Shown here piece after piece: positions 1 through 64,000 of a stretch of DNA of 64,000 nucleotides. Every line of letters begins with the position of its first letter. The first letter of the stretch is position 1. The stretch is from Candidatus Levyibacteriota bacterium (GTDB lineage Bacteria > Patescibacteriota > Microgenomatia > Levybacterales > UBA12049). The notes beneath the pieces are model-generated. The model ran no database searches, was not told the DNA's origin, and saw nothing but the letters and a program-made list of their open reading frames with translations. The stretch covers positions 469,171-533,170 of the forward strand of contig OY970292.1 of NCBI GenBank assembly GCA_963716145.1. The letters run 5' to 3'. A program made the position numbers and the translations under genes.

Positions 1-686
1 TGGAAGCGGCAAAAGAACTATCCCTTTTTTCGCAAAAGCCTTTTTACGTTTACCCGATTCACCTATTGCTTCTTGAGAACCAACAACAATATATCCAAGC
101 TTCTCATCATTCGGAAAGAGCTCCCTCAACGGATCAAGTTTTGCCTCTATTACCTCTTGTCTTTGTGCGTAATTCAATGTGTACTTATTTTTTTTACCCT
201 TAGAATCTGCCGTAGGAGCGGATTTAACCTCCACCAGCGTGAGCAAACCTCCAGCACGAAAAAGATTGTCAAAATCAGTTACTGTTGCCACAGTTCCACC
301 AGGACCTACTTTTCTAATCACATCAACTGTTCCTGCGCCTTTAACTCTTTTAAACATGTATGTCTTTGTTTCGGACGGAAGTTTAATGGGATTTAGAACT
401 ATTTCAGGATCTGTTTTGGAGAATTCCTCCAATACATACGCAACATGAGCTTCTGCTAAAAAACCAACCAAATCTGCCAATTGTGGATCTGATTCTCTTT
501 CGGCCATTAATGCTTGAACTCGCTGCATTGCTTTTTCCGGATAAAAAGCCCTGTTTATAAATCTACTAGAAATTCTTTTCAATGCTTCATTGGTTGTGAA
601 TTGAGGCTCTGATATTGGTGAAGTAAGATTTTCGTCTCGTGGAATTTGCTCTTCAGACCTACCGCCTCTTACTTCTTCATTTCCCA
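1..686 (-). CDS. hypothetical protein, partial (runs off window start); start codon complement at 684-686
   Basis: Own translation of the minus strand gives an open frame MGNEEVRGGRSEEQIPRDENLTSPISEP...KKGIVLLPLP with no stop before position 1. It is absent from the ORF track because it is truncated by the window edge. No recognisable family. Confidence 0.4.
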
Positions 687-737
687 TAACAGTAAAATTA
701 TACAATAAACGATGGAAATCTTCAAACTACAGGATAG

Positions 738-1127
738 TTATTTTGTAGGATCTAGGGGGGGCTGATTCTCTCTTTTCCTCTTTGCATCAAAATATTGGAC
801 CAACTTACGGTCATTGAAGTCGCCAGTAGGTTTCATCAGCCCTTTCAAATCTTCTCCAGAAATACACTCAACAAGTCCCAATCGCAAAGCCTCTAAAGGA
901 TTATTTAGTCCTCCTCTTTTGTAGATCGCGCTAAGTACTCTTCTGTCTTCCTCAAGCCTCTGGACTATTTCAGGTTTATCATCAAGTTCTCCATCTACCT
1001 CTCTCATTGTCTGAACACGCACTCTGGGGCCCACTTCATTCCAAAGTTGTTGCCTGCTTTCATCAGAAAGCGCTTCCACCTGACTTACTCTATCTAATCC
1101 AGCTCCTTCTTCATTTCCTACGTCCAT
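738..1127 (-). CDS. hypothetical protein (129 aa)
   Basis: Intact ORF. The local region 700-1530 is visibly GC-richer than the rest of the window. No family recognised. Confidence 0.3.
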   Translation of the reverse strand: MDVGNEEGAGLDRVSQVEALSDESRQQLWNEVGPRVRVQTMREVDGELDDKPEIVQRLEEDRRVLSAIYKRGGLNNPLEALRLGLVECISGEDLKGLMKPTGDFNDRKLVQYFDAKRKRENQPPLDPTK

Positions 1128-1199
1128 ATCTATATTATAACATTACTTGCCAAATATTCTTAAGTGTTCTATAATTCCAATTTATAAACTTATAAACCT

Positions 1200-1523
1200 A
1201 TGAGCACGCCTGAACACGCACACAATAGACCGGACCGCACTGGAGCAGGAGCAATGGTACGGCAATACTACGATCATATTGACGAATTAGGATACGCTGG
1301 TGCTACTACCAGATTAGATGAAGACTTAAGATCCAATCCTCGACTTACTCCATTTGCTAGATATACTGTGATGAAAATGGTATTAACAGATGAGATGAAC
1401 AAGCTTGACAGGAGAGATCCAAACATTAAAATACTTCAAGGATGGTGGGTACGAAATGCAGACGAAAAGCTGAGATACGATCATGCTCGACGCCGAAATT
1501 CGCGGCATTGCAGGAAGCACTAA
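1200..1523 (+). CDS. hypothetical protein (107 aa), Arg-rich C-terminus
   Basis: Intact ORF in a GC-richer segment. No family recognised. Confidence 0.3.
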   Translation: MSTPEHAHNRPDRTGAGAMVRQYYDHIDELGYAGATTRLDEDLRSNPRLTPFARYTVMKMVLTDEMNKLDRRDPNIKILQGWWVRNADEKLRYDHARRRNSRHCRKH

Positions 1524-1574
1524 ATCACAAACGGGACATAGACTAGTTTTATGCCCCGCTATTTACGAATATTC

Positions 1575-2042
1575 CTAAACTTGATCCACTGTCGATTCAA
1601 CTTCTGTTTTGGTCACTGGCTTGGCCATGTGAATTAGCTGAACTATACCAAAAGCAACCAGCGCGTATACGGCTGCTGCTATTATAGTTGACCACTCAAA
1701 TACAGAACCTTGTTGGGTTACCGAAACATTAAACAATCCATTAAAAGGTCCGGCAAAAGGACCGCTCAGTGCATAAACCAAAGTCGCAAATCCACTGAAA
1801 GGATTTGCCCCAAGAGCTCTTAAAACCATCCTAAAAGCCAATAAAACCTCAATAACTGCCAATATATACCATATTATCTGGTATGCTCTGAATATCGTTT
1901 TCTTCTTTTGAAAAACCTTGTGCGGCGGCTCAGTTGTAACAGCAGGAGGAACAACTGTTTTGGTCGTTCTCACCACTTCCTGAGGCGGCAAAGTCTCCGA
2001 TGTCGTTACTATTTCTTCTGTTTGTGCGTTTGTTTCATCCAT
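1575..2042 (-). CDS. YggT family membrane protein (start moved to MDETNAQ to avoid overlap with gnd)
   Basis: The C-terminal half (RALGANPFSGFATLVYALSGPFAGPFNGLF ... IIAAAVYALVAFGIVQL) matches the YggT/Ycf19 repeat signature. The ORF-track version 1575..2135 would overlap the gnd 3' end by 85 nt. Confidence 0.5.
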   Translation of the reverse strand: MDETNAQTEEIVTTSETLPPQEVVRTTKTVVPPAVTTEPPHKVFQKKKTIFRAYQIIWYILAVIEVLLAFRMVLRALGANPFSGFATLVYALSGPFAGPFNGLFNVSVTQQGSVFEWSTIIAAAVYALVAFGIVQLIHMAKPVTKTEVESTVDQV

Positions 2043-2049
2043 AAATAAA

Positions 2050-2964
2050 TCACCCCATCTCTTTTTTAATTGCCTGTACAATTTTCGCAACGGTTGTATC
2101 CGCGATTGCTTTATCGTATTGGGATTTTTCGGCAAATTCCAGGGATTTTTCGGTCACAGGAGTTGGAACACTGGTCTCTTTTGCCCTCTCTTGTGCCCAT
2201 TTCGTAAGACTTGATGAATGAATCCTGCCGTCAAATTGGGAAAGATTGGGATCTTTTACCATTGCGTCAATTGCCATATCCAATAAAAAGCTTGAAACAA
2301 TCGCTCCCCCTTGCCAGGTGTTTGCCGCCTCCGCGGGATCCAGCTGATAATCTGATTTCCTAAGAATCCCTATGCCTTCGGCAATTGCCTGCATCATTCC
2401 GGCCTCAATTGCGCTGTGCACCATATTTACAAAATGCCCGCTTCCCCCGCTCCCAAAATATGTATGAATACCGTTGGGTTTTGCAAGACTCTCCAGAATA
2501 GGAACAATATATTGATATGCATCAGGATTCCCGCCAACCATCAAACAGCATCCATTCTCAAGCGCATTCACTCCTCCCTCGATACCAATCCCCAAAAATT
2601 TTACTCCCTTTTTTTCAAATTCATCAAAACGCCTTTGAGTATCTTTGAAATTGGAGTTACCCCCATCAATTACAATATCTCCTGCGTCAGTAAATTGATT
2701 TAACTGCAAAAGTAAACTTTCGGTTGGTTCTCCAGGTACCTGCATTGACCACATTACTTTGGGCTTTCTTAAAATATTTTGCATTTCTTCAATGGAGTGA
2801 ACTAGTATCAGCTTTTGATTAACTATAAACTCTGCCTTTTCAGTGCGGATTTCTTCAAGCGCGTCTTTTGAATTATTCCAGATGACCAATTCATGTCCAT
2901 CAGCCAATAATTTTTCGGCAATTAATTTGCCCGTTTTCGATAAACCTAGAATTGCAAGTTGCAT
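2050..2964 (-). CDS. gnd: 6-phosphogluconate dehydrogenase (decarboxylating), short NAD(P)-binding type
   Basis: N-terminal Rossmann start MQLAILGLSKTGKLIAEKL. Central GNPDAYQYIVPILESLA and GIGIEGGVNALENG motifs typical of the short (about 300 aa) 6PGDH. Sits in a cluster with zwf and pgl. Confidence 0.75.
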   Translation of the reverse strand: MQLAILGLSKTGKLIAEKLLADGHELVIWNNSKDALEEIRTEKAEFIVNQKLILVHSIEEMQNILRKPKVMWSMQVPGEPTESLLLQLNQFTDAGDIVIDGGNSNFKDTQRRFDEFEKKGVKFLGIGIEGGVNALENGCCLMVGGNPDAYQYIVPILESLAKPNGIHTYFGSGGSGHFVNMVHSAIEAGMMQAIAEGIGILRKSDYQLDPAEAANTWQGGAIVSSFLLDMAIDAMVKDPNLSQFDGRIHSSSLTKWAQERAKETSVPTPVTEKSLEFAEKSQYDKAIADTTVAKIVQAIKKEMG

Positions 2965-3069
2965 AGAGGTATCTTTATCTAACCATATAATGCTGCCTCT
3001 TTCAAGTAGAAAGATTTTACTTATTGAAATCGCTGTGTAAATAAGTATATACTTGTTAGATTAAACACT

Positions 3070-4353
3070 ATGGATGATTCAAGCATTTATCAAAAATCAA
3101 AAGAGGAAATACTGAATATCGGGAAAAAATATAAAATTCCGCAAGACAAACTGGAAGAGTTTTTGGCTCCTGACCGCGTAGTCCGTGTAAAAATTCCACT
3201 GACTCTTGACTCCGAAATTGTGGTATTTAAAGGTTACCGAAGCCAGCATAATAATAAGCTTGGTCCATACAAAGGCGGCCTGAGATTTCATCCCAAGGTA
3301 AGTAAAGATGAAGTAATGGCGCTTTCTTTATGGATGAGTTTAAAAACCGCGATTGTCGGTGTCCCTTTGGGGGGAGGAAAAGGTGGAATAGCAATTGATC
3401 CAAAAGAACTGACAGAAACCCAAATTGAGGAAATTTCGAGAACCTACGTAAGGCAAATGTTTGACATTTTAGGCTTTGACAAAGATGTTCCTGCACCGGA
3501 TGTCAACACCAATCCAAAAATTATGGATTGGATGGTGGATGAGTACATCAAAATTGCTAAGAAGAAAAAACTTAATCTACCCGTAAACAATCTCTATGCA
3601 ACATTCACCGGCAAAGCCAAACAAGGTGTAGCCGGTAGAACTGAAGCAACGGGATTTGGCGGAGTAGTTACATTGAAAGAGCTGGCCAAAAAGCTAAAAC
3701 TTAACCCCAAAAAAACAACAATCGCCATAATGGGTTTTGGAAATGTCGGTTACTATTTTGCCTATTTTGCACAACTTGCGGGTTTTCAGGTAGTTGCTGT
3801 TTCTGACTCCAAAGGAGGAATCAGCAAAAAAGGCCCGGATGGAAAATTAATTCCTTTAGACATTCCCCTTGTAATGGAATGTAAGCAAAAATCAGGCAGC
3901 CTTGCCGGGTGTTACTGCGCAGGAGGAGTTTGCGATACTGATGGAGGACAATTTATTTCCAATGAGGAGCTCTTAAAACTCCCTGTTGATATTTTGGTAC
4001 CAGCAGCGCTTGAAGATGTCATAAACGAAAACAATCTGACAAATATAAAAGCCAAGATAATTGTTGAGATGGCCAATGGCCCTGTTTCGCCCAAAGCATA
4101 CGACCATTTAACCAATAAAAAAGTAATTATCGTGCCTGATATTTTGGCAAATTCCGGAGGAGTTGCCTGCTCATATTTTGAATGGGAACAAAATTTAAAC
4201 AACAAAAAATACAAAAAAGAAGATGTGCTGGCTCGGTTGGAAAAATTGATGGCAATAGCCTTTGAAAAAGTATGGAGTGAATCTGTAAAAAATAAATGCA
4301 GTCTCAAAGAGGCTTCTTACCTGGTGGCCCTCAATAAAATTTTTAGTAAGTAA
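3070..4353 (+). CDS. gdhA: Glu/Leu/Phe/Val family dehydrogenase (glutamate dehydrogenase)
   Basis: Classic GDH active-site block KGGLRFHPKVSKDEVMALSLWMSLKTAIVGVPLGGGKGGI. C-terminal NAD-binding GFGNVGYY. Confidence 0.9.
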   Translation: MDDSSIYQKSKEEILNIGKKYKIPQDKLEEFLAPDRVVRVKIPLTLDSEIVVFKGYRSQHNNKLGPYKGGLRFHPKVSKDEVMALSLWMSLKTAIVGVPLGGGKGGIAIDPKELTETQIEEISRTYVRQMFDILGFDKDVPAPDVNTNPKIMDWMVDEYIKIAKKKKLNLPVNNLYATFTGKAKQGVAGRTEATGFGGVVTLKELAKKLKLNPKKTTIAIMGFGNVGYYFAYFAQLAGFQVVAVSDSKGGISKKGPDGKLIPLDIPLVMECKQKSGSLAGCYCAGGVCDTDGGQFISNEELLKLPVDILVPAALEDVINENNLTNIKAKIIVEMANGPVSPKAYDHLTNKKVIIVPDILANSGGVACSYFEWEQNLNNKKYKKEDVLARLEKLMAIAFEKVWSESVKNKCSLKEASYLVALNKIFSK

Positions 4354-4391
4354 CCAAAATTGTCATAGCCACTTTCTTCCGTCTTTTTCAA

Positions 4392-5831
4392 TTAATTCCC
4401 TAGCCTGATCCGGTCCCAGCTTCCCCGAGGATAGACAGTAATCGGGGATTTGTCTTTTTCAAATCCCTTCAAAATGTTTGAAATAAGTTTCCATGAACTT
4501 TCCAATTCGTCAGATCTATTAAAAAGCATTTGGTCTCCCTGAAAAATATCAAGTATTAATTTTTCATAAGCACCTCTTACTCTCCCTCCAAACTCCTCCG
4601 AATAATTAAATTTCATATCAACTGTCCCAAGACTTACATCTTGACCGGGCTTTTTTACAATCACACTCATGCCAATCCCCTCATTGGGTTGAATACGAAT
4701 TGTCAGGACATTTCCCACTTCCGGGCATCCATATTCCTTAAATAATAAATGACAAGTCTGACGAAAAACTATCCGGATATCCATACGCTCTTCTTTTAAT
4801 TTTTTTCCAAATCTGAGATAAAAAGGAACATCCTGAAATCTCGGCGTATCAACAAATAATTTCATCGCCACATATGTCTCCGTGTTGGAGTCTGCTGCCA
4901 CATCGTCTTTATCTTTATACTTTTCATATTGTCCCCGCACTGCAGACTGAGCTACGTCTTTTGGACCAATAGCACGGATTGCTTTTATCGCGTTTGCCCG
5001 GGCATCCCTCACTCCCTCTTTTGAAAAGCTTTTGGGCTGCTCCATTGCAACTGTGGCCAAAATCTGAAGCAGATGATTCTGTCCGACATCACGAAGCATT
5101 CCCACTCCGTCAAAAAATCTCCCTCTTTTTCCGATACCCTTTTCTTCAGCCAAGGTTATTTGCACATGATCTATATGCTCCTTATTCCAGACAGGCTCAA
5201 AAATACTGTTAGCAAAGCGGAACGCGATCATATTTTGGACCGTTTCTTTTCCCAGATAATGATCAACTCTATAAATCTGATGCTCTTCAAAAATTTCGGC
5301 CAATTTTTTATCAAGTTTTCTTGCTGTCGCCAAATCGCGCCCAAAAGGTTTTTCAATTGCAAGTCTTACAAAATTTCCAACGTTGATCTGCTTACCAGCC
5401 GTAGCCTTGGTGAAGGCCGGACCACATCCTTCTGAAAGCTTACTGCTTTTTAGATTTTTAAGAATAGAGAGATAATTGTCCGGTGGCGTTGCTAGATAAA
5501 ACAAACGTGTAATACAGGCGCCAATTTTCTCGTCAAACATGTTTAACTTTTTTATAAGCGCCTCATAACCCTTTTTTTCATCAAAAAGACCTTTTTGATA
5601 AAATATATTTTTGGAAAAATCCGCCCACTTGGGATCTTTATGCGTCTCTAGTTCATCCCCGAGCATATGCGCGTACTGTTCGTCTGTAAAATCACGTCTT
5701 GCAAATCCAACAATAAAAAATTCTGATCCCAACTGTCCCTGTTTGTAAAGAGAAAACAATGCTGGAATTAATTTATGCTGGGCCAGGTCCCCGGTGGCAC
5801 CAAAAATGACTAAAATGAATGGAGAGTTCAT
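4392..5831 (-). CDS. zwf: glucose-6-phosphate 1-dehydrogenase
   Basis: N-terminal ILVIFGATGDLAQHKLIPALFSLY (NADP-binding). G6PD signature RVDHYLGKE. 479 aa. Confidence 0.9.
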   Translation of the reverse strand: MNSPFILVIFGATGDLAQHKLIPALFSLYKQGQLGSEFFIVGFARRDFTDEQYAHMLGDELETHKDPKWADFSKNIFYQKGLFDEKKGYEALIKKLNMFDEKIGACITRLFYLATPPDNYLSILKNLKSSKLSEGCGPAFTKATAGKQINVGNFVRLAIEKPFGRDLATARKLDKKLAEIFEEHQIYRVDHYLGKETVQNMIAFRFANSIFEPVWNKEHIDHVQITLAEEKGIGKRGRFFDGVGMLRDVGQNHLLQILATVAMEQPKSFSKEGVRDARANAIKAIRAIGPKDVAQSAVRGQYEKYKDKDDVAADSNTETYVAMKLFVDTPRFQDVPFYLRFGKKLKEERMDIRIVFRQTCHLLFKEYGCPEVGNVLTIRIQPNEGIGMSVIVKKPGQDVSLGTVDMKFNYSEEFGGRVRGAYEKLILDIFQGDQMLFNRSDELESSWKLISNILKGFEKDKSPITVYPRGSWDRIRLGN

Positions 5832-5844
5832 GCAGTTATCTATT

Positions 5845-6606
5845 CTATACTTTTTGGTCAGTAATTAAAAGTGTCTTCTGAGCAATTTCAGGCCTTTTAT
5901 AAAATCTAGCCGGAATCTCCTGCTCCGACCCATCTCCAAACATCAAATCAAGCGCTTCTTTTTTATCCGCTCCAAAAACCAATAAGATCAACAAATCCAC
6001 CATCTCCAAACCCAAAAAGGTCATTGTGACCCGTTCTTTAAACATGCCTGTTGGATCATCAAATTCCGAAAATAATAAATTTTTCCTTGATTCATCAAAA
6101 ACAGGATTTGCAAAATCCTTTCTATTGGGCGCAATCCCGGATGTATGTCCGTCTCCTCCTATCCCCATAATCGCAATGCTTCTCTGGAAAACAGAATTTA
6201 ACTCCCGCATTTTTTCATCCGAGTCAGAAGCTGTTTCTTCTCTGGACTTTCCTTGAAGAATCTGATGAAATGGGATATTGCGGATTTCAAGATAGCGTGT
6301 AAGACCAGTTCCTTTTATCATCAGTTGATTGCTGGTTGGATGAAGAGGTTCACCATAGCGCTCATCAACCTGTCCAATAGTCCCTGGCATTAGCACTTCT
6401 TCCTCAGCAAGCTTTGCGTAGAGAGTTTTTGGAGTACTTCCACCTGAAAGATAAAGAACGGTTCTTCTATCAACAATTTTGTAAAGTATGTCTTTTGTCA
6501 GCTCAATGCCGGCATTTGAATCTGCCACACTTGCAAACGTAATTCCCTGATTTTTGTGGGACAAAATATTTTTCTTTTTAAATATTTCTTCAACTTGGTC
6601 AAACAT
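5845..6606 (-). CDS. pgl: 6-phosphogluconolactonase
   Basis: LYLSGGSTP ... VDERY ... GIGGDGHTSGIAP motifs of the Pgl/NagB family. Lies between zwf and rseP, completing zwf-pgl-gnd. Confidence 0.8.
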   Translation of the reverse strand: MFDQVEEIFKKKNILSHKNQGITFASVADSNAGIELTKDILYKIVDRRTVLYLSGGSTPKTLYAKLAEEEVLMPGTIGQVDERYGEPLHPTSNQLMIKGTGLTRYLEIRNIPFHQILQGKSREETASDSDEKMRELNSVFQRSIAIMGIGGDGHTSGIAPNRKDFANPVFDESRKNLLFSEFDDPTGMFKERVTMTFLGLEMVDLLILLVFGADKKEALDLMFGDGSEQEIPARFYKRPEIAQKTLLITDQKV

Positions 6607-6611
6607 AAACT

Positions 6612-7808
6612 TTACTTAAATGTCTGAAAAATATCTTTGAAGGTTACCAGGATTATCAATCCGATTAATACCGCCATACCGATTGCATTTGCATACGCTT
6701 CAAATTTGGGGTTTAATTTACGTCTTGTTATAGCCTCTATTTCGATAAAAAATAATCTTCCGCCATCAAGACCGGGAATTGGGAGAATATTGAAAAATGC
6801 CAGAGAAAGAGAAAGTGTACCGGCTATATTGAGTATCTGCAGAAATGCCTCTTTCATGTCCGGAATTTTTATGACATCTCCGACTATTTTAAATATCATC
6901 ACAGGCCCTCCTACATTTTTACTAAGCGGTTCCGCGGTTTTTTCTTTGACAGACTGCTTGAATATTGTTTTTATTCCGTCCACGTTATAAAGAAATGTGT
7001 TGTATGTGTGAGAAAATCCTGAAAACATCATCTGCGAGGGCTTTTGGTAGCTGAGAATTGCCAGATTATATGGATTAAAATCAAAAGCTATACCAACTGA
7101 TCCTTCATTTTTGGGAGGTGAAACTCTAGGTGTAATTTTGGCTGAAAATTCCTTGTTCTTCCTTATATCAAACCATTCAATTGTTGTTTCTTTTCCCTTG
7201 TTTTTATTTATAATTGCTATTAGATCATTGTTGCTGGTAATTTTTTTATTGTTTATTGATGTAAGCACTGACGGAGGTTTAACTCCAGCCTTGTCAGCAG
7301 GAGAATTTGGAGCGACTCTGCCAATTGATGCGCCCTTGGGTATTATTTTCTGATTTACACCCATAAAATGCGGAGCATTCTCTCCCAATAAAGGGATTAC
7401 TGTCTGAAAATTGGAAATCCCCAAAAAAGCATAAAAAATAACAACAGCCAAAAGCAAGTTCATCACAACTCCGGCGATAATTACCGAGGCTCTCTGCCAA
7501 ATTGAACGGCTGAAAAAAGCCCGGTGCTCCGCAACTTTGAACTTTGAACTTTGAACTTTGAACTTGACGCGGCCGGCGCCAGCGTCGTCTTCTCCATACA
7601 ATTTAACAAACCCTCCAATAAGAGCCGGATAGAAAGAATAAAGAGTCTCTCCCCTTTTTACGGAAAATAACGCTTTTGTTAAGGGAAGACCAAATCCAAA
7701 TTCTTCAACCTTAATTCCAAACTTCTTGGCGACAAAAAAATGACCTGCTTCATGAATGAGAACCAATACTGAGAGAAGGAGAAGAAAAACAAGAGCGGTA
7801 ATAAACAT
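6612..7808 (-). CDS. rseP: RIP metalloprotease RseP (site-2 protease, M50 family with PDZ domain)
   Basis: HEAGHFFVAKKFGIKVEEFGFGLP (HExxH in TM1). Central PDZ-like region. C-terminal LDGG motif (NILPIPGLDGGRLFF). Confidence 0.85.
   Translation of the reverse strand: MFITALVFLLLLSVLVLIHEAGHFFVAKKFGIKVEEFGFGLPLTKALFSVKRGETLYSFYPALIGGFVKLYGEDDAGAGRVKFKVQSSKFKVAEHRAFFSRSIWQRASVIIAGVVMNLLLAVVIFYAFLGISNFQTVIPLLGENAPHFMGVNQKIIPKGASIGRVAPNSPADKAGVKPPSVLTSINNKKITSNNDLIAIINKNKGKETTIEWFDIRKNKEFSAKITPRVSPPKNEGSVGIAFDFNPYNLAILSYQKPSQMMFSGFSHTYNTFLYNVDGIKTIFKQSVKEKTAEPLSKNVGGPVMIFKIVGDVIKIPDMKEAFLQILNIAGTLSLSLAFFNILPIPGLDGGRLFFIEIEAITRRKLNPKFEAYANAIGMAVLIGLIILVTFKDIFQTFK
7533..7565. repeat. 33-nt tandem heptamer block (AACTTTG)x4+AACTT inserted in frame in rseP (codes FKVQSSKFKVQ)
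   Basis: Read directly from the sequence. An identical block occurs in topA at 45591-45623. Confidence 0.9.
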
Positions 7809-7843
7809 CTAGCTATTATAGCATATAGCCAATGGCATATGGC

Positions 7844-8227
7844 TTATAGAAGAGTTCGTTTAAACGCTTGAATTTTCTTTACTAAGATTTCAGCTTGTTC
7901 ATAGAATTCAAGTCTTTCTTTTTCAGTAATATATCCTTGCTCTTTGGCGAGATAAAGAAGAGAAACTGTTTCAAAAGCTGATTTGATAGCAATGTCTAAA
8001 AAGTGAGAAAAATCTTTTTTAGAACTGCTACCTGATCCTTCTGCTATATTTGTAGAAATAGAACTTACAGCTCTTCTTAACTGATTTGTTAACGCAAATA
8101 ATTCATCCTTGGGGAAATTTTTTGTTAATATATAGATCTTTTTTGCGTAATTTACCGCATCTTTCCAAATGTTTAAATGTTCAAACCGAAATGCCATACC
8201 TTGGTAATAGCTTATTGCATCTAACAA
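7844..8227 (-). CDS. four-helix-bundle protein (TIGR02436 / 23S rRNA intervening-sequence protein family)
   Basis: FEHLNIWKDAVNYAKKIYILTKNFPKDELFALTNQLRRAVSSISTNIAEGSG...DFSHFLDIAIKSAFETVSLLYLAKEQGYI matches the family signature. Flanked on both sides by GCYATWWGC heptamer repeats. Confidence 0.8.
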   Translation of the reverse strand: MLDAISYYQGMAFRFEHLNIWKDAVNYAKKIYILTKNFPKDELFALTNQLRRAVSSISTNIAEGSGSSSKKDFSHFLDIAIKSAFETVSLLYLAKEQGYITEKERLEFYEQAEILVKKIQAFKRTLL

Positions 8228-8315
8228 ATGGTTTCAAGTAGCCAAAAATGGTCAACTGCCATAAGCTATAAGCTATTTGCAATAAGCCGGCACTTGCTTG
8301 CAATAATGGCAAAAA

Positions 8316-9347
8316 TTGGCTAGTGTAATTAGTATGGGAGCAGACAACGGAGCAGATATTGATAGAGGAAAAGTTCAGCATACTAAACGCGATGAAGAGA
8401 TGATGCAGGTCAAAAAACCCGATGATCTGCCGACAATCTTATCCAAAGAAATTAAAGTTTCACCAGACCAACGAGTCTTAGAATATGATCTTGAAGCAGC
8501 AGCCGACAATGCAGAAAGGGATAGAGCATTTTTTGTGCGGCGAGCTGAGGATGAACTTAGTGGTAAAGCTCTTGCTGGTACTCACGATAATGAAGTAGTA
8601 ACCGCAGCAGAAAAAATTATAAAAGATGCAGCCAAAAAGGGAAAAGAGTCTCAATCAGAGACAAAAGCTTCTGTTGAAGGTGGGGTCGATAAGTATGCGC
8701 CACCACCAGAGCTAACTCCATATGAGCTTGCAAAGAAAATATTAAAAAGGCCTGTTTTGCATGAAGCTGATTATAAGAAGAGAAACAACGCAATGGCTGA
8801 GGTGATTGAGCGAGTAGGAGCCGACTTTGAGTCAGCCGGATTTGAGGATTTAGCCGCGATATTCAATGCTGAAGAAGAAGACCTTGAGGCCAAAAAAGTA
8901 GAATTAGAAGAGAAAGGAATAGAACCATTTCAAGCACAATGGCTTAGAATAGAACTGGACGAGATCCGTATACACCAGGAAACCCTTGGTATTATGATGA
9001 GTGGGCCGGATAAAATGAAGGATGATGATTACCGTGCCGTTGCGCTTAATATGTTTGTCCGCAAAAGATATGACCAAATGGAAAAAGCTGAGATAAACTC
9101 AGAAGCTGCCATGAAACAACTAGATAAAAAACTGGATAAAACAAGAGATGCTCTAATGGAACTTGGGACGGATCAAGATCCACAAGCCATTTTAGACAAA
9201 ATAGATAAATTGGAAAAAAAGAAAAGGGAATTTACTGATGCTCTTAAAGTAATCAGCGAGGCTCTTCCTCTCTTTATAGTTTTTGATGATATAACTGGTG
9301 AATATGGAGGCGACAACTTTAGAGCGGAGGATTACGGAGAGGAATAA
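8316..9347 (+). CDS. hypothetical acidic coiled-coil protein (343 aa; true start may be an internal Met)
   Basis: Long ORF, highly charged (K/E/D-rich), no TM segment. No family recognised. Confidence 0.45.
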   Translation: MASVISMGADNGADIDRGKVQHTKRDEEMMQVKKPDDLPTILSKEIKVSPDQRVLEYDLEAAADNAERDRAFFVRRAEDELSGKALAGTHDNEVVTAAEKIIKDAAKKGKESQSETKASVEGGVDKYAPPPELTPYELAKKILKRPVLHEADYKKRNNAMAEVIERVGADFESAGFEDLAAIFNAEEEDLEAKKVELEEKGIEPFQAQWLRIELDEIRIHQETLGIMMSGPDKMKDDDYRAVALNMFVRKRYDQMEKAEINSEAAMKQLDKKLDKTRDALMELGTDQDPQAILDKIDKLEKKKREFTDALKVISEALPLFIVFDDITGEYGGDNFRAEDYGEE

Positions 9348-9348
9348 T

Positions 9349-9900
9349 CTAGATTTGCATTAATTCCGTCTCTTTTTGCTTGCCCCAATTCTCAATCGTC
9401 TCGACAGTATCATCGATCAATCTCTGCACGTCTTTTTCAAGCCTTTTGATGTCGTCTTCGCGGCCTTCATAATCTTTTTTGATATCAATCATCGCTTCGT
9501 GTCTTACTTGCCTCACCATGATTTTGCCATTTTCCAGCTTCTGACGCATTGCCTTAATCAATTCTTCACGCCTTTCCTGAGAAAGCGGAGGAATACTGAT
9601 GCGGATCAAGTTGCCGTCGATATTGGGAGTAAATCCGGCATTTGCGGCCTCAATTCCTTTTTGGATTTCACCAATTATTGAGGGGTCAAAAGGTGTGACC
9701 ACAAGAGTTGAAACATCCAGAGCGCCAATAGTTGCCAGCTCCATTACTTTTAACTTAGCGGTTCCGCCATAAGCCGCGATAACAATATTTTCAACAAGAG
9801 AAGGAGCAGCGCGTCCTGTACGGATAGTATCCATGTCTCCTTTGAGGATATCCAAAACCTTATCGATCTTCTTTTTGGTACTTTCTGTTAACGGATCCAT
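9349..9900 (-). CDS. frr: ribosome recycling factor
   Basis: 183 aa. Full-length similarity to the Frr pattern (DKVLDILKGDMDTIRTGRAAPSLVENI ... GNLIRISIPPLSQERREELIKAMRQ). Confidence 0.9.
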   Translation of the reverse strand: MDPLTESTKKKIDKVLDILKGDMDTIRTGRAAPSLVENIVIAAYGGTAKLKVMELATIGALDVSTLVVTPFDPSIIGEIQKGIEAANAGFTPNIDGNLIRISIPPLSQERREELIKAMRQKLENGKIMVRQVRHEAMIDIKKDYEGREDDIKRLEKDVQRLIDDTVETIENWGKQKETELMQI

Positions 9901-9904
9901 ATTT

Positions 9905-10005
9905 CGGAAAACTCAGAAAACTCAGTAGTACAGTTGTTTCAGATCATCTGAAAAATCTGATAGTCAGAATCTCTGGCTTTCCGAGTATTCTGAGTGTTCT
10001 GAGAA
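9905..10005. mobile_element. about 100-nt palindromic dispersed element (copy A, intergenic tsf-frr), same family as the two in-frame copies in topA
   Basis: atttcggaaaactcagaaaactcag ... tcagatcatctga ... ccgagtattctgagtgttctgagaa. The ends are inverted repeats of each other, with an internal palindrome. Shares terminal words with the elements at 44499-44590 and 45224-45309. Confidence 0.55.
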
Positions 10006-10009
10006 TAAT

Positions 10010-10465
10010 CTATATTTGAAATCTTTTAAACTCTTTAACTGTGATGTTCTCTCCCAATTTGCCAATTGCTGATTTTACAAGCTGTTCAATTTTTATGCTC
10101 GAATCCCGGATAGAATCTTGCTTCAGCAATGCTTCCACACTTGCAGGATTCATAGCAGATACCTGCATTGCAAGCTCATGAGCCAGGTGTTTGAACTCAT
10201 CTGTTTTGGCGACAAAATCTGTCTCACAAAGAAGAGTCAGCAGAACCCCAATCTTTCCACCTTGATGGATATATGCTTCAACCAATCCCTGACCCGTTTC
10301 CCGTCCCGATTTTTTCTCGGCTTTTTCTATACCTCTTTTTTTAAGCCACTCAAGCGCTTTTTTGTAGTCCCCTTTTGACTCGTCAAGTGCCTGGCGGCAA
10401 TCGGCAATTGATGCGCTGGTTTCATCCCGGAGCTTTTTGAGTAATTTTAGATCGATGTTTGCCAT
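10010..10465 (-). CDS. tsf: elongation factor Ts (short form); start at MANIDLK
   Basis: MANIDLKLLKKLRDETSASIADCRQALDESKGDYKKALEWLKKRG is the EF-Ts UBA-like N-terminus. The ORF-track N-terminal extension (10466-10618) is the low-complexity tail region of rpsB in another frame. Confidence 0.85.
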   Translation of the reverse strand: MANIDLKLLKKLRDETSASIADCRQALDESKGDYKKALEWLKKRGIEKAEKKSGRETGQGLVEAYIHQGGKIGVLLTLLCETDFVAKTDEFKHLAHELAMQVSAMNPASVEALLKQDSIRDSSIKIEQLVKSAIGKLGENITVKEFKRFQI

Positions 10466-10496
10466 AAATTTTGAATTATGAATTAGGAATAATGAA

Positions 10497-11450
10497 TTAT
10501 GATTTTTTTGCTTTTGGTTTTTTATCCTTTGCGGGTTTAACTTTTGGTTTTGTAGATTTACTAGGCTCCTTTTTCCCTGATTCTTGATTCTTAATTCCTG
10601 ATTCTTTTTCAACCGCACTTGTCGCCATTTCCTTTGCCCAGGTTGTGTCGGTTTTTTTAGCTTTGGCCTCTTCTTTTGCCTTCTCGGCCGCGATCTTTGC
10701 GTCCTCTTTCTCTTTCTCTACTGCCTCCTTTGCATCAATAATCTGCTTTGCGGATTTGCCTTCAATCCATGAATCAAAAATATAACTTATGATCAGCTTC
10801 AAACTCCCCACGGCGTCATCATTTGCGGGAATAGGGTAATCAATAATCATCGGATCGGAATTGGTATCTGTGATCCCAATTGAGGGTGTTCCCATTTTTA
10901 AAGCTTCTTCGGCTGCTGCGTGCTCTTCATGAGTATCTATAATAAAAACAGCGTCAGGAGTTCTGGTCATATCGGCAATTCCGCCGTAAAAATTTTCAAG
11001 TTTTTGACGATTTTTCTCCCATTCGCTTATTTCTTTTTTGGTATAACTCGCCTTTTCATTCTCATCCTGTAAACGGTAACTGATATCTGTTAATTTTTTG
11101 AAGTTTTTGGCAACTTCTGAAAAATTGGTGAGTGTTCCTCCGATCCAACGCTTTGTAACGAAATATAGACCTTGGGAACTTGTCTGATCAAGTCTTGTGA
11201 GTTCTTCGCGCAGAATTGTCTCAGCCTGTCTCTTGGTACCAAGAACAAGAAGTGTTCCTCCTTTTTTGGCTAAATCACGGACAAATTTACCTGCTTCTTC
11301 AAGTCCCTCTTTGGTCTTTTCCAAATCAATAATGTGGATATTGTCGCGGGTCTCAAAGATGAATTCACGCATCTTTGGATTTTGGCGGGAGACTTGGTGT
11401 CCGAAATGACAACCAGCCTCAAGTAATTCTTCAAGTGTAACGTTTCTCAT
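10497..11450 (-). CDS. rpsB: 30S ribosomal protein S2 with Lys-rich C-terminal extension; start at MRNVTLEEL
   Basis: LLEAGCHFGHQVSRQNPKM ... IIDTHEEHAAAEEALKMGTPSIGITDTNSDP matches S2. The C-terminal tail AKAKKTDTT...KPKAKKS is low complexity and contains the IKNQE repeat block. Confidence 0.9.
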   Translation of the reverse strand: MRNVTLEELLEAGCHFGHQVSRQNPKMREFIFETRDNIHIIDLEKTKEGLEEAGKFVRDLAKKGGTLLVLGTKRQAETILREELTRLDQTSSQGLYFVTKRWIGGTLTNFSEVAKNFKKLTDISYRLQDENEKASYTKKEISEWEKNRQKLENFYGGIADMTRTPDAVFIIDTHEEHAAAEEALKMGTPSIGITDTNSDPMIIDYPIPANDDAVGSLKLIISYIFDSWIEGKSAKQIIDAKEAVEKEKEDAKIAAEKAKEEAKAKKTDTTWAKEMATSAVEKESGIKNQESGKKEPSKSTKPKVKPAKDKKPKAKKS

Positions 11451-11662
11451 ATATTTCCCTTCTTCGACTCGCCGTAGCATTTATGCGGAGGCGGTAGACA
11501 TCCATCTGTTTTTACGATCATCTGACCGCAGGGTAATTTACAGATGTGTAAAGATAGATGTATTATACAAAAATAAACTTCGTACTGCAATGGCTAAATT
11601 GCACAGAGTGAATTTTGATTGCTGGACTTGCAAAATTTTGAAAAATTGGGCATCATTAAGTT

Positions 11663-12547
11663 ATGAGAAAAAATCTCCAAGCGGGTGGGAGCTCGGGAAT
11701 GATTTACGTAGTCGTAATTTTGGCAACTCTTATCGCTTTTTCTTTTCATATGGTAGGCGGTAAGCTTCCGCAGCAATCCATCCCAACAACTACATCAGAC
11801 CAAGCTAATAAGCAGGAGATTGTCTTTGAACAAGTAAAAGATCCAGGCAAGAAAAATCTCCAGCTCCAAACGTTTACTGTAAAAAACACTTGCGAAAATA
11901 AAATGGCGGTTGATTTCCTGATTGATGTTTCAGGTTCTATGAGGGAAAATAATAAAATAGGCAAAGAAAAAGATGCTCTAAAAGCTTTTTCTGCTCGCAT
12001 GAATGATACCTCTGTTATTGGAATTCAAACTTTTAGTTCAAGCGTTCAGGAAAAAATTCCCCTTAGTTACTATAAAGACGTTAAAGGCCAGGTGCAAAAT
12101 ACAATCAATTCCCTGCCCGCCAATGGCTGGACAAGCACACGTTCGGCTTTTGAACTTGCTCATCAAAAATTGTCAGGCGTTATCAGCCAAAACAAATTTC
12201 CCGGCTATAAGTACGCGCTTATTCTTCTCTCAGACGGCGTTCCTGAGACGGCAGATGGTGCCTCAAATCCGAAAAACTGTTTGCTGATTTCCAATGGCAG
12301 ATGTTTCGCGCTTGCCCAAGACCCCAGGGTACCCACGAATCTGAGTACAGACGTAAAAAATCTCGGCGTAAGTATTTATTCTATTGCTATTACCAGCTCA
12401 GGAGATAAAACTATGGAAAAAGAGCTTATACAACTGCTGCAGGATCTATCCTCTGATCCGGATTCAAAATTCTTTTATAATAGTATTGATGGCAATAATC
12501 TAACTACTGTTCTTGATAATGTTTTTAATGATATTTGCAAGCAATAG
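11663..12547 (+). CDS. secreted/membrane-anchored von Willebrand factor A (vWA) domain protein
   Basis: N-terminal TM/signal segment. MIDAS motif FLIDVSGSM, then LLSDGVPE and a downstream T residue. Shares an N-terminal module (DPGKKNLQLQTF) with the next gene. Confidence 0.65.
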   Translation: MRKNLQAGGSSGMIYVVVILATLIAFSFHMVGGKLPQQSIPTTTSDQANKQEIVFEQVKDPGKKNLQLQTFTVKNTCENKMAVDFLIDVSGSMRENNKIGKEKDALKAFSARMNDTSVIGIQTFSSSVQEKIPLSYYKDVKGQVQNTINSLPANGWTSTRSAFELAHQKLSGVISQNKFPGYKYALILLSDGVPETADGASNPKNCLLISNGRCFALAQDPRVPTNLSTDVKNLGVSIYSIAITSSGDKTMEKELIQLLQDLSSDPDSKFFYNSIDGNNLTTVLDNVFNDICKQ

Positions 12548-12557
12548 TTTTTTAAAA

Positions 12558-13595
12558 ATGAAGAAAAATAAATTATTACCAAAATTTTCAACAGGCTCCA
12601 TTTCCGGAGGCGCAATATATATTGTTTTTATTGTATTGGCGATAGGATTAATGGGCGTAACGCTTACCAACGGACCCTTCCCAGCCCAAAACCCAATTAA
12701 TACAAATAGTCCGGTAACTCCCGTAGTTCCCATCCTTGATGCGGGTAAAAAAAATCTCCAGCTTTATACTTTTGGCTATACGACACCAGCACCAACTGTT
12801 CCGCCTCAACCCACCGTACCACCAACATCAACTTGCCGGACCATGATAAAGCCACCTACTTGCCAGGCTTGTGATCACGGCGCCTCAATGCTATGCAAAG
12901 AAAGTCCATGCAACTCCCCAGCTTTCCCTTTTCCCGTATATGATCCCGATTACACCTGTGCATATATGGAAACCACTAATAAAACTCTGTATGATCAGAA
13001 AAAAACTGATCCTAACTGCATTGAGGCCTGCATTGCCAAACCTGTAATTTATCTTTATCCAACTACTCCAACTCTTGTTGATGTCTCTGTCAAGGTTCCG
13101 GGAAATATATTCATCAGCGATCCGCTTTACCCTGATGGTGGTTGGAAAAATGTCCTAGCGCATCCTAATGGATCACTTTTGTATGAAAACAAAAAATATA
13201 GCGAACTTTTCTTTGAATCCGATGTTGATAAAGTAAATCCACCGGACAACGGAATTGTTATTGCCAAAAGAGATCTTAAGAAAACACTTACAGATACTGT
13301 AACCAAGTTGGGCTTAATTGGAGCAGAAAAGGAGGAGTTTCTTGATTTCTGGATTCCAGTTTTAAACGACCTTGATTCTCCTTATATACTCTTCTCAATA
13401 CTTGATGATGTCGAAAAAGAAAGAGTTGATCATGTGGAAATATCCCCCAGACCTGACACTTTTATTGCATTTATTGCTTATTTTAAACCTCTTACGGCCC
13501 CACCTACCGACATTAAACCGTTAAATCTTCCCGAGAGTCCTCCAGAGAGAATTGGATTTACTGCGGTTGAATGGGGGGGAACGATTGATTACTGA
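12558..13595 (+). CDS. hypothetical secreted Cys-rich protein (start moved to MKKNKLLPKF)
   Basis: Signal/TM segment, Pro/Thr linker, several Cys pairs (CRTMIKPPTCQACDHG). The N-terminal module DAGKKNLQLYTF is paralogous to the vWA protein upstream. Confidence 0.5.
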   Translation: MKKNKLLPKFSTGSISGGAIYIVFIVLAIGLMGVTLTNGPFPAQNPINTNSPVTPVVPILDAGKKNLQLYTFGYTTPAPTVPPQPTVPPTSTCRTMIKPPTCQACDHGASMLCKESPCNSPAFPFPVYDPDYTCAYMETTNKTLYDQKKTDPNCIEACIAKPVIYLYPTTPTLVDVSVKVPGNIFISDPLYPDGGWKNVLAHPNGSLLYENKKYSELFFESDVDKVNPPDNGIVIAKRDLKKTLTDTVTKLGLIGAEKEEFLDFWIPVLNDLDSPYILFSILDDVEKERVDHVEISPRPDTFIAFIAYFKPLTAPPTDIKPLNLPESPPERIGFTAVEWGGTIDY

Positions 13596-14269
13596 ACGAA
13601 TTTAAAAGAGGAAATAATCTTCCCGAATGTATTTTCAAGTTGCAAATCAATATCTGAGTTAGTATAGGAATAGTCTATAAAATATCCCTTGTCCCCTCTT
13701 TCAAAAAATATGTATGTTGACTGAAGAGTCGTCACTGGCGCACTTCCCGACTTAGGCTTGGGGGGAAGTGAACCTGTAAGCTTTGTCGTCGATACCCCGT
13801 CAATCAACATAGAGCTACTTTTAAAACCGAGGTTTATATAATCTTGTTGTTTTTGCCTGGTTGCCTGGACCGAAGATACGCTTTCAAGCGTAATATCGAA
13901 ATTCACATTGGTTAAATTTGCTACCGGCTTTATGCTTTGCCCTGTACTACCATTGCTAAAGCTTAATTCCCGAACTTGCCACTCGGGCGGATAACTTATG
14001 CTGTACTGCGCGTTTTGATAAATTTGCCAAGATTCCAATTTATTAGGCTGCGTTGATGGCAAAGACTGTACGGGATTGGCTGAACTTTTTGATGGAGAAT
14101 TGTTATCTATCTGTTGGGTTTGAGAAGAATTTTCTTTTCTTGCCGAAGCACCGCTAATAATTGCCGTGACTACAAACACGATTATTATCGCAACGACTGC
14201 TATAAAAACTATTAAAACTTTTTTATTAGGTACGGGCTTACCCAAATCAGGAACAGTCGGTGTATCCAT
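13589..14269 (-). CDS. hypothetical membrane-anchored extracytoplasmic protein
   Basis: N-terminal TM helix (VLIVFIAVVAIIIVFVVTAIISG). The extracellular domain has a YxISYPPEW motif shared with the 22311 and 42652 proteins. Confidence 0.5.
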   Translation of the reverse strand: MDTPTVPDLGKPVPNKKVLIVFIAVVAIIIVFVVTAIISGASARKENSSQTQQIDNNSPSKSSANPVQSLPSTQPNKLESWQIYQNAQYSISYPPEWQVRELSFSNGSTGQSIKPVANLTNVNFDITLESVSSVQATRQKQQDYINLGFKSSSMLIDGVSTTKLTGSLPPKPKSGSAPVTTLQSTYIFFERGDKGYFIDYSYTNSDIDLQLENTFGKIISSFKFVQ

Positions 14270-14308
14270 AATATAAAGTATCGCACCGCAGATGTTTGGT
14301 TGTCAAAT

Positions 14309-15605
14309 TTACTTATCGCTTGGGAGGGGAAAATCGCGGGTGAATTCTCGTACCTGTGCATGGAGCTTGGATAAATGCTTATCATTGTCGTGATGCGCAA
14401 TTGCGTCTTCAATCCATACCGCAATTTGCTTCATCTCGCGCTCTTTCATCCCGCGCGTAGTTAATGCCGGTGTTCCCAAACGGAGTCCTGATGGACTAAA
14501 TGGCGGGCGCGGATCAAATGGTACTGTATTCTTGTTAGCGGTAATACCCGCTTTTCCAAGAGCAGATTCTGCGTCTGCTCCTATTATATTTTTATTAGTT
14601 AGATCAATTAGCAAAAGATGATTATCTGTTCCCCCGGTAACAAGATCAAAGCCCTTTGACATAAGACTGTTGGCAAGCGTCTTGGCATTTTTAACAATTT
14701 GTATACCATAAGCCTTAAAGGCTGGCGTTGACGCTTCTTTAAGAGCAACTGCAATTGCAGCTGTCTGATGGTTATGCGGACCGCCTTGAAGCCCTGGGAT
14801 AATCGCGCGGTCAATAAGAGTCGGAAGATTTTCAGGTTTTCTTTCAACTGCCTTTAAAGGATTTGAGGGATTGCCATTGCATAAAATTATTGCTCCCCGC
14901 GGACCACGCAGTGTCTTATGCGTTGTTGTTGTAACCACATCTGCAATGCCAACCGGTGAGGGATGCGCTCCCGCAACAACCAAACCGGCGATGTGCGAGA
15001 TGTCAGCTACCAGCCAAGCTTTACTTAAGTCAGCAATCTCGCGGAGTTTGGCCCAATCATAAATCCGAGGATACGCAGTCGCGCCAACCATCAAAAGCTT
15101 GGGTTTTTCCGCCTTGACCATTTTTCTCATCTCGTCATAATCAAGATACCCATCTTTGCCGGTATGATATTGTACGGAATTATAAATAGTTCCCGAGAAA
15201 TTGACTTTAAGCCCGTGAGTCATATGTCCGCCGAAATAAAGATGCAGACCCATAACTGTATCTCCCGGATTAACAAGTGCATAATAGACTGCCATGTTTG
15301 CAGGAGATCCCGAATAAGGTTGTACATTTGCGTGCGTTACTCCAAAAAGTTTTTTGGCACTGGTCCCGGGCAAGATTCTCAACCTTATCAACTACCTCAC
15401 AACCGCCATAATAACGTTTTCCGGGATAGCCTTCGGAATACTTGTCGGTAAGACGTGAACCAAGCGCCGCCAAAACTGCGCTTGATGTATGATTTTCACT
15501 CGGAATCATCTCAAGCCCTTCTGTCTGGCGCTTTATCTCATGCTTTATTAAATCAAATATCTGCGGGTCTGTTTTTTTGAGGTTAATCACACAACCAATA
15601 TACAA
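14309..15605 (-). CDS. glyA: serine hydroxymethyltransferase, interrupted by a 1-nt frameshift near 15367
   Basis: ORF 15270-15605 gives the SHMT N-terminus ([46 protein letters not shown]). ORF 14309-15391 gives the rest (AKKLFG...[11 protein letters not shown]...[14 protein letters not shown]). Removing one T in cgggaccagTgccaaaaaa restores ...ENLARDQAKKLFG.... Confidence 0.85.
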
Positions 15606-15650
15606 ATTTATCTTTCCTTTTGCAAGAGGTAGTTTTGCAGATTTAACAAT

Positions 15651-16148
15651 CTAATCCCTCTCAAGAGTTAAAAAAGTATACTTATATCCATCCGCTTCTT
15701 TTTTTTCTTCAGACACCACTTTTGTAAATTCCGGATATTCAGGGAAGAATACATCTGCTCCGTAATCACCTTCTACAATTGTCAGATATAATCGATCGAC
15801 TAAGCCTTTCTCAACCGCCTGCTTGAAAATCTCTCCCCCGCCAAAGACAAAAACTTCCTCTCCTCCTGCGCTTTTTTTTCCTATTTCGATACCATCTTCC
15901 AGAGATGTTACGACTGCTTCAGGGTGATAGGAAAGCTTTTCAATCCTTTGTGAATCTCTAGTGATAACTATATGAGTCCTATTTGGCAGAAGTCTGCCCA
16001 AAGATTCAAAAGTCCGGCGCCCCATCACAAGCGGATGGCCTGTGGTGATTTCCCTTAATCTTTTCGTGTCCTCAGGTATTTTGAACAGAAGATCATTGTT
16101 CTTCCCCAAACCATTTTTCTCATCAATCGCGGCAATTATACTAATCAT
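15651..16148 (-). CDS. folA: dihydrofolate reductase
   Basis: MISIIAAIDEKNGLGKNNDLLFKIPEDTKRLREITTGHPLVMGRRTFESLGRLLPNRTHIVITR is the DHFR signature. 4-nt overlap with thyA. Confidence 0.85.
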   Translation of the reverse strand: MISIIAAIDEKNGLGKNNDLLFKIPEDTKRLREITTGHPLVMGRRTFESLGRLLPNRTHIVITRDSQRIEKLSYHPEAVVTSLEDGIEIGKKSAGGEEVFVFGGGEIFKQAVEKGLVDRLYLTIVEGDYGADVFFPEYPEFTKVVSEEKKEADGYKYTFLTLERD

Positions 16149-17125
16149 GCTTTATTTGCCTTCTTTCCCTGAGCTTCGTAGAATCCTCCCGCAACTGTTA
16201 GCTCTGCCTTAATGGGTGGGTGCGGATCATAATTTAGAAGTTCAACCAGTTCAGGACGGAAACTATCAAGATCTTTGAATTTGCCAAGTTTGATCGTCGG
16301 GAATGGTTTTGGTTTTCTTTTCAATTGCTCCTTTACCTGGTCAATGTGATTTTCATAAATATGCACATCACCAAAAGTATGTACAAATTCCCCCGGTTTG
16401 TAACCCAAAATTTTGGCCAGAATAATTGTCAGAAGAGCATAGCTTGCTATATTAAATGGTACTCCTAGAAAAACATCAGCGCTTCTTTGGTATAGTTGCA
16501 AATTTAATCTATTATTCTTGATATTCACCTGATACATATTGTGGCAAATCGGAAAGTAAGACGTATCTTCCTTAGTTGCCATTGTGTATAGGTATTCAGG
16601 ATTCCAGGAATTTACAATCGTGTTGTGAGCAAAAGGATCATCCGTAAGTTCCTGAATAACCCATTTTAGCTGGTCAATGGTGCGCCCTGAGCGGGTGGGC
16701 CAGCAGCGCCACAATTCTCCATAAATTCTTGGCAAATTCCCCCACTCTTTGGCAAATTTATTGTCTTCTGCGATTTTCTGAATAAACTCCTCCTTTGTTA
16801 AAACTTGATTCTTACTTCTTAATTCTTGCTTCTTCGCAAAAATCTTGTACGGGTAATCATCCCAGATATGGACATTGTTATCGACCAGATATTTTATATT
16901 GGAGTTGCCAGACATGAACCAATAAAGCTCGTGAAGTACTCCCTTCCAGTAGACTTTTTTCGTAGTTAAAAGAGGAAAACCTTCTGATAGATCAAACCTA
17001 ATTTGACGACCAAAAACGCCGTAAGAACTTACTCCTGTCCCACGATCATAATTCTTGTCCCCGTTTTTGAGGATGTCCTTAAGAAGATCCAAATATTGGT
17101 GTTCGGGATGAATTGACTTCGTCAT
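16145..17125 (-). CDS. thyA: thymidylate synthase (ThyA), start at MTKSIHPEHQYLDL; carries a low-complexity insertion (AKKQELRSKNQV)
   Basis: FGRQIRFDLSEGFPLLTTKKV..GVLHELYWFMSGNSN..YL...VHIWD, catalytic ICHNMYQ, ...SADVFLGVPFNIASYALLT are all ThyA motifs. Confidence 0.9.
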   Translation of the reverse strand: MTKSIHPEHQYLDLLKDILKNGDKNYDRGTGVSSYGVFGRQIRFDLSEGFPLLTTKKVYWKGVLHELYWFMSGNSNIKYLVDNNVHIWDDYPYKIFAKKQELRSKNQVLTKEEFIQKIAEDNKFAKEWGNLPRIYGELWRCWPTRSGRTIDQLKWVIQELTDDPFAHNTIVNSWNPEYLYTMATKEDTSYFPICHNMYQVNIKNNRLNLQLYQRSADVFLGVPFNIASYALLTIILAKILGYKPGEFVHTFGDVHIYENHIDQVKEQLKRKPKPFPTIKLGKFKDLDSFRPELVELLNYDPHPPIKAELTVAGGFYEAQGKKANKA

Positions 17126-17225
17126 AATACGTACCAATACTACCAATAATACAGTGAGCAATCAAGAGTTATCTAATTTGACTTCTATTTATATAGATTA
17201 TATTATTACTATCAAAACATAATCT

Positions 17226-18137
17226 ATGTCTTCGGCAATTACTTTTAAAAACACAGGTTATAAAATCGGCAATAAAACTATTCTTGAAAATGTAAACTTA
17301 AATATCCCAAAAGGCAGCATAACCGGAATCCTTGGACCAAATGGCGCCGGCAAGACAACTCTTCTTTCACTCATCAACGGCCTTCGCAATCACACAACAG
17401 GCGAAGTAACAGTTCTCGGTGAAAAACTACCTCTTAGTTCCAGTCTCAGAAAACGGATTGGAGTAGTTCTTCAGGAAACAGCGCTTTATGAAGAATTAAC
17501 AACTTTTGAAAATCTGGAATTTTCAGCCAGTCTGTATGATGTCAAAAACGCGAAAGAAAGAATCAATAAGATTCTGGCTCTTCTTAAATTATCTGACCGC
17601 AAAGATCAAATTGTCAGCACTCTTTCGGGAGGACTTAAGCGCCGAGTTGCAATTGCCAGATCGCTGATTCATGATCCTGAGCTTTTGATAGTTGATGAGC
17701 CCACACTTGGAGTTGACGTCGAGGCGAGACATGCTATCTGGTCCCACCTGAGAGTTCTTAAATCAAAAGGCAGGACAATAGTTGTCGCGACAAATTATCT
17801 GGACGAAGCGCAGGCACTATGCGATACTGTCGCGGTGCTTAAAAAAGGCAAACTTGTAATAGTTGAAACGCCTGAAAAGCTAGTTTCTAAAACAGGAACC
17901 TGCATCGACATCCAATGCTCAATCCAAACGGGCAAAGAAGTATCAAGTGCCCTTAAAAAAACAAAAAGTATTGTCAGGATTGACCCGACTCCGAGCGGAT
18001 TATCAATATTTCTCAAAGGCTCAACAGTTCCGAAAGAGATTATGAAAACCCTTTTGTCCCAACCAAAAATTGAAGGGATTCTGACCCGCGCGCCGGACCT
18101 GGCCGAAGTGTTTAAAGCCCTAAAGGAAAAAGCATGA
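17226..18137 (+). CDS. ABC transporter ATP-binding protein
   Basis: Walker A GPNGAGKTTLLS, ABC signature LSGGLKRRVAIARSL, Walker B LLIVDEPTLGVD. Confidence 0.85.
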   Translation: MSSAITFKNTGYKIGNKTILENVNLNIPKGSITGILGPNGAGKTTLLSLINGLRNHTTGEVTVLGEKLPLSSSLRKRIGVVLQETALYEELTTFENLEFSASLYDVKNAKERINKILALLKLSDRKDQIVSTLSGGLKRRVAIARSLIHDPELLIVDEPTLGVDVEARHAIWSHLRVLKSKGRTIVVATNYLDEAQALCDTVAVLKKGKLVIVETPEKLVSKTGTCIDIQCSIQTGKEVSSALKKTKSIVRIDPTPSGLSIFLKGSTVPKEIMKTLLSQPKIEGILTRAPDLAEVFKALKEKA

Positions 18138-19237
18138 AAAGAGCAATAAATGTGATACTGAGCTCCGCTCGGGTAGAATTTATCAGACTCAAACGCTCCC
18201 CTCTTCTAGTATTTTTGACCATAACGCAGGCAATCACTTTCATGCTATTGGTCAATTTTTTCGGCATGACCGGAGCTTTTGCACCAACGGCTGTAGTTGA
18301 TTATGACAAGAGTGATTTTTCTAAAAGCTTTATTGAGACACTCAAAAACGCCCACCACTCATTTGCTATTCAGATGATGGAAAAAGATAGCGCGGTTGCA
18401 GAATTTAACAAAGGAAAAATTGTCGCGATTATCCAAATCCCCAAAGGTTTCTCGGCTGTTATCAAGTCCGGCCACAGCGTTGATATCAAAGTCGCTGTTA
18501 ACAATATTGATACCGATATGACAGCTGATATTGAGAGAGCTCTTCCGGCAGCTATTACCCAATTTGGCAACAAACATAAGTTTTCACTTATTCACGTCAG
18601 AGCGGTCGAACATGATCTGATTCCTCATGACACCGGATTTATTGAATATATGGTAATTAGCGCCTTTATTTTGAACGCCTTTATTATCAGCGGTATCCTT
18701 GCAGCTACTTCAGTTGCCCGTGAGTTTGAGGAGAGCACAATTAATCATCTTTTAATGGCACCTGTTAATACTATTTTTTCACTTCTCGGGCGTGTTCTGG
18801 TAACCGGCGGATTTAGCGCGATCTTAATTCTTCTGACTATGCCGGTTGTTTTGCGTCTTTACGGGATTACCCCGCTTGACCCGCTAACAATTGGGCTCGT
18901 AATTATCCTCGGGGTTATTACTTTTTCCATTCTCGCTGTTGCTCTTGGCGCGGCTGTTAAGAAAAGTTTTCCTGTTGTTTCTCTCATTTTTGGATTGTCT
19001 CTTCCTATTTTCATCAATAGCGGCTCGTATGAGCCGGAGCGGCTGGATGGAAATCTGATCTGGGCAACAGCTCATCTGAATCCTGTTTATTACTTGGTGG
19101 GAATAATGCAAAACGCTGTCTGGGGATTTAAAGTAACTCCTGAGCCGATTTGGATTTTATATGTAGCAACTTTTGGTTGGATGGTTCTTGGACTTTTTCT
19201 CAGCCGGTTTTTCCTTAAAAGGAGGCTTTCTGTATGA
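18134..19237 (+). CDS. ABC-2 type transporter permease
   Basis: 4-nt overlap with the ATPase gene. N-terminal TM, large periplasmic loop, then 5 C-terminal TM helices typical of ABC-2. Confidence 0.7.
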   Translation: MKRAINVILSSARVEFIRLKRSPLLVFLTITQAITFMLLVNFFGMTGAFAPTAVVDYDKSDFSKSFIETLKNAHHSFAIQMMEKDSAVAEFNKGKIVAIIQIPKGFSAVIKSGHSVDIKVAVNNIDTDMTADIERALPAAITQFGNKHKFSLIHVRAVEHDLIPHDTGFIEYMVISAFILNAFIISGILAATSVAREFEESTINHLLMAPVNTIFSLLGRVLVTGGFSAILILLTMPVVLRLYGITPLDPLTIGLVIILGVITFSILAVALGAAVKKSFPVVSLIFGLSLPIFINSGSYEPERLDGNLIWATAHLNPVYYLVGIMQNAVWGFKVTPEPIWILYVATFGWMVLGLFLSRFFLKRRLSV

Positions 19238-20484
19238 TTAGAGCGCTTTTTGCAATTGTGAAGCTAGATCTTTCGCTTTGGAGAAGAATGCCTTTTGCAA
19301 TTTTTGCAGCGCTTGTGCCGCCAATTGGCATGACCCTGGTTATCGTCATTCTCTCTCTAGCGGTTCTGCAGCAGCCAGTTGCTCTTGTTATTGAAGGAAA
19401 AGGACCGAATACCGAAAAAATGCAGAAACTGATCGAAGCAGACACAGACGCCTATATCCTGACGACCACTGATCAAAAAACAGCTCAAAAAATGCTTGAT
19501 AGTCTGCAAGTCGCTGCTGTCATCACAATTCCCAAAGACTTTGAAAAAAAAGCAGCAGAAGTCCCTATGGCATTAGCGCATATAAGCTTTGAGGGAAAAG
19601 TAAAAAGTGTCCCGGCAGAAATAGACTATACGCTTTTTAACGCAAACATTGATTTCTCTGACGATGTCAGACGCAGCGTTGACAGATCAGCTGCCAAATT
19701 TGACGCCCCTCATCTTGGTGGCGAAGACGAAGAGGGAGAAATAGAGGCTGAATCTGCTGTATTAGGACAACCGGCAGAAGTTGAAGATAAAGAGGAAATT
19801 GCGGAAGAGTTGCGGGCTATGAAAAGAAAAAATCCCTATAGAATAAATATAGAAAAATACAATCTGCGAGAAACAGATGTTGACTGGTTTAATTACCAAG
19901 TCATTCCTGTCCTCATCCTTCTTATCATCAACGTTTCGCTTATGGGAACCGCGCTCATTTGCGCAACCGACATCGAGCGCAAAACAGCGCGTTTCCTTGT
20001 TCTTTCCCCTCAGAGGTCATGGATTTTGGTCGCTGGCAGACTTCTGTCCGGAACAATCGCCTCAATTATAGTTCTTATACCATCCATTGCTATAGCCGTT
20101 TTGGCTGGCGTTATCAAGCCCCCACCCGGTCACTGGCCAGCGCTCGCTGCTATTTTCCTGGCAACAGCGGTCTGTGCGTCAGGAATTGGCGCTTTTCTGG
20201 GATCTGTTATGAAAGGCTCACGCTCAATTGCCATGAGCGCGTCAACCATAAGTTCCTATATGTTTTTCCTGGGAGGCGGATTTACAACAATTCCTTTCCT
20301 TCCCCACTGGCTTCAGGATATCAGTGCTTTCATTCCCTTCCGTTACGCGATTGATGGGATGCGCGAAGCACTTTTCTACGCAACACTTGATGAAATCCCC
20401 AAAAACCTGACAATTCTTTGCCTAACGGCGATACTTACAGTCCTCCTCGGCTCGTACTCAGTCCGAAAGGCGTGGAGTGATTAG
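19234..20484 (+). CDS. ABC-2 type transporter permease (second subunit)
   Basis: Translationally coupled (4-nt overlap). Same topology as the previous gene, with an acidic insert in the loop. Confidence 0.65.
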   Translation: MIRALFAIVKLDLSLWRRMPFAIFAALVPPIGMTLVIVILSLAVLQQPVALVIEGKGPNTEKMQKLIEADTDAYILTTTDQKTAQKMLDSLQVAAVITIPKDFEKKAAEVPMALAHISFEGKVKSVPAEIDYTLFNANIDFSDDVRRSVDRSAAKFDAPHLGGEDEEGEIEAESAVLGQPAEVEDKEEIAEELRAMKRKNPYRINIEKYNLRETDVDWFNYQVIPVLILLIINVSLMGTALICATDIERKTARFLVLSPQRSWILVAGRLLSGTIASIIVLIPSIAIAVLAGVIKPPPGHWPALAAIFLATAVCASGIGAFLGSVMKGSRSIAMSASTISSYMFFLGGGFTTIPFLPHWLQDISAFIPFRYAIDGMREALFYATLDEIPKNLTILCLTAILTVLLGSYSVRKAWSD

Positions 20485-20534
20485 AGCATAAATAACATTG
20501 ACATTCCAATTAGTAATTGAAATACTGAATTTAC

Positions 20535-21035
20535 ATGAACAAAGAGGAGTCTCCGCCTACGATAAATGAGACTCTTACCCCTTTACCTCAGGAGGCTAAG
20601 CTACAAAATAAATCGAAAAAATTTCCAAACAATCTTATTCTTATAATTATTGCTTTTGCTCTAAGCTACATAACAGTTTACATATTAGGAAGTGTGGCAC
20701 CTACCCAACCTTCTGGAATTGGACTAGGACTTGTTTATATTTTGGGGCCATCTTTATTTGGAATAATATCAATTACACTTTTTTACATAAAATACAGGCA
20801 CAATATGCCAACTGTTACAAATAAAGTAAAATGTCCAATAATTATTGAGGTTATTGGAATGGCAGCTGGGTATATTTTTGCATTTTTTACTCTGCCGGCA
20901 GTGCTTGATATATTGTTTTGGGATATTTTTAAAGAAATCGCTGGCGTCATTTTTGGTGTATTTGTACATTTCGTACTCTTAACTTATATTGGGTTTCTGC
21001 TAGCACGTCAAGTATATAAGTACATAAATTATTAG
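20535..21035 (+). CDS. hypothetical polytopic membrane protein (166 aa)
   Basis: Four predicted hydrophobic helices. No family recognised. Confidence 0.45.
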   Translation: MNKEESPPTINETLTPLPQEAKLQNKSKKFPNNLILIIIAFALSYITVYILGSVAPTQPSGIGLGLVYILGPSLFGIISITLFYIKYRHNMPTVTNKVKCPIIIEVIGMAAGYIFAFFTLPAVLDILFWDIFKEIAGVIFGVFVHFVLLTYIGFLLARQVYKYINY

Positions 21036-21050
21036 AATAATTCAGAGGCA

Positions 21051-21659
21051 CTAAACCTGCTTCTCTTTCTTCGTGGTAGTAACTCTTCCCCCTTGCCATT
21101 GGCCGCGGTACATATTACCTCCGCCTGAGACTTCTGAGAACTGTATGTGAACAATCCGCGCGCCGAGTTCGATAGTAACTGGAACCGGTCCTTCGTTTTT
21201 GAGACCAAAGTTCAATCCCCCACTATAGCCCGGCGGGACATTGCCTGTGCGGATGAATAAACCACTTCGATAAGTGGTAGAGCGAGGTGTAATACTTGCA
21301 GTTAGATTGTCGGGCATGTTAACTGATTCTATCGTCTTTATCAAAAAAAACTCTCCCGGCTTAATTACAATTTTTTGTTCTTTGTTCTTAGTTCTTGGAA
21401 AACCGTTCTCCGAAGAACTAAGATCTAAGACCTTTGAACCATTCTTAGCTCTTTGCTCTTTGTATTTCGCGATTAGCGAAACTTCGGCCGTGTGCCTTTC
21501 TGTGACTCCCAAGAAAGCTTTTCCTGAAATCTTGTAGACTTCCCCAAGCCGCAAGTCAAACCCCGCGCCTTCCGGATTGGTCAGTTCCCGCTCTGACAAA
21601 TTCTCAACAAGCTTTTTTGTTTTAACTAGCTTTAATAATTGCTTAGGTCCTAAAACCAT
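21051..21659 (-). CDS. dUTPase/dCTP deaminase superfamily protein (divergent Dcd-like, putative dUTP diphosphatase)
   Basis: PEGAGFDLRLGEVYKI and IKPGEFFLIKTIESVNMPDNLTASITPRSTTYRSGLFI match the Dcd/Dut trimeric beta-fold motifs. Much more divergent than the canonical dcd at 23749. Confidence 0.6.
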   Translation of the reverse strand: MVLGPKQLLKLVKTKKLVENLSERELTNPEGAGFDLRLGEVYKISGKAFLGVTERHTAEVSLIAKYKEQRAKNGSKVLDLSSSENGFPRTKNKEQKIVIKPGEFFLIKTIESVNMPDNLTASITPRSTTYRSGLFIRTGNVPPGYSGGLNFGLKNEGPVPVTIELGARIVHIQFSEVSGGGNMYRGQWQGGRVTTTKKEKQV

Positions 21660-21760
21660 AAATTAATAATCCAATACTACCAATAACCCACTAAGCAAAT
21701 CAATAGTGAATTTAAGACTTAATTAAAGACTTAATTTCAAATGTAAATAATCAGAAATGT

Positions 21761-21790
21761 TGACAATGGTTATTTGCTGTGATGTAATAT
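21761..21790 (+). promoter_or_regulatory. putative sigma70 promoter of the pilin gene (TTGACA -35, 18-nt spacer, TAATAT -10)
   Basis: TTGACA at 21761-21766; TAATAT at 21785-21790. Immediately followed by the (TA)n tract. Confidence 0.4.
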
Positions 21791-21808
21791 ATATATATAT
21801 ATATATAT
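21786..21808. repeat. (TA)11 dinucleotide simple-sequence repeat in the pilin promoter/5' UTR
   Basis: taatatatatatatatatatatatt, read directly from the sequence. Confidence 0.9.
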
Positions 21809-21841
21809 TTGGAATTTATGGAGAAATTTTTAAGGAGAAAA

Positions 21842-22264
21842 ATGCAGCATTTTACCCAAAAAGGCTTCACTCTTGTTGAGCTTCTGATTGTTATAGCAGT
21901 TCTTGGAGTACTTGCAGTTGGCCTAATCTTGGCAATTAATCCAGGAGATAAAATAAAAGCTGCAAATGATTCAAATGTATTAACCGATATTAGCACACTT
22001 GCAAAAGCATCTAGCTCATATGCAATATCCCATAACGGAAACTACCCTACAACGCTTGCGGCACTAACAACTTCTGGCGAACTAAAAGCTTTACCCACTG
22101 CTCCTTCGGGTTATACAGCCTACGCTTTGACAGTCAGTGGTGCCAATATCTACCTAACCGGTGAACTTAAATCCAAAAAATATTCTGCGGCTCCAAGAGC
22201 ACTATATAATACATCAAACGGGAAACTATGCCAGACAACAGCAACGACAACTGTCTGTCCATAG
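21842..22264 (+). CDS. type IV pilin / prepilin-type N-terminal cleavage-methylation domain protein (start at MQHFTQKGF)
   Basis: Class III signal peptide: QKGFTLVELLIVIAVLGVLAVGLILAI (G|FTLVELL cleavage motif). GGAG RBS 8 nt upstream of the ATG at 21842. Confidence 0.8.
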   Translation: MQHFTQKGFTLVELLIVIAVLGVLAVGLILAINPGDKIKAANDSNVLTDISTLAKASSSYAISHNGNYPTTLAALTTSGELKALPTAPSGYTAYALTVSGANIYLTGELKSKKYSAAPRALYNTSNGKLCQTTATTTVCP

Positions 22265-22310
22265 ATTTATCTATCATCTTGACGGCTTTGATTTTTAATG
22301 GAATAATAAA

Positions 22311-22973
22311 ATGGTGAAAGTAAAAAAACAAACAACCTACAATTCTTTAATAATTTTAATAATTTTTTTGCTTATTGTTGTAGCAATATTAAGTTTTACC
22401 ATAGTCAATATCTCAAGGCAGATTGATGTACCCGATAGCAAAACAGATACTCAATCTTTTACCAAAACTCCGCCAGCCAGTAGCTTATCCACTAAGGCAA
22501 GCAATTTAGTCGAGTTTACTCATCCTATTGTTAAATATAGCCTAGATTTCCCTTCTGTCTGGAAGCCATTAATTTACAAGTCTATCGCCGGACAAGCAGT
22601 TGTTCCTTATGATGATCTTGTTATCTTCAGCCCTGATTACCAGCAGGAAACAATCCCGGATACGACAACACAGATCCATACTGGCGCCTCAATCCTCGTT
22701 CGCGTCACAGAAACCCATTATGATAATATTGAGAAAAAGTTTGCTGAAAACGCAATAGCCCAAAAAATTGCCAGAAACGTAACTAAAATAAATATTAATG
22801 GAACAACTGCAATCCAATACGATTACTCTACAAATGGCGAAAATGCAACCAACGTTACTTTTACCAAAAATGGATTATGGTATCTGGTAAAATTCCAATA
22901 CAAAGATGAAGAAACAAAAAGACAATATTTAAGTGTGTTTCAAGATTTACTAAACTCTCTCAAGCTTAAATAA
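22311..22973 (+). CDS. hypothetical membrane-anchored extracytoplasmic protein
   Basis: N-terminal TM (LIILIIFLLIVVAILSF). Extracellular domain with SLDFPSVW and a C-terminal WYLVKFQY motif. Paralogous architecture to 13589 and 42652. Confidence 0.5.
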   Translation: MVKVKKQTTYNSLIILIIFLLIVVAILSFTIVNISRQIDVPDSKTDTQSFTKTPPASSLSTKASNLVEFTHPIVKYSLDFPSVWKPLIYKSIAGQAVVPYDDLVIFSPDYQQETIPDTTTQIHTGASILVRVTETHYDNIEKKFAENAIAQKIARNVTKININGTTAIQYDYSTNGENATNVTFTKNGLWYLVKFQYKDEETKRQYLSVFQDLLNSLKLK

Positions 22974-23654
22974 TTAGACACCGGATAGTTTTGAAATTAT
23001 ATCTCCGGTTACTTCTTCAACAGGACGTGCTCCGTTTATTATTTTAAACTCCTCAGGAAATTCTTTGAGAAGCCAATCATATCCCTCTTTTGCTTTCAGG
23101 ATTTTTTGCTTCTCTTCATAAATCTCCTTCTCGTGCGGTTTTTTAGACAGTCTGTCCATGGCCCTCAAGACAGGAATATCAAGGTAAATTGTGATATCAG
23201 GCGCAATAAATTGGTGATACATAGATAGTATGCTTTGTGAGACCAGAATATATTTAGCAGTATTGTCGTCAAAATCCTGCTCCAGATCCAAAACTCCATA
23301 AGGAACGGCCGACCAGAAGCAACGGTCTGAAATCACAATCTTTCCGGCTTTAAGCGATGGTTCAATCAATTCCGCGTGATGCATTCCGCGGTCTGCTGAA
23401 AATAAATATTGTATCGCGACAGAGGGCACTTTCGTCTTGCCGTTGAGAATTTTTTGAATCAGCTCTCCGATCAAACCTTCATCTTTTCGGGGTTCACGCG
23501 TGCGGACAACTTCCTTCCCCTGCTTTTTGAAATACTCATAAAGCTTTTCAATCTGCGTGGTCTTACCTGATCCGTCAATTCCCTCAAGTACAATATACTG
23601 TCCCGGGTAGGGATTGCGTCTGAAATCAATGTCTAGCTCTAGGTGATACTTCAT
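22974..23654 (-). CDS. tmk: thymidylate kinase
   Basis: P-loop YIVLEGIDGSGKTTQIEKL, DRCFWSAVPYG (DRY-like), LID region. Confidence 0.85.
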   Translation of the reverse strand: MKYHLELDIDFRRNPYPGQYIVLEGIDGSGKTTQIEKLYEYFKKQGKEVVRTREPRKDEGLIGELIQKILNGKTKVPSVAIQYLFSADRGMHHAELIEPSLKAGKIVISDRCFWSAVPYGVLDLEQDFDDNTAKYILVSQSILSMYHQFIAPDITIYLDIPVLRAMDRLSKKPHEKEIYEEKQKILKAKEGYDWLLKEFPEEFKIINGARPVEEVTGDIISKLSGV

Positions 23655-23748
23655 GTTTTAAATTTCAAATAACTACCAATTTCAAATATCCAATTTCCAA
23701 TAATTTACATTTAGCATTTGAAATTTGACATTGGAAATTTGAAATTCA

Positions 23749-24318
23749 TTATTTCTCCTCATGTATCCTGCTCTCTTCCGGTCCTTTTTGAAATTTATAT
23801 TTTGCATCTTTTTTGCTGGTGTATGGAGTTATTGAGGGACTTGAGAGTTCTTCAAATGTCATCGCGCAGATTCTCATCCCAACAGTTAACTTTATTGCCA
23901 TCCGCCCGAGATTGCCAAGTTCAAGAACAGGATTTCCATCCCAACCTGGATCAAAAATAGATGCTGTTGAGTGCACAACTAAACCCAGGCGGCCAAGTGA
24001 AGAACGTCCTTCAAGACGCCCCATCAAATCCGCCGGAATCTTAACCGACTCCAAAGTAACCGCCAAAACAAATTCCCCTGGTTGCATAACAAAACTACCG
24101 TCTTTTCCAGCCTTTATGACTTTGGTAATTTCATTGCTGTAATCTTTTTTGGAAGGATCGATATACGCGTGCTGGCTATGATCAAATACCCGGAAATTAT
24201 TTCCAAGTCTCAAATCAATTGAACAGGATCCGAGTTGAGTGGATAAATCCGGAGTTGGCTTAATAACAATACGCTTGCTCTGTAGAGCTTTTTTAATATC
24301 CTGATCCGATAAAACCAT
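23749..24318 (-). CDS. dcd: dCTP deaminase
   Basis: LSDQDIKKAL...IKPTPDLSTQLGSCSIDLRLG ... GEFVLAVTLESVKIPADLMGRLEGRSSLGRLGLVVHSTA is collinear with canonical Dcd. Confidence 0.85.
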   Translation of the reverse strand: MVLSDQDIKKALQSKRIVIKPTPDLSTQLGSCSIDLRLGNNFRVFDHSQHAYIDPSKKDYSNEITKVIKAGKDGSFVMQPGEFVLAVTLESVKIPADLMGRLEGRSSLGRLGLVVHSTASIFDPGWDGNPVLELGNLGRMAIKLTVGMRICAMTFEELSSPSITPYTSKKDAKYKFQKGPEESRIHEEK

Positions 24319-24381
24319 AACGAAAGTTTAGCATGTCGGATCCCTTGACACAACTAGGTTTCTTATCTACGATTAATGTAA

Positions 24382-25607
24382 ATGAAAAATGGTAAGAAAC
24401 ATCTTTTTCTGGGATTTTTTTTGGCACTTCTTTTAGTTAGTGCCCTGGCCATTGCAAATATTAAACAGCCCCAGGAGACCCGCACGCACGCAGCCGCCGG
24501 AACAACTACCTTAAAGCTCACTCCGGCATCAGCATCCAAACAAGTCGGTGACACAATTTCACTCGATATTATGGTTGACCCCGGTGAGAATCTCGTATCG
24601 TTTGTAAAATTCCAAGTTACATTTGATCCAACCAAATTAGCACTGGTAACAGCAGATCCTTTTACTTTAAATACCACAGATTTCCCTGTAAAAGTTGAGG
24701 GTCCGGTAACGAATGCCGAAAGCATTGGTGAATCCGTTTCCATAGGCGCTGACCCTACAAAAGTGATTCAGCAAGTTACCAAAGTAGGAACTCTCCATTT
24801 CAAAGCAGTTGGCGGGACAAATAACACCCCCACGATGATTGCATTTAGCAATATTAGCCAAGCGCTTTCCGCGGGAACCAATGATGCGGCAAGAATTAAT
24901 GTACTCTCCGGCACAACGCCAGCGGCTATTACAATTGGAGGAACTTCCAATCTTTCCCCGACCGTAGTTGTTGATCCCTGCCCTGCTTTTTGCCCTTCCA
25001 TAACCCCGGGCCAACAGGTACAGGGTCGACAGCCACTTTTACAATTTTACTGCATGGGGTAGGTGCTGCGGGAGATAACCCAAATCCAAGCGGCAACAGT
25101 CTGAGTAATAAAGCGCCCCTGCATCCGCAAAGAAATCTTACTGTTTGGTTTTTCAATACACGCAATCAACTTGTTGCAAGCATCTCAGGAGCTATAAATT
25201 TTGACGCGTCCAGCGGCGCATTTAAGGGCAGTATTGATTTGGGACCCGATTTAAGAGATGGGAACTATAGTGTAAAGGTAAAAACAGATCGGTATCTGCG
25301 AAAGTTAGTTCCGGGCGCTCAAAAAATAGCATTGCTTAAAGACAATTCTATTACCCAAGTAGCGCTTGTTGCCGGAGACACCAATGGTGATAATTTGGTT
25401 AACATACTTGACTACAATGCATTTATCGACTGCGGCTATGGCGCTTTAAATCCGCTACCGCTTGATGATGCAAATTCTATTTTTAATAAGCGAGTCTGCC
25501 AAGTTCATACCCCTGCTATAAATATTGATGTTAATGACAATGGGATTATTGACAGCACCGACTATAATCTTTTTCTCCGTGAACTCTCGGTCCAAAGCGG
25601 GGATTAA
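24382..25607 (+). pseudogene. cohesin-like / dockerin surface protein paralog 1, split by a 1-nt frameshift near 25010
   Basis: ORF 24382-25062 holds the signal peptide plus cohesin-like domain (GDTISLDIMVDPGENLVSFVKFQVTFDPTKLALV). ORF 24990-25607 holds the conserved C-terminal module with dockerin (GDTNGDNLVNILDYN...DVNDNGIIDSTDYNLFLRE). Adding one C in ccgggcc(c)aacagg restores ...ITPGPTGTGSTATFTILLHGVG.., as in paralog 3. Confidence 0.6.
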
Positions 25608-25616
25608 ACTTAACCC

Positions 25617-28217
25617 TTGACAGGGCTCTCCTTTATTCACTATGCTAAATATGGATTTATGTCTTTTTTCAAAAAGAATCCTCTTCTTAAGTTGGGGCTT
25701 TTAGCCCTTGTTTTGGTTGGTTTGCCTGCCGCAGTGTTCTTGTCCCAAAAACAAGCCGAGAACAGATCCCGTGCCAGCGCATCAACCACGCTCTACTTTA
25801 CCCCCAGCACAACTACTTCAAGTCCTTTGCAGAAAAATGTCGGCGAGACTGTTGCTTTTGATGTAATGATAAACCCTGGAAACAATCTTGCCGCCTTGGT
25901 AAAGCTTGAAATTGATTGGGACGGCGCAAAGCTTCAACCAGTAGGAAACGCTTTTGTTCAAAACGTTACTAGCATGCCCATAATCGTAGAGGGACCGATA
26001 CTGACCAACGGAAAACTTCTTATTACACTATCAAATGGTTCAGATCCGACCAAGGCACTGGGCCAAATTTCCAGAATCGGAACAATTACCTTTACCGCCG
26101 CCGCCCCAACAGGTTCAACGCCAACAGTTCTATCTTTTGGCTCAAGAGCGCAGGTATTATCAGTATCCTCAACTAACACGTATAACGAAAATGTTTTATC
26201 AACTACAACACCTGCAAGCATTATTATTCCAGGAAGTAACGTCACGCCAACAATCTCTCCTACCCCGCCTACTTCATGCGCCAGTAGCCCGAGTGAAACC
26301 ATGCTCATTATTGATAAGTCCGGAAGCATGAGTGTTGCGGCAGATGTTAATAAAATTACTCAAGCAAAAGCGGCTGCAAAAAGTTTTGTAGATATAATTG
26401 CCCGGGATACTCAAAACACCATTGGTTTGGTTTCGTATGAGAATACAGCAACAGTTAATAGTCCTTTAACCACTGACTATTCGTCTGTTAAAAGTCAAAT
26501 TGATACATTAACCGCAATCGGAAGCACATGTACGGAATGCGGGATAATCAAGGCAAATCAGGAAATCGCGAGAAGCACTTCTTCAAAGAAAAAAGTGGTT
26601 GTTCTTTTGACGGATGGCATAGCCAATTTCGTTGAAGGAAACACCAACCAGGTTGCTCCATCTATTGCAGAGCAAAGAGCGATTGCGGCTGCTGTAGCAG
26701 GACATAATGCCGACGGAACTGTATTTTACACCATTGGCCTTGGAAGTCAGATAAACGCGGCCTTCCTTCAGCAGATTGCCGAATCAACAGGGGGGAAATA
26801 TTACGCAAGTCCGACCGGTGATCAACTAAATACAATCTATAATCAGATTTCAGAAATCTCGGGCAAAGGCTCAGTCAGTGGATCTGTTTTTAATGATGCT
26901 AATAATAACGCAGCTTTTGATTCAAACGAAGCAAAGCTCTCAGGTTGGACTTTACAGCTCCTGGCAGCAGGATCTACAACTCCTCAAACATTCACAAGCG
27001 ATGCAAATGGATTTAACATCACAGGACTTTGTAATGGCACCTATACCTTAAAAGAAATTGTTCAGAACGGCTGGAGACAGACCTTACCGGCTGATCCAAA
27101 TGGATACCAAATTATAATTAACAATGGCGGCGCTATAACAAATAAGAATTTTGGCAATAAGCAGGGAAACACCTGTGCTGATGGAATAGACAACAACGGC
27201 AATAACTTTATAGATATAGCAGATCCTATTTGCCACACTGATGGAAATAAAAATAATCCCGACTCTTATGATCCGAATCTGCCTGAGCGTAACGGTAACA
27301 CCTGCGCCGATGGGATAGACAACAACGGCAATAACCTAATTGATGGCCTGGATCCAATCTGTCACACAGATGGTAACCCTAACAATCCCAATTCATATGA
27401 CCCCAACCGGCCTGAGACAGGAAACACCTGTGCTGATGGAATTGATAATAATGGGAACAACTTCATAGACATTGCAGACCCCATATGTCATACCGATGGT
27501 AACCGCAATAACCCTAACTCCTATGATCCAAATCTTCCAGAGCGCAATGGGAATACATGCTCAGACGGAATAGATAACAATAATAATAATCTAATAGATG
27601 GCTTGGATCCTATCTGTCACACAGGCGGGATTATCACCAATCCATATAATCCTGATCTTCCGGAAAATGGCGGAACCGGAACAAATTTGAATTTGACAGT
27701 ACTTCTTCACGGCATAGGCTCAGCCGGTGACAACGCTACAACTCTCAACAGCGAGAGCAACAAAAACCCACTTCATGCAACAAGAAGTGCACAAGTATCG
27801 ATCTACAATACCGCAAATCAATTGATATCAAGCGCGTCAGGGGTAATAAGATATGCAAGCGCGTCAGGAGACTTCAGGGGAACAGTTGTGACGAGAACTC
27901 CCTTAGCTGCCGGTAATTACAATATCCGCGTGCGGAGCAGTCAGCATCTTACACGTCTCATACCGGGAATACAAACGATTGTGAGTGCGGGAACCAACCA
28001 ACTTCCGCCTGCTAGCCTTGTGGCTGGGGATGTGAACGATGACAACAAGTTAAATATTCTTGATTACAATCTTCTAATTGGCTGCAACAGTATTGAGCCT
28101 GATCCATTATGCACAGGCATTCTCCGAATCCAGACCGACCTTGATGATAACGGGATAATTGATATTGAAGATTACAACTTATTCCTCAGAGAGCTTTCCA
28201 GTCAGCCGGGAGAGTAA
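25617..28217 (+). CDS. large surface adhesin-like protein: signal peptide, cohesin-like domain, vWA domain, SdrD-B/prealbumin-like domain, 4x Cys-bracketed Asp/Asn-rich repeats, C-terminal dockerin
   Basis: Cohesin-like NVGETVAFDVMINPGNNLAALVKLEIDWDGAKLQPV. vWA MIDAS LIIDKSGSMS..LLTDGIANF..TIGLG. Four near-identical 43-aa repeats GNTCADGIDNNGNNFIDIADPICHTDGNKNNPDSYDPNLPERN. Dockerin GDVNDDNKLNILDYNLLIG...DLDDNGIIDIEDYNLFLRE. Confidence 0.7.
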   Translation: MTGLSFIHYAKYGFMSFFKKNPLLKLGLLALVLVGLPAAVFLSQKQAENRSRASASTTLYFTPSTTTSSPLQKNVGETVAFDVMINPGNNLAALVKLEIDWDGAKLQPVGNAFVQNVTSMPIIVEGPILTNGKLLITLSNGSDPTKALGQISRIGTITFTAAAPTGSTPTVLSFGSRAQVLSVSSTNTYNENVLSTTTPASIIIPGSNVTPTISPTPPTSCASSPSETMLIIDKSGSMSVAADVNKITQAKAAAKSFVDIIARDTQNTIGLVSYENTATVNSPLTTDYSSVKSQIDTLTAIGSTCTECGIIKANQEIARSTSSKKKVVVLLTDGIANFVEGNTNQVAPSIAEQRAIAAAVAGHNADGTVFYTIGLGSQINAAFLQQIAESTGGKYYASPTGDQLNTIYNQISEISGKGSVSGSVFNDANNNAAFDSNEAKLSGWTLQLLAAGSTTPQTFTSDANGFNITGLCNGTYTLKEIVQNGWRQTLPADPNGYQIIINNGGAITNKNFGNKQGNTCADGIDNNGNNFIDIADPICHTDGNKNNPDSYDPNLPERNGNTCADGIDNNGNNLIDGLDPICHTDGNPNNPNSYDPNRPETGNTCADGIDNNGNNFIDIADPICHTDGNRNNPNSYDPNLPERNGNTCSDGIDNNNNNLIDGLDPICHTGGIITNPYNPDLPENGGTGTNLNLTVLLHGIGSAGDNATTLNSESNKNPLHATRSAQVSIYNTANQLISSASGVIRYASASGDFRGTVVTRTPLAAGNYNIRVRSSQHLTRLIPGIQTIVSAGTNQLPPASLVAGDVNDDNKLNILDYNLLIGCNSIEPDPLCTGILRIQTDLDDNGIIDIEDYNLFLRELSSQPGE

Positions 28218-28278
28218 TTTTGTAAAATTCCAACTTGACAAAAGATTGCATTTCCATAGATACTTATAAAGTATAACG

Positions 28279-30243
28279 ATGAGCAATACAAGAAATAGAT
28301 TATTACTACTGGGCGGCATGCTTGTTCTTTTGGTGATTGGAATTCCAGCTATAATTTTTCTCACTCAGCAAAGACAAGAAACGCGCTCCCGTGCTTCTGC
28401 ATCAACTACACTCTACCTTACTCCATCATCTTCTGCATCAGCTCCCATAAACAAAACTATTGGCCAGACAGTTGCTTTTGATGTTATGCTAAACCCCGGC
28501 AACAATTTGCCGGCATTTGTTAAATTGGATCTGCTCTACGATAGCACCAAATACGAGCCCGTTCAACCAGCCTCTTTTGTAGTAAATACCGACGCGTTTC
28601 CTCAAACATTTGAAGGCCCAATAATCAATAATGGTGAGTATCTCATCTCTCTTTCTGTAGGCGCAGATCCTACCAAAGCAATACGCGCCGTTACCAGAGT
28701 TGGAACCCTAACCTTTACAACCAAGACTCCAACCTCAACTCCCACGCAAATCTCCTTTGGACCGAGATCTCAAGTCCTATCAGTTGCGTCAACCAATCAA
28801 GCAAGCGAAAACGTTTTATCCACTACCACACCGGGCTTTCTGACAATTTCGGGAATCGCCACCCCTACCCCCATACGTAAAGGCGGAGATGGTGGTAACG
28901 CGGGCAAAGGCGGAGGCGCTTGTGGTAGTCTGGGCAATAATGGTAGCATTGGCAGCGCTTCAACCGGAGGAACCGGGGGCACAGGTGGAACTGGATGTAG
29001 CGGAGGAACCTTAACTGGCAACACTGGTGGCATTGGAGGAGTTGGAGGTCTTGGAAGTAGCAGCGGTCCTGGAAATCCTGGCCAGAATGGCAGACCAGGA
29101 CAGGGAACTGGCGCGGGCGGTGGTGGCGGCGCGGGCGGTGGTGGGGCACCCGGTCAGCCCGGCGGACGCGGCGGCGATGGAGGAACTGGATGCAATGGCG
29201 TTCCCGGACAACCTGGATTGCCGGGAGAAGCTGCGCCAAATGCAAGCACAGGCGGAAAAGGCGGCCGTGGTGGTGAAGGAGGCACAGCTTGTGTTACCAC
29301 ACCAACACCTACGCCAACTTCAGGACCAGTAAACACCACTCTTACTTGTTCTTCAACCTCTGTTGTTCTAAGCGATCTTATGCGGTCTATTGATGTCACA
29401 TTGAAAAATACTTCAGGAGTAGGAATAGCTGGCAAAACAGTAAACTGGACGTCAAGTTCTGCTGTATCATTCTCCCCTCCCACCTCGCAAACTAACTCCG
29501 CCGGTGTAGGCATAACCAGTGCGGGAGTTACTAATTTAAGTACTCCCTCGTTTACTGGAATCATAACTGCGCGCTTTCCCGGTGACGCTACATTAGCCGC
29601 TTCGTCTTGCACGATACCTGTTAGCTATACAGCGCCGACTGCCACCCCTACTCCAACCAGAATTCCAACCCCAACCCCTACTTCCGCGCCTAACTCGACC
29701 AGGCTATCTCTCACAGTATTTATGCACGGAATTGGTAACAGCGGAGATAATGCAAATCCAACCAGCTTTAGCTTAAGCAATAAAACTCCACTGCATACAA
29801 CACGGGCGGTAACTGTCCAGATTTTCAATACGCTCAATCAGCTTACTTTATCAAAAACCAGCAATATTGTTTATGCCAGCAGCAGCGGTAGCTTTAGAGG
29901 AACAGTGGACCTGGCAAATCTACTCGCACTAAGCGGTTCTTATACCGTAAAGATTCAGTCCCCAACTCATTTAAGACGTCTTGTTCCTGGAATACAAACC
30001 CTAACAGTTGGTCAAACTCATAATCTAGAAGCAGTATCCCTAATAGCAGGAGATGTAAACTCAGATAACGCACTTAATATCCTTGATTATAACTTGATTA
30101 CTGGCTGCTACAGCGATATCGCGCCTGCTGTATCGTGCACTGCGGACAACAAGTTACTTACCGACCTAAATGACGATGGAGCTGTAAACCAATTTGATTA
30201 CAATCTTTTCCTGCGCGAAATAACAGTCCAGAATGGACAGTAA
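28279..30243 (+). CDS. surface protein paralog 3: signal peptide, cohesin-like domain, Gly-rich/collagen-like region, bacterial Ig-like domain, C-terminal dockerin
   Basis: Same N- and C-terminal modules as 25617 (TTLYLTPSSSASAPINKTIGQTVAFDVMLNPGNNLPAFVKLDLLYD ... GDVNSDNALNILDYNLITG..DLNDDGAVNQFDYNLFLRE). Central about 140-aa GGxGG / G-x-P tract. Confidence 0.7.
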   Translation: MSNTRNRLLLLGGMLVLLVIGIPAIIFLTQQRQETRSRASASTTLYLTPSSSASAPINKTIGQTVAFDVMLNPGNNLPAFVKLDLLYDSTKYEPVQPASFVVNTDAFPQTFEGPIINNGEYLISLSVGADPTKAIRAVTRVGTLTFTTKTPTSTPTQISFGPRSQVLSVASTNQASENVLSTTTPGFLTISGIATPTPIRKGGDGGNAGKGGGACGSLGNNGSIGSASTGGTGGTGGTGCSGGTLTGNTGGIGGVGGLGSSSGPGNPGQNGRPGQGTGAGGGGGAGGGGAPGQPGGRGGDGGTGCNGVPGQPGLPGEAAPNASTGGKGGRGGEGGTACVTTPTPTPTSGPVNTTLTCSSTSVVLSDLMRSIDVTLKNTSGVGIAGKTVNWTSSSAVSFSPPTSQTNSAGVGITSAGVTNLSTPSFTGIITARFPGDATLAASSCTIPVSYTAPTATPTPTRIPTPTPTSAPNSTRLSLTVFMHGIGNSGDNANPTSFSLSNKTPLHTTRAVTVQIFNTLNQLTLSKTSNIVYASSSGSFRGTVDLANLLALSGSYTVKIQSPTHLRRLVPGIQTLTVGQTHNLEAVSLIAGDVNSDNALNILDYNLITGCYSDIAPAVSCTADNKLLTDLNDDGAVNQFDYNLFLREITVQNGQ

Positions 30244-30272
30244 AACCTGCCCGAATTTGCTACAATAGTTGC

Positions 30273-30875
30273 ATGTCAAAAAAGCTGATTGCTATTCTGT
30301 TTATTTTTATCGCCGCAACATCTGCTCTCATATTTCTCAAGTTTATCTACCTGAAAGCCTCCCCTCTTCAATCAATACATGATATAGGATTGCAACCTAC
30401 ACCTATTCCTGAAGCCTCAATTTCCCTCTTTCCAGGCCTTTTGGTTGCAACCGCCAGCCAAAGCGCTCAAATAAATGTGGCAGTAAATTCCAATCTTGCT
30501 GATAACAGCTCTAAGCTAATTCAATTTGAGCTAAGCTACGAACCTACTGCCTTATATTATGTAAAGGTAGTCCCGGGAGATTACTTAATAAATCCGGAAG
30601 TCGTTTTGAATAATATTGATATCAGAACCGGCCGGATATCCTATGCAATTAAAGGAGACTCTTCAAATCCAAATTCAAATATAGTAGCTGTAGTTAATTT
30701 TAATATTGCAAACTACGGCATTCATAAGGAAACGGAGATTTCTTTTCTTCCCAAAACATTGATCAGGCAAGGTGAGGAAAAAATTAACTTAAAAGCAGCA
30801 AGTGGAGCAAAAATTATTCTAAAACCTTTGTTTTTCATTCCACCGGCAAGTCCCTCAGCAGCTGTAGTTAGATGA
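30273..30875 (+). CDS. small membrane-anchored cohesin-like domain protein
   Basis: N-terminal TM. The domain AQINVAVNSNLADNSSKLIQFELSYEPTALYYV...ISYAIKG resembles the cohesin-like fold of the upstream paralogs (..V.V.....L....F.L.YDP..L..V). Confidence 0.4.
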   Translation: MSKKLIAILFIFIAATSALIFLKFIYLKASPLQSIHDIGLQPTPIPEASISLFPGLLVATASQSAQINVAVNSNLADNSSKLIQFELSYEPTALYYVKVVPGDYLINPEVVLNNIDIRTGRISYAIKGDSSNPNSNIVAVVNFNIANYGIHKETEISFLPKTLIRQGEEKINLKAASGAKIILKPLFFIPPASPSAAVVR

Positions 30876-30877
30876 AA

Positions 30878-31276
30878 CTAAATTTCCTCCACCTTCCAAC
30901 TATCCTGAGAATGTGTTACGAAGACCCCAACAACCGGTACATACGGTCCAACCATATCCTGGATAAGAGCGGCTGCCTTTCTGACATCTTCTATATGTTT
31001 GGCATCATCAACCGGATGTCCGGCGCATTCCTGGTGTCCGCTTACCAAAATACCTTTGGACTTATGATTTTTAATAGATACGTCAATTTTACCCCTCAGA
31101 TCATAGCGCAGCTCATCTGTCAGAATGTTTGCCAGAATCCCCACTTCCCCAGCCTCAGTGATGGTATCCGCATAAAGTGCACCGAATTTTTTCTTGCCAA
31201 AATCAGAAAGCGGCTGCTGCACTCGTCCATCCATACAACCGATAATTGTGAAAAATGTTTCGTCTATATTGGCCAT
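30878..31276 (-). CDS. hypothetical protein with beta-carbonic-anhydrase-like Zn-ligand motifs (CxDxR ... HxxC)
   Basis: IIGCMDGRVQ at the N-terminus and SGHQECAGH about 68 aa later. 132 aa is short for a beta-CA, so the call is tentative. Confidence 0.3.
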   Translation of the reverse strand: MANIDETFFTIIGCMDGRVQQPLSDFGKKKFGALYADTITEAGEVGILANILTDELRYDLRGKIDVSIKNHKSKGILVSGHQECAGHPVDDAKHIEDVRKAAALIQDMVGPYVPVVGVFVTHSQDSWKVEEI

Positions 31277-31297
31277 TGTTTAATAATAACATATCTA

Positions 31298-31645
31298 TCA
31301 AACCACTTCTCCCTCAATTACCTGTCTTTTTGCATGCTGCTTGAGGATATCGAGGTTTTTGAGGTTGGCATGATGGAAAAAATCGACAAAATCTCCAATA
31401 ACCGGTACCAAACCTATGAAAAAGTTAGTCATTATGTTTGAAAGCATTTTGGAGATAGCAGAAGCAGGCAAGCGCATTTGAAGACCAATCCAGACAAGGT
31501 ATAGTGACAAAAATGACACTAAGAAATCCCCCACAACCGGAATGAGACCAAATATCCCGTTCATCCCAAACCTGAATTTAAGAAATTTGAATTTCCCATC
31601 AAGAAAATTTGCCATAACTTCAGCGGTTTTCAAATGATTATCCAT
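31298..31645 (-). CDS. DUF4112 family membrane protein
   Basis: Duplicated GLIPVVGDFLVSF / GLVPVIGDFVDFFHHANLKNL motif typical of DUF4112. Confidence 0.55.
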   Translation of the reverse strand: MDNHLKTAEVMANFLDGKFKFLKFRFGMNGIFGLIPVVGDFLVSFLSLYLVWIGLQMRLPASAISKMLSNIMTNFFIGLVPVIGDFVDFFHHANLKNLDILKQHAKRQVIEGEVV

Positions 31646-31697
31646 AAAAGAAGTATAACTTGAGAATTTGAGAATTGTGTAATAAAATTCGGGGAAT

Positions 31698-32189
31698 TTA
31701 TACTTTAATTTCCTGCTTAATGCCGGCTCTTTCTTTTACATCAGCCATTTTTGCTCTTAATTCTTCCAAAGTTACTTCTCTGTGTTGAGCTGAGGACTCC
31801 TTATAACGCCCGCTTAATATAGTCCTACCCTCATCGATTTTAATTGAATCTGCGCCGGGGAACCATTGGCTTACCGCAGGCGAATCAAGAAGTCTTCTGG
31901 CGCGCCCATTTGTATCGTCCCTATGAAGATCTACATTCTCCGAGTCGGCTTCCTTCGCTTGCGCTTCAATTAATGCATCAAACATTCCGACAGCATCGCC
32001 AACTTCAAGACTTTCGTATTTAGGCTTAGGATCGGGACCAGTTTCTCCTCTCAGCCCTCTCCATATCCTTCCCAACAAACTTCCTCCTCTTGGGGACTCA
32101 CCTGTGGACGCAGGAACCATATCTTCAACCATTGCGGGGGATTCTGATCTTCTCGGTTCTTGTATTTCTATATCACTTCCTTCGGCCAT
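31698..32189 (-). CDS. hypothetical protein (163 aa, acidic, no TM)
   Basis: Intact ORF, moderately GC-richer than the genome. No family recognised. Confidence 0.4.
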   Translation of the reverse strand: MAEGSDIEIQEPRRSESPAMVEDMVPASTGESPRGGSLLGRIWRGLRGETGPDPKPKYESLEVGDAVGMFDALIEAQAKEADSENVDLHRDDTNGRARRLLDSPAVSQWFPGADSIKIDEGRTILSGRYKESSAQHREVTLEELRAKMADVKERAGIKQEIKV

Positions 32190-32231
32190 ATTTTTATTGT
32201 ATCGTATTGGAAGCTTTTGTCAACAACAATG

Positions 32232-32304
32232 TGGGTGCTAATAGAATCGAACTATTGACCTCTTTCTTATCAGGAAAGCGTTCTAGCCACTGAACTAAGC
32301 ACCC
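32232..32304 (-). tRNA. tRNA-Ile (anticodon GAU)
   Basis: Reverse complement folds as GGGTGCT-TA-GTTC-AGTGGCTA-GAAC-G-CTTTC-CTGATAA-GAAAG-AGGTC-AATAG-TTCGATT-CTATT-AGCACCC-A. 7-bp acceptor stem, TTCGATT T-loop, anticodon loop CU-GAU-AA. Confidence 0.85.
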
Positions 32305-32446
32305 GTTTTAGCTAATAGCACATGGCTAATAGCTTATAGATTATACCGTATAACTTCGTTTCTGACCATACGCTATATGCCATAAGCTATAGGCAAATGA
32401 CGAAGTCATTCTACAAGGTCCGGCCTCCTGGGGTAGAGTTGATCAC

Positions 32447-32611
32447 TTTCTAAGTTTTTTCTTATCAGTTGAATTTTTTTTGAAAATTAGGTTACCGGAA
32501 ACATTCTTCCACTGGCCAGGCTGCATATCCACAGCCTTATCCAGCTCCTTCTCACTATGACCCGTAAAGTCAGCATCAATTTCGTGTTCGTTTATTATTT
32601 CTTTATCCATA
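32447..32611 (-). CDS. possible small protein (about 54 aa: MDKEIINEHEIDADFTGHSEKELDKAVDMQPGQWKNVSGNLIFKK...)
   Basis: Own translation. Below the ORF-track size cutoff. Sits in the tRNA-flanked small-gene island. Confidence 0.2.
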
Positions 32612-32617
32612 TTTAAT

Positions 32618-32842
32618 TTAATGATGCGCAGTACTCTTTTCCGCCTTTCGTCCTCTACCTGATTTTACAATTCCCCTACCCAATAGAAAAAGAGCGCCAC
32701 CAATTGCAACTGGCCATAATACACTTGCTGCTATTATCTCAGCAACTCCGTACACCATCAAACCCAGTCCCCCAACTTCTGCCGTTACACCCACAGCATC
32801 TCTTGGTCTGAAATTATTTTTTCCTCCGCGTTCTGCTGACAT
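32618..32842 (-). CDS. small hydrophobic protein (74 aa, two predicted TM helices)
   Basis: GVTAEVGGLGLMVYGVAEIIAASVLWPVAIGGALFLLGRGI. 12 nt downstream of the 98-aa gene. Confidence 0.4.
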   Translation of the reverse strand: MSAERGGKNNFRPRDAVGVTAEVGGLGLMVYGVAEIIAASVLWPVAIGGALFLLGRGIVKSGRGRKAEKSTAHH

Positions 32843-32854
32843 AATTTCCTCTTT

Positions 32855-33151
32855 CTAGGCAGCTTTTGCTAAATGCACAGGTCTTCCAGGTTTCATATCT
32901 CCTTTTAACTTTCTCCTCGCCCACTTGGATCCTTCAATTTGAATTTTATCAGAACCAGCCCAAGCACCGGTTGCAACAAGTGCCAAACCTGCCAAGGGAA
33001 TTCCTGCAAGTAACGCAACTCCTGAAACAATAGCGGCAGGCTTACTAATACGGTAAGATGCTCTATTGTACGTATCAATAGGGCCAAGTACGCCCTCCTC
33101 CCCCGGTTTGGGTCTGGAGCTTTTCCAAAATGATTCAATTCTTCCTGCCAT
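32855..33151 (-). CDS. small membrane protein (98 aa, one TM helix)
   Basis: AAIVSGVALLAGIPLAGLALVATGAWAGS. Located between tRNA-Cys and tRNA-Ile. Confidence 0.4.
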   Translation of the reverse strand: MAGRIESFWKSSRPKPGEEGVLGPIDTYNRASYRISKPAAIVSGVALLAGIPLAGLALVATGAWAGSDKIQIEGSKWARRKLKGDMKPGRPVHLAKAA

Positions 33152-33269
33152 ATTTTCCTTTCTTTGCCTAATCTTATAGATTAAACTATTTGGTTTAAAA
33201 CTTTATTAAAGATTTGTAATAATTTAATATTATTTCTGCCGTTTTAGTCAAAATCCTACGGATTTTGAG

Positions 33270-33342
33270 AGGCGCGAAAGGGAGTCGAACCCTTGCATGG
33301 AAGTTTTGCAAACTCCTGCGTTAACCACTTCGCCACCGCGCC
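33270..33342 (-). tRNA. tRNA-Cys (anticodon GCA)
   Basis: Reverse complement is GGCGCGG-TG-GCGA-AGTGGTTA-ACGC-A-GGAGT-TTGCAAA-ACTTC-CATGC-AAGGG-TTCGACT-CCCTT-TCGCGCC-T. U73 discriminator typical of tRNA-Cys. Confidence 0.85.
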
Positions 33343-33472
33343 ACGTAAAAATTTGCTTTGCAAATTAACGTGGCTGGAACGTTTAAATTTATGGAATAAA
33401 TTTATTACGTTCTGCCATTCATCACAAAGCTTGTTAATTTTAGCACAGCCTCGCTAAAGAGGCAATCAGGAC

Positions 33473-33502
33473 ACAAAAAATCCCGCATAGTTGCGGGACG
33501 AG
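33473..33502 (-). terminator. intrinsic terminator (conserved hairpin family, copy 3)
   Basis: Minus strand reads ctcgtCCCGCAactaTGCGGGattttttgtg: a GC stem plus U-tract, directly after the stop of the 33528-34106 gene. Confidence 0.6.
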
Positions 33503-33527
33503 TTTGTTCTTACTTCTTATAATTGTC

Positions 33528-34106
33528 TCACAAGCCTCTTATGTTTTGTCCTACTCGCTCTCGCAGTCTTGATTGAAAATCGGTTACCCTCGCATCAAGC
33601 TCAGGTCCTGGTGTATTACCAGCTAAAAACCTTCTATGCCGAGTCAGAGACCGTTGCCATAAAACAGAATCGGCTTGCTCACGATTTTGAGCAGCAGTTG
33701 CAGAGGCAGCACTGTGTAAAAATTCAGCCAGATCAAAAGGTTTGTGCCGACTCAAAATTGGATAAGCTCGATGACCCCTTACCATTGTAGATGCCAAAAC
33801 AATTACCTCTTGATCGCCCTTATCTCCTTTCATTGCTTCGACTAAATCTCTGGTTAACTCATTTACATTTAAAATTCCTGTCCCAAAGCCTTTAGATATA
33901 TCGTCACATCTATCTGTTACCGTTTGAACAGACTTATTAATTCCTTCTCTGACCGCACTGTCATCACTTGAGAACTCATCAGCAAAGCTCATTAAATCCC
34001 CTTCTAAATCTGGATCTATTCCTTCTAACTCTCTATACGCCGTCATGAATGCAATTATACTACAGATTTGAGTCTTGTCAATCGTTTTGCCTGCCGTTAT
34101 AGTCAA
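33528..34106 (-). CDS. hypothetical protein (192 aa) between 16S rRNA and tRNA-Cys
   Basis: Intact ORF bounded by two copies of the conserved terminator hairpin. No family recognised. Confidence 0.45.
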   Translation of the reverse strand: MTITAGKTIDKTQICSIIAFMTAYRELEGIDPDLEGDLMSFADEFSSDDSAVREGINKSVQTVTDRCDDISKGFGTGILNVNELTRDLVEAMKGDKGDQEVIVLASTMVRGHRAYPILSRHKPFDLAEFLHSAASATAAQNREQADSVLWQRSLTRHRRFLAGNTPGPELDARVTDFQSRLRERVGQNIRGL

Positions 34107-34109
34107 AAC

Positions 34110-34138
34110 GCAAAAAATCCCGCAGTTGGTGCGGGATT
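34110..34138 (-). terminator. intrinsic terminator (conserved hairpin family, copy 2) about 270 nt downstream of the 16S 3' end
   Basis: Minus strand reads caaacaATCCCGCaccaacTGCGGGATtttttgcgtttt. Confidence 0.55.
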
Positions 34139-34404
34139 GTTTGTTAATTTAAATACACTTTAAACTTTTAATTCTGCTTTGCAGAAAACCAAGATGTGGT
34201 AGGAGAGCGAGAGTAGAAATTGTTTTATCCTAAGTGACCTAACTAAGTGTTAGGTTGCTCCGATAAATCGGAGTTTGCGGATAAAACCAGACGCTACTCA
34301 CTTCATCTGTTGCCACATTTTTCCGTGCAGCCATTAGCCAATAGCTATTAGCTATTTGCCATATGCTACTACGTTATATGTCTTCCCCTTTCCTTAAAAA
34401 AAAG

Positions 34405-35875
<1,471 letters not shown>

Positions 35876-36179
35876 AAAAAAAATTATAGAAGTTTTAAGG
35901 CTTCTAAAATCCTGTGTCAGGTTATTCTTTTTTATCCAAACTTGCGTCGGGATAGAGGAAAAAACCTGATAAAAATTCCTACCACATCTTGATTACCAAA
36001 CACCTTTTTCCCTTACAAAGATAGGTTGCTTGGTTCCTCCCTAGATTAAGGAGGTTTTAAAGTGTACTTAAATTATTAAAGTGCTCTTCGGTTCGCTTTG
36101 CTCTCTCAGAGTAAACTGCTCAGTCTAATGAAGTATGTAAAATAAAGACTTGTGCTGAGCTTGCCGAAGTACAAAAAAT

Positions 36180-36208
36180 CCCGCCAAATGCGGGATCGGT
36201 GTCCAAAA
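36180..36208 (-). terminator. hairpin + U-tract (conserved hairpin family, copy 1) in the 16S leader; possible attenuator
   Basis: Minus strand reads ccgATCCCGCatttgGCGGGATtttttgtac, about 40 nt downstream of the consensus promoter. Confidence 0.5.
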
Positions 36209-36247
36209 CATTTAAGCTAGGTCTTTACATACCTTTAGTATTATACT

Positions 36248-36275
36248 TGATTTTGAAAATCTGTCAACCCAGGAG
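36248..36275 (-). promoter_or_regulatory. near-consensus sigma70 promoter upstream of the 16S rRNA (TTGACA, 16-17 nt spacer, TATAAT)
   Basis: Minus strand reads gggTTGACAgattttcaaaatcaagTATAATactaaagg. Confidence 0.55.
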
Positions 36276-36424
36276 TTCGAGGACTAGGTATATGAAGAAG
36301 GTGGAAGGCTAATTTTCAATTTTTAATTTTCAGTTTTCAATCAAATTACAATGACACGATTTTGAAAATTTAAACATTGAAGCATTCAATGAAAATTGTA
36401 AATTGAGAATTGAGAATTCGGAGC

Positions 36425-37297
36425 TTATTTACTCTTCCGTCTGAGGAACATTCCCCCAATTGCACTAGGTATCAGTCCAAACAAAGCTAAGCTTTCTGGT
36501 CCTGTATCAGGTGTTTTTGTTGCTTTGGTTGGTGGATAGACAGGCAATCCTCCTTTAGTTGTTGGTGGGTTAACTGTAGCGGGATTGGTTGGGAATCCAC
36601 CTTTAGTTGTAGTTGGATTACCAGGATTTGTTGGATTGCTTGGATTACCAGGCTGTGTTGGGTTGCTAGGGTTGCTAGGATTGCTTGGCTGATCCGGATT
36701 GTTAGGGTTACCAGGGTTTGTAGGAGTAGGTGTTGGAACACCTTTCTCAATACAAACTGATGCATTATCTTGTCCTGTTTTGTTGTCTACTGTAATAATA
36801 GATTGGTTAACAACACAGACTATGTTCTGGTCACTTGGGAGCTTATCATTTCCTCTTACTTTAACTTTAACGAAAAAGTCGCGTGATTCATCCTTTGCCA
36901 GGGAGTCAATCTTGATTGTTAAGGTTTTTGAATTCTGATCAAATGTTCCACCCATACCTTCAACAAAGTCTACAAAATCAGGCAGGATATCTTTAACTAC
37001 AACATTTTTAAGGGTATCACCTGTTGTATTTCTGACAGTGATCTTAAAGATAACTGTTTCACCACTTCTGTACTTTGCGTCAGATACTCCAAGGTTATCA
37101 ACAAAAGCACCGCTTTGAGGATTCTTTACAGTTTTATTGATCTCAAACTGAGGAGTCTTAACACATGATTCTCCACCACCATAGATAGGCTGGCATTGAT
37201 TTGTACCATAGTTAGTAGAAGCTGCAAAAGAGACTCCTGCTGAAAGAGCAAGAAGAGTAAGAGCTGTTACTGAGACTTTAAGTATTGATTTATTCAT
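36425..37297 (-). CDS. secreted DUF11 (conserved repeat domain) protein with Pro/Asn-rich linker and LPXTG-like C-terminal sorting signal
   Basis: Signal peptide. A DUF11-like beta domain (VKDILPDFVDFVEGMGGTFDQNSKTLTIKIDSLAKDESRDFFVKVKV). NPGNPNNPDQPSNPSNP repeats. C-terminal KTPDTGPESLALFGLIPSAIGGMFLRRKSK (motif, TM helix, basic tail). Confidence 0.6.
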   Translation of the reverse strand: MNKSILKVSVTALTLLALSAGVSFAASTNYGTNQCQPIYGGGESCVKTPQFEINKTVKNPQSGAFVDNLGVSDAKYRSGETVIFKITVRNTTGDTLKNVVVKDILPDFVDFVEGMGGTFDQNSKTLTIKIDSLAKDESRDFFVKVKVRGNDKLPSDQNIVCVVNQSIITVDNKTGQDNASVCIEKGVPTPTPTNPGNPNNPDQPSNPSNPSNPTQPGNPSNPTNPGNPTTTKGGFPTNPATVNPPTTKGGLPVYPPTKATKTPDTGPESLALFGLIPSAIGGMFLRRKSK

Positions 37298-37304
37298 AGG
37301 TTGG

Positions 37305-37415
37305 TTAAACTTATAACTGATTACTTATAACTGATAACATTTCGTTATTGTTATTTGTTATGAGTTATCAGTCGTCATAACTTGTTATCTGTTATTAGTT
37401 ATCAGTTGGAGAACT
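37305..37415. repeat. AT-rich palindromic word-repeat element (TTATAACTGATAAC family)
   Basis: cttataactgattacttataactgataac ... gttatcagtcgtcataacttgttatctgttattagttatcag. A second copy is at 54905-54985. Confidence 0.6.
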
Positions 37416-37485
37416 ATAGCATACATTATAGGACCTTGTCAAGAGGCAAATCGTATCCAGGCCTATCATCTATAAGACACGAGGC

Positions 37486-38031
37486 TCAAATTAAGATTTT
37501 TAGCTTCTCAAAATCCTCCTTTATTAATTCCTTTAGCGGTGGGAAGCGGAGGGCCGCTGCGGGGTGAAGAGTTACCAAATACGTTCTCCCCTCCTGCTCA
37601 ATGATTTTTCCATGCTCGGACTTAACCGGAATTTTATAACCCAGAACTCCCTGCACGGCTACATTTCCTAACAACACAATTATTTTAGGCTGGATAATGT
37701 CCAACTGAGCCATTAGATGGGTTCTACCATGAGCTATGTCTGATGGAAGCGGAGTTCCGCGATCCGGTAAATATTTTACAGGACTAGTAATAAATACGTC
37801 TTCTTCCCTGAGCCCCACTTCGCGGATCAAACCACGAAGTAACTGACCCGATCTTCCGATAAATGGCCTTCCGCTTGCCGCCTCCTTCTTCCCCGGCGCT
37901 TCCCCGATAAAAACAATGTCCGCATCAGGCCTCCCTTCCCCGGGAACGGGTAAGCCGCTTTTGCCGACTTTACAAAGTTTGCATTTCTCAATTTCTTTGG
38001 CAATTTTATCCAAGGATTTTTGTTTATTCAT
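37486..38031 (-). CDS. uracil-DNA glycosylase, family 4
   Basis: CKLCKVGKSGLPVPGEGRPDADIVFIGEAPGKKEAASGRPFIGRSGQLL matches the family 4 UDG motifs (GEAPG, GRPF.G..G). Cys residues consistent with a 4Fe-4S cluster. Confidence 0.85.
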   Translation of the reverse strand: MNKQKSLDKIAKEIEKCKLCKVGKSGLPVPGEGRPDADIVFIGEAPGKKEAASGRPFIGRSGQLLRGLIREVGLREEDVFITSPVKYLPDRGTPLPSDIAHGRTHLMAQLDIIQPKIIVLLGNVAVQGVLGYKIPVKSEHGKIIEQEGRTYLVTLHPAAALRFPPLKELIKEDFEKLKILI

Positions 38032-38267
38032 AATACTATTATAGTAAGTATTCTATCAAAGAATAAAGTAAAATAAATAGCCGCTTCAGATGCAAATTTT
38101 GATATAAAATTGCCATATTGCATTTCCCCAAAACTTCATATATTATTACATCTTAATAAGGATAAATTGTATAAATTATTATGCCTAAAAAGATGATTTT
38201 TCTCCAAATTAGACAATTTTTTTATACTACCTGATCTGCTCTTTTCGAAAGACTGTTGATATAACTT

Positions 38268-39881
38268 ATGTCATATATTACCAAAACTCTACCAATTCCA
38301 AGCTTAAAATCAGGCTACTATACTCCTTTGCTGTTAAGTGAAAATCCAAGAGGTAAAAGCATTGAGGAGACAGCTAGCGATATTCATACACTTCTCACAA
38401 AAGTTTTTGATCGAAGACCAATACTGCGTCATGTCGTAGAGAAATACGGTTCAATGACCACCTATGAGATTTCTAGAGCTTATGCAAAAAACCCTCATAT
38501 TTCAACAAACAAAACACGGCAAAATGAGTTTATAAAAGTATTTGAAGAAGAATGCGCGGCAATTCTAGGCTCAGTTGTCGCTCATAGCGCGGCAAAGCAG
38601 CTTACCAAGTGCTATTCCCTCTCTACCACTGAACACCACGCCCCGATAACCCATCCTAACTATCTAAACAGCAGTATGCAGGAATCAATCTACCAGGCAG
38701 ATGAAGCAAACTTTGACTTAGAAAATATTATTGTGCTTGCGTGTTCTAATATCTCGTTTGATAATTATGCTATCCCAAGAGGATTGCTGTTCAATAGCTT
38801 TATAAATGGAAAAGCAAGCCTGAACCAGCTGGTCTTTTTCCCAAGAAACGTAAGACCATACCCAGTATATAATCACCCCGCTTACAACGATAAGTCTATT
38901 CAGGATGCAAAAATCCGCATCGATTCGTGGCTAAGAGAAAAAACTATAAAACCAAAAGACGCGGAAAAGCTATATTATCTGCTTGATGAAATCTATGGAC
39001 AAAAAGATGTCTTAGCTCTTCCCTCCTTCTCTGACCAAATAACCAAAACCAACGCTCTTTTATGGCAAAAGCTTTTCGTAGACAGACGCGCTCCAAATAT
39101 GGTTTATCTGGAACAGGAACGGATCATCAATAAGTTGATAATTAAGCATCATCTTTATGAATCAACTATAGTCAATAAAATTTTACTTGATCCTGCGCAC
39201 CAGGAACTTCTTGAGAAGCATTTTGACGGAATTATGGGTGCTTTTTCTCTTGAAAAAAAATTGGGGACATATCTTTTCTGGGGAATGCCTGCGGGCCAAC
39301 ACTACCGCAAAAAGTTGTGGAAAGCTGGAAACAAACTGGTTGCGGATGACGGATCATATGAAGTTGAACTTACGCCTGAGGCAATTAAAAAAGCAATAGA
39401 GAACAAAGAATTAATTCCAAGCACTATGCTTTCATATATTATACTCAGTTTTTATTATGGCCTGCAGTTAAGAGGCGGCTACAATCAAACCACATATCTA
39501 ACGCTTATGAAAAATGCTTTTGTTAATTTATGCCGCGATCTTAATGACGTTGAAAATTATAAGGCATGTGCTGGAGTTCCCACAAAGAGACTCTCAATGT
39601 ACCGCCCGCTGCTTGCTTTTATTGAATCCGCAACTGGGGATCGCACAACTGCGACAAGCATAGATATTTTTCTCTATGGAGACAAAGATTCACTGGATAT
39701 TATGAAACAAAATGCCAAGAATATTCCATTTAGACATGCATTCTACCGCGCTCTTCCAAGCATTTACCGGCTTGCTTATGGGGAACACGAACAGGATGAA
39801 AAGCTTCTTTCAGTAACTGAGAAAGAAATTAATGCCTTTACGGGCTTTGACAAAAAACTACTTACAATTGCCGCTATTTAG
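38268..39881 (+). CDS. hypothetical protein (537 aa), orphan
   Basis: Long intact ORF preceded by an AT-rich 235-nt intergenic region. No TM segment and no motif I recognise. Confidence 0.5.
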   Translation: MSYITKTLPIPSLKSGYYTPLLLSENPRGKSIEETASDIHTLLTKVFDRRPILRHVVEKYGSMTTYEISRAYAKNPHISTNKTRQNEFIKVFEEECAAILGSVVAHSAAKQLTKCYSLSTTEHHAPITHPNYLNSSMQESIYQADEANFDLENIIVLACSNISFDNYAIPRGLLFNSFINGKASLNQLVFFPRNVRPYPVYNHPAYNDKSIQDAKIRIDSWLREKTIKPKDAEKLYYLLDEIYGQKDVLALPSFSDQITKTNALLWQKLFVDRRAPNMVYLEQERIINKLIIKHHLYESTIVNKILLDPAHQELLEKHFDGIMGAFSLEKKLGTYLFWGMPAGQHYRKKLWKAGNKLVADDGSYEVELTPEAIKKAIENKELIPSTMLSYIILSFYYGLQLRGGYNQTTYLTLMKNAFVNLCRDLNDVENYKACAGVPTKRLSMYRPLLAFIESATGDRTTATSIDIFLYGDKDSLDIMKQNAKNIPFRHAFYRALPSIYRLAYGEHEQDEKLLSVTEKEINAFTGFDKKLLTIAAI

Positions 39882-40419
39882 AAGGATTATTAAGATGCCT
39901 CACCGCTTCGTACAATACAATTCCTAACGAAACCATAACATTCAGACTTATATTTACCCCATACATCGGCAACTCGACAATCTGATCACTCATTTTGAGC
40001 ACTTCTTCGGATACTCCGTCTGTCTCATGCCCGACAACTATCGCGACCGGGAATTTATATTCAACTTTATCATACGGCACAGCCCGCTTATCCAATTCCA
40101 CAGAAATCACCTGCAAATCTTTAATCTTTAATCTTAAATCCTTAATCGCCTCTTTGGCAGTCGGAGAATAGCTCCAATTCACCCACTCTGTCGTATTGAT
40201 TGAAGCTTTCTGGATTCTATGATTTGGTGGGGTTTCGGATCCTTCGCATAAAATCACCTTAGTTGCGGCAATTGCGTCAGCCAAGCGAAAAATAGCACCG
40301 ATATTGTAAGTATCCAGGACATTGTCCAAAACTATATAAATCGGATTTTTCTTGAGCTTTTTTTTCTCCTCTTCGTTAATTGGTGAGTGCCTCAAATCCT
40401 TCGCTGCGAGCTTGATCAT
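39874..40419 (-). CDS. SpoU/TrmH family RNA 2'-O-methyltransferase
   Basis: IYIVLDNVLDTYNIGAIFRLADA ... VVGHETDGVSEEVL ... NISLNVMVSLGIVLYE are the SPOUT class motifs. Contains an in-frame ttaatctttaatcttaaatcc low-complexity block (LRLKIKDLQ). Confidence 0.75.
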   Translation of the reverse strand: MIKLAAKDLRHSPINEEEKKKLKKNPIYIVLDNVLDTYNIGAIFRLADAIAATKVILCEGSETPPNHRIQKASINTTEWVNWSYSPTAKEAIKDLRLKIKDLQVISVELDKRAVPYDKVEYKFPVAIVVGHETDGVSEEVLKMSDQIVELPMYGVNISLNVMVSLGIVLYEAVRHLNNPSK

Positions 40420-40438
40420 GAACGTATTATACTATAAT

Positions 40439-41296
40439 TTATTCTACAACGAGCTCCGGCTCAGTCTTTCTGGCAAAATAAGAAACTGTCAATATTATCA
40501 CTCCCCCAATAAGCATGTTCCATGTTATGCTCTCATTAAGAATCAATACCCCTAAAATAATTGCACCTATAACCTCAACATAGGAAAGAAGAGCAGCGGT
40601 TGATGCTTTTATTTTTTTGAGGGCAGAAAACCATAAAAGAAAAGCGCATATACCAATAATTACCGAATAAACGGATGATATAAATATTTGGCTTATTGTG
40701 GGTAGTGGTGTATTGATAAAAATAAAAGGTAAGAAAATAAATACGCCTAAAAAATTTTGATAAAAAATCATCTCTAATTTAGAGTAACGAATAAGCTGCT
40801 TTTTAAATAAAATAGTGCTAAAAGCTGATAACATAGCTGAGACAAGCATTGCGCTCATGCCGATAAAATCTTTATTTGTAAAAGAAAACTCTTTATCTGC
40901 AAAGACAATAATTATTCCTACAAAAGCTACTAGCAAAAGCAATAATTTTTGCTTAGTAATCCTTTCCTTTAATAGCAAGGCACTGAATACCACTGTAAAT
41001 ATGGGCCAAGTATAAAGAATGATAATCCCGTTACCGATAGAGGTGTGCATAAAACCAAATAACCAAAGAAATATCCGAGCTGAGGTTATTAACGAGAGAA
41101 AAATCGCCATTTTATTGGCAGTACTAAATAAGTTTTTACCTCTGTATATAAAATAAATCAACAAAACTAATGTGGGCACTGTTACTCTGAAAAATGACAT
41201 TGTAGTTGCCGGAAGATTTATAAGTTTTACAAAAATACCGGCGCTTCCCCAAATCAAGGATGCAATTATTACTTCAAAATAAGGATTAATAAGCAC
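40439..41296 (-). CDS. EamA/DMT family transporter
   Basis: About 10 TM helices; duplicated EamA-like halves. Confidence 0.65.
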   Translation of the reverse strand: MLINPYFEVIIASLIWGSAGIFVKLINLPATTMSFFRVTVPTLVLLIYFIYRGKNLFSTANKMAIFLSLITSARIFLWLFGFMHTSIGNGIIILYTWPIFTVVFSALLLKERITKQKLLLLLVAFVGIIIVFADKEFSFTNKDFIGMSAMLVSAMLSAFSTILFKKQLIRYSKLEMIFYQNFLGVFIFLPFIFINTPLPTISQIFISSVYSVIIGICAFLLWFSALKKIKASTAALLSYVEVIGAIILGVLILNESITWNMLIGGVIILTVSYFARKTEPELVVE

Positions 41297-41324
41297 AACT
41301 AATTATAGCATGCAATTTTTTTCT

Positions 41325-41885
41325 TTAATCCTTTTTCATCTTCCACAATGACCTTGGTACCAAAGTAAATGTCGGCAGATCAAAATCCATAATCCTTTTT
41401 AATAATCTGAATCTGCGTAAATCCCATTCATACAGAACATGTGAGAAACATAATCTGGGAAAACAAACAAGGAAATTGCTTGTTACCAAATAGTCTCCCA
41501 ACTCCTGTAATTTGCCCAAGGCCTGCTCTCTATCCTTTATATAACAAAGAATTTCTGAGCATACAATAACATCAAAACGTCTATGTGGATCAAAATCTTC
41601 AAGGCTGGATGTATAGAATTTTGCCCCTTTCACATTCTTTCTGGCTTGCTCAACTGCAGCACTGCTCACATCTATCGCGGTGACATCATCAGATATCTGG
41701 GTCAGCATTTCTGTAAAATGCCCTTGCGCACAGCCAACTTCTAGAATTGACTGATGTGGCGCAAGCTGAATAAGAGAAAGCAATTGCTTGAAGGTCTTCT
41801 TACGGTATGGAAGATAACTTTTCCATGGATCTTCCTTCTTGTTTATTTTTTCTAAGTCGTAATAAACCTTTTCCTGTTCATTCAT
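41325..41885 (-). CDS. class I SAM-dependent methyltransferase
   Basis: Motif I ILEVGCAQGHFTEML; motif II/post-I DVTAIDVSSAAVEQAR. Confidence 0.7.
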   Translation of the reverse strand: MNEQEKVYYDLEKINKKEDPWKSYLPYRKKTFKQLLSLIQLAPHQSILEVGCAQGHFTEMLTQISDDVTAIDVSSAAVEQARKNVKGAKFYTSSLEDFDPHRRFDVIVCSEILCYIKDREQALGKLQELGDYLVTSNFLVCFPRLCFSHVLYEWDLRRFRLLKRIMDFDLPTFTLVPRSLWKMKKD

Positions 41886-41941
41886 GATTAGATTCTAGCA
41901 TAAAGTTTGACATAAATTTAATCTAATGAAATACTAAGGAC

Positions 41942-42610
41942 ATGCCCCTTCCCAAAGCATTTACCACTGTAACTCCTCTTTCTAAAGCTCTGGCTATGAT
42001 TTTATTTATTGCGTTTCCATTCATTGGATTCTACATAGGAATGCAATATCAAAAGATGCTTACCTCGTCGCATTCTTTATCTTCAATCTCCCCTACCCAA
42101 GAAGTACCCTATCAAACAAAAGAGCTGTGTGAATCACAAACCGGCAAAGTTTGTGAATTTAGCATGTGTGACTATGCGCCGGGAGGAGTAAGTCTTGAGG
42201 AGGCATGTGGTGGAAAAATAAAAAAAGGATGGTATCCTATTTCCGAGACCATTAGTTCTCAGCCTACAATTCCCCAGGAATCATTTTGTGGTGGCATAGC
42301 AGGCAAGAAGTGTCCCACAGGCTATACTTGTCAGATTACCGACCGCTACCCTGATGCAGGAGGAAAGTGTGTAACTGCGCCTCCATTGCCAAATTGCACT
42401 CACCATGTTCCAATTGGTCAGACTGGAAGTATTCCTCCAAGCTATATCTACCCGACTCTCCCGCCTGGCGGAAGCTATTGTCCGGATACCAAGCCAGATC
42501 CACCAAATGATGGTGTAGCTTGCACCCAAGAAGCCAAGACCTGTTCTGATGGATCATACGTGAGTCGCACAGGTCCAAACTGCGAATTCGCTACGTGCCC
42601 GGGTAATTAA
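41942..42610 (+). CDS. secreted Cys-rich hypothetical protein
   Basis: Signal/TM segment. About 16 Cys in paired CxxxxC arrangement. No family recognised. Confidence 0.45.
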   Translation: MPLPKAFTTVTPLSKALAMILFIAFPFIGFYIGMQYQKMLTSSHSLSSISPTQEVPYQTKELCESQTGKVCEFSMCDYAPGGVSLEEACGGKIKKGWYPISETISSQPTIPQESFCGGIAGKKCPTGYTCQITDRYPDAGGKCVTAPPLPNCTHHVPIGQTGSIPPSYIYPTLPPGGSYCPDTKPDPPNDGVACTQEAKTCSDGSYVSRTGPNCEFATCPGN

Positions 42611-42651
42611 TTTCCTTGACAACCATTCCCGCTGCGTGAAATACTGATTAG

Positions 42652-43686
42652 ATGGATACTCAAACACCGACCACACCTAAATCTCAATCCCCTGCTCCAG
42701 CAACTTCCGAGCAGCCAAAGAAACCCTACGGCAGGAATTGGAGTAAGTTAATTTTAATTTATTTAGCTATTGGAGCAGTACTTTATGCTGGAGTTTACTA
42801 TTTTGTATTGGCCAAACAAAGCTTAAACCCCTATTCGCAGCCAGTTAACAAAGCACATATTTCACCTAGCGCGGTATCAGATCCAGCTGCAAATTGGAAA
42901 ACATATAAAGATTCTGATTTTACTTTTAACTATCCCCTGAACTGGACTTTGCAAAAGGAAACGTTAACATCTGTGTCTGACCCCAACCCAAATAGTAGCG
43001 ATACCGCAGTTGTAAATTTTGATATCTCCAAAAGCTATAAAACAAATAATGACTATATAAATAGTGACTATATAAAATCTTTTAATCCCAAATATAAAAA
43101 TGTCACGATAAATGGTTTGCCTGCAATTGCAGCAATACGAAGTGGTGGAGGCCAATCACTTTCATCTATTGCTTATTTTGTTGTTCACAACGGTCAGGGA
43201 TATGAAATACGTTATGTTTTAAACTTAAATCTGAGTAAGCAAATAGATGCTAAGACAATTACTGACATAACTCAGCTGCCCCCGATTACTCCAGACATCC
43301 TCCAAACCTTCAAATTCACAGAAGCAAAACAAAATTTGCCAATACCAACTGTCAGCATCTCATCACCATATAAAACTATTCCAACGGGCAATACTTCTCC
43401 GTCTGGATCATTTGTAGTTGCCGAAGATAATACAAGAGGAAGTAATTTATTAACAGTTAAAAACGCGCAGGGAGCTGAGATTACAAATGATTTGTACCTT
43501 GATAACAAGGATGCGATTGGATATGGTGTGAAATTTGGCTGTCAATGCGGATTACACTTTAGAGGTTGGTTAAGCAATAAACAATTTGTTATATATATTA
43601 ATAATGGTATCGGGGAAGAATATGAATATTTAGTTGACGCTCAAACAGGAAAGGTCAATGAATCAACATTTAGGAGAGTGAAATAA
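42652..43686 (+). CDS. hypothetical membrane-anchored extracytoplasmic protein
   Basis: Pro/Thr-rich N-terminus and a TM helix. Extracellular domain with FNYPLNW ... YEIRY motifs paralogous to 13589 and 22311. Confidence 0.45.
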   Translation: MDTQTPTTPKSQSPAPATSEQPKKPYGRNWSKLILIYLAIGAVLYAGVYYFVLAKQSLNPYSQPVNKAHISPSAVSDPAANWKTYKDSDFTFNYPLNWTLQKETLTSVSDPNPNSSDTAVVNFDISKSYKTNNDYINSDYIKSFNPKYKNVTINGLPAIAAIRSGGGQSLSSIAYFVVHNGQGYEIRYVLNLNLSKQIDAKTITDITQLPPITPDILQTFKFTEAKQNLPIPTVSISSPYKTIPTGNTSPSGSFVVAEDNTRGSNLLTVKNAQGAEITNDLYLDNKDAIGYGVKFGCQCGLHFRGWLSNKQFVIYINNGIGEEYEYLVDAQTGKVNESTFRRVK

Positions 43687-43687
43687 A

Positions 43688-45919
43688 TTAACTGCTTTGG
43701 AGTTTTACATTTTTGCTTTCTTTCGCTTCCGAGCTCTTGTTAATTTCTTCAAGTTTCCATGCCGCGAAGTCGCACTTCGGATAGTTCGCACAGCCATAGA
43801 ATTTGCGGCCTTTTCTGGTTTTGCGAATAATTACTTTCCCTCCGTCTTTTGGACACAAAACATTGGTCTCCTCAACAAAAGTTTTGGTGTATTTACATTC
43901 AGGAAATCTGCTGCATGAGAAAAATTTGCCAAATTTTCCGTGTCTTATCACAACCGGTGCACCGCACTCAGGACATTTTTCATCTGTTGCTTCTGTGGCT
44001 ATCGCTACCCGCACCGATCCTTCTGCCTCCTCAACCGCTTTCTCAAAAGGCGTGTAAAAATCCTTCATCATCTTGACCCATTGTACTTTTCCGCTTGCAA
44101 CATCATCCAGCTGTTCCTCCATCGAAGCGGTGAAGGGAATATCATCAATTGTTGAAAAATTGGCGACCAGAAAATCATTCACCGACATCCCAATTGGCGT
44201 GGGGACAAACTTTTTTTCAATCCGTTCAACATAAGCACGATCCACGAGGGTTGAAATAATGGAGGCATAAGTTGAAGGCCTGCCAATCCCCTTTTCCTCA
44301 AGAGTTCCGATAATTGACGCCTCATTGTATCTTGGAGGGGGAAGCGTTTCATGCTGCTCAAAACGCGCTTTAATTAGATCGAGTAACTCTTTTGCTAAAA
44401 ATTTTGGCAATTGATTATCTTTAAGCGCCTGGGGATTTAACTTCAAAAATCCGTCAAAGACCAAAACCGAACCAGCTGCTTTAAGTCGATATTTCGGAAC
44501 ACTCGGAAAACTCGGTGTATCAGTGTTTCTGACTTTCTGATCATCAGATTGTCTGACAGACTGGATTTCTGAGTGTTCGGAGTTTTCTGAAATTGCATCA
44601 ACTAAAACTGAAGTGGATTCGACAATAGCATCCGCCATCTGCGAGGACACTGCCCTCCTCCAAATCAAATCGTATAGCTTTGCATAATCTTTCCCGAGTT
44701 CATTCTGAACTATGAATTCTGAATTCTGAACCTTGGTGGGCCTGATTCCCTCATGGGCCTCCTGCGCGTTTTTCTGTTTGCCAGAAAAAATACGGGGTGC
44801 TTCGGGTAAGTATTTTTTCCCATATTCTTTTTCAACAAACGCTCTGAACTGGGAGATCGCGGCTTTTGAAATCGCTATTGAATCTGTTCTGTGATAAGTG
44901 ATGAAGCCTTCTTCATAAAGTTTTTGGGCAAGACTCATCGTCCGTTTTCCGGGAAATCCAAAGCGCCTGGATGCCTCTTGCTGAAGAGTTGAAGTTGTAA
45001 AAACAGGTCCCGGACTTCTCTTTGCTTGTTTTTGCACAACATCTGAAACTGTGAAATTGTTCTTTTCAAGATCGCGGGTAATCTCCTGAGCCCTTTTTTC
45101 ACTATCAATAGTTGTTCTTGTGACATTATATTCACCATCATAAAGTTCAAATTTTTCTTTTGCTTCGATCTTGCTGCCATTAATCTCAACCAGCTCAAAA
45201 TCTGTTCCTTCTTTGCCCAGAACACTCGGAAAACTCGGTCCGCCGGATTGTCTGATTGTCGGAGTATCAGAATCGCCGGATTTCTGAGTATTCTGAGTTT
45301 TCTGAGAAGAAACCAAGGTAGCATGAACTGTAAAATATGATTTCTTTGCAAATTTCTCAATCTCCCGCTCCCGCTCAACAATCATCCGTAGTGCAACGCT
45401 TTGTACACGCCCTGCTGACAAACCCCGGCGTACCTTTTTCCAGAGTAATGGCGACAATTCATAACCAACTAAACGATCCAAAACCCGCCTTGCAGTCTGC
45501 GCCTCAACCAAATTCATGTCAACTTCCCGTGGATTATCCAGGGCTTCTTTAATTGCCGATTCCGTAATTTCATGAAAAGCTATCCGCCTAAACTTTGAAC
45601 TTTGAACTTTGAACTTTGAACTTGAGAGGAGCACATCTCTGATGTGCGACGCGATAGCCTCCCCTTCGCGGTCCGGATCTGTTGCCAAAATTATCTTATC
45701 AGCCGATTTAGCAAGGGATTTTAGTTCAGCAATTAGTTTTTTCTTATCTGCAATTACTTCATAAAGCGGTGTAAAGTTGTGCTCAATATCGATTCCCATC
45801 TTGCTTTTGGGCAAATCCATGACATGACCCATTGAGAATTTGATCTCATAATCCTTCCCGAGGAATTTGCTAATTGTTCGGGCTTTAGTGGGTGATTCGA
45901 CAATTACTAAACTTTTCAT
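43688..45919 (-). CDS. topA: DNA topoisomerase I with three in-frame repeat-element insertions
   Basis: TOPRIM start MKSLVIVESPTKARTISKFLGKDYEIKFSMGHVMDLP. Catalytic region ...GFITYHRTDS. C-terminal Zn ribbons CPECGAPVVIRHGKFGKFFSCSRFPEC / CPKDGG...YGCANYPKC. Insertions are at aa 100-110 (SKFKVQSSKF), 203-233 and 440-476. Confidence 0.9.
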   Translation of the reverse strand: MKSLVIVESPTKARTISKFLGKDYEIKFSMGHVMDLPKSKMGIDIEHNFTPLYEVIADKKKLIAELKSLAKSADKIILATDPDREGEAIASHIRDVLLSSSKFKVQSSKFRRIAFHEITESAIKEALDNPREVDMNLVEAQTARRVLDRLVGYELSPLLWKKVRRGLSAGRVQSVALRMIVEREREIEKFAKKSYFTVHATLVSSQKTQNTQKSGDSDTPTIRQSGGPSFPSVLGKEGTDFELVEINGSKIEAKEKFELYDGEYNVTRTTIDSEKRAQEITRDLEKNNFTVSDVVQKQAKRSPGPVFTTSTLQQEASRRFGFPGKRTMSLAQKLYEEGFITYHRTDSIAISKAAISQFRAFVEKEYGKKYLPEAPRIFSGKQKNAQEAHEGIRPTKVQNSEFIVQNELGKDYAKLYDLIWRRAVSSQMADAIVESTSVLVDAISENSEHSEIQSVRQSDDQKVRNTDTPSFPSVPKYRLKAAGSVLVFDGFLKLNPQALKDNQLPKFLAKELLDLIKARFEQHETLPPPRYNEASIIGTLEEKGIGRPSTYASIISTLVDRAYVERIEKKFVPTPIGMSVNDFLVANFSTIDDIPFTASMEEQLDDVASGKVQWVKMMKDFYTPFEKAVEEAEGSVRVAIATEATDEKCPECGAPVVIRHGKFGKFFSCSRFPECKYTKTFVEETNVLCPKDGGKVIIRKTRKGRKFYGCANYPKCDFAAWKLEEINKSSEAKESKNVKLQSS
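44499..44590. mobile_element. palindromic dispersed element, copy C, in frame inside topA (adds ...SENSEHSEIQSVRQSDDQKVRNTDTPSFPSV...)
   Basis: cactcggaaaactcgg ... ctgatcatcag ... atttctgagtgttcggagttttctga. Same terminal words as copies A and B. Confidence 0.6.
45224..45309. mobile_element. palindromic dispersed element, copy B, in frame inside topA (adds VSSQKTQNTQKSGDSDTPTIRQSGGPSFPSV)
   Basis: cactcggaaaactcggtccgccggattgtctgattgtcggagtatcagaatcgccggatttctgagtattctgagttttctgag. Confidence 0.6.
45591..45623. repeat. 33-nt tandem heptamer block (AACTTTG)x4+AACTT in frame in topA; identical to 7533-7565
   Basis: Read directly from the sequence. Confidence 0.9.
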
Positions 45920-45937
45920 AATGCTTTCAAGTGTAGC

Positions 45938-48181
45938 TTAGATTATACAGGAGCTGTCAAGTTCTTGTGTGAAATTGGCTATTGCTAAATGATTAACGAG
46001 TGGTACTACTGCTTCCTCCTGATGATCCTCCTGAGCTCCCCCCGCTTGATCCACCGCTAGAACCTCCACTACTACCTCCGGATGAACCACCCGATGAGCC
46101 ACCAGAACTACCACCGGAGGATCCACCGCTAGAACCACCTGAACTTCCACCACTGGAGCCTCCACTGCTTCCGCCTGAGCTGCCTCCACTAGAACCACCG
46201 GAAGACCCGCCTGAGATCCCCCGGAACTCCCTCCTGATCCTCCACCGGGGAGGTTAATGTTTTGAAAACCACCAGGTAAGCTCGAGGGAACAAGATTCTG
46301 GATGTTTGAAGGTATTGCCACGTTGGGTTGTTGAATGTTTGGCTGATTAGGTGTACCTGTTGGCAAACCTGTCTGGTTTGAGCCCGGACAGGGAATAGCA
46401 GGTGGAGTTCCCCGGCCAATTAACTGGAACAACTTACCGATAAAGTCCATAATCAACTGCCAGAATCCTCCCAAGAGCCCCCCACCAGTATTACCGGTAC
46501 ATGGAGGTGTATTCGTTGGGTTTGGATTGGCCGAAGGACTTGCGCTGGGCGCTATATCAGTAACTGATGGGTTAGGCTGGCCTGTCACAGTCGGATTCGG
46601 GCTGGCACCTTGAGTTAAGGTTGGATTGCAGATGCTATCAGGGGAACCTGCACAAACAAAAGTAGGAGCCGGACCAGTCGGACTTGGGGATGCTGTAGGA
46701 GAATCTGTAATAGTTGGGGTAGTTGTAGGAGTAATAGTCGGAGTGATAGTTGCGCTTTGTGAGGCAACTGCTGCTCCCGCATTTACGCGCCCTTTCTGCC
46801 AGTAAGTTCCTGTTCCCGTTATTTGATCGGCGGTCGCGTATAACCTGTCGACAACTACCTGATTTGACGTGTTATAAGGAGGCGTTGACCAGATAAGAGC
46901 AACAATTCCTGCCACCATTGGCGCTGCCATAGATGTTCCGGACAAGTAACCGTAGTTTGTTACGCCGATTTGATTTTGATGTGTGGGCAGAGTTGAAGCT
47001 ATATCTTTGCCGGGCGCCGCTACGGTTACCCATGATCCATGTTCTGAAAATGCTGTTTTCTGATCTTTATTATCAGTTGCTGCTACAGAAACAACATGCG
47101 GATATCCTGCAGGGTATTCAACTGGATTCTGCGTACTACAATTATTATCCAAATAGTTGGAGCCTCCGCAATTACCTGCTGCCGCAACAAGGACAACTCC
47201 TTTGCCCCACGCATAGGCAACAGCATCCGCTAATACCTGAGAATTAAAATCCGGCCTTGCAAGACTCATGCTGATAACCTTTGAGTTATTATCCGCTGCC
47301 CAGTTAATCCCTTGAGATACTAGTGAAACCGAAGATCCCCCTCTGTCATCAGCAACCTTTCCAATCATCAACTGACATTCAGGACACACCCCTGCAATGC
47401 CCTGACCGTTATTGCTATTGGCCGCGATAACCCCCGCCACATGCGTTCCATGTCCATAAGCATCGTCTATTGACGAAGTAACAAATACCCGCTGTGCTGC
47501 TACTCTGCCTGCAAATTCAGGGTGATTTAGATCAAGCCCGGTATCAAGAACTGCTACCTTTATTCCCGTTCCCTTTGTGACCTCCCATGCGGCTTCTGCA
47601 TGAACATCGGCATTTGTAGTGCCTACCTGACTTTGAATCATCTGCCCCATATTCTTTAATCCATATTGCAAATTATAATTAGTGTCATTTGGAGAAACCA
47701 AAACATGGATAACTACATCCAACTCCGCGTATTTAACCAGTCCATCCTTTATCAGCTGCGCACGCACAGCTTCCTCCTGCCCAGCCGGTACTTCAACAAC
47801 TTTTACATTTATTCCTGAAATTGTTGATTTAATTCTCGCATCATATTTACTTAAACTATTGTTTATTTCTGCATCAGTTAGTCCGTCTTTAAACTTAACG
47901 TTAATTTGCCCTTGAACAAAGTCTTTCCCTGGGACAAGAGGTGGAGTGAGAGTTGGCAAATTTTGCGCCGTATTACTTTCCTGTTGCTGTTGAACACGTA
48001 GCTGCAATGTTACAAGAATTAAGAATATAAAAAAGGTTGAAAAAATAGCAGCTATAAATATAGGACTGCGGGGGTTAATCCTGCTTAATAGGGATTTAAT
48101 TTTATCAATCATTGTTTTTGGTTTTTTGTGTCTATGTTTGATAGCTATAAATAGCGTATTAGAAATCTTGAGGGTTGTCAA
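45938..48181 (-). CDS. S8 family serine peptidase (subtilisin-like) with N-terminal TM anchor, Pro/Thr-rich linker and C-terminal (GGSS)n repeat; 3' end frame uncertain
   Basis: Catalytic triad contexts VAVLDTGLDLNHPEF (Asp), HGTHVAGVIAA (His), GTSMAAPMVAG (Ser). After about aa 650 the ORF enters a perfect 12-nt repeat. The annotated frame leaves the repeat in a different frame from the (GGSS)n frame, which ends STTR-stop at 45973. Confidence 0.8.
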   Translation of the reverse strand: MTTLKISNTLFIAIKHRHKKPKTMIDKIKSLLSRINPRSPIFIAAIFSTFFIFLILVTLQLRVQQQQESNTAQNLPTLTPPLVPGKDFVQGQINVKFKDGLTDAEINNSLSKYDARIKSTISGINVKVVEVPAGQEEAVRAQLIKDGLVKYAELDVVIHVLVSPNDTNYNLQYGLKNMGQMIQSQVGTTNADVHAEAAWEVTKGTGIKVAVLDTGLDLNHPEFAGRVAAQRVFVTSSIDDAYGHGTHVAGVIAANSNNGQGIAGVCPECQLMIGKVADDRGGSSVSLVSQGINWAADNNSKVISMSLARPDFNSQVLADAVAYAWGKGVVLVAAAGNCGGSNYLDNNCSTQNPVEYPAGYPHVVSVAATDNKDQKTAFSEHGSWVTVAAPGKDIASTLPTHQNQIGVTNYGYLSGTSMAAPMVAGIVALIWSTPPYNTSNQVVVDRLYATADQITGTGTYWQKGRVNAGAAVASQSATITPTITPTTTPTITDSPTASPSPTGPAPTFVCAGSPDSICNPTLTQGASPNPTVTGQPNPSVTDIAPSASPSANPNPTNTPPCTGNTGGGLLGGFWQLIMDFIGKLFQLIGRGTPPAIPCPGSNQTGLPTGTPNQPNIQQPNVAIPSNIQNLVPSSLPGGFQNINLPGGGSGGSSGGSQAGLPVVLVEAAQAEAVEAPVVEVQVVLAVDPPVVVLVAHRVVHPEVVVEVLAVDQAGGAQEDHQEEAVVPLVNHLAIANFTQELDSSCII
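46005..46235. repeat. about 230-nt near-perfect 12-nt tandem repeat encoding (GGSS)n on the minus strand
   Basis: Minus strand reads ggtggttctagcggtggatcctccggtggtagttctggtggctca...; read directly from the sequence. The + strand ORF 46000-46257 (PPELPPLDPP...) is the antisense reading of the same repeat. Confidence 0.85.
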
Positions 48182-48199
48182 GAAAATACATGCTTTCTA

Positions 48200-48652
48200 T
48201 TACTTGACTGGTGTAACCGGTTGAGGCTGAACGGGATTGGGTGCAGTACTTGAAACTTTAACTACATAAGTTGTTGCAATTTTGTCATGAAGTCCCTGTT
48301 TTTGCTTATCCCACAAAATCATAAGGTAACCAATCCCAAAGATTAAACTTGATATTGCCTTACCGATTAACTCACGCAGGAAAAAAGTAAAATAGCTCGG
48401 TTTATTACCATTTACATCTACAACCTTTATTCCCATTACTTTTTTACCCAATGTCTGGCCGGTTCTTCCTTGAAAATATACAAAATAACCAAGATTTATG
48501 AGAAGAGATAATCCCTGTATCAACGAACTGTTTGAGTTTTTACCTTGAAGGGCAAAAGGTATTACAATTAGTACACTAACTACACCCAATAATAATCCGT
48601 CAATTAGGGAAGCCAGGAAACGAGCACCAGCGCCTGCATATTGTTGATTCAT
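48200..48652 (-). CDS. RDD family membrane protein
   Basis: RFLASLIDGLLLG ... GQTLGKKVMGIKVVD ... QGLHDKIATTYVV matches RDD (R-D-D residues in conserved positions). Confidence 0.75.
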   Translation of the reverse strand: MNQQYAGAGARFLASLIDGLLLGVVSVLIVIPFALQGKNSNSSLIQGLSLLINLGYFVYFQGRTGQTLGKKVMGIKVVDVNGNKPSYFTFFLRELIGKAISSLIFGIGYLMILWDKQKQGLHDKIATTYVVKVSSTAPNPVQPQPVTPVK

Positions 48653-48700
48653 TTAATTGCCTTTCCCTTCTGTTGACATTTCATCTATGATTAGCATACT

Positions 48701-49711
48701 ATGAGTAAAGTGGAAAAAGCAATAGAACAAAATAAGCCTGACTGGTCAATTGGCGAGCTGTATAAAAACGCCTGGGAGATTGTCAAAAATAATAAAATTC
48801 TCTGGATTTTTGGGATGGCTACGGCAGCCGGAGGCTTCTCGGGAAACTCTTCCAGATCACTTGACCAGAAAGATTTCGAGGGTCTGCAAAAGATTTTTAA
48901 CAGTACTCCCAAAGACTCATCATCCAAAGTGCTTGGAACAGCAACAAATTCTTTAACCGATACCATAAGCCTCCTTTTCTCAAACATCCCCACATCCTAC
49001 TATATAGCTATTGGGATTGAATTAATTATTTTTCTTATAATCGCGTTGATTATTTCTGTTGTTTATAAGAGCTGGGCACAGGCAGCGCTTTTGGAAGGGA
49101 TACAGTCCTCGATCAACAAAAATACCCTCTCTATCAAGGAATTATCAGAAAAAGCATTCGGCAGTGTCAAGTCAATTATATTGATTCAGCTTGTTCCACT
49201 TATACTTCTTTTGCTTACCTCAATAAGCTTAATTTTGATAATAATTTATGGAAGTTTTAATATTCCCAATAGTGCCAAAAGCTCATTACTTCTTTTCGTA
49301 CCTATTTTTTTAATAGTATTCATAACTGCAATTATTTATATCAATCTTACGATTATCTGGGCAATCAGGATAGCTGTTATAGACAAAAAACCGGCAAGAG
49401 CTGCATTGAACATAGGCTACAAGATTGCCAAAAAGAAATTCTGGGCGAGCGTCTTGCTGGGGCTTGTTAATGTGATTTCCGAAGGAATAGTCTACGCAAT
49501 AATTCTACTGCCCAGTATCGCACTAGTTGTTGGCGGTATATATGGAATCAGCAAAAACACTTACTGGAGTATTGGTATTATTACGACCGGATTTATCCTT
49601 TTTATGGTTTTCATTTTTGCGCTAAGTATATTATCAGGCGTGATAACCGCATTTAAAACAACTGTCTGGTCTCTCGCATATAATGCTATTAAAGGAAAAT
49701 ATGAAAAATAA
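48701..49711 (+). CDS. hypothetical polytopic membrane protein (336 aa)
   Basis: 6-7 predicted TM helices. No family recognised with confidence. Followed by a second RDD protein with a 29-nt overlap. Confidence 0.45.
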   Translation: MSKVEKAIEQNKPDWSIGELYKNAWEIVKNNKILWIFGMATAAGGFSGNSSRSLDQKDFEGLQKIFNSTPKDSSSKVLGTATNSLTDTISLLFSNIPTSYYIAIGIELIIFLIIALIISVVYKSWAQAALLEGIQSSINKNTLSIKELSEKAFGSVKSIILIQLVPLILLLLTSISLILIIIYGSFNIPNSAKSSLLLFVPIFLIVFITAIIYINLTIIWAIRIAVIDKKPARAALNIGYKIAKKKFWASVLLGLVNVISEGIVYAIILLPSIALVVGGIYGISKNTYWSIGIITTGFILFMVFIFALSILSGVITAFKTTVWSLAYNAIKGKYEK

Positions 49712-50333
49712 TATTCCCGCCAATTTCAAACTGCGTTTTCTTGCCAGTCTGACAGACGACTGTATTAGCATACTAATTTTTAGCCTATGTCTCTATTTCA
49801 TTTCGACTCAACCCACACTCTCTCTTGCGCTCTCCTCATTTTTGCTTTTCACCATACTGATTTTTCTTAATCCGATTGTGCTCTTTAATTCAATTCCTTT
49901 TACCCATTATTTGGGCGGTACACCCGGGAAATTACTTACTGGACTTAAAGTTACTGATGAATCGGGAAAACGGTTGACATTCAAGCGGATAATGTTCCGT
50001 CAAACCATCGGCTACAGCTTCTCAAGTCTTATTTTTGGACTCGGATTTTTCTCTATTGCAAAAGATCCAAAAAAACAAGGGTGGCATGATAAAGCAATTG
50101 GATCAACTGTATCAATAACACAAAACCTCTGGCCGCTTGCTCTCCTAACCTGCATAGTCACGTTTTCTTTTAGCGCTTACTTTGCAGGCTTAAGCTATCA
50201 TTCAGCCACAACCGGCCCATTAGCTAAGGAATCACAAACATTATGGAAACAGATAGAAGCCAGCACAAAGCAAAAAGCCAAAACAGACAAAAGCAAGCTT
50301 ATTCCCACTCCTTCGGTGAGTTACCCGAAATAA
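49683..50333 (+). CDS. RDD family membrane protein (second copy)
   Basis: RFLASLTDDCISILIF ... GGTPGKLLTGLKVTDESGKRL ... QGWHDKAIGSTV. Confidence 0.7.
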   Translation: MLLKENMKNNIPANFKLRFLASLTDDCISILIFSLCLYFISTQPTLSLALSSFLLFTILIFLNPIVLFNSIPFTHYLGGTPGKLLTGLKVTDESGKRLTFKRIMFRQTIGYSFSSLIFGLGFFSIAKDPKKQGWHDKAIGSTVSITQNLWPLALLTCIVTFSFSAYFAGLSYHSATTGPLAKESQTLWKQIEASTKQKAKTDKSKLIPTPSVSYPK

Positions 50334-50338
50334 AATTC

Positions 50339-51457
50339 TTATGTGGCGAGGCAAAAATCCGAAGCGCCTAGACTTCTGATTAAGCCTTTCATCTCCATAA
50401 GCGATAATATGCTTCCCAATTTTGAGGAATCAATTTTTGTCAGCTTTACAATTTGATCGAAATGCATATTTTCATTTTGTAAGATATCGATAATCTTCTG
50501 TTCGTCTTTCGTTGAACCTTTGATACTTTTGATACTTCCAAACCCTGATTCCTGATTCGCTTGCCCTGAGCCTGCCGAATGGGTAATTCTTAATTCCGCA
50601 AGGATCTCCTCCGCCCCGCTAATCAATTTAGCTCCTTTTGCAATTAGAGAATGCGGACCTTTGGAAAGACTGCTAGTGATCGGACCTGGAACCGCGAAAA
50701 CAGGGCGATTATTTTCAAACGCATCCGTCGCCGTATACAAAGCGCCGCTATCTGCTGCACCTTCTGTAACTATTACACCTTGTGAAAGTCCTGAAATAAT
50801 CCTATTTCTTGAAGGAAATGAGCCTTTTGAGGGTGGTTCACCTAACGGATACTCTGAAACAATTGCGCCGCCTGACTCCAGAATATTAGTGTAAATTCGC
50901 TGATTCTCACGTGGATAACAGCAATCCACTCCGCATCCCAAAACCGCAATTGTTCGGCCTTTATTTGCAATTGTTGCCTTGTGCGCCGTGGCATCAACTC
51001 CGAGTGCGAGTCCTGAAACAGTCACAAATCCATTGTTAACCAAATCAGTTGTCAGACTTTCTGTCACCTGTTTTCCGTACTCTGTAATTCTGCGTGTCCC
51101 TACAACAGCAATGGTCTTGAGGTTTTCTGCTGAATTAAAACTAAACTCCCCCTTAACATAAAGTATAAACGGCGGCTTTTTTATCTGACTCAAAAGCTTG
51201 GGGTAATCTTTATCAGTCAGAATCAAAAACGAAACTCCTACCTTTTTAAGCCTCTTTTCGTAATCGGAAATCGAAAACTTATCCCGGAAATCTATAAATT
51301 GAGGCGTTAATGCCTTACCCAGCACTTTTTCCAAAGAAGAAAGATCTGCTTTCCAGGCCTTCTCGGCAGTTCCAAACTCGTTAAGAAGTTTGACAAACTT
51401 CCCCGGCCCAATTCCTGAAAATGAGGAAAACCCCAGCCAGTAAGATTTTTCTTGCAT
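50339..51457 (-). CDS. dprA: DNA-processing protein DprA (Smf)
   Basis: VGTRRITEYGKQVTESL ... SGLALGVDATAHKATIANKGRTIAVLGCGVDCCYP..N ... GAIVSEYPLGEPPSKGSFPSRNRIISGLS is the Rossmann-like DprA core. C-terminal wHTH-like domain. Confidence 0.85.
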   Translation of the reverse strand: MQEKSYWLGFSSFSGIGPGKFVKLLNEFGTAEKAWKADLSSLEKVLGKALTPQFIDFRDKFSISDYEKRLKKVGVSFLILTDKDYPKLLSQIKKPPFILYVKGEFSFNSAENLKTIAVVGTRRITEYGKQVTESLTTDLVNNGFVTVSGLALGVDATAHKATIANKGRTIAVLGCGVDCCYPRENQRIYTNILESGGAIVSEYPLGEPPSKGSFPSRNRIISGLSQGVIVTEGAADSGALYTATDAFENNRPVFAVPGPITSSLSKGPHSLIAKGAKLISGAEEILAELRITHSAGSGQANQESGFGSIKSIKGSTKDEQKIIDILQNENMHFDQIVKLTKIDSSKLGSILSLMEMKGLIRSLGASDFCLAT

Positions 51458-51562
51458 ATTAAACCCAGCACATATTCAGAATATATTCCAATAAATACAT
51501 TTCCGAAATTAAAAATCAAACTCATTTCGACACTTTTATTAAGCGATCGCTTTTAAAAGCTG

Positions 51563-52114
51563 TCATACTTTTTCTATTCCTGAAATTTCTTTCGCCACAA
51601 CATAATTAACAAAAGGTGCTATTCCAAGCGCGTGACGAAGGAAATCAATCTCATTCTTGCACTCATGCCGGGAAACAAAAACACTTTTTTGCAGCTGCTC
51701 AAATTCAAGATCCTTTAGCTTTCTTCGAAAAATTTCGCGGGCTTGTTTTTTCGCTTCAGGAATATCAAAAATAATAATTCTCCATAACTTGTCCCATTTT
51801 TTAGCTTTTTTTATTTGAAGATTGTCGATTGAAAATTGCAGATTTTTCTTCTTACCATTTTCAGTTAAAAAAAGCCGTACTTCTCCCCCCACTTCTTTCC
51901 AAGCGACAACAGACTGTTTTTCTAGCCGTTTTATGGTTGATCCCAATACGCCCCTTCTTCGCGCCTCTTCCCATTTCTGTTTTTTGAATTCTTTATAAAT
52001 TATTCCCGCAGCGGGAAATACAAGAGCCGTGCCTATCGCTGCCCCACCTGCAAGAAGAGCTAATAGCCCTTTTGTCAAACCTCTAGACGTCACCGTCTCT
52101 CTTTTTTCTACCAT
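51563..52114 (-). CDS. membrane-anchored PaaX-like protein (wHTH wing + PaaX_C-like / Cas2-like C-terminal motif)
   Basis: N-terminal TM (GLLALLAGGAAIGTALVFPAAGII). VVAWKEVGGEVRLFLTENGKKK resembles a winged-helix wing. WDKLWRIIIFDIPEAKKQAREIFRRKLKDLEFEQLQKSVFVS follows the PaaX_C pattern W..W.L..YDIPE..R...R..L...GF..LQ.SV.VS. Confidence 0.4.
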   Translation of the reverse strand: MVEKRETVTSRGLTKGLLALLAGGAAIGTALVFPAAGIIYKEFKKQKWEEARRRGVLGSTIKRLEKQSVVAWKEVGGEVRLFLTENGKKKNLQFSIDNLQIKKAKKWDKLWRIIIFDIPEAKKQAREIFRRKLKDLEFEQLQKSVFVSRHECKNEIDFLRHALGIAPFVNYVVAKEISGIEKV

Positions 52115-52182
52115 ACATCTAATTATGGCGATCGCACATAAAAGTTGTCAATAGATGCTTTATTTTATAAGAATACCAGGAT

Positions 52183-52560
52183 GTGTCCGTAGACAACCTT
52201 GACCACAAATTGTGCTATAATTTCAAAATTATGGGTGAATTAATAAAACCAAACCCAAACAAGACAGCGTGGTCTGGATCAGAACCCACTGCGACAGCTA
52301 TGGCAGGAATGCTAAATGAGGTTGGGGCAGGCCCTACAGGAAAAAAAGTTGGAACAAATATGACTTGCTACACAGATGCTTTGGGACATACCACAGTTAT
52401 AAATCCCACTGTTGTCTTAGATGTATTTTCATTATCTCCTGAAGGGAAAGCATTGCGATTCGAATTGGGCGAACGCGCAACTCTGGCTTTAGCTATGGAG
52501 GAAAATCGTCAATTAATGAGAGACTCATTAAGGAGATGGCGCGCTAAGAACAATAGATAA
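52183..52560 (+). CDS. hypothetical protein (125 aa)
   Basis: Intact ORF with no recognised family. Could be spurious. Confidence 0.3.
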   Translation: MSVDNLDHKLCYNFKIMGELIKPNPNKTAWSGSEPTATAMAGMLNEVGAGPTGKKVGTNMTCYTDALGHTTVINPTVVLDVFSLSPEGKALRFELGERATLALAMEENRQLMRDSLRRWRAKNNR

Positions 52561-52579
52561 GATACATCTCGAGTAAAAC

Positions 52580-54412
52580 TTACCTTTTCGTGAAATACGC
52601 CTCCAGGATCTTCTTCGCAATTGGTGCTGCCTCATTTGACCCTTCACCGCTCTCCTCATTGAGGACTGTTACAACAATTTCAGGATTATATGCCGGTGCA
52701 AAAAGCGTGATCCATGCATGAGGCAATGTTTTCTCTCCACCATGCTGGGCAGTTCCCGTCTTGCATGCAATCTTAACTTCCCGGAGATCTTTTGCAGCAG
52801 CAGATCCGCTCGCTTGTTTTACTTCCAAAATATTTTTTCCGTCAATTCTTAATTCTGAATTCTTAATTCTGAAGTTAAAAAGCGGCCAGGCTACCCCGCC
52901 AGTTGAGCAACTCTCAATCATCCCCTGCCGGATCAAGCTAATCGTTTTTTCGTCCAGTAATTTTTGATTTCTGATTTTTGATTTCTGATTTTTGAGCAAA
53001 TGTGGTTCGTATAAAGAACCACCATTTGCGACTACCTCTGTCCATTCATTCACTTGAAGAGGTGTTGTCAGGAGAAATCCCTGTCCAATTCCATAATGAT
53101 AAGTATCTCCCAAATACCAATTCTCCCCAATTATATCTTTTTTCCATTTTTCCGTTGGGACCAGTCCTTTCGCTTCCCCACCCAAATCAATGCCTGTTTT
53201 TGCTCCCAATCCAAATTTTTCTGCCATTTCGGATAGCTTGTCAGCGCTTACTTTCTCTGCTAATTTGTAGAAAAAAATGTCGTTGGATCTAGCCAATGCC
53301 CTTACAACATTTAACTCTCCTGGTTCTGTCCTGCCGTATCCTGTATAATACCAATTGGCAAAAGAGAACTCCCCAACTTTTATAATCCCGGTATCCCTTA
53401 TCCGATAATTCTCATCAATAATTTTGTCTGCGAGTCCAGTCGATGCCGTTACTATTTTAAAGGTCGATCCTGGCGGATAAGTTCCCCCAATTGCTCGGTT
53501 AAGAAGCGGCTGGTTTTGCGAATCAGATAAAATTTCGCTTACGTTTTTGTGAGCACTATCCGAAGCCGCCCTGTAAGTCTTGTCTAGCGTAAAAAGATTG
53601 GGATCAAAAGATGGTCTTGAAATCAAAGACAAAATTTCGCCATTCGGAGTTGATACAATTACAGCCCCTTTTTTAACATTTTTTGTGGCATCAAAAGCTG
53701 CTTGCTGAAGTTTTGAGTCGATAGTTAAGGTGAGATCTTGCCCTGCAATAGAATCTGTTGTCCCCAGTGGGCGGACTTTTTTGCCCATGGCGTCGACTTC
53801 GACAAGCTGTTTGCCGTCAACTCCTTTAAGAATATGTTCATACTGCCTTTCAATTCCATTTTTACCAATCCAGTCCGTGCCGCGGTAATCGCCAAACTCA
53901 GTAGTATCAAGCTCAGATTTTGAAATCTGACCAATGTATCCCAATACGTGACTCAGACTGTCTTTGTAGACATAGTCTCTTAGCGAATCAACCTCCAGAT
54001 TCTTATCTCCTTTTGCAATCAACGGCAGGGCCTGCTCTTTCGAAAGCGGCACGGTAGTTTCTGGTTCACACTTTTGCGCTTTTTCGCTCTTGCACTCTTG
54101 CACTTTATTATTTATCTGCCTGAAACCGGGCTTATTTAGAACAAGGGGAACTCCACTGCGGTCAAATATAACCCCTCGGGGGGCATGGATGACTTGGGTT
54201 CTGATTCTATTGGAATCGGACAGAATACGATAATCAGCACCTTTAATAACCTGCAGATAAAATAACTTTGGCAGGAGAATAATTCCAACCCCCAGCAACA
54301 CAAGCGGCAGTAAAAACCCCCGCACAGCATATGCAGATGGACCATCTGAATAGCGCCTCTTTTTAATTTTCTCGGTTTTTATGTGCTCTCCAAAAGCGTA
54401 TCCGGTCTTCAT
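52580..54412 (-). CDS. mrdA: penicillin-binding protein 2 (elongasome transpeptidase)
   Basis: N-terminal TM. Dimerisation domain. Transpeptidase motifs STFKIVTASTGL (SxxK), SND-like, KTG (IACKTGTAQ). Adjacent to mreD/mreC/mreB. Carries two in-frame low-complexity blocks (NSELRIKNSE, KSKIRNQKLL). Confidence 0.85.
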   Translation of the reverse strand: MKTGYAFGEHIKTEKIKKRRYSDGPSAYAVRGFLLPLVLLGVGIILLPKLFYLQVIKGADYRILSDSNRIRTQVIHAPRGVIFDRSGVPLVLNKPGFRQINNKVQECKSEKAQKCEPETTVPLSKEQALPLIAKGDKNLEVDSLRDYVYKDSLSHVLGYIGQISKSELDTTEFGDYRGTDWIGKNGIERQYEHILKGVDGKQLVEVDAMGKKVRPLGTTDSIAGQDLTLTIDSKLQQAAFDATKNVKKGAVIVSTPNGEILSLISRPSFDPNLFTLDKTYRAASDSAHKNVSEILSDSQNQPLLNRAIGGTYPPGSTFKIVTASTGLADKIIDENYRIRDTGIIKVGEFSFANWYYTGYGRTEPGELNVVRALARSNDIFFYKLAEKVSADKLSEMAEKFGLGAKTGIDLGGEAKGLVPTEKWKKDIIGENWYLGDTYHYGIGQGFLLTTPLQVNEWTEVVANGGSLYEPHLLKNQKSKIRNQKLLDEKTISLIRQGMIESCSTGGVAWPLFNFRIKNSELRIDGKNILEVKQASGSAAAKDLREVKIACKTGTAQHGGEKTLPHAWITLFAPAYNPEIVVTVLNEESGEGSNEAAPIAKKILEAYFTKR

Positions 54413-54420
54413 AGATAATT

Positions 54421-54508
54421 TTCAGTTTTCAATTTAAAATTTGAAATGAATATCCAATGTTATAAATTTAAATTTTTAAAATTTAGGATTTAATGAAAAT
54501 TGAAAATT
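54421..54508. repeat. AT-rich palindromic word-repeat element (GAAAATTGAAAATT family) between PBP2 start and mreD stop
   Basis: aattttcagttttcaatttaaaatttgaaa ... gaaaattgaaaatttcaaattgaaaatttt forms an inverted repeat. Family members are at 23655-23748, 36291-36420, 57801-57928, 61017-61075 and 63241-63335. Confidence 0.6.
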
Positions 54509-54913
54509 TCAAATTGAAAATTTTGTGGTTTTCATAATAGCAAATAAAGATACTGCAATTATACAACTAACTCCTGCTTGCAAAAATACTCCTCCGTGCC
54601 CAAAAACCAGCAAATACACGTATGCTCCCGCAAATGAACTGACTATTATGAAGGGATACGAATGTATTTCATACTTGCGCTGATACAAAAGCACCATTAA
54701 AAAAAACAGCAATAAAAAAATGCTTGATGATCCTAAAATTCTGAGATTAAATATATCCAAAAATATACCTGCCGCAAAAGCAAGTGCAAAAATAATAGAC
54801 GTTCTTTTTGCAATACTAATACTCAGAAGAAGTACAAAACTCAGGGGGATTGAAATAACAGTTGCCTCAAAAAGAGCAGAAATAAAGAGTAAAACTAACA
54901 AAATTACGAACAT
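54509..54913 (-). CDS. mreD: rod shape-determining protein MreD (putative)
   Basis: 134-aa protein with 4-5 TM helices immediately downstream of mreC and upstream of PBP2, the canonical mreBCD-mrdA order. Confidence 0.5.
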   Translation of the reverse strand: MFVILLVLLFISALFEATVISIPLSFVLLLSISIAKRTSIIFALAFAAGIFLDIFNLRILGSSSIFLLLFFLMVLLYQRKYEIHSYPFIIVSSFAGAYVYLLVFGHGGVFLQAGVSCIIAVSLFAIMKTTKFSI

Positions 54914-54966
54914 AAACTTATAACTTATAACTTATAACTTATAACTGAGTTATCAGTTATCGGTCA

Positions 54967-55724
54967 TCAGTTATTAGTGGTGATCACAAACACAGTCTCC
55001 AATTTGTTAAAATCAACCAAACTTCTTATATCCGCGGATTGAAATAGATTGCTTGCTTTTTTATTTACTGACACTATTTTTCCGACTACCAGATCAGGCG
55101 GAAATCCTAGACCATTTTCGTCCGTATCTCCCTTTGTGCTGACCAAATCGTCTTTTTCCAATCCTTCTGCCAAAACTACATTATCAAGCACCAGTCCTCC
55201 CGCTTGTCCACGTATTATTCCGAGGAGCCTGTTTTAAGTGTTTTTGCGGTAAATGATATGTTGCTTGAAATAAGCCTTATAATTGAAAGATGTTGAGATG
55301 CTTTGTCTACCTTACCAACCAGATTGTCTTTTACAACAACCACCTGCCCCTTTTTTATGCCGTCTGCCTGTCCTTTGTCTATTATGATAGTCTCCCCCAT
55401 CCCACCTATTACCATTGCCGGTAAAAGCGTTCTTGGGGATGGATTTGCGGTTTCGAATTGATCCCTAAGGGCCTGGATTTCATGTACCTGTTCTGTCTGC
55501 TTTACTAGCTCTGATGCCAATTTTGCATTTTCCTCTCGCAACTTTACTGTCTCTCCTCTATCTGAATTTATTGTGCCAAAAACCGTCCGCTGCAAAGGAA
55601 GTGTTGCACCCTCAAAAAAACCGGTTAAACCGGCGAGATATCCGGCGCGGGATAAAACAAAAAGAAGTATTGCAAGAATAAAAAAAATCAAAAAAACAGG
55701 GAAAAAGCTCTTCCTCTTTTGCAT
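54967..55724 (-). CDS. mreC: rod shape-determining protein MreC, interrupted by a 1-nt frameshift near 55205
   Basis: ORF 55215-55724 has the TM plus coiled coil (ENAKLASELVKQTEQVHEIQALRDQ) and first beta domain. ORF 54967-55191 has the conserved C-terminal domain (GLVLDNVVLAEGLEKDDLVSTKGDTDENGLGFPPDLVVGKIV). Restoring one G in tcgg(g)aataata joins them. Confidence 0.75.
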
Positions 55725-55790
55725 AAGGCTATTATATGAGGTTTGCCAATTTATGGCAACCGGAGCAGAATTAAATAGTTGCTTTACGGA

Positions 55791-56090
55791 TTATCTTAAT
55801 TTCCAGAGAGTAACAACATCAGGATAATATCCGCCCAAATTCTCACGCCTAGAACTTACTACTCCACTTTCATTTAACCTAGAAAGAGCCCGCCTTAGTC
55901 TTACCGGATGTAAACCAAACGGTTTTTCTCCGCTTCGTTCTCTGTGATGATTTATCGTTCGCGCTATTTGAAACTGTCTAGGTTCTTCTACATCTTCATC
56001 CCGTAAACCACGCATGGCTCGAGGAATGTCAGTCAGTAATTCCTGCCGTTCTCTCCATTTCCTATCTCGTCTTTCTGCCAAAGCTCCCAT
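55791..56090 (-). CDS. hypothetical protein (99 aa, basic)
   Basis: ORF between mreC and mreB. Arg-rich. Shares a weak VR..RAL..L motif with the next ORF. Confidence 0.3.
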   Translation of the reverse strand: MGALAERRDRKWRERQELLTDIPRAMRGLRDEDVEEPRQFQIARTINHHRERSGEKPFGLHPVRLRRALSRLNESGVVSSRRENLGGYYPDVVTLWKLR

Positions 56091-56162
56091 AAATGTATCA
56101 TGTCAAAAACATTTATTGCTTGTCAACCTGCCTCAACTCCTATTAATAATGGCAACTTATCG

Positions 56163-56492
56163 TTAGACTTTTGCAGCTTCAGAAGGAACAAGAGGAGCCC
56201 AAACAAGTCTTGAATTTTTATCAACCTTGGATTTTGCTTTTTTTTCCCTTCTAAGTGCTTCGAGTGCTCTCTCAACCCTTCTAACTGATGGAACAGAAAA
56301 GAAACCCGCTTTTTTACCTCCTATAATCCTTTGCCTGCCTACTTGGTGGGCAATATCTAGAGAATCAAATGCTGGCCTAACCATTCTCTCTTTTCCGCGT
56401 TCATAAAGCGTAATAAGTGCACCATTTACCTCCCCGGGAAACTGCTCACGTCTTTGTCTTCTTTCAGCAAATACTTCTGCCGGACTTCTCAT
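56163..56492 (-). CDS. hypothetical protein (109 aa, basic)
   Basis: ORF between mreC and mreB. IIGGKKAGFFSVPSVRRVERALEALRREKK. No family recognised. Confidence 0.35.
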   Translation of the reverse strand: MRSPAEVFAERRQRREQFPGEVNGALITLYERGKERMVRPAFDSLDIAHQVGRQRIIGGKKAGFFSVPSVRRVERALEALRREKKAKSKVDKNSRLVWAPLVPSEAAKV

Positions 56493-56531
56493 ATTATATT
56501 GCAGTATATCAAAAGATTTTTAACTGTCAAC

Positions 56532-57655
56532 CTATCTCAATCCCCCAATTACCTTCACCCTCTCAAGTAACTGTTCGTTTTCCAGAACTTTTCCGGTACC
56601 ACGTACTACCGATGTCATTGGGTCGGATGAGACAAAAACAGGCATATGCACCCTCTCAACAATCAGCTGATCAAAACCTTCCAGGTTGGCACCTCCTCCT
56701 GTCAGGAGAATTCCTTGCTCCAGGATATCAGGCAAAAGCTCAGGCGGTGTCTCTTCTATCACATCGGCAATAGCCTGAATGATTTTATTTATAACTGGAG
56801 AAAGTGCTTCACGTATTTCTGCTTCTGTTATTTTCAAGCTTTTGGGGAGTCCTGTCTCAATATCCCTCCCCCTGACAATCATAACTTTGCTTGTTTTGTC
56901 CAATTCAGATTTATCGTCATCCTCTTCCTTTCCTTGTTCTAGGTTCTTAGTTCTAAGTTTTGAGCTTCGCTCAAAAGCGCTTCCTATCTTTATTTTTATA
57001 TTTTCAGCAGTTGATTCCCCAAGAAGCATTCCATGACGAAGGCGTACGTAATGCAGAATAGCTTGATCCATCTCATCCCCCGCCAACTTCATAGAGCGCC
57101 CTACAACAATTCCGCCAAGAGAGATAACCGCAATCTCTGTGGTTCCGCCTCCTATATCAACAACCATTACACCTTTTGATTGAAAAATGGAGATATTTTC
57201 ACCAAGCGCCGCTGCCATCGGTTCCTCGATAAGATATGCTTCCCGAGCACCTGCTGACAACGCTGCCTCCCAAACAGCACGTCTTTGTACTTCAGTCACT
57301 GCTGAGGGATCCCGATCACAACTTTTGGCCGCACAAACATCCCGGTCAATTTTCCGCCTAATTCATGAACTTGCTTTATGTAATGAGAGATTAGGGTAAC
57401 TGTAGCGTCAAAATCAGCAATTGTACCACCGGTTAAAGGTCTTACCGTTACAATTGAATCGGGAGTTTTCCCCAGCATTTTTTTGGCTTCCGAGCCTATC
57501 GCGATAATCTGTTTGGTCTTTTTATGTCTTGCCACAACTGCCGGTTCTCTTATAACAATCCCTTTGTCTTTGACAAAAACTAACGTATTGGCAGTACCGA
57601 GGTCAATTCCCATGTCCAAACTAAATAAGCCATAGAAGGAATTTAGTATATTCAT
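56532..57655 (-). CDS. mreB: rod shape-determining protein MreB, interrupted by a 1-nt frameshift near 57297
   Basis: N-terminal part DMGIDLGTANTLVFVKDKGIVIREPAVVA...RPKVVIGIP (ORF 57296-57781). C-terminal part TEVQRRAVWEAALSAGAREAYLIEEPMAAALG...VVDIGGGTTEIAVISLGG (ORF 56532-57299). Expected join is ...VVIGIPSAVTEVQRRAV... Confidence 0.85.
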
Positions 57656-57928
57656 ATCAAAACCAATTCTATCAGCTTGTCCCGTTAGAAATCCAGTATT
57701 AATACTTCTGATTAATATAACAAAATGCATCAATTTTATAAAAGTTAGCTTGAAAATTTTTCTAACGGGGCTTGCCCACATTTTTCCAATATGATAACAT
57801 CATAAAAGAATTTAAAATTTTCAATTTTTAATTTTCATTGAATTTTCAATTATTAAGTTTTTAATGTTTTAAACATTTTAAATTATGATTTCATTGAAAA
57901 TTTCAAATTTCGAATTGAAAATTAAACT

Positions 57929-60406
57929 ATGAAAATCATCAATTATCTCAACCGCATTATTGAATTCTCTTTCTACCTCCTTTTCCTGCTTGTACCTCTG
58001 GTTTTCAGCAGCTCTCCCTCTGAGCTGTTTGAATTCCCCAAAATGTGGCTTACTTTTGGATTAACGATAGTAATTGTCACCTTCTGGATTGTAAAAATGA
58101 TCCTCCAAAGGAGGATTCTTATTCAACGGACACCGCTAGATATTCCTCTCCTTCTTTTCCTTACTTCCCAAATAGTCTCAACTCTTTATTCACTCGATCC
58201 TCACGTCTCTCTCTGGGGATATTATTCACGATTTAATGGCGGACTACTTTCGACAATTTCTTATGTACTTTTGTATTATGCCTTTGTTAGCAATTTTTCA
58301 AACAACGTTGAAGTTAAAAAACCAAATGGACTTATTTATTCAATCTTCGCAATAGGAATTACTCTTCTCCTGAGCCTATCTACAATAGTCATGACAGGAC
58401 TTTCTTTTCTCTCCTTAAGTGTTTTTTTAACCAGCAGCATATTCTTTCTGAGCACTTGGTATCTACCGGGAAGTGTAGCAATGCGAACAATTTCAATAAG
58501 CTTAATATCTGGATCACTTGTCGCACTCTGGGGATTTCCATCACACTTTGGATATGATCCGACTTGTTTTATTTTCAGAGGGAGTTTTGACACATCATGT
58601 TGGACTGAAGCTTTTAAGCCCACAATCCGAATCTTCTCAACTCTTGGCCAGCCTGCATGGCTAGCAGCATATCTATCTATTCTAATACCGCTTGCGATTT
58701 CATATTTTTTGATATCTCGAGAAACGCAAGATACATCTTCAACAAAGAATCAAGAATCAAGAATCAAGAATTACGGAAACCCAAAAAAAAATTATCTTAC
58801 TTCTTACTTCTTACTTCTTACTTCTTTACTCTTTTATGCTTGCCTCACCTACACCGATACCAGAGGCGGATTCATCGGTTTCTGGATCGCCAATCTTATT
58901 TTCTGGGGCTTAGTTTATTTTAAAAAAATTTTATCCGGCAAAAATTTTCTTAAATATTTTCTTATATTTAATCTTTTATTTTTAATCTTTAATTTTCTAC
59001 AAGGTATTCCCATTTCACAAATTTCAAAATTCACTTATCCTGAGCTAAATAAAACACAATCAAGCCCAACTGTAGTACCAAAGCCAGCTGCCGGAGAACT
59101 CGGCGGAACTGATTCCGGCAAAATCCGCCTTTTAGTTTGGCAAGGAGCAATTGATATATGGCAGGACAATCCAATTATCGGCACCGGTGTTGAGACTTAT
59201 GCTTTTGCGTACTATAAATACAAGCCGGTAGCGCACAATCTCACATCCGAATGGGATTATCTCTACAACAAAGCCCACAATGAATACCTGAATTATCTGG
59301 CTACAACAGGGATATTTGGATTGGGAAGCTACTTAGCAATCATCGGGACGTTCCTTTTCCTCTGTCTTAAGCATCTCAAAATTCAAAATTCAAAATTCAA
59401 AACTACAACTCAAAATTCAAAAATTGAAAACTTGGAAAATTCATTGGAAATTGGAAATTGGAAATTGGAAATTGCCCTTATCGCAAGCTATATTTCAATC
59501 CTCGTTTCTAACTTCTTCGGCTTCTCGGTTGTGATCATCAATCTCTATTTCTTTTTAATCCCGGCATTTGTCTTTATACTGGGAAATTTTCTGAGTCCTG
59601 ACAAAGCTTTAGTGTTCCCAAACAATAAATTAAGAGCTGAGAATCAAGAATTAAGGAAAAAAGAAAATATTACAGCGCTACAATGGATTCTTATTGCACT
59701 CTTACTTCTTACTTCTTACTTCTTACTTCTTACTTTAGTACGCTACTGGAATGCTGACATAAATTACGCGATCGGGTCAAATCTTGATAAAGCCGGCAGT
59801 TACCAGGAAGCAACTAAACCGCTCCAAAACGCAGTGGAGGCAAAACCCAATGAACCGGTATACAAAGACGAACTGTCGATAAATTTAGGCACACTCGCCG
59901 CTGCTCTCTACCTACAGAAAGATGCTTCAAGCGGTGCACAGCTTGCCCGTGACGCGATTTCACTTAGCGATCAGGTAGTTGCAAATCACCCCAATGATGT
60001 TGTCTTTTGGAAAAACCGCGTACGGCTTTTCTACACACTTGCACAAGGCGACACAGCGCATGAAAAAAATTACCTTGACCAAGCTCTAAAAGCGATTAAA
60101 AAAACTCAAGAGCTGGCTCCAAATGATGCCAAAATTTCTTATAACTATGCTGTTTTAGCTGGACAGATTAAGACTCCTCAAAAAGGAATTGAGATTCTTG
60201 AAAATACTATTAAATTGAAACCAGACTACCGCGATGCATATTTTGCATTGGGATTGTATTTTCATCAGTTGGCAACAGATAAAGATGGAAATGTTGTGGA
60301 TTCTGCTTTGCAGAAAAAAGCAGTTGACGCTTATAACTACATTCTAAAAAATCTTGATCCAAATGATAAACAAATAAAAGATAGCTTGAAAAGTTGGGAG
60401 AAATAA
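57929..60406 (+). CDS. O-antigen ligase (Wzy_C) family membrane protein with C-terminal TPR repeats
   Basis: About 12 TM helices. Wzy_C core RLLVWQGAIDIWQDNPIIGTGVETYAFAY...HNLTSEWDYLYNKAHNEYLNYLATTGIFG. C-terminal 250 aa with TPR-like repeats (AYFALGLYFHQL...). Three in-frame low-complexity blocks. Confidence 0.7.
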   Translation: MKIINYLNRIIEFSFYLLFLLVPLVFSSSPSELFEFPKMWLTFGLTIVIVTFWIVKMILQRRILIQRTPLDIPLLLFLTSQIVSTLYSLDPHVSLWGYYSRFNGGLLSTISYVLLYYAFVSNFSNNVEVKKPNGLIYSIFAIGITLLLSLSTIVMTGLSFLSLSVFLTSSIFFLSTWYLPGSVAMRTISISLISGSLVALWGFPSHFGYDPTCFIFRGSFDTSCWTEAFKPTIRIFSTLGQPAWLAAYLSILIPLAISYFLISRETQDTSSTKNQESRIKNYGNPKKNYLTSYFLLLTSLLFYACLTYTDTRGGFIGFWIANLIFWGLVYFKKILSGKNFLKYFLIFNLLFLIFNFLQGIPISQISKFTYPELNKTQSSPTVVPKPAAGELGGTDSGKIRLLVWQGAIDIWQDNPIIGTGVETYAFAYYKYKPVAHNLTSEWDYLYNKAHNEYLNYLATTGIFGLGSYLAIIGTFLFLCLKHLKIQNSKFKTTTQNSKIENLENSLEIGNWKLEIALIASYISILVSNFFGFSVVIINLYFFLIPAFVFILGNFLSPDKALVFPNNKLRAENQELRKKENITALQWILIALLLLTSYFLLLTLVRYWNADINYAIGSNLDKAGSYQEATKPLQNAVEAKPNEPVYKDELSINLGTLAAALYLQKDASSGAQLARDAISLSDQVVANHPNDVVFWKNRVRLFYTLAQGDTAHEKNYLDQALKAIKKTQELAPNDAKISYNYAVLAGQIKTPQKGIEILENTIKLKPDYRDAYFALGLYFHQLATDKDGNVVDSALQKKAVDAYNYILKNLDPNDKQIKDSLKSWEK

Positions 60407-60425
60407 ACTAGAATTCACAATTAGT

Positions 60426-61016
60426 ATGAAGATTGTTCAGGCGCCAAATGAAGTTTTGGCAAATCCCTCCCAACCGGTTAGAAAGATTGATAAATCAATC
60501 CACGCTCTTCTTAAAGAGATGGAGAAATCACTTCTTACGGCAACAGATCCTGAAGGAGTTGGCCTCGCTGCACCGCAAATCGGCAAGGGCCTACAAATTT
60601 TCATAGTCAAAGAAAATCCTGAAGCAAAGTTAAAGGTATTTATAAATCCGGTTATTGAAAGTTTTGTAGAAAAACCAAAAGAAGAAAATTTAGTTGCCGT
60701 TCAAAGTAAAAAAACCTCAAAAGCCAAGAAAAAGGCAGGCATTAAAAAAGGCGTCCAGCTGGAAGGCTGCCTCTCACTTAAAGATATTTGGGGAGTTGTC
60801 AAGCGTCATGACGAAGTTGTTTTATCCTTCATGGATGAAAATGGTGTGCAGCACAAAAAGACATTTGATGGGTTTCTGAGCGTAATTATTCAGCATGAAT
60901 ACGACCATCTGCAGGGAATTCTCTTTCCCAAAAGAGTCCTTGAGCAGAAAGAAAAACTTTACAAATCGGTAAAAAATAAAAAAGGCGAGACGGAATTTGA
61001 GGAACTGGAAATTTAA
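60426..61016 (+). CDS. def: peptide deformylase
   Basis: Motif I GVGLAAPQIG, motif II EGCLS, motif III HEYDHLQG. K-rich insert between motifs I and II. Confidence 0.85.
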   Translation: MKIVQAPNEVLANPSQPVRKIDKSIHALLKEMEKSLLTATDPEGVGLAAPQIGKGLQIFIVKENPEAKLKVFINPVIESFVEKPKEENLVAVQSKKTSKAKKKAGIKKGVQLEGCLSLKDIWGVVKRHDEVVLSFMDENGVQHKKTFDGFLSVIIQHEYDHLQGILFPKRVLEQKEKLYKSVKNKKGETEFEELEI

Positions 61017-61037
61017 ATTTTAAACATTAAAAATTGA

Positions 61038-61904
61038 ATGAAAATTGAAAATTTTAAATTGAAAATTGTTTTTTTGGGTAATACCAAATTCTCGCTCATC
61101 GGTGCACAGATTATTCATCAAAAAATCGGATTGTCTCAAATAGTGACGCTCCCCGACCGGCCTGATAAAAAGGGTAACCCAGCTCCAAACCCTCTAAAAA
61201 CCTTTGCAATTGAAAATAAAATTCCTTATCTTTTGGTTGATAAAATAACCGATGAAATTGTAGCTCAAATTGAGGCATTAAACCCAGATTTTCTGGTAGT
61301 TGAAGACTATGGATTAATTTTGCCCCCCCAACTTCTAACAGTCCCCAAATACCTAAGTCTTAATATCCACCATTCTTTACTGCCAAAATACCGTGGCACT
61401 TCCCCGGCACCCTTTGCTATTTTGGCGGGCGACAAAATAACAGGAGTTACAGTGATTGCGATGAATGACAAAGTAGACGCCGGTGACATTTTGGCGCAAA
61501 AAAATTACGAGATGAAACCCGATGAAACAACAGAAAGTCTTCTGACAGAATTAAATAAATTGGGCGGAGAAATAATAATTCCTGTTATAGAGAATTACGC
61601 AAAAGGAAAAATAGACGCCAAAAAACAGGATGAGTCAAAAGCAACTTACACAATGCGCATGAGCAAATCTGATGGACAGATTGATCTAAATAAGCCGCCG
61701 GATAAAGCCAAACTCGACCGCATGATTAGAGCATATTATCCCTGGCCGACCGTATGGACCAAAGCAAGAATTAAGAATCAAGAATTAAGAATAAAGTTCT
61801 TGCCCAAGCAAAAACTTCAAGTGGATGGCGGCAAACCAATGAGTCTTAAAGATTTTTTCAACGGCTATCCGGAATTGAAAAACCAAATAGAAAAATTGGT
61901 TTAG
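61038..61904 (+). CDS. fmt: methionyl-tRNA formyltransferase
   Basis: NIHHSLLPKYRGTSPAPFAILAGDKITGVTV (formyltransferase core). C-terminal domain present. The gene begins inside a GAAAATTGAAAATT word repeat (MKIENFKLKIV). Confidence 0.85.
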   Translation: MKIENFKLKIVFLGNTKFSLIGAQIIHQKIGLSQIVTLPDRPDKKGNPAPNPLKTFAIENKIPYLLVDKITDEIVAQIEALNPDFLVVEDYGLILPPQLLTVPKYLSLNIHHSLLPKYRGTSPAPFAILAGDKITGVTVIAMNDKVDAGDILAQKNYEMKPDETTESLLTELNKLGGEIIIPVIENYAKGKIDAKKQDESKATYTMRMSKSDGQIDLNKPPDKAKLDRMIRAYYPWPTVWTKARIKNQELRIKFLPKQKLQVDGGKPMSLKDFFNGYPELKNQIEKLV

Positions 61905-61909
61905 TATAT

Positions 61910-62266
61910 TTACCTTCTCTGAGGGGGATCTTTTACGATAACAACAACTACTCGGCCTTTTCTATTATCATCAGGTTTCCAGCTATAAGAATATCCTTCC
62001 GGTGCTTTAAGTTCCCATTTATCTCCAGGACGTTTCCGCACCATAAATTCACGCAAGTTAATTTTACCCAAAGCTGCCCTAGTATCGGCCACTGGTCCAT
62101 CCAAACCCCCAGCTTCAGATGTAGAAAGAGGCTTACGATTACCATTCCCATTAAGAAATTCAACTTTGGCTAATATTTCTCGCCATACAACTTCATCTAC
62201 TCCCACGCTTCTGGGTATTGGCGATGATGCTTCTCTTCCGCTGCCTGTAGACGCTTCAGTGCTCAT
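61910..62266 (-). CDS. hypothetical protein (118 aa)
   Basis: Intact ORF, GC-richer than neighbours. No family recognised. Confidence 0.35.
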   Translation of the reverse strand: MSTEASTGSGREASSPIPRSVGVDEVVWREILAKVEFLNGNGNRKPLSTSEAGGLDGPVADTRAALGKINLREFMVRKRPGDKWELKAPEGYSYSWKPDDNRKGRVVVVIVKDPPQRR

Positions 62267-62406
62267 TATTTATCTTGGGGAATTATACCAAGAAAAAGTC
62301 GAAAATTGAAGTGGGAAAACCAATGATCTTAAAGATTTTGCAATCTGCTTATGAGCGGCTATCCTGATACAAAAAATGTAGCTAAAAGTTTGCCTAATTT
62401 TCAATT

Positions 62407-62940
62407 TTATAGTCGAGGCATACTATTTCTGGGTTTATTTTTTTGCCTATCTGGCTGTATCTGCTTTGGGCGGACATTCAATTCCATAGCAGCAATCACT
62501 TCTTCTCCACTCGATTTTTTTCCAAACTTTGGTTTCTCCCCCAATTTATAACTCTCCTTAATTACTTCGAGCCTGCAAGGGTGTTTTGGTCCACTATGCG
62601 AGGCTGTCAAAAATCCATCCACGCCCCAGTCCATCAGAGTCATGAGGACCCGCGATCTGGCCCTGACCATCTCAAGCGATAGATGCTCCCTTGATCTATC
62701 TGTAGATTCTGGATCAAAACCACTTCTTGAATTTGCAGTTGTTGTATCAATTGCCTTAAGCATAACCTGCATTGCTTCCCAGTCTTTCCGAGCTACAATT
62801 TTTTTCATAACTATTCCAGCCCGCCTTTCTTTTCTACTGATCTTTTCAGCAGAACTTGTACCTGCATACGGCCTTATCAGAGAATCATCTACTCTCGTTT
62901 TAAGTCCTTGCATAATCCCTCTTTCTATCATGAGGAGCAT
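62407..62940 (-). CDS. hypothetical protein (177 aa)
   Basis: Intact ORF. No family recognised. Confidence 0.35.
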   Translation of the reverse strand: MLLMIERGIMQGLKTRVDDSLIRPYAGTSSAEKISRKERRAGIVMKKIVARKDWEAMQVMLKAIDTTTANSRSGFDPESTDRSREHLSLEMVRARSRVLMTLMDWGVDGFLTASHSGPKHPCRLEVIKESYKLGEKPKFGKKSSGEEVIAAMELNVRPKQIQPDRQKNKPRNSMPRL

Positions 62941-62962
62941 TATACCACCATATTGATGAAAA

Positions 62963-63193
62963 TTAAATAGTAATTGAGGCTGTTTGAGGTATATTTGTTT
63001 CTTCTTTTTTAACTGTTGGTTTCTTAGAAGTCCTAAGACACTTTGTGCACAGCTTCATTTTCACACTCATTCCATTTACTCCCACTCTTGTAGCGTGGAG
63101 ATTTGGTTTGAATTTCCTGGCTGTTCGCCTTTTGGAGTGAGACACATTGTGCCCGTACATTATTCCTTTTTTACAACTGGTGCATTTCATTGC
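62963..63193 (-). CDS. rpmB: 50S ribosomal protein L28 (start at MAMKCTSC)
   Basis: MAMKCTSCKKGIMYGHNVSHSKRRTARKFKPNLHATRV fits the L28 pattern C..CGK....GN.VSHS...T.R.F.PNL. Confidence 0.7.
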   Translation of the reverse strand, partial: AMKCTSCKKGIMYGHNVSHSKRRTARKFKPNLHATRVGVNGMSVKMKLCTKCLRTSKKPTVKKEETNIPQTASITI

Positions 63194-63335
63194 CATAGGA
63201 AAATATGATAACATATTAGAAGAAAATTTTCAATTCGATCCGCCAGTTGGCGAATTCAATCATGTTTCAATTTTTAAACATTTTGTCATTGAAAATTCAA
63301 TAAAAATTGAAAACTGAAAATTAAAAATTATTACT

Positions 63336-64000
63336 ATGGATCTTTTAGGCGCTATCATAAGTTTATTCATTCTCGTTTACTCTTCAATCCTTCATGAAAT
63401 AGCCCATGGATATGTGGCGTACCGGCTGGGTGACCCTACAGCGAAATTGACAGGCAGACTCACTCTCAATCCGCGACCACACATTGACCCATTCATGACC
63501 ATAATTCTTCCTTTGCTAACCTATTTTGGCGGAGTGATCATTGGAGGAGCAAGCCCGTGCCTGTTGACACTTTTAATCTCCGTGACGGTATAAAAGACCT
63601 GGCGCTTGTATCGATTGCAGGGCCATTTTACCAACATCTTGCTTGCTGTCGTAGGGAGCATTCTTATTCATCTTGTTTTCCCGGGCAGCGGATTTTATGA
63701 AGTATTAAATAGTGGGTTTTTTGGCTTCATACTGGCAACAATAGTCAGAATCAACCTTATACTCGCCATTTTCAATCTGGTCCCCATTCCTCCGCTTGAC
63801 GGGTCCAAGATTTTTGCCCTCATTCTTCCCAGAAAAGAAGCTGCGGCATTTCTCGCGATTGGCCAGCGCTTCGGAATGTTTCTCTTGATTTTTCTTTTGT
63901 ACTTTCCTATCGGTGGATTTTCACTGATTGGCTTTGTCGGAGACCCTCATCACCTACTCCCTAAGGCTTTTGGGATTCTAATTTATATTGACAAATATTA
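63336..64000 (+). CDS. site-2 protease (M50) family metalloprotease, partial at window end, with two 1-nt frameshifts (about 63560 and about 63640)
   Basis: ILHEIAHGYVAYRLGDPTAKLTGRLTLNPRPHIDPFMTIILP (HExxH). Downstream in other frames: KPVPVDTFNLRDGIKDLALVSIAGPF, then TNILLAVVGS...NLVPIPPLDGSKIFALILP (LDG motif). Confidence 0.65.

What the first reader, a model, noticed from the sequence alone, without database searches (positions are those of the whole stretch)
7533..7565. Identical 33-nt heptamer-repeat block in frame in two unrelated essential genes (rseP and topA)
(AACTTTG)4AACTT is present at 7533-7565 inside rseP and at 45591-45623 inside topA, both on the coding strand as (GAACTTT)n. 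It encodes the same peptide, SSKFKVQSSKFKV, in both proteins. Identical 33-nt insertions in two conserved enzymes cannot be ancestral. This indicates a second family of short mobile or template-copied repeats, whose 33-nt length preserves the frame. Heptamer tandems also slip easily, so repeat number could vary by 7 nt and cause frameshifts, a phase-variation-like liability in essential genes.
Basis: seen in the sequence. Interest (0 to 1): 0.62.

Follow-up and report, generated by a model that had tools for sequence, protein, structure and literature searches.

The report
Ancient in-frame heptamer repeats in housekeeping genes
The two identical 33-base blocks are real, but they are old 7-base tandem repeats that sit at the same codons of RseP and topoisomerase I across a whole group of tiny uncultured bacteria, not fresh insertions, and in topoisomerase I the repeat is the best-conserved DNA in the gene.

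Summary
(AACTTTG)4AACTT occurs exactly at 7533-7565 and 45591-45623. The identity extends to 35 nt, with zero matches expected by chance. Both blocks lie in minus-strand genes confirmed as rseP and topA.

- The blocks belong to a dense population of 7-nt tandem arrays. Period 7 is the only enriched period, in the window and in relatives.
- They are not recent insertions. Orthologues across the Levybacteria-like clade carry a five-unit array at the same codons.
- Unit variants spread over all units while the length stays fixed, which is concerted evolution.
- The exact 37-nt topA array recurs in two lineages whose synonymous sites are saturated. It is the longest identical stretch in the gene.
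- The two genes read the block in different frames. They share only KFKVQSSKF.
- Phase variation is unsupported.

What remains open is why the two loci are identical: copying between arrays, or retention of a common ancestral unit. Heptamer repeats are a known but unexplained bacterial phenomenon. Position-conserved, nucleotide-frozen arrays inside essential genes look like a new variant of it.

The parts
7533..7567 (-). Five-unit heptamer array in rseP. The coding strand reads TCAAGTT(CAAAGTT)4 and encodes (V)KFKVQSSKFKV.
   Evidence: The orthologous arrays in L004, L005, L006 and L316 have the same five-unit layout.
45590..45626 (-). Five-unit heptamer array in topA. The coding strand reads C TCAAGTT(CAAAGTT)4 T and encodes SSSKFKVQSSKF. 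This 37-nt stretch is identical in L311 and L312.
   Evidence: It is the longest exact match in the whole gene (37 nt, next 22 nt).
6612..7808 (-). rseP gene (site-2 / M50 metalloprotease with a PDZ domain).
43688..45919 (-). topA gene (type I DNA topoisomerase).
44702..44730 (-). Second, imperfect heptamer array in topA. The unit is TTCAGAA and it encodes VQNSEFIVQN.
   Evidence: In the alignment, relatives show heptamer-like peptides at the same site.
52844..52995 (-). Two heptamer arrays in the PBP2 transpeptidase gene (52844-52870 encoding RIKNSELRI, 52960-52995 encoding KNQKSKIRNQK). Both sites carry arrays in relatives.
61766..61796 (+). Heptamer array in the fmt gene, encoding RIKNQELRI. 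It matches the PBP2 array at 52844-52870 in 24 of 26 nt and shares the same 14-nt T/C alternation.
   Evidence: (pair I23).
58745..59735 (+). Five heptamer arrays inside the Wzy_C/TPR membrane-protein gene: 58745-58771, 58795-58826, 59376-59402, 59443-59474 and 59700-59735.
10578..10606 (-). Heptamer array (unit AAGAATC) in the C-terminal tail of ribosomal protein S2.
54915..54978 (.). Intergenic inverted pair of heptamer arrays, (AACTTAT)4.6 followed by (AGTTATC)4.4, which folds as a hairpin.
   Evidence: z-score -3.2.

Best explanation
The two blocks are heptanucleotide simple-sequence repeats. They belong to a genome-wide and clade-wide population of 7-nt tandem arrays. Each block sits in-frame in a surface-loop insertion of a housekeeping protein.

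Both arrays are old. A five-unit, 35-nt array occupied the same codons of rseP and topA in the common ancestor of this Levybacteria-like (Microgenomates, CPR) clade.

Inferred mechanism:
- The arrays are kept periodic by slippage or template switching between out-of-register units. This erases a new variant or spreads it to all units.
- Selection removes every product whose length is not a multiple of 3, so gains or losses of 7 or 14 nt frameshift an essential gene and are lost. The unit number therefore stays fixed.
- Each of the seven unit positions is read as codon position 1, 2 and 3 in successive units. A change that spreads across the array is therefore never purely synonymous. Homogenisation combined with even weak selection on the loop could freeze the nucleotide sequence.

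The two loci are identical because both belong to the same unit family (NAAAGTT). This arose either by retention of a common ancestral unit or by copying from one array to the other. The evidence does not decide between these.
For: Shown:
- Period 7 is the only enriched tandem period. In the window there are 8 exact runs against 0 in shuffles, and 13 arrays by a looser scan against 0-3 at each other period from 4 to 12.
- In 11 relatives' loci there are 27 period-7 arrays against 2 for all other periods from 4 to 12 combined.
- Unrelated metagenome loci carry 0.015 period-7 arrays per kb, against 0.20 per kb in the window.
- The rseP arrays are orthologous and share one layout. Window: GTC AAGTTC (AAAGTTC)3 AAAGTT. 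L004: AAGTTA, AAAGTTA, AAAGTGA, AAAGTTA, AAAGTT. L316: AAGATT, AAAGATG, AAAGATT, AAAGATT, AAAGAT. Lineage-specific bases recur in all or nearly all units at a constant length.
- The topA arrays are orthologous, with different or degenerate units in L001 and L002.
- The topA array is the exact same 37 nt in L311 and L312, where flanking third-codon identity is only 0.40-0.44. It is the longest exact match in the gene.
- Across 120 homologues, residue identity at an offset of 7 inside the loop is 0.25 for TopA and 0.19 for RseP, against a 0.068 background.
- The arrays fall on gaps relative to solved TopA and RseP structures.
- The coding arrays have no RNA structure.

Inferred: the slippage or conversion mechanism, and the idea that the nucleotide sequence is frozen by coupling across the three frames.
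Against: - Neutral concerted evolution should not slow substitution. Perfect 37-nt identity across saturated divergence therefore needs extra selection or repeated resetting.
- The SSSKFKVQSSKF state is scattered over at least 4 lineages of the TopA tree. The window's closest relatives (85-87% identity) carry ENQKSKIKNQKF instead. This fits overwriting as well as it fits retention.
- TopA proteins that are 95% identical (P0005 and P0007) have unrelated arrays at this site. Replacement can therefore be abrupt rather than gradual.
- Units within a genome are related more than chance predicts. AT-rich (CAAAGTT)n arrays occur in several copies even in genomes of 63-67% GC. This points to dispersal rather than local birth by slippage.
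- No variants differing by one 7-nt unit were observed, because no strain or read data exist.
Confidence: 0.7

Rival explanations
1. Array-to-array copying. In this genome one of the two arrays was recently overwritten from the other, or from a third (CAAAGTT)n array. The route would be ectopic gene conversion or template switching at a stalled fork. More generally, heptamer arrays would spread and be reset by copying between loci.
For: - The 35-nt identity includes the irregular first unit TCAAGTT.
- By parsimony the window's topA array is derived within a group whose other members have AAAATCA units.
- In five other genomes where both genes come from one contig, the two loops are unlike each other, so the identity here is a special event.
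- In L001 the topA unit AAAATCA equals the unit of that genome's PBP2 array.
- The window's PBP2 and fmt arrays match in 24 of 26 nt and share the same 14-nt alternation.
- An abrupt array swap is seen between TopA proteins that are 95% identical.
- Unit families are non-random.
Against: - There is no identity beyond the array in either flank. Only a 5-nt GCGGA is shared, offset by 3 nt.
- Both arrays have the same layout in relatives, including the 6-nt first unit, so common ancestry explains the shared irregularity.
- The same topA sequence in L311 and L312 argues for retention.
- 33-35 nt is short for RecA-dependent exchange (my own knowledge, not tested).
Confidence: 0.35
2. Functional cis-element. 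(CAAAGTT)n is conserved at the nucleotide level because the DNA or mRNA repeat itself is recognised, for example by a repeat-binding protein or as a pause site. This is the kind of role proposed for TAACTGA repeats in Beggiatoaceae.
For: - Conservation goes beyond the amino-acid level. Serine codons alternate between TCA and AGT identically in three lineages.
- The array is the longest identical stretch in topA.
- (CAAAGTT)3 is 2-8 times more frequent in viral contigs than four other heptamers of identical base composition: 38 hits against 5, 10, 10 and 22.
- The literature proposes S1, Csp or CsrA binding for another heptamer (PMC4679880).
Against: - Many relatives have a different or degenerate unit at the same site without losing the gene.
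- The array has no RNA structure.
- The window holds many different units.
- No candidate binding factor was identified.
Confidence: 0.15
3. One reading: recent independent insertion of one 33-nt mobile element into two genes, creating a phase-variable liability.
For: - The two copies are identical.
- The arrays lie in insertions relative to distant homologues.
Against: - Arrays are present at the same codons in all clade members examined.
- There is no presence/absence polymorphism, no terminal repeats and no palindrome.
- Unit number is constant among orthologues.
Confidence: 0.04
4. Assembly or sequencing artefact.
For: None found.
Against: - The same arrays appear in independent assemblies from ENA, NCBI, JGI and Logan, at orthologous codons and in frame.
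Confidence: 0.01

Closest known systems
Long simple sequence repeats with 5-11 nt units, heptanucleotide class (Mrazek et al. 2007, as summarised in PMC4692102 and PMC4679880)
   Same: Tandem 7-nt units are the dominant longer repeat period. Polymerase slippage is the proposed origin. The phylogenetic distribution is scattered.
   Different: - That survey found such repeats mostly in large genomes.
- It noted that coding regions favour unit lengths that are multiples of three.
- Here a roughly 1.1-Mb CPR genome carries them in-frame in essential genes, at positions conserved across a clade.
TAACTGA direct repeats of Beggiatoaceae, cyanobacteria and Bacteroidetes (MacGregor 2015, PMC4679880)
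   Same: - One heptamer recurs at many loci.
- Only the stop-free orientation occurs inside ORFs, where it gives a cyclic heptapeptide (LSVISYQ there, KFKVQSS here).
- No spreading mechanism is known.
- The window even holds TAACTGA-type units (37308-37407, 54948-54978).
   Different: - Those repeats are mainly intergenic and just upstream of start codons.
- When inside ORFs they lie at the protein periphery or in hypothetical proteins.
- Here the arrays are internal loops of conserved enzymes, with many unit families per genome.
GGGAATC repeats in Xanthomonas, GGGGAYT repeats in Nostoc, and the tandemly repeated heptanucleotides of Calothrix PCC 7601 (cited in PMC4692102; known as STRR from my own knowledge)
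   Same: - They form heptamer arrays.
- Repeat sites are conserved between related species, with length and sequence variation.
- Some occur as inverted pairs that can form hairpins.
   Different: Those repeats are G-rich, intergenic and candidates for G-quadruplex formation. The arrays here are AT-rich and coding.
Tandem repeats of Borg elements that create disordered protein regions (PMC9879509, abstract seen)
   Same: Tandem nucleotide repeats add new low-complexity segments to proteins.
   Different: Per that abstract, Borg repeats formed recently, evolve rapidly and arise independently. Here the arrays are ancient, fixed in position and, in some lineages, frozen at the nucleotide level.
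Rickettsia palindromic elements (in-frame mobile insertions; from my own knowledge, not checked in a paper)
   Same: Short repeated DNA is tolerated in-frame in housekeeping proteins.
   Different: - Those elements are 100-150 nt palindromes with presence/absence polymorphism.
- The heptamer blocks are non-palindromic tandem arrays present in all orthologues.
- The separate 70-95-nt element found twice in this topA gene resembles them more closely.

Membership tests
Heptanucleotide long simple sequence repeats (LSSR 5-11 nt) | Head-to-tail iteration of a 7-nt unit, longer than chance allows | tested here: met
   There are 4.7 exact copies at both sites, with 0 matches expected in shuffles.
Heptanucleotide long simple sequence repeats (LSSR 5-11 nt) | Genome-level over-representation of period 7 relative to other periods | tested here: met
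   Window: 8 exact runs of at least 3 units at period 7, against 0-1 at every other period from 2 to 15. Relatives: 27 period-7 arrays against 2 for all other periods from 4 to 12 combined.
Heptanucleotide long simple sequence repeats (LSSR 5-11 nt) | Length variation by slipped-strand mutation | tested here: inconclusive
   - Unit number is constant among the orthologues examined.
- A few TopA loops are about 7 residues longer, at 20-22 residues against the usual 13-14.
- No strain or read data exist.
Dispersed single-unit heptamer families (TAACTGA, GGGAATC and STRR type) | The same unit recurs at many loci of one genome | tested here: inconclusive
   - Only two CAAAGTT loci occur in the 64-kb window.
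- Unit sharing exceeds the null (7 identical pairs against 0.4-1.3).
- The whole 1.14-Mb genome could not be fetched.
Dispersed single-unit heptamer families (TAACTGA, GGGAATC and STRR type) | Predominantly intergenic location | tested here: not met
   The two blocks are internal to coding sequences. Window-wide, 19 of 38 arrays are coding, although the density is about 8 times higher in intergenic DNA.
Phase-variable contingency loci | Repeat-number changes switch the reading frame on and off among strains or cells | not testable with these tools
   No reads or close strains are available. Among species the length is fixed.
Phase-variable contingency loci | Located in surface, antigenic or restriction-modification genes whose loss is tolerated | tested here: not met
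   The host genes are topA and rseP.
In-frame mobile insertion elements (Rickettsia palindromic element type) | Presence/absence polymorphism among orthologues | tested here: not met
   - An array is present at the same codons in every relative whose DNA was read.
- Most of the 120 homologues of each protein carry a loop of matching length there.
- The arrays are absent only outside the clade.
In-frame mobile insertion elements (Rickettsia palindromic element type) | Palindromic, hairpin-forming sequence | tested here: not met
   Fold z-scores are +0.26 and +1.43.

The most novel reading that the evidence does not exclude
Heptamer arrays are not passive slippage products. On this reading they are actively written or reset from other arrays by a copying process that works inside coding DNA, or they are held by selection as recognised cis-elements.

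This would explain three things:
- why the same 37 nt sits in topA of distant lineages and in rseP of this genome;
- why arrays can be swapped wholesale between proteins that are 95% identical;
- why related units travel together even in GC-rich genomes of other phyla.
Probability: 0.2. Interest if true: 0.8.

Novelty: new variant of a known kind. Interest (0 to 1): 0.55.

Why it matters
Heptanucleotide repeats have been known since 1990-2007 to be the commonest longer simple repeats in bacteria. Neither the preference for 7 nt nor the way units spread has been explained.

This clade offers a natural experiment:
- Arrays are fixed at known codons of essential genes, so length is clamped and only the unit can change.
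- Unit-wide substitutions, freezing and wholesale replacement can therefore be read directly from alignments.
- This makes slippage, array-to-array copying and selection on the repeat separately testable.

The result also shows that a 'simple repeat' can be the most conserved DNA in a gene. That is a caution for low-complexity masking and for annotating insertions in proteins of uncultured bacteria.

Tried and rejected
- **A characteristic array length of about 33 nt.** This was suggested by a loose scan. Exact-run lengths rejected it: they simply decline by unit class, with 103 runs of 3-4 units, 86 of 4-5 and 27 of 5-6.
- **Enrichment of stop-free units in coding arrays.** 13 of 19 units are stop-free, against a 66% null, so there is no signal.
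- **RNA hairpin or a partner array for the coding blocks.** None was found.
- **Target-site duplications or shared flank motifs.** None is convincing. The only shared feature is a 5-nt GCGGA at a 3-nt offset.
- **Fetching the source contig.** It is not on record, and the cluster look-up gave no names.
- **The metagenome scan.** These were used as an outgroup control instead.
- **A clean 33-nt array insertion in the Wzy gene relative to L001.** The alignment is too ambiguous to claim it.
- **Literature searches.** The sequence, the peptide and heptamer repeats in Levybacteria or CPR gave nothing relevant.

Full report
**Observation.**
- The + strand carries (AACTTTG)4AACTT at 7533-7565 and at 45591-45623. 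The identity extends two bases further, to 35 nt.
- A 21-nt core never occurs in 100 dinucleotide-preserving shuffles.
- Both copies lie in long minus-strand ORFs.
- ORF 6612-7808 scores above the curated cutoff for RIP metalloprotease RseP and has Peptidase_M50 and PDZ domains. ORF 43688-45919 scores above the cutoff for bacterial type I topoisomerase and has Toprim, Topoisom_bac and zinc-ribbon domains.
- On the coding strand both blocks read TCAAGTT(CAAAGTT)4.
- RseP translates the block as VKFKVQSSKFKV and TopA as SSSKFKVQSSKF. The frames differ by one base. The peptides overlap (KFKVQSSKF) only because three heptamers make 21 nt, which encodes the same cyclic heptapeptide in every frame.

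**The blocks are not isolated.**
- Tandem Repeats Finder lists about 40 period-7 arrays in the 64 kb.
- Exact runs of at least three units number 8 at period 7, against 0-1 at every other period from 2 to 15. Shuffles give 0 at period 7 and at most 0.3 at any period.
- Half of the arrays are inside genes and in frame. The genes are S2, dCTP deaminase, SpoU, PBP2 (two arrays), a Wzy_C/TPR protein (five arrays), Fmt, and a second array in TopA.
- The other half lie in the 11% of the window that is intergenic, often as inverted pairs that fold as hairpins.
- The units are many but related. Among 23 arrays there are 7 identical unit pairs, against 0.4-1.3 expected.

**RseP orthologues.**
- The 120 best homologues (53-79% identity) all carry a loop of similar length at this site. 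Many show heptad-periodic peptides such as VKLKVKSEKLKV, VQLKVQSSKSKV and IKIKDQRLKIKD.
- DNA from four relatives shows the same architecture of one 6-nt first unit followed by four units:
  - window: AAGTTC, AAAGTTC x3, AAAGTT
  - L004: AAGTTA, AAAGTTA, AAAGTGA, AAAGTTA, AAAGTT
  - L005: CAGTTG, AAAGTGC, AAAGTGC, AAAGTCC, AAAGTT
  - L006: CAGTTA, AAAGTTC, AAAGTTC, AAAATCC, AAAGTT
  - L316: AAGATT, AAAGATG, AAAGATT, AAAGATT, AAAGAT
- Lineage-specific bases appear in all or nearly all units, for example C against A at unit position 7 and T against A at position 5.
- This is the signature of concerted evolution. It happens without any change in unit number.

**TopA orthologues.**
- The loop is present in the 120 best homologues. 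Most loops are 13-14 residues, and residue identity at an offset of 7 is 0.25 against a 0.068 background.
- The closest relatives have other units. L001 has GAAAATC, AAAAGTC, AAAGATC, AAAAATC, AAAAATT. L002 is degenerate.
- P0105 (L311) and P0106 (L312) are only 63-65% identical to the window protein. Both carry exactly C TCAAGTT(CAAAGTT)4 T at the same codons, while flanking third-codon identity is 0.40-0.44.
- That 37-nt match is the longest in the whole 2.2-kb gene. The next longest are 20-22 nt. L313 carries a slightly decayed copy.
- On a neighbour-joining tree the SSSKFKVQSSKF state is scattered over at least four lineages. The window protein groups with P0002 and P0003 (85-87% identity), which have ENQKSKIKNQKF.
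- P0005 and P0007 are 95% identical yet have unrelated loop DNA. One has an interrupted (GAAAATC) array. The other has a new perfect (ACAAGCC)4 array.
- The site therefore shows both extreme conservation and abrupt replacement.

**Outside the clade.**
- Solved TopA structures align with a 6-residue gap over the array. Aquifex RseP aligns with a 15-residue gap.
- Eighty distant TopA loci have a 7-9-residue loop and no array. Their DNA has 0.015 period-7 arrays per kb, against 0.20 per kb in the window.
- (AACTTTG)3 occurs in at least 120 loci from many phyla. About half lie in long ORFs, and these are always read as KFKVQSS because the other strand contains TGA. Those loci are themselves heptamer-rich.
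- Some of those genomes are 63-67% GC and still hold several copies.
- In viral contigs every heptamer tested gives 5-38 hits. CAAAGTT is the commonest, at 38, against 5, 10, 10 and 22 for four other heptamers of identical base composition.
- Heptamer arrays are therefore a general bacterial phenomenon with a modest preference among units.

**Mechanism.**
- Shown: the arrays are orthologous and ancient, unit variants spread across the array, length is constant, nucleotide conservation in topA goes beyond the amino-acid level, and there is no RNA structure.
- Inferred:
  - Out-of-register slippage or template switching homogenises the units.
  - Frameshifting products are purged, so only events with no net length change, or gains and losses of 21 nt, survive.
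  - Every unit position serves as codon position 1, 2 and 3 in turn, so any spread variant changes amino acids. This could freeze the sequence under weak selection.
- The identity of the two loci has two live explanations:
  - Shared ancestry of an NAAAGTT unit, supported by the common architecture and by L311 and L312.
  - Copying from one array to another, supported by the derived position of the window's topA state, by the five other genomes where the two loops differ, by the matching topA and PBP2 units in L001, and by the near-identical PBP2 and fmt arrays of the window.

**Comparison with what is known.**
- The literature records that heptanucleotides are the most abundant longer simple repeats, and that polymerase slippage is the proposed cause.
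- It also records that coding regions favour unit lengths that are multiples of three (PMC4679880 and PMC4692102).
- Single-unit families such as TAACTGA, GGGAATC, GGGGAYT and the Calothrix heptamers are mainly intergenic and spread by an unknown route.
- I found no report of such arrays in Levybacteria or other CPR bacteria.
- The present case fits the heptamer-repeat class. It differs in being in-frame within essential genes, fixed in position across a clade, and in part frozen at the nucleotide level.

**Limits.**
- The source proteins are singletons in the protein collection, and the source contig was not retrievable.
- Strain or read variation and a whole-genome census were therefore out of reach.
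- The tree is a rough neighbour-joining tree.
- The direction or existence of copying between the two loci is unresolved.

Noticed in passing
window 44480-44600, 45205-45320 and 9925-10020: A 70-95-nt element, TCAGAAAACTCAGAATACTCAGAAATCC...GATTCTGA, contains 9-nt repeats and an internal inverted repeat. It occurs twice in-frame in topA, at sites where many relatives have no insertion or a different one. It occurs once more in the spacer between EF-Ts and RRF. It resembles in-frame palindromic insertion elements.
   Followed up: partly
window 36311-36418, 54417-54522, 57808-57923, 61009-61068, 63271-63330: A family of intergenic elements is built from (AATTTTC)n and its inverse (GAAAATT)n. These elements fill much of the short spacers, including spacers between divergent genes. 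The one copy that was folded gave only a weak z-score of -1.2.
   Followed up: partly
window 37308-37407 and 54948-54978: These intergenic arrays have the unit AGTTATC, which is TCAGTTA rotated and is the reverse complement of TAACTGA. That is the heptamer described as abundant in Beggiatoaceae, cyanobacteria and Bacteroidetes (PMC4679880).
   Followed up: no
window 52844-52870 (PBP2) and 61766-61796 (fmt): This is a second pair of unrelated genes with nearly the same array. They match in 24 of 26 nt, share the same AAGAATT/AAGAATC alternation, and encode RIKNSELRI and RIKNQELRI. The PBP2 copy is conserved in L001 and L002.
   Followed up: partly
window 58795-58826 and 59700-59735: Two perfect (TCTTACT)n arrays in the Wzy_C membrane-protein gene encode hydrophobic LLLTSYF-type segments. 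Heptamer arrays here seem to supply membrane-helix-like sequence as well as hydrophilic loops. L001 has ordinary sequence at the first site.
   Followed up: partly
L314 707-2872 and L315 1501-3669: These two TopA genes are 95% identical in protein but differ completely over about 100 nt at the loop. One has an interrupted (GAAAATC) array and the other a perfect (ACAAGCC)4 array.
   Followed up: yes
L021 1099-2790: A 63% GC Acidobacteriota contig holds six (CAAAGTT)n arrays around one gene. Four of them are embedded in a higher-order tandem repeat of about 100 nt, and the outer ones are inverted.
   Followed up: partly
L071, L110, L120: A long ORF carries FKVQSSKFKV directly after the motif WIGRSEGAxVxF in three loci from other bacteria. 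From memory the motif looks like leucyl-tRNA synthetase, but no family search was run. This is another position-conserved (CAAAGTT)n array in an apparently conserved gene.
   Followed up: no
window 32231-35881: The 16S rRNA gene (34405-35881, minus strand) has no adjacent 23S rRNA gene. It is followed by ORFs with tRNA-Cys and tRNA-Ile further on, so the rRNA genes appear unlinked.
   Followed up: no
window 46000-46260: The C-terminal part of the 747-residue ORF 45938-48181 (called subtilisin-like from the S8 peptidase gene in the syntenic position of relatives) is a 12-nt and 36-nt periodic low-complexity tract. The opposite strand also stays open there as a PPxxPP-rich ORF.
   Followed up: no

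Follow-up and report, generated by a model that had tools for sequence, protein, structure and literature searches.

We found that the short AT-rich blocks recurring through unrelated genes of the window (the whole 64,000-nt stretch of DNA analysed here) are head-to-tail heptanucleotide arrays of a known kind, and that the main new result lies inside genes, where arrays keep a fixed position while the unit of which they are built turns over. The flagged blocks comprise about 4-5 copies of AAGAATC, AAGAATT or AAGAAGT (27-36 nt), and this family is one among at least 15 heptamer families in a larger population that includes intergenic arrays. The window holds about 40 arrays in total, 20 of 39 lying within genes and the remainder between them (Table 1).

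A search for the 16-mer AGAATCAAGAATTAAG, allowing at most 3 mismatches, returned 27 matches against 1.66 expected from 100 shuffles, the top shuffle giving 5; the k-mers are far above chance, the opposite of what the initial annotation named as refuting it. Since the matches are spaced 7 nt, the structure is a period-7 tandem array and not a 16-mer word; the blocks of 25-40 nt described at that stage are real repeats, but pieces of 7-nt tandem arrays. TRF reported 41 period-7 rows in the 64-kb window, compared with 1.17 (maximum 4) in third-order Markov sequences, and about 18 rows were left when codons were permuted within genes, which gives some 23 intragenic arrays where about 1 would be expected. 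The window holds eight exact period-7 repeats of at least three copies; periods of 5, 6, 8 and 9 nt gave no such repeat. The lengths of perfect arrays bunch at 31-33 nt with no geometric decay, and perfect 14-nt super-periods are present in some arrays (for example at PBP2 sites S1 and S2).

Period-7 arrays are a lineage trait, common to the relatives of the host: every 10 kb of the window holds 6.4 of them, compared with 10.1 for L006, 9.2 for L019, 8.5 for L011 and 5.8 for L002, and about 1 for Woesebacteria and outgroups. Among the Levybacteria, L004 and L009 are array-poor. The host is a Levybacteria-type CPR genome of 1.14 Mb, and the relatives, given here by L numbers, are Levybacteria/Patescibacteria MAGs. 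A metagenome scan for near relatives returned a best identity not above 68%. An assembly artefact was considered and rejected, as orthologous sites in independent assemblies carry arrays too.

Table 1. Period-7 arrays of the window, first within genes and then between them, with units, peptides and related details.
Feature	Position	Strand	Array
RseP (M50 protease)	7533..7565	-	AAGTTCA x4.7, perfect; KFKVQSSKFKV
rpsB (ribosomal protein S2) C-terminal tail	10576..10606	-	AGAATCA/GGAATTA x4.1; ESGIKNQESG; focal site
thyA	16797..16834	-	AAGAAGC/AAGAATT/AAGAAGT/AAGAATC; KKQELRSKNQ; within L. casei-type variable insert
Gene 21051-21659	21374..21462	-	Two short arrays, GAACAAA and GCAAAGA
SpoU methyltransferase	40116..40147	-	AAGATTA x4.6; IKDLRLKIKDL
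topA	44702..44730	-	TTCAGAA-type; VQNSEFIVQNE; CAGTCGT x3.6 there in L020
topA site S5	45591..45623	-	AAGTTCA, identical 35 nt to RseP; SSKFKVQSSKF
Tail of gene 49683-50333	50262..50296	+	Degenerate AGCAAAA
dprA-like gene	50544..50558	-	GAATCAG x2; adjoins GC-rich 21-nt mini-insert (50559-50579)
PBP2 site S2	52841..52873	-	AGAATTA/AGAATTC, 14-nt super-period perfect; FRIKNSELRI
PBP2 site S1	52960..52995	-	AAATCAG/AAATCAA, 14-nt super-period 100% perfect; KNQKSKIRNQK
mreB lineage-specific linker	56936..56959	-	AGAACTA-type; SKLRTKNLE; different unit in every relative
Ligase (Wzy_C/O-antigen-ligase-like)	58745..58775	+	AAGAATC x3.9, perfect; KNQESRIKN
Ligase	58795..58834	+	TCTTACT x4.6, complement of AAGAAGT; LTSYFLLLTS
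Ligase membrane segment	58967..58993	+	TTTAATC-type (FLIFNLLFLIFN)
Ligase loop 2	59376..59474	+	TCAAAAT, then perfect ATTGGAA x4.6
Ligase	59636..59660	+	Two-unit block GAGAATC AAGAATT AAGG; ENQELRK; holds exact 16-mer
Ligase transmembrane helix	59700..59735	+	TCTTACT x5.1, perfect; LLLTSYFLLLT
fmt C-terminal domain	61760..61796	+	AAGAATT/AAGAATC; ARIKNQELRIK
Upstream of RseP start	7817..7849		TATAGCA-type; inverted partner at 8261-8287
Intergenic	8261..8287		ATAAGCT
rpsB stop–tsf ATG intergenic	10467..10502	-	TCATAAT-type (gene strand); conserved in L024
Intergenic	23676..23746		Inverted pair CCAATTT / ATTKGAA; hairpin, z = -3.6
Directly 3' of 16S rRNA gene	34329..34362		AGCCATT-type
Intergenic	36311..36418		Inverted pair AATTTTC ... 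GAAAATT; spacer 48 nt
Intergenic	37308..37407		Inverted arrays AACTKAT ... GTTATCA; hairpin, z = -5.0
Directly upstream of PBP2 ATG	54417..54522		Inverted pair AATTTTC ... TGAAAAT; shared with L002
Intergenic hairpin	54915..54978		AACTTAT x4.6 (perfect) and AGTTATC x4.4; z = -4.1
Ligase 5' region	57816..57936		~125-nt composite: AATTTTC array, spacer, GAAAATT array; z = -3.0
def-fmt junction and fmt start	61009..61068		AAATTGA-type
Directly upstream of ATG at 63336	63301..63330		TGAAAAT/TAAAAAT

All the sites first listed, in rpsB, thyA, the SpoU methyltransferase, PBP2, the ligase and fmt, hold arrays, and the single word family to which the initial annotation assigned them is found at most, but SpoU (AAGATTA) and PBP2 at 52960 (AAATCAR) carry other units. 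At 10577-10612 the peptide read as KNQELRIKNQ has to be replaced: the gene frame is that of the rpsB C-terminal tail, ESGIKNQESG, and the other frame belongs to a stretch that precedes the actual start of tsf (MANIDL, ~10465) and does not code. Likewise, the ORF at 58657, taken for a separate host, is an out-of-frame ORF within the ligase gene and contains the same array.

The same peptide arises in unrelated proteins because gcd(7,3)=1, so that, whatever the frame, seven codons span three units; units of the AAGAATC family yield the cyclic heptapeptide RIKNQES/L in whichever frame they are read. A-rich units encode K/N/Q/E/S/R/I and occupy tails, linkers and surface strand-loop elements, and the complementary T-rich units encode L/F/Y/S/T and occupy membrane helices. 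On the sense strand the consensus unit is free of stops in 14 of the 20 coding arrays, all the perfect ones among them, and on the antisense strand in 5 of 20. Array segments evolve fast (amino-acid identity 0.41-0.54 versus 0.73-0.76), and the residues that are retained keep their codon above expectation (z = 2.4-3.3 in five of six genome pairs). Residues 476-560 of PBP2 allow no alignment to solved PBP2 structures; in a model with a pLDDT of 84, S1 and S2 are strand-loop elements, S2 with a pLDDT above 90. The arrays occupy fast-evolving yet structured or tolerant segments.

Codon alignments of PBP2, topA, RseP, MreB, SpoU and fmt showed that array position is conserved and length usually unchanged, with a unit that varies by species (AAAAATC, GTCAGAA, AAGAACC, AAAACCC, AAGATCA and others). 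PBP2 S1 is an array hot spot in many orthologues, with units AAATCAR, AAAAATC x4, GTCAGAA x4, AAGAACC x4.6, AAAACCC and AAGATCA; 7-residue-periodic peptides built on many different units occur there in at least 25 of 120 orthologues, and no length variants of ±7 nt or ±7 residues were seen among the 120. At equal place and length SpoU orthologues carry TCTCAAA x4 (L003), AACTCAA (L011) or AAATCTC-type arrays (L019, L020), the RseP site reads AAAGTTA x4.9 in L023 and AAAGTGC x3.7 in L024, and topA S5 reads AAAAACG x4 (L022), AAAATCA-type (L019) or CAAATTC (L021). The fmt segment is equal in length in all orthologues, L002 having a 14-mer variant. The rpsB tail array has a similar counterpart in the S2 tail of L024 and is missing from the closest relative, L023, while the DNA of the ligase array at 59700..59735 is conserved in L006, L019 and L008 and in part in L001. 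The initial annotation would have been refuted by conservation in unrelated lineages; position is kept across the Levybacteria clade, but not in a Woesebacteria orthologue or in solved structures.

Between species, the units at one site differ by 1-2 substitutions that are present in all copies, and the perfect 14-nt super-periods and the mixed arrays of L021 and L022 are intermediate states. Judged from these alignments, the change of unit at a fixed site appears to be concerted evolution in place and not insertion from a pool. Insertion might have explained the 32-nt mode, with 11 nt growing through a single in-frame expansion of 21 nt; this model was rejected at length-conserved sites because array-less orthologues are not 7 residues shorter.

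We think it probable that the arrays are heptanucleotide SSRs of the STRR type discussed below, that copying out of register keeps their units alike, and that selection on proteins filters the result. They would arise and stay uniform as neighbouring units are copied out of register in replication or repair, through slipped-strand mispairing or transient misalignment at 7- or 14-nt offsets; the misalignment itself is something that we infer. Given such copying, a change in a single unit would be either erased or passed to all units, that is, concerted evolution. Selection on the host protein would then retain those arrays that are stop-free in the sense direction, that preserve reading frame and segment length, and that lie in tolerant segments such as tails, linkers, surface strand-loops and membrane helices. 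Several points tell against slippage, among them that clustering at 31-33 nt is not predicted by its simple form and that a one-unit slip shifts the reading frame, whereas essential genes keep perfect arrays of fixed length. This reading accordingly assumes a length-neutral homogenising step, and leaves the preference for 7 nt and for ~32 nt without account.

It is also possible, and we put this forward tentatively, that Levybacteria-type CPR bacteria possess an active process working in a 7-nt register, which re-homogenises tracts of ~32 nt in essential genes and at gene starts. It might consist of misaligned gene conversion that leaves length unaltered, or of a trans-acting template from which tracts are rewritten. 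If true, it would account for perfect non-triplet repeats at fixed protein positions across deep divergence and for block-wise switching of units, sometimes at several loci together, and would constitute a molecular drive that dictates the amino acids of surface hairpins, linkers and membrane helices. DGR-like or retroelement rewriting was considered as well and found no support.

The initial annotation pictured a repeat pool from which blocks spread into many genes. That arrays or array-bearing hairpins move ready-made, or that loci undergo ectopic gene conversion, now seems doubtful to us. RseP and topA carry the same AAGTTCA array, identical over 35 nt, which would fit such dispersal, as would rare units shared by two loci of one genome (the 8-mer AAAAGCGC in L001, AAGATCA in L002, AAAA[AG]CG in L022, AAAGTGC in L021/L024 and two units, twice each, in L006), a recurrence that may point to loci exchanging sequence or to a determinant acting in trans. 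The narrow length mode of ~32 nt would suit an element of fixed size. Cross-site similarity of at least 18/21 is commoner in same-genome pairs (11 of 79) than in between-genome pairs (58 of 1130), and it is this site-restricted comparison alone that favours exchange among loci of one genome, only suggestively; global permutation tests for a genome-specific unit repertoire were weak (p = 0.04 and p = 0.11), and we therefore make no claim of inter-locus exchange. Of the replication slippage or gene conversion first proposed, the DNA-level origin stands and the exchange between loci is only suggestive.

Some elements do move. A hairpin of ~95 nt is present in two copies, one intergenic (9905-10005) and one genuinely inserted in frame within topA (45215-45310), where L008, L019 and L020 have different inserts. 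The ~125-nt composite, an insertion, separates a conserved promoter from the ligase ATG in the window and L006, and is absent in L001, L002 and L004. Discrete insertion was seen solely for these other elements, whereas the flagged arrays are not insertions: orthologous segments that are array-less or carry another unit are equal in length, the unit having been changed in place by substitutions common to all copies, as in-place concerted evolution expects, and a search for target-site duplications or shared flanks found none. A dispersed MITE built from the ligase-loop composite was also rejected: the only places where its core motifs occur are ligase loops, in L002 and in L006, and this indicates internal duplication.

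Arrays might instead be kept as functional cis-elements because a factor reads periodic DNA or RNA, those between genes acting as promoter, leader or hairpin and those within genes as a binding site or structural signal laid over the coding; we regard both roles as unlikely. Intergenic arrays adjoin the start codons of tsf, PBP2, the ligase, fmt and the genes at 54913 and 63336, in a genome segment where Shine-Dalgarno sequences are nearly absent (4 of 66 genes) and promoters are of leaderless type. In the ligase 5' region the distal array, (TTGAAAA)n, can be read as TTGAAA-N17-GAAAAT, and 6 nt lie between its end and the ligase ATG. Folding of inverted pairs gives z of -3 to -5, and coding arrays show unusual conservation at their synonymous sites. 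The perfect arm of the hairpin at 54915..54978, (AGTTATA)x4.6, adjoins the ATG at 54913 and is identical at 31/31 positions in L020 and L021, while its partner arm has diverged among the three genomes, whose PBP2 identity is just 72-73%; such conservation is suggestive of function, not of neutral slippage. In Beggiatoaceae, too, TAACTGA arrays cluster ahead of start codons (PMC4679880). Yet units at coding sites vary freely among species and at least 15 unit classes occur per genome, so a single reader is unlikely. Some arrays carry promoter-like sites, but the total of such sites is not in excess (13 versus 9.2 ± 2.9 in shuffles), and Rfam matched the 16S rRNA and two tRNAs alone, with no match at the arrays. 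Several pairs also lack a significant fold: the intergenic array at 10467..10502 and the rpsB tail array form an imperfect inverted pair, and the RNA fold of the two does not differ significantly from shuffles (z = -0.44), while ligase loop 2 and two AATTTTC pairs fold no better than shuffles. Within the ligase, the array at 58795..58834 is an imperfect inverted partner of that at 58745..58775 (fold z = -2.6).

Phase variation, in which gain or loss of one 7-nt unit would shift the frame and switch a gene off or on, is very improbable, even for the surface-polysaccharide ligase where it would be likeliest. This Wzy_C/TPR membrane protein does carry at least seven arrays, and the lengths of its loops vary greatly among species; expression of Haemophilus hmw is reported to be under heptanucleotide-repeat control (PMC8262952). 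Unlike contingency SSRs, however, the arrays show invariant copy number at length-conserved sites, with no ±7 variants at PBP2 S1 in the 120 orthologues; only the ligase would suit a surface-function host, the others being mostly essential housekeeping genes (rpsB, topA, fmt, thyA, PBP2, mreB, RseP); arrays are short, of 4-5 units; and every array-bearing gene is read in frame through all its arrays. A 1-nt frameshift in mreB lies ~340 nt away from the mreB array.

Protein-level selection, with K/N/Q/E-rich low-complexity peptides and strong A/T codon bias giving DNA similarity as a by-product, is already largely refuted and hardly credible: the sites are hydrophilic and superficial with a partly conserved pattern (PBP2 FKVKNxKLKIDGKN, fmt KELRIK), but the DNA period is 7 nt and not 21 nt, exact 7-residue periodicity comes with many unrelated peptides at one site, one unit family gives hydrophilic peptides or membrane helices according to orientation, equal arrays occur in non-coding DNA, and codon permutation removes the intragenic signal. 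In preferring a DNA-level cause the initial annotation is supported by the period, by the differing units and peptides at orthologous sites and by the conservation of synonymous positions inside arrays above expectation.

To our knowledge, bacterial heptanucleotide repeats have been recognised since 1990 and known to be in excess since 2007, with neither mechanism nor function established. The Levybacteria-type lineage brings together very small genomes and dense arrays (~6 per 10 kb). As many of these arrays occupy positions of universal proteins that can be aligned, each such site offers natural replicates in hundreds of MAGs, and rates of switching, homogenisation and decay are therefore measurable against a protein clock, which is impossible with intergenic STRR. 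A DNA-level process can fix the sequence of structured protein segments, and a preference for about four units, as in Xanthomonas, needs no G-quadruplexes. Annotators should be cautious with shared RIKNQEL, LTSYFLL and KFKVQSS peptides, which signify neither homology nor domains.

DNA uptake sequences (USS/DUS) consist of one fixed motif per genome that is neither tandem nor 7-periodic. The window arrays are similar to them as over-represented DNA-level motifs tolerated in less constrained protein parts, with inverted pairs between genes, and differ in having no dominant motif and at least 15 unit classes. Resemblance to REP/REPIN and MITE-like elements (PMC3116915) lies in the inverted pairs between genes, several of which fold (the rpsB tail/tsf pair does not), and in the two-copy ~95-nt hairpin, one copy of which is in frame in topA. 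The coding arrays that were flagged stand alone, lack folding inverted arms and common ends, are not insertions, and have no transposase linked to them in the 64 kb.

As related in PMC4679880 and PMC4692102, Mrazek, Guo and Shah (2007) found heptanucleotide long SSRs over-represented in some prokaryotes, proposed an origin by polymerase slippage and placed non-triplet units mainly outside genes. The excess in the window is likewise specific to 7 nt over 5, 6, 8 and 9, but its intragenic part is ~20-fold, and the Levybacteria lineage lies outside the sample of that survey as those two papers describe it. TAACTGA direct repeats of marine Beggiatoaceae, some cyanobacteria and Bacteroidetes are also heptamer arrays (2-6 copies), frequently lying immediately before a start codon, with stops barring one orientation from genes and the other encoding a 7-residue repeat; they differ in having one dominant unit per genome and in being nearly all intergenic (PMC4679880). 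The GGGAATC and GGGGA(T/C)T repeats of Xanthomonas and Nostoc share the heptamer arrays and the marked preference for about four units, there attributed to G-quadruplexes, as well as extensive variation of orthologous sites in sequence and length, in their case between genes (PMC4692102). The G-quadruplex account is inapplicable to the window arrays because these are AT-rich.

STRR sequences, hosted by Calothrix, Nostoc and Anabaena, are short head-to-tail 7-nt arrays of several families per genome, mostly intergenic and found alongside other very small repeats; we know of no function or mechanism for them. Small dispersed repeats in Nostoc, reportedly the subject of work by Elhai and colleagues in 2008, are said to offer a parallel. 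The name STRR stands for short tandemly repeated repetitive heptanucleotides of heterocystous cyanobacteria (Mazel et al. 1990, as cited in PMC4692102). Our arrays are like them in being built head-to-tail of exactly 7-nt units and in being many and of several families (41 TRF rows and at least 15 classes in 64 kb), in standing alongside other very small repeats and in having no known function or mechanism. They differ in that the host is a CPR/Levybacteria bacterium with a 1.1-Mb genome and not a cyanobacterium, in that the units are AT-rich, in that the arrays are not mainly intergenic, 20 of 39 lying inside genes, essential ones included, and in that orthologous arrays hold both position and length while the unit turns over.

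The words flagged in the initial annotation are indeed in excess in the window: the 16-mer, with up to three mismatches, has 27 matches versus 1.66 expected, with 5 in the largest shuffle. The matches within each site are spaced exactly 7 nt apart, which shows a tandem array of 7-nt units rather than the family of scattered 25-40-nt blocks coding for I-K-N-Q-E-L-R-I-K that had been described. Tandem Repeats Finder (TRF) detected about 40 period-7 arrays of varied units (AACTTTG, AATTTTC, TCTTACT, ATTGGAA, AACTTAT, AAGAATC and others), while exact repeats of at least three copies numbered eight at period 7 and none at periods 5, 6, 8 or 9. The 41 period-7 TRF rows compare with 1.17 (maximum 4) in third-order Markov sequences; about 18 remained after codon permutation inside genes with intergenic DNA unchanged, so that about 23 arrays are intragenic, versus about one expected. 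The lengths of perfect arrays bunch at 31-33 nt, with no tailing off.

Arrays were present at all the sites first listed, and Pfam identified the host genes as S2, EF-Ts, ThyA, SpoU, PBP2, the Wzy_C/TPR 'ligase', Fmt, TopA and RseP. The focal array is in frame as the C-terminal tail of S2 (ESGIKNQESG); the reading KKNQELRIKNQ comes only from the stretch by which the tsf ORF runs on beyond its true start, MANIDL, in the upstream direction, and is hence non-coding. Likewise, the ORF at 58657 proved to be an out-of-frame ORF within the ligase gene rather than a separate host, and SpoU and PBP2 at 52960 leave the flagged word family, as their units differ (AAGATTA, AAATCAR). That the same nucleotide words give the same peptide in unrelated proteins holds, and is pure arithmetic: because three units equal seven codons, all frames of (AAGAATC)n give a rotation of K-N-Q-E-S-R-I. 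Array orientation and composition are explained by stop codons. In 14 of the 20 coding arrays, all the perfect ones among them, the consensus unit read cyclically on the sense strand contains no stop codon; for the antisense unit this holds in only five. AAGAATT contains TAA, so no more than two such units are tolerable, hence the alternation of AAGAATT and AAGAATC in fmt and PBP2. TCTTACT, the complement of AAGAAGT, has no stops and codes for LTSYFLL in two ligase membrane segments.

Heptamer arrays and other features in the window and in orthologous loci of relatives (L-numbers)
Feature	Position	Unit or description
Focal array, rpsB tail	10576-10606, minus strand	AAGAATCAGGAATTAAGAATCAAGAATCAGG
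PBP2 S1	52960-52995; residues 474-485 (12 residues)	Window AAATCAG/AAATCAA; L003, L006 AAAAATC x4; L014 GTCAGAA x4; L020 AAGAACC x4.6; L010 CCAAGAA; L008 AAAACCC; L002 AAGATCA; L021 AAAGGGG-type; L022 AAAAGCG/AAAAACG
MreB linker		AGAACTA, GATCAAA x5, AAAGGGG, AAAAATC x4, AAAAGTT, AAAAGCGC
MreB linker and PBP2 S1, L001	7189-7239, 11388-11406	8-nt unit AAAAGCGC
SpoU		AAGATTA, TCTCAAA x4, AACTCAA, AAATCTC
topA S5	45591-45623	AAGTTCA x4.7, AAAAACG x4, AAAATCA-type, CAAATTC
RseP		AAGTTCA, AAAGTTA, AAAGTGC
TTGACA-N17-TAnnnT	Region starts 31698-32189, 51563-52114, 56163-52492	Examples
(TTGAAAA)n array	57894-57922	Upstream of ligase
(AGTTATA)x4.6 arm	54915-54946; L020 9530-9560; L021 9545-9576	31/31 identical
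9-mer hairpin, ~95 nt	9905-10005	Intergenic, frr-tsf
9-mer hairpin, ~95 nt	45215-45310	In-frame insertion in topA, residues ~205-234
GC-rich mini-element	50559-50579, 36148-36168; L002 11459-11482; L019 PBP2 S1	First copy adjoins GAATCAG array
Ligase loops 1 and 2, L002	~4900-5000, ~5650-5760	Common composite, ~110 nt
mreB ORFs	57296-57781, 56532-57299, minus strand	1-nt frameshift at GGGATCCCTCAGCAGTG, 57290-57305
16S rRNA gene	34405-35881, minus strand	
tRNA genes	32232-32304, 33270-33342, minus strand	
Longer coding tandem repeats	27165-27624, 36612-36725, 46047-46237	Periods 129, 27/45, 36 nt

In codon-threaded alignments, orthologues carry arrays at the same protein positions with mostly unchanged length and different units. 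At least 25 of 120 PBP2 orthologues show, at S1, runs of at least three residues with identity at lag 7 (KNQKSKIKNQK, KSQKSEVRSQK, KNQEPRTKNQE, KNQESRIKNQE, KGERVKRKGER, KSSKFKVKSSK, KSEKRKTKSEK, KDQRSKIKDQN), and none of the 120 shows a 7-residue length difference; over the whole protein, lag 7 gives 43 runs, compared with 10 for lag 6 and 8 for lag 5. At the MreB linker and PBP2 S1 the units are of 7 nt in every genome except L001. Units at one site are usually one or two substitutions apart, with the substitution present in every copy, and intermediate states occur as 100% perfect 14-nt super-periods and as mixed arrays in L021 and L022; together these are the signature of in-place concerted evolution, not of repeated insertion. 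In the AlphaFold model of PBP2 (pLDDT 84), S1 and S2 fall in strand-loop elements that are predicted with confidence. PBP2 residues 476-560 gave no alignment with solved PBP2 structures, and the thyA array lies inside an L. casei-type variable insert.

The best-supported account, which we hold to be moderately probable, is that the arrays are heptanucleotide SSRs (of the STRR or long-SSR kind) homogenised by out-of-register copying and filtered by protein selection. Copying between neighbouring units would create and homogenise arrays, selection acting on the host proteins would then sift the outcome, and inside genes homogenisation would have to be length-neutral. Array codons belong to protein segments that evolve fast, with 0.41-0.54 amino-acid identity to relatives versus 0.73-0.76 elsewhere. 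For conserved residues, codon identity exceeds the level expected from those amino acids when they lie outside arrays (five of six genome pairs, z = 2.4-3.3). From one unit to the next, a given unit position takes codon positions 1, 2 and 3 in turn, so that a 'synonymous' change could spread only by altering the protein. The excess of identical codons fits homogenisation, and is also compatible with direct selection on periodic DNA or RNA.

Of the DNA-level origin first proposed, by slippage or conversion from a repeat pool, in-place turnover through neighbouring units is the better supported part; exchange between loci of one genome is possible but unproven. In favour of exchange, the window RseP and topA arrays are identical across 35 nt, and units are shared between PBP2 S1 and the MreB linker (the unusual 8-mer in L001, AAGATCA in L002), between PBP2 S1 and topA S5 (AAAA[AG]CG in L022) and between RseP and the ligase (AAAGTGC in L021/L024), with two units each found twice in L006. 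Cross-site similarity of at least 18/21 occurred in 11 of 79 same-genome pairs versus 58 of 1130 between-genome pairs, but global permutation tests were weak (p = 0.04 and 0.11) and many units are common to several genomes (AAAAATC, AAGAAGT, AAGAATC). Insertion of ready-made blocks into these genes is not supported, position and, mostly, length being retained while the unit turns over.

Relatives of the PBP2 in GTDB genomes and metagenomes, 61-81% identical, come from Levybacteria/Patescibacteria MAGs; the window's exact PBP2 was located on a 1,142,061-nt contig. Far from being conserved in unrelated lineages, the arrays are lineage-specific, and the Woesebacteria orthologue lacks both PBP2 S2 and the MreB linker. 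The trait is a property of the lineage, of varying intensity: period-7 arrays per 10 kb number 6.4 in the window, 10.1 in L006, 9.2 in L019, 8.5 in L011, 5.8 in L002, 3.8 in L001, about 2.3 in L003 and L008, and about 1 or less in L004, the Woesebacteria locus (L005) and outgroups. An assembly artefact is ruled out as their source, since arrays recur in independent assemblies.

Intergenic arrays often form inverted pairs (6 of 19 neighbouring pairs match in inverted orientation at 6/7 or better, versus 7.8% of distant pairs). The fold is significant for several pairs (z from -3 to -5) and not for others, including the rpsB-tail/tsf pair. Commonly they adjoin start codons. A Shine-Dalgarno-like motif precedes only 4 of 66 genes, the 16S 3' end being canonical (GATCACCTCCTTTC); several ORFs listed across the 16S rRNA/tRNA span are spurious. 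In many genes TTGACA-N17-TAnnnT ends about 6 nt before ATG, suggesting that the mRNAs are leaderless. Read as TTGAAA-N17-GAAAAT, the (TTGAAAA)n array ends 6 nt before the ligase ATG; an array of this heptamer is intrinsically promoter-shaped, 29 nt (4.1 units) being needed. The composite bearing the array occurs in the window and, with a different unit, in L006; L001, L002 and L004 lack it. The perfect (AGTTATA)x4.6 arm adjoins the start codon of the gene that follows mreC; the three genomes sharing it have only 72-73% identity in PBP2, and its inverted partner arm has diverged.

True insertions into genes do occur, for elements other than heptamer arrays. A hairpin of inverted 9-mer arrays (CTCAGAAAA ... 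TTCTGAGTA) has two copies of 79% identity (RNA fold z = -3.2 and -3.7), and its topA site holds unrelated inserts in L008, L019 and L020. A GC-rich mini-element (TTCGGCAGGCTCAGGACAAGC-like, about 21-24 nt long) is inserted in frame (peptides SFGRLRT, SFGSAQD, SAGSGQA), often within or beside heptamer arrays, and splits the PBP2 S1 array in L002, L019 and several further orthologues. Other GC-rich hairpin inserts (LPAPIKSGPAGRQGH, PASPAGGQGGP, SLRGIEEDEAIPS, ICHPELVSGSNIESKIPDQVRNDKE) are translated in frame in fmt of L008, L011, L002 and L021, one splitting its AAGAATT array. The composite in the L002 ligase loops (A-rich array, palindrome CAAAACGTTTTG, GAAAATTCGAAATTG, T-rich array; peptide NLENSKLFRI) is an internal duplication of that gene. 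The mreB frameshift could be a homopolymer error of long-read assembly, or real; L019, the closest relative, has a single intact 375-residue MreB (VVIGIPSAVTEVQRR). The longer tandem repeats, unrelated to the heptamer arrays, belong to large proteins that are secreted or DUF11-type.

Our literature search found no paper that connects CPR bacteria with repeats of the heptamer or simple-sequence kind. The general excess of heptamers has been attributed, without proof, to polymerase slippage (PMC4679880, PMC4692102), and a four-unit preference, beside the length bunching of the perfect arrays described here, has also been reported for G-rich Xanthomonas arrays and ascribed there to quadruplexes (PMC4692102). 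Whereas known heptamer systems are essentially intergenic, these arrays are also found inside essential genes, and it is this location, together with the lineage, the density and the conservation of position while units turn over block by block, that is new.

Follow-up and report, generated by a model that had tools for sequence, protein, structure and literature searches.

Monovalent adaptor scaffoldins, such as Ruminococcus flavefaciens ScaC, form a defined class (PMC11557425) of secreted proteins in which a single cohesin is paired with a single C-terminal dockerin; their genes cluster with those of other scaffoldins. In the Ruminococcus bromii amylosome, Amy4 carries both a cohesin and a dockerin, its dockerin binds its own cohesin, and the protein can therefore multimerise; Sca2 is a sortase-anchored ScaE-like cohesin (PMC4611034). 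In the cellulosomal XDoc units of C. thermocellum CipA–SdbA (2b59/3kcp) and A. cellulolyticus ScaA–ScaB (4u3s/4wi0), a C-terminal beta-sandwich is fused directly to a two-loop dockerin. The cohesin fold also occurs outside cellulosomes, in Archaeoglobus fulgidus (2xdh) and C. perfringens GH33 (2vo8), as lone modules of enzymes or individual proteins. The locus described here is built from these known domain types and differs from the isolated non-cellulosomal modules in being a conserved, ordered multi-gene Coh-X-Doc cassette. We interpret it as a conserved CPR cohesin–dockerin cassette for an adhesin system that uses Ca-dependent, non-covalent contacts for surface display or chain formation (probability about 60%), for which we infer export, module pairings and role.

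The locus resembles monovalent adaptor scaffoldins in module content, in predicted export and in gene clustering. However, its host is a CPR bacterium rather than a Firmicute, no multi-cohesin primary scaffoldin was seen that could receive its proteins, an X-like sandwich precedes the dockerin, the cargo, if any, is an adhesin module, and several paralogous adaptors are arranged with a small cohesin in a cassette of fixed order. With the amylosome it shares proteins bearing both modules, a putative cell-bound single-cohesin anchor and a non-cellulolytic use, whereas the cargo of Amy4 is a GH13 amylase and that of the locus is absent or an adhesin module; self- or cross-binding was demonstrated for Amy4 and is putative here.

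Four plus-strand ORFs (g1–g4; Table 1) are present where an initial annotation had placed them in the window, a 64,000-nucleotide stretch of Candidatus Levyibacteriota DNA. The host is a CPR/Levybacteria-type bacterium with a tiny genome. Alignments agree with the proposal that three tandem genes share N- and C-terminal modules: identity among g1, g2 and g3 is 40–57% across ~190 aa of the N-module and 48–54% across 178 aa of the C-module. Their paralogy is far beyond chance, because HMMs built from homologues, run against all six frames of the entire window, matched no genes but these three (E 1e-56 to 1e-83). Promoter-like boxes precede g1, g2 and g3, their total count not exceeding that in shuffled sequence. 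For g2, the annotated end at 28217 holds, but the start is probably the ATG at 25659 and not the TTG at 25617, given the alignment and the promoter-like box that begins at the TTG.

Table 1. Features of the cohesin–dockerin locus (window coordinates).
Feature	Position	Strand	Basis
Promoter-like box TTGACA-N17-TACGAT, 8 nt before g1 ATG	24345..24373	+	consensus matches only
g1, cargo-less cohesin-X-dockerin, ~408 aa if intact	24382..25607	+	orthologue alignment
g1 halves (two ORFs)	24382-25062, 24990-25607	+	one frameshift
g1 cohesin (CohN)	24493..24942	+	HMM E 1.9e-58; Pfam Cohesin 21.7 bits, below cut-off
g1 frame-switch zone, inside Pro/Thr linker	24981..25008	+	tblastn HSP overlap, three-frame translation
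g1 X-like beta-sandwich	25032..25361	+	
g1 dockerin, long-insert (L) subtype	25365..25604	+	Pfam Dockerin_1 18.6 bits
Similar promoter-like boxes	25617-25646 (g2), 28235-28264 (g3)		consensus matches only
g2, cohesin-VWA-SdrD_B-4 acidic Cys repeats-X-dockerin, 852 aa from ATG	25659..28217	+	
g2 cohesin	25767..26234	+	HMM E 2e-56
g2 VWA, intact MIDAS motif (DKSGS ... TDG)	26304..26846	+	VWA 59.2 bits
g2 SdrD_B / prealbumin-like domain	26880..27086	+	32.9 bits vs cut-off 29.7
g2 four 43-aa acidic double-disulfide repeats	27162..27680	+	NCBIfam NF033662, 60.8 bits, 4 stretches
g2 X-like beta-sandwich	27681..28013	+	includes AF2 model
g2 dockerin, short (s) subtype	28017..28214	+	includes AF2 model, dockerin-only profile
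g3, cohesin-Gly-rich region-Ig-like-X-dockerin, 654 aa	28279..30243	+	
g3 cohesin, domain used for AF2 model	28387..28854	+	AF2, Foldseek, HMM
g3 Gly-rich low-complexity region, 43% Gly	28864..29313	+	
g3 weak Big_1-like Ig domain	29389..29583	+	22.9 bits, sub-threshold vs 34.9
g3 X-like beta-sandwich	29698..30036	+	
g3 dockerin, short subtype	30040..30240	+	Dockerin_1 23.5 bits vs cut-off 22.9
g4, small, N-terminal hydrophobic helix + Pro-rich linker + divergent cohesin (~30474-30782)	30273..30875	+	

The N-module, initially described as cohesin-like, is a cohesin. In a fold comparison that the initial annotation had set as a possible refutation, the AF2 model of the g3 domain (pLDDT 89.2) returned cohesins as all of its top 50 Foldseek matches in the PDB (best 6kgc_A, E 9.6e-10; target-normalised TM up to 0.78), including 2xdh and 2vo8 at ranks 21 and 25. 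All nine PDB matches of the N-module family profile were cohesins, and Pfam Cohesin was matched individually by 8 of 28 family members (best 4.3e-8); singly, the g1–g3 N-modules fall short of its gathering threshold. The g4 family, likewise suspected from the start, is also a cohesin family: g4 scores 28.3 bits against Pfam Cohesin (threshold 24.1), and its family profile matches PDB cohesins (E 2.1e-8).

The ~180-aa C-module does end in a dockerin, as annotated, but is not a single module: the AF2 model resolves an Ig-like beta-sandwich and a ~65-aa dockerin with two canonical Ca-binding loops, arranged as loop-helix, short helix, loop-helix. Residues D1, N/D3, D/N5, N/D9 and D12 occur in both segments of 121 of 139 family dockerins, all 21 PDB chains matched by the dockerin-only profile are dockerins (best 8.8e-7), and 45 of 74 family representatives match Dockerin_1 (best 2.4e-12). 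The five best PDB matches of the entire C-module profile are X plus type II dockerin chains (2b59_B, E 2.8e-7; 3kcp_A, 5g5d_B, 4wi0_B and 4u3s_B; E up to 4.5e-4), with the alignment reaching ~40 residues into the sandwich, and the two-domain AF2 model is rigid over both domains (pTM 0.87). The sandwich that precedes the dockerin resembles an X-module, which makes the unit XDoc-like, a feature that the initial annotation had overlooked. Foldseek with the C-module returned no dockerin or XDoc structure, the best matches being generic sandwiches (E 2e-3). Unlike in the cellulosomal units, X-module homology by itself is not significant (E 0.06 against XDoc chains), an invariant Cys pair flanks the inter-segment linker of the dockerin, Asn replaces Gly at loop-1 position 6, the linker occurs in two length subtypes, long-insert (L) and short (s), and the predicted anchor is a TM-helix protein rather than an SLH protein.

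The best-conserved part of the family is formed by the residues after each Ca loop (L/I-D-Y-N; D-Y-N-L-F-L-R-E). The high conservation of these helix residues from paralogue to paralogue fits promiscuous binding better than a strictly ordered chain. It is very improbable that the two folds do not serve mutual binding at all, the sandwich binding, for example, glycans or host proteins, the EF-hand-like segment giving Ca-dependent stabilisation and their co-occurrence being architectural only. In its favour, the X-module has a highly conserved 24-residue loop (LHGIGxxGDNxNP...SNKNPLH) that could be a ligand site, and X-Doc proteins also stand alone. However, dozens of genomes show strict co-occurrence of cohesin and dockerin, both within single proteins and between neighbouring genes, and the conserved residues correspond to the helices that contact cohesin in solved complexes.

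The middle regions differ among g1, g2 and g3, as first described, apart from one label. The g3 region is indeed Gly-rich, but "collagen-like" was loose, as its longest G-X-Y run spans 13 triplets and the stretch has no Pfam Collagen match. The g2 repeats are visible in the DNA (period 129 x 3.6 at 27165-27624). For g1, the reported frameshift is corroborated by an intact 406-aa orthologue (L003:6749-7966) that aligns to both halves in different frames (65% and 78% identity), making them one gene; the frame switch reflects either a pseudogene or an assembly error. Given that g1 is a putative connector, any chain in this host would form without it, unless the assembly is wrong.

Far from being a one-off, the whole cassette recurs in a conserved order in many CPR genomes, which the initial annotation had not noticed. 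The X-Doc family comprises at least 1,160 clusters at 50% identity. Across 73 related loci, mostly from Levybacteria/Patescibacteria MAGs, the recurrent order is a cargo-less Coh-X-Doc gene with a long-insert dockerin, VWA+SdrD_B proteins, a second cargo-less Coh-X-Doc gene and a g4-like cohesin. Two or more X-Doc genes occur in 42/73 loci, and a g4-like gene lies immediately 3' of an X-Doc gene in 31/73. In 28 of 32 cases, the X-Doc gene with the L-type dockerin comes first, and the gene just upstream of the g4-like gene has the s-type in 30 of 31. Coh-X-Doc ORFs without cargo are the commonest architecture (48/67); therefore, the Coh+XDoc pair itself appears to be the functional unit. An unlikely alternative is simple, chain-free display, in which each X-Doc protein docks singly on a cell-bound cohesin (g4 or LPPTG-tailed) and the g1–g3 cohesins capture only small, cargo-less signal+X-Doc proteins or are vestigial. 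This would accommodate the 8 of 35 loci in which a g4-like protein is the sole cohesin beside X-Doc genes, the lack of CohN in 11 of the 31 genes that precede a g4-like gene, the stand-alone cargo-less signal+linker+X-Doc proteins, and the ~300-aa cohesin proteins with LPPTG and a hydrophobic tail encoded as separate genes. Nevertheless, it leaves the prevalent cargo-less Coh-X-Doc proteins, whose position in the cassette is conserved, with no obvious purpose unless their cohesin serves further docking.

The cargo bears out the initial view that this is not a cellulosome, because it consists mostly of binding modules and enzymes are rare. It comprises mainly VWA+SdrD_B, CBM_4_9, CarboxypepD_reg and lectins, the adhesin combination VWA+SdrD_B being commonest. 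Bell et al. read cohesin and dockerin genes of a Microgenomates MAG as a polysaccharide-degrading, cellulosome-like system, reporting for Cand. Shapirobacterales the expression of cohesin and dockerin genes alongside genes for GHs and PLs (PMC9123182). It is improbable that the cohesins of our locus recruit glycoside hydrolases with dockerins from genes elsewhere in the genome, despite CBM_4_9 in 12 of 74 family members, CBM96 in some, and single cases of GH99, a pectate-lyase-like domain and a BD-FAE esterase. No GH5/9/48-type cellulase was among the families listed for 94 cargo-bearing proteins scanned, nor any glycoside hydrolase among ~40 window ORFs, and all cohesin proteins found are monovalent, with no multi-cohesin primary scaffoldin seen.

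Sortase-assembled Gram-positive pili combine VWA and CnaB-type tip adhesins (e.g., RrgA, GBS104) with isopeptide-bonded subunits. The locus similarly groups a VWA/MIDAS and prealbumin/CnaB-like protein (SdrD_B and SpaA matches), small repeat-unit proteins and a putative cell-proximal base protein. However, the locus has no sortase, pilin motif or LPXTG, and its subunits, if joined, would be held by non-covalent cohesin–dockerin contacts rather than isopeptide bonds; the likeness is a functional analogy only.

Under the adhesin-cassette reading, g1–g3 would be exported proteins of the monovalent adaptor type, with an N-terminal hydrophobic leader containing a conserved A-x-A, one cohesin, optional cargo and the Ig-like X-module fused to the two-loop Ca-binding dockerin. 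The short g4 protein would be held in the membrane by its N-terminal helix, displaying its divergent cohesin as a cell-proximal socket for short-type dockerins. X-Doc ends would engage the system's own cohesins in a Ca-dependent manner, by docking on g4 or by polymerisation, with the N-terminal cohesins of docked proteins offering additional sockets. The result may be short chains, held non-covalently, or a small network that carries adhesin-type modules, above all VWA/MIDAS, outward, where they would attach the bacterium to a surface or to a partner cell, possibly as an episymbiont. Leader cleavage is presumed; were the leader retained, all proteins would be membrane-tethered and the geometry altered. 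In this CPR bacterium, the plug-and-socket modules of cellulosomes apparently tether adhesin-type proteins, not cellulases, to the surface, through putative cohesin–dockerin binding.

The region from 24382 to 30875 carries four closely spaced plus-strand genes (gaps of 9, 61 and 29 nt), of which the first three (g1, g2 and g3) are tandem paralogues with a predicted N-terminal cohesin (the N-module) and a predicted C-terminal X-like sandwich and dockerin (the C-module, or X-Doc), and the fourth (g4) is a small gene. The sharing of both modules by g1–g3, asserted in the initial annotation, was borne out by mutual identities of 40–57% over the N-terminal ~190 residues and 48–54% over the C-terminal 178 residues. 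The paralogy is regarded as real because module HMMs built from database homologues, run against all six frames of the 64-kb window, matched only g1–g3, with E-values of 1e-56 to 1e-83. The reported frameshift in g1 likewise holds, as its two halves align in different frames, at 65% and 78% identity, to an intact 406-aa orthologue (L003:6749-7966) in the closest related locus, with the frame switch at 24981-25008 within the Pro/Thr linker. On this alignment, g1 is a single gene broken once, either a pseudogene or an assembly error. Programmed frameshifting or conserved recoding was ruled out because that closest orthologue is one intact ORF. TTGACA-N17/18-TAnnnT boxes lie on the plus strand at 24345-24373, 25617-25646 and 28235-28264; they end 8–14 nt upstream of the respective ATGs (g1, g2, g3) and suggest separate promoters with very short or absent leaders. 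Promoter and terminator scans of the region gave match counts not above those of shuffled controls, and the positions of these three boxes alone are noted.

The cohesin nature of the N-module, first proposed from a sequence pattern, emerges at the level of the family and the predicted fold. Scanned as single sequences against Pfam Cohesin (PF00963, gathering threshold 24.1 bits), g1 scored 21.7 bits, below the cut-off, and the g2 and g3 N-modules gave no match at E<=1. The database contains 27 homologues, and 8 of the 28 family members match Pfam Cohesin individually at E<=0.01 (best 4.3e-8); the trimmed family profile retrieved nine PDB chains, all of them cohesins (E 0.006–0.07). An AlphaFold (AF2) model of the g3 N-module (pLDDT 89.2) was searched against the PDB with Foldseek, and its best 50 matches comprised type I, II and III cohesins and nothing else, with E-values down to 9.6e-10 and target-normalised TM scores of 0.67–0.78. 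Together, the family Pfam matches, the PDB profile matches and the AF2 fold settle the prediction of a cohesin, although sequence profiles favour type II (ScaB) and fold matches favour type I. Most of the database homologues (P0004-P0027, for example L001:10001-10882 in a related locus) are proteins of ~300 aa comprising a leader, a cohesin, a Pro/Thr linker, LPPTGPGE and a hydrophobic C-terminal helix that lacks a basic tail. In one of the genomes, the gene for such a protein is solitary and adjoins groES/groEL. These LPPTG tails resemble a sorting signal, and the NCBIfam LPXTG models give no match to them, so ScaE-like sortase anchoring is a motif-level lead only.

The C-module was modeled with high confidence (pLDDT 92.9, pTM 0.87) as a beta-sandwich (residues 1–117) followed directly by a dockerin composed of a loop-helix (126–134), a helix (147–152) and a second loop-helix (162–173). 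Both 12-residue Ca-binding loops (D1, N/D3, D/N5, N/D9, D12), each followed by a helix, are present in g1, g2 and g3, and the two-loop pattern recurs in 121 of the 139 family dockerins that could be parsed by regular expression. Against Pfam Dockerin_1 (PF00404, gathering threshold 22.9 bits), g3 scored 23.5 bits, above the threshold, and g1 18.6 bits, below it, while the score of g2 was unreported; 45 of 74 family representatives match at E<=1e-4 (best 2.4e-12). A dockerin-only profile retrieved 21 PDB chains, all dockerins (best 8.8e-7), in agreement with the original assignment. In a Foldseek search of the PDB, the whole C-module matched only generic sandwiches of the Ig/prealbumin kind, along with chains of TCRs (best E 1.9e-3), and these matches speak neither for nor against a dockerin. 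The whole C-module profile, in turn, ranked the X-module plus type II dockerin chains of CipA and ScaA highest (2b59_B at 2.8e-7, 3kcp_A, 5g5d_B, 4wi0_B and 4u3s_B), with alignments entering the sandwich by ~40 residues, whereas plain type I dockerins reached only 0.007–0.4. ScaA XDoc chains also ranked first with a sandwich-only profile (E 0.058–0.076 over 31 residues), and the AF2 model (pTM 0.87) places the Ig-like module immediately N-terminal to the dockerin and packed against it, as in the XDoc dyad. The C-module is accordingly annotated as a predicted X-like sandwich plus dockerin; because the sandwich alone reaches just E 0.06, its homology to known X-modules is suggestive, not proven.

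Several features mark the dockerins of this family, including an invariant Cys pair on either side of the inter-segment linker, an Asn that replaces Gly at position 6 of loop 1, and two linker lengths, short (s-type) and long-insert (L-type); the sandwich holds a strongly conserved 24-residue loop. Identity-based hierarchical clustering placed 136 of 139 dockerins in one cluster with no split; the L and s types differ by the linker insert and are not separated by overall divergence. In the cluster representatives from the HMMER search described below, the X-Doc is almost always at the extreme C-terminus. In one relative (L055:9329-11449), the X-Doc lies inside the protein and precedes a BD-FAE esterase, and secreted proteins consisting of signal, linker and X-Doc alone, with no cargo, also exist (P0030, P0033 and similar).

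The small protein g4 matches Pfam Cohesin at 28.3 bits, above the 24.1-bit threshold, and is not detected by the N-module HMM in the six-frame search of the 64-kb window. Its relatives (35 proteins from related loci) share a layout in which MSKK and a hydrophobic helix of ~20 residues are followed by a variable Pro/Thr linker, a cohesin domain of ~140 residues and a short tail, and the family profile retrieved only cohesins from the PDB (2.1e-8), with nearly the whole domain aligned. The earlier description of g4 as a small cohesin-like protein can thus be sharpened to a second, divergent cohesin, as judged from these profiles. In the N-module family, an invariant Ala lies in an A-x-A-like motif ~12 residues past the hydrophobic core; a conserved A-x-A after the helix is absent from the 35-protein g4 alignment, unlike the N-module family. 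We infer that g4 would be retained in the membrane, while g1–g3 would be cleaved and released. Neither SLH domains nor LPXTG were found in g4, no LPXTG sorting signal was found in g1–g4, and no sortase gene was found among the window ORFs scanned. With a cohesin and a predicted membrane helix, g4 would be a non-SLH anchoring scaffoldin in the terms of PMC11557425.

The domains carried between the N-module and the X-Doc (the cargo) differ among the paralogues. None is present in g1. In g2, a VWA domain (PF00092, 59.2 bits, above threshold) with an intact MIDAS (DKSGS at residue 219 and TDG at 318, numbered from ATG 25659) is accompanied by a domain of SdrD_B/prealbumin-like type (32.9 bits) and by four acidic repeats of 43 residues, each of the double-disulfide kind (NF033662, 60.8 bits). 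The cargo of g3 is a spacer with 43% Gly and a Big_1-like domain scoring sub-threshold. The middle regions outlined initially are thereby retained for g1, for g2 and for the Gly-rich part of g3, and the Ig-like element of g3 corresponds to the sub-threshold Big_1 match. The label "collagen-like" for g3 was withdrawn as a family claim, given no Pfam match and at most 13 G-X-Y triplets. Cargo was surveyed in 94 relatives, namely 20 hand-picked long proteins and 74 cargo-bearing representatives from the best-scoring matches, and consisted mainly of binding modules. The 74 representatives contained VWA (14), SdrD_B (13), CBM_4_9 (12) and CarboxypepD_reg (7), together with CARDB, Big and lectin-type modules. 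Enzymes were rare among the 94 proteins (two BD-FAE esterases and one each of GH99, pectate-lyase-like and phosphoesterase domains), and the locus proteins contain no glycoside hydrolase domain. No multi-cohesin scaffoldin was seen in the window or in 73 related loci, where every cohesin ORF has a single cohesin. Two hallmarks of a cellulosome, a cargo made up mainly of dockerin-bearing glycoside hydrolases and a multi-cohesin primary scaffoldin, are thus missing from the proteins and loci surveyed, and on this basis the original view that the system is not a cellulosome stands. Non-cellulosomal cohesins and dockerins are already known; 2xdh and 2vo8 are among the N-module fold matches.

The architecture extends far beyond this genome. 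An exhaustive HMMER search yielded at least 1,160 X-Doc cluster representatives (50% identity clusters) at E<=1e-30, and a scan of GTDB species genomes yielded 175 relatives and the 73 loci, mostly from Levybacteria/Patescibacteria MAGs. Local HMM annotation of these loci identified 67 Coh-X-Doc ORFs (one cohesin and one dockerin each), 73 X-Doc ORFs that lack an N-module and 37 ORFs of the g4-like kind. At least two X-Doc genes occur in 42/73 loci, and a g4-like gene lies directly downstream of an X-Doc gene in 31/73. The genes form a cassette with a recurrent order. It opens with a ~410-aa cargo-less Coh-X-Doc with an L-type dockerin (the first X-Doc gene in 28/32 cases), continues with VWA+SdrD_B proteins with or without a cohesin and with another cargo-less Coh-X-Doc of ~420 aa with an s-type dockerin, and closes with the g4-like gene. 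Only a 7–60-residue linker separates cohesin and X in 48/67 Coh-X-Doc ORFs. The window keeps the cassette order, with g1 as the L-type cargo-less unit. Gene association points to g4 as a likely partner for s-type dockerins, since the gene upstream of the g4-like gene has an s-type dockerin in 30/31 cases and the g4-like protein is the only cohesin beside X-Doc genes in 8/35 loci.

The remainder of the window carries housekeeping genes, topA among them, and a 16S rRNA gene of bacterial type. The relatives that bear a name are Levybacteria/Levyibacteriota, Microgenomates and Patescibacteria. Many third-party-annotated MAGs bearing the cassette have evidently wrong or placeholder titles (Gammaproteobacteria, Lysobacterales, Xanthomonadales, Acidiferrales, Methylomirabilota etc.; loci L005, L007, L009, L011, L013-L016 and others) alongside CPR-like TopA (P0213, P0227, P0302). 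No 23S or 5S rRNA gene is present anywhere in the 64-kb window, and the rRNA genes are therefore unlinked. A thymidylate and dNTP metabolism gene cluster occupies 14309-24318. The pilin-like gene and its neighbor lie 1.4–2.5 kb upstream of the cohesin-dockerin locus, an association of position alone. The small VWA protein is unrelated to g2 in architecture, and the 360-aa ORF overlapping its gene has no Pfam match. The S8 subtilase and the DUF11 protein may be further surface or secreted proteins.

Features of the cohesin-dockerin locus and of the rest of the window
Feature	Position	Strand	Remark
g1	24382-25062 + 24990-25607	+	split gene, two ORFs
g2	25659-28217	+	ATG start placed by paralogue alignment; listed ORF from TTG 25617
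g3	28279-30243	+	
g4	30273-30875	+	
Small VWA protein and 360-aa ORF	11663-13595	+	second VWA protein, 294 aa, VWA 58 bits; ORFs overlap
SHMT	14309-15391	-	
thyA	16145-17161	-	
ABC-2 transporter	17226-20484	+	interleaved in dNTP cluster
dCTP-deaminase-like paralogues (two)	21051-21659 and 23749-24318	-	
Type IV pilin-like gene and adjoining membrane protein	21809-22973	+	N_methyl motif, 33 bits
Thymidylate-kinase-like	22974-23654	-	
tRNA-Ile(GAT)	32231-32304	-	downstream of 16S, small ORFs between
tRNA-Cys(GCA)	33269-33342	-	downstream of 16S, small ORFs between
16S rRNA	34405-35881	-	complete
DUF11 repeat protein	36425-37297	-	
S8 subtilase	45938-48181	-	747 aa, fervidolysin-type prodomain, beside topA

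The analyses above establish the domain identities, the conservation and the cargo of the g1–g4 system. Its cohesin–dockerin pairings, export and processing, and attachment role are a proposal made by analogy with solved XDoc–cohesin anchoring complexes and with R. bromii Amy4/Sca2, in which dockerin and cohesin of the same protein bind each other and the anchor is a ScaE-like cohesin (PMC4611034). In such a mechanism, g4 would serve as a membrane-proximal socket. The C-terminal X-Doc of g2, of g3 and of any intact g1 would plug in a Ca-dependent manner either into this socket or into the N-terminal cohesin of another of these proteins. Short chains or a network would form in this way and present VWA/MIDAS and other binding modules. 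With one cohesin and one dockerin, g2, g3 and a repaired g1 are monovalent adaptor scaffoldins in the sense of PMC11557425. A more elaborate proposal is that the cassette builds a non-covalent, pilus-like fibre for holding a host or substrate, in which cargo-less Coh-X-Doc subunits would form an ordered head-to-tail shaft on a g4 base through Ca-dependent cohesin–dockerin bonds, L-type and s-type dockerins would match distinct cohesin classes to define the order, and the tip or its vicinity would carry a VWA/MIDAS adhesin. We consider this fibre unlikely. Residues of the helices that follow the Ca loops hardly vary among the paralogues, which fits promiscuous binding and argues against a strictly ordered chain, as does the broken g1 in this genome. 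The fibre, if it did exist, would amount to a functional counterpart of sortase pili fashioned from the parts of cellulosomes, with which ultra-small CPR cells would grip a host cell or substrate.

The literature searched gave no account of the ordered cassette, the X-Doc family or the adhesin cargo, and contained passing mentions alone, namely a Shapirobacterales MAG whose cohesin/dockerin genes were taken to form a cellulosome (PMC9123182) and an essential dockerin protein listed for a Saccharibacterium (PMC10633639). Cohesin/dockerin matches in CPR MAGs should not be read as evidence of cellulosomes. The divergent cohesin–dockerin set described here, with its disulfide-bracketed linker and two subtypes, may also offer orthogonal assembly parts.

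To our knowledge, the means by which CPR/Patescibacteria cells hold on to partners or surfaces have been described mainly for a few cultivated Saccharibacteria, and we know of no modular protein glue in bacteria with a higher affinity than cohesin–dockerin. Our results define a large X-Doc family with an ordered cassette in Levybacteria-type genomes that would re-use this glue for the display of VWA/MIDAS and lectin-type modules. This makes the cassette a concrete candidate attachment apparatus in a lineage that is both large and uncultivated.
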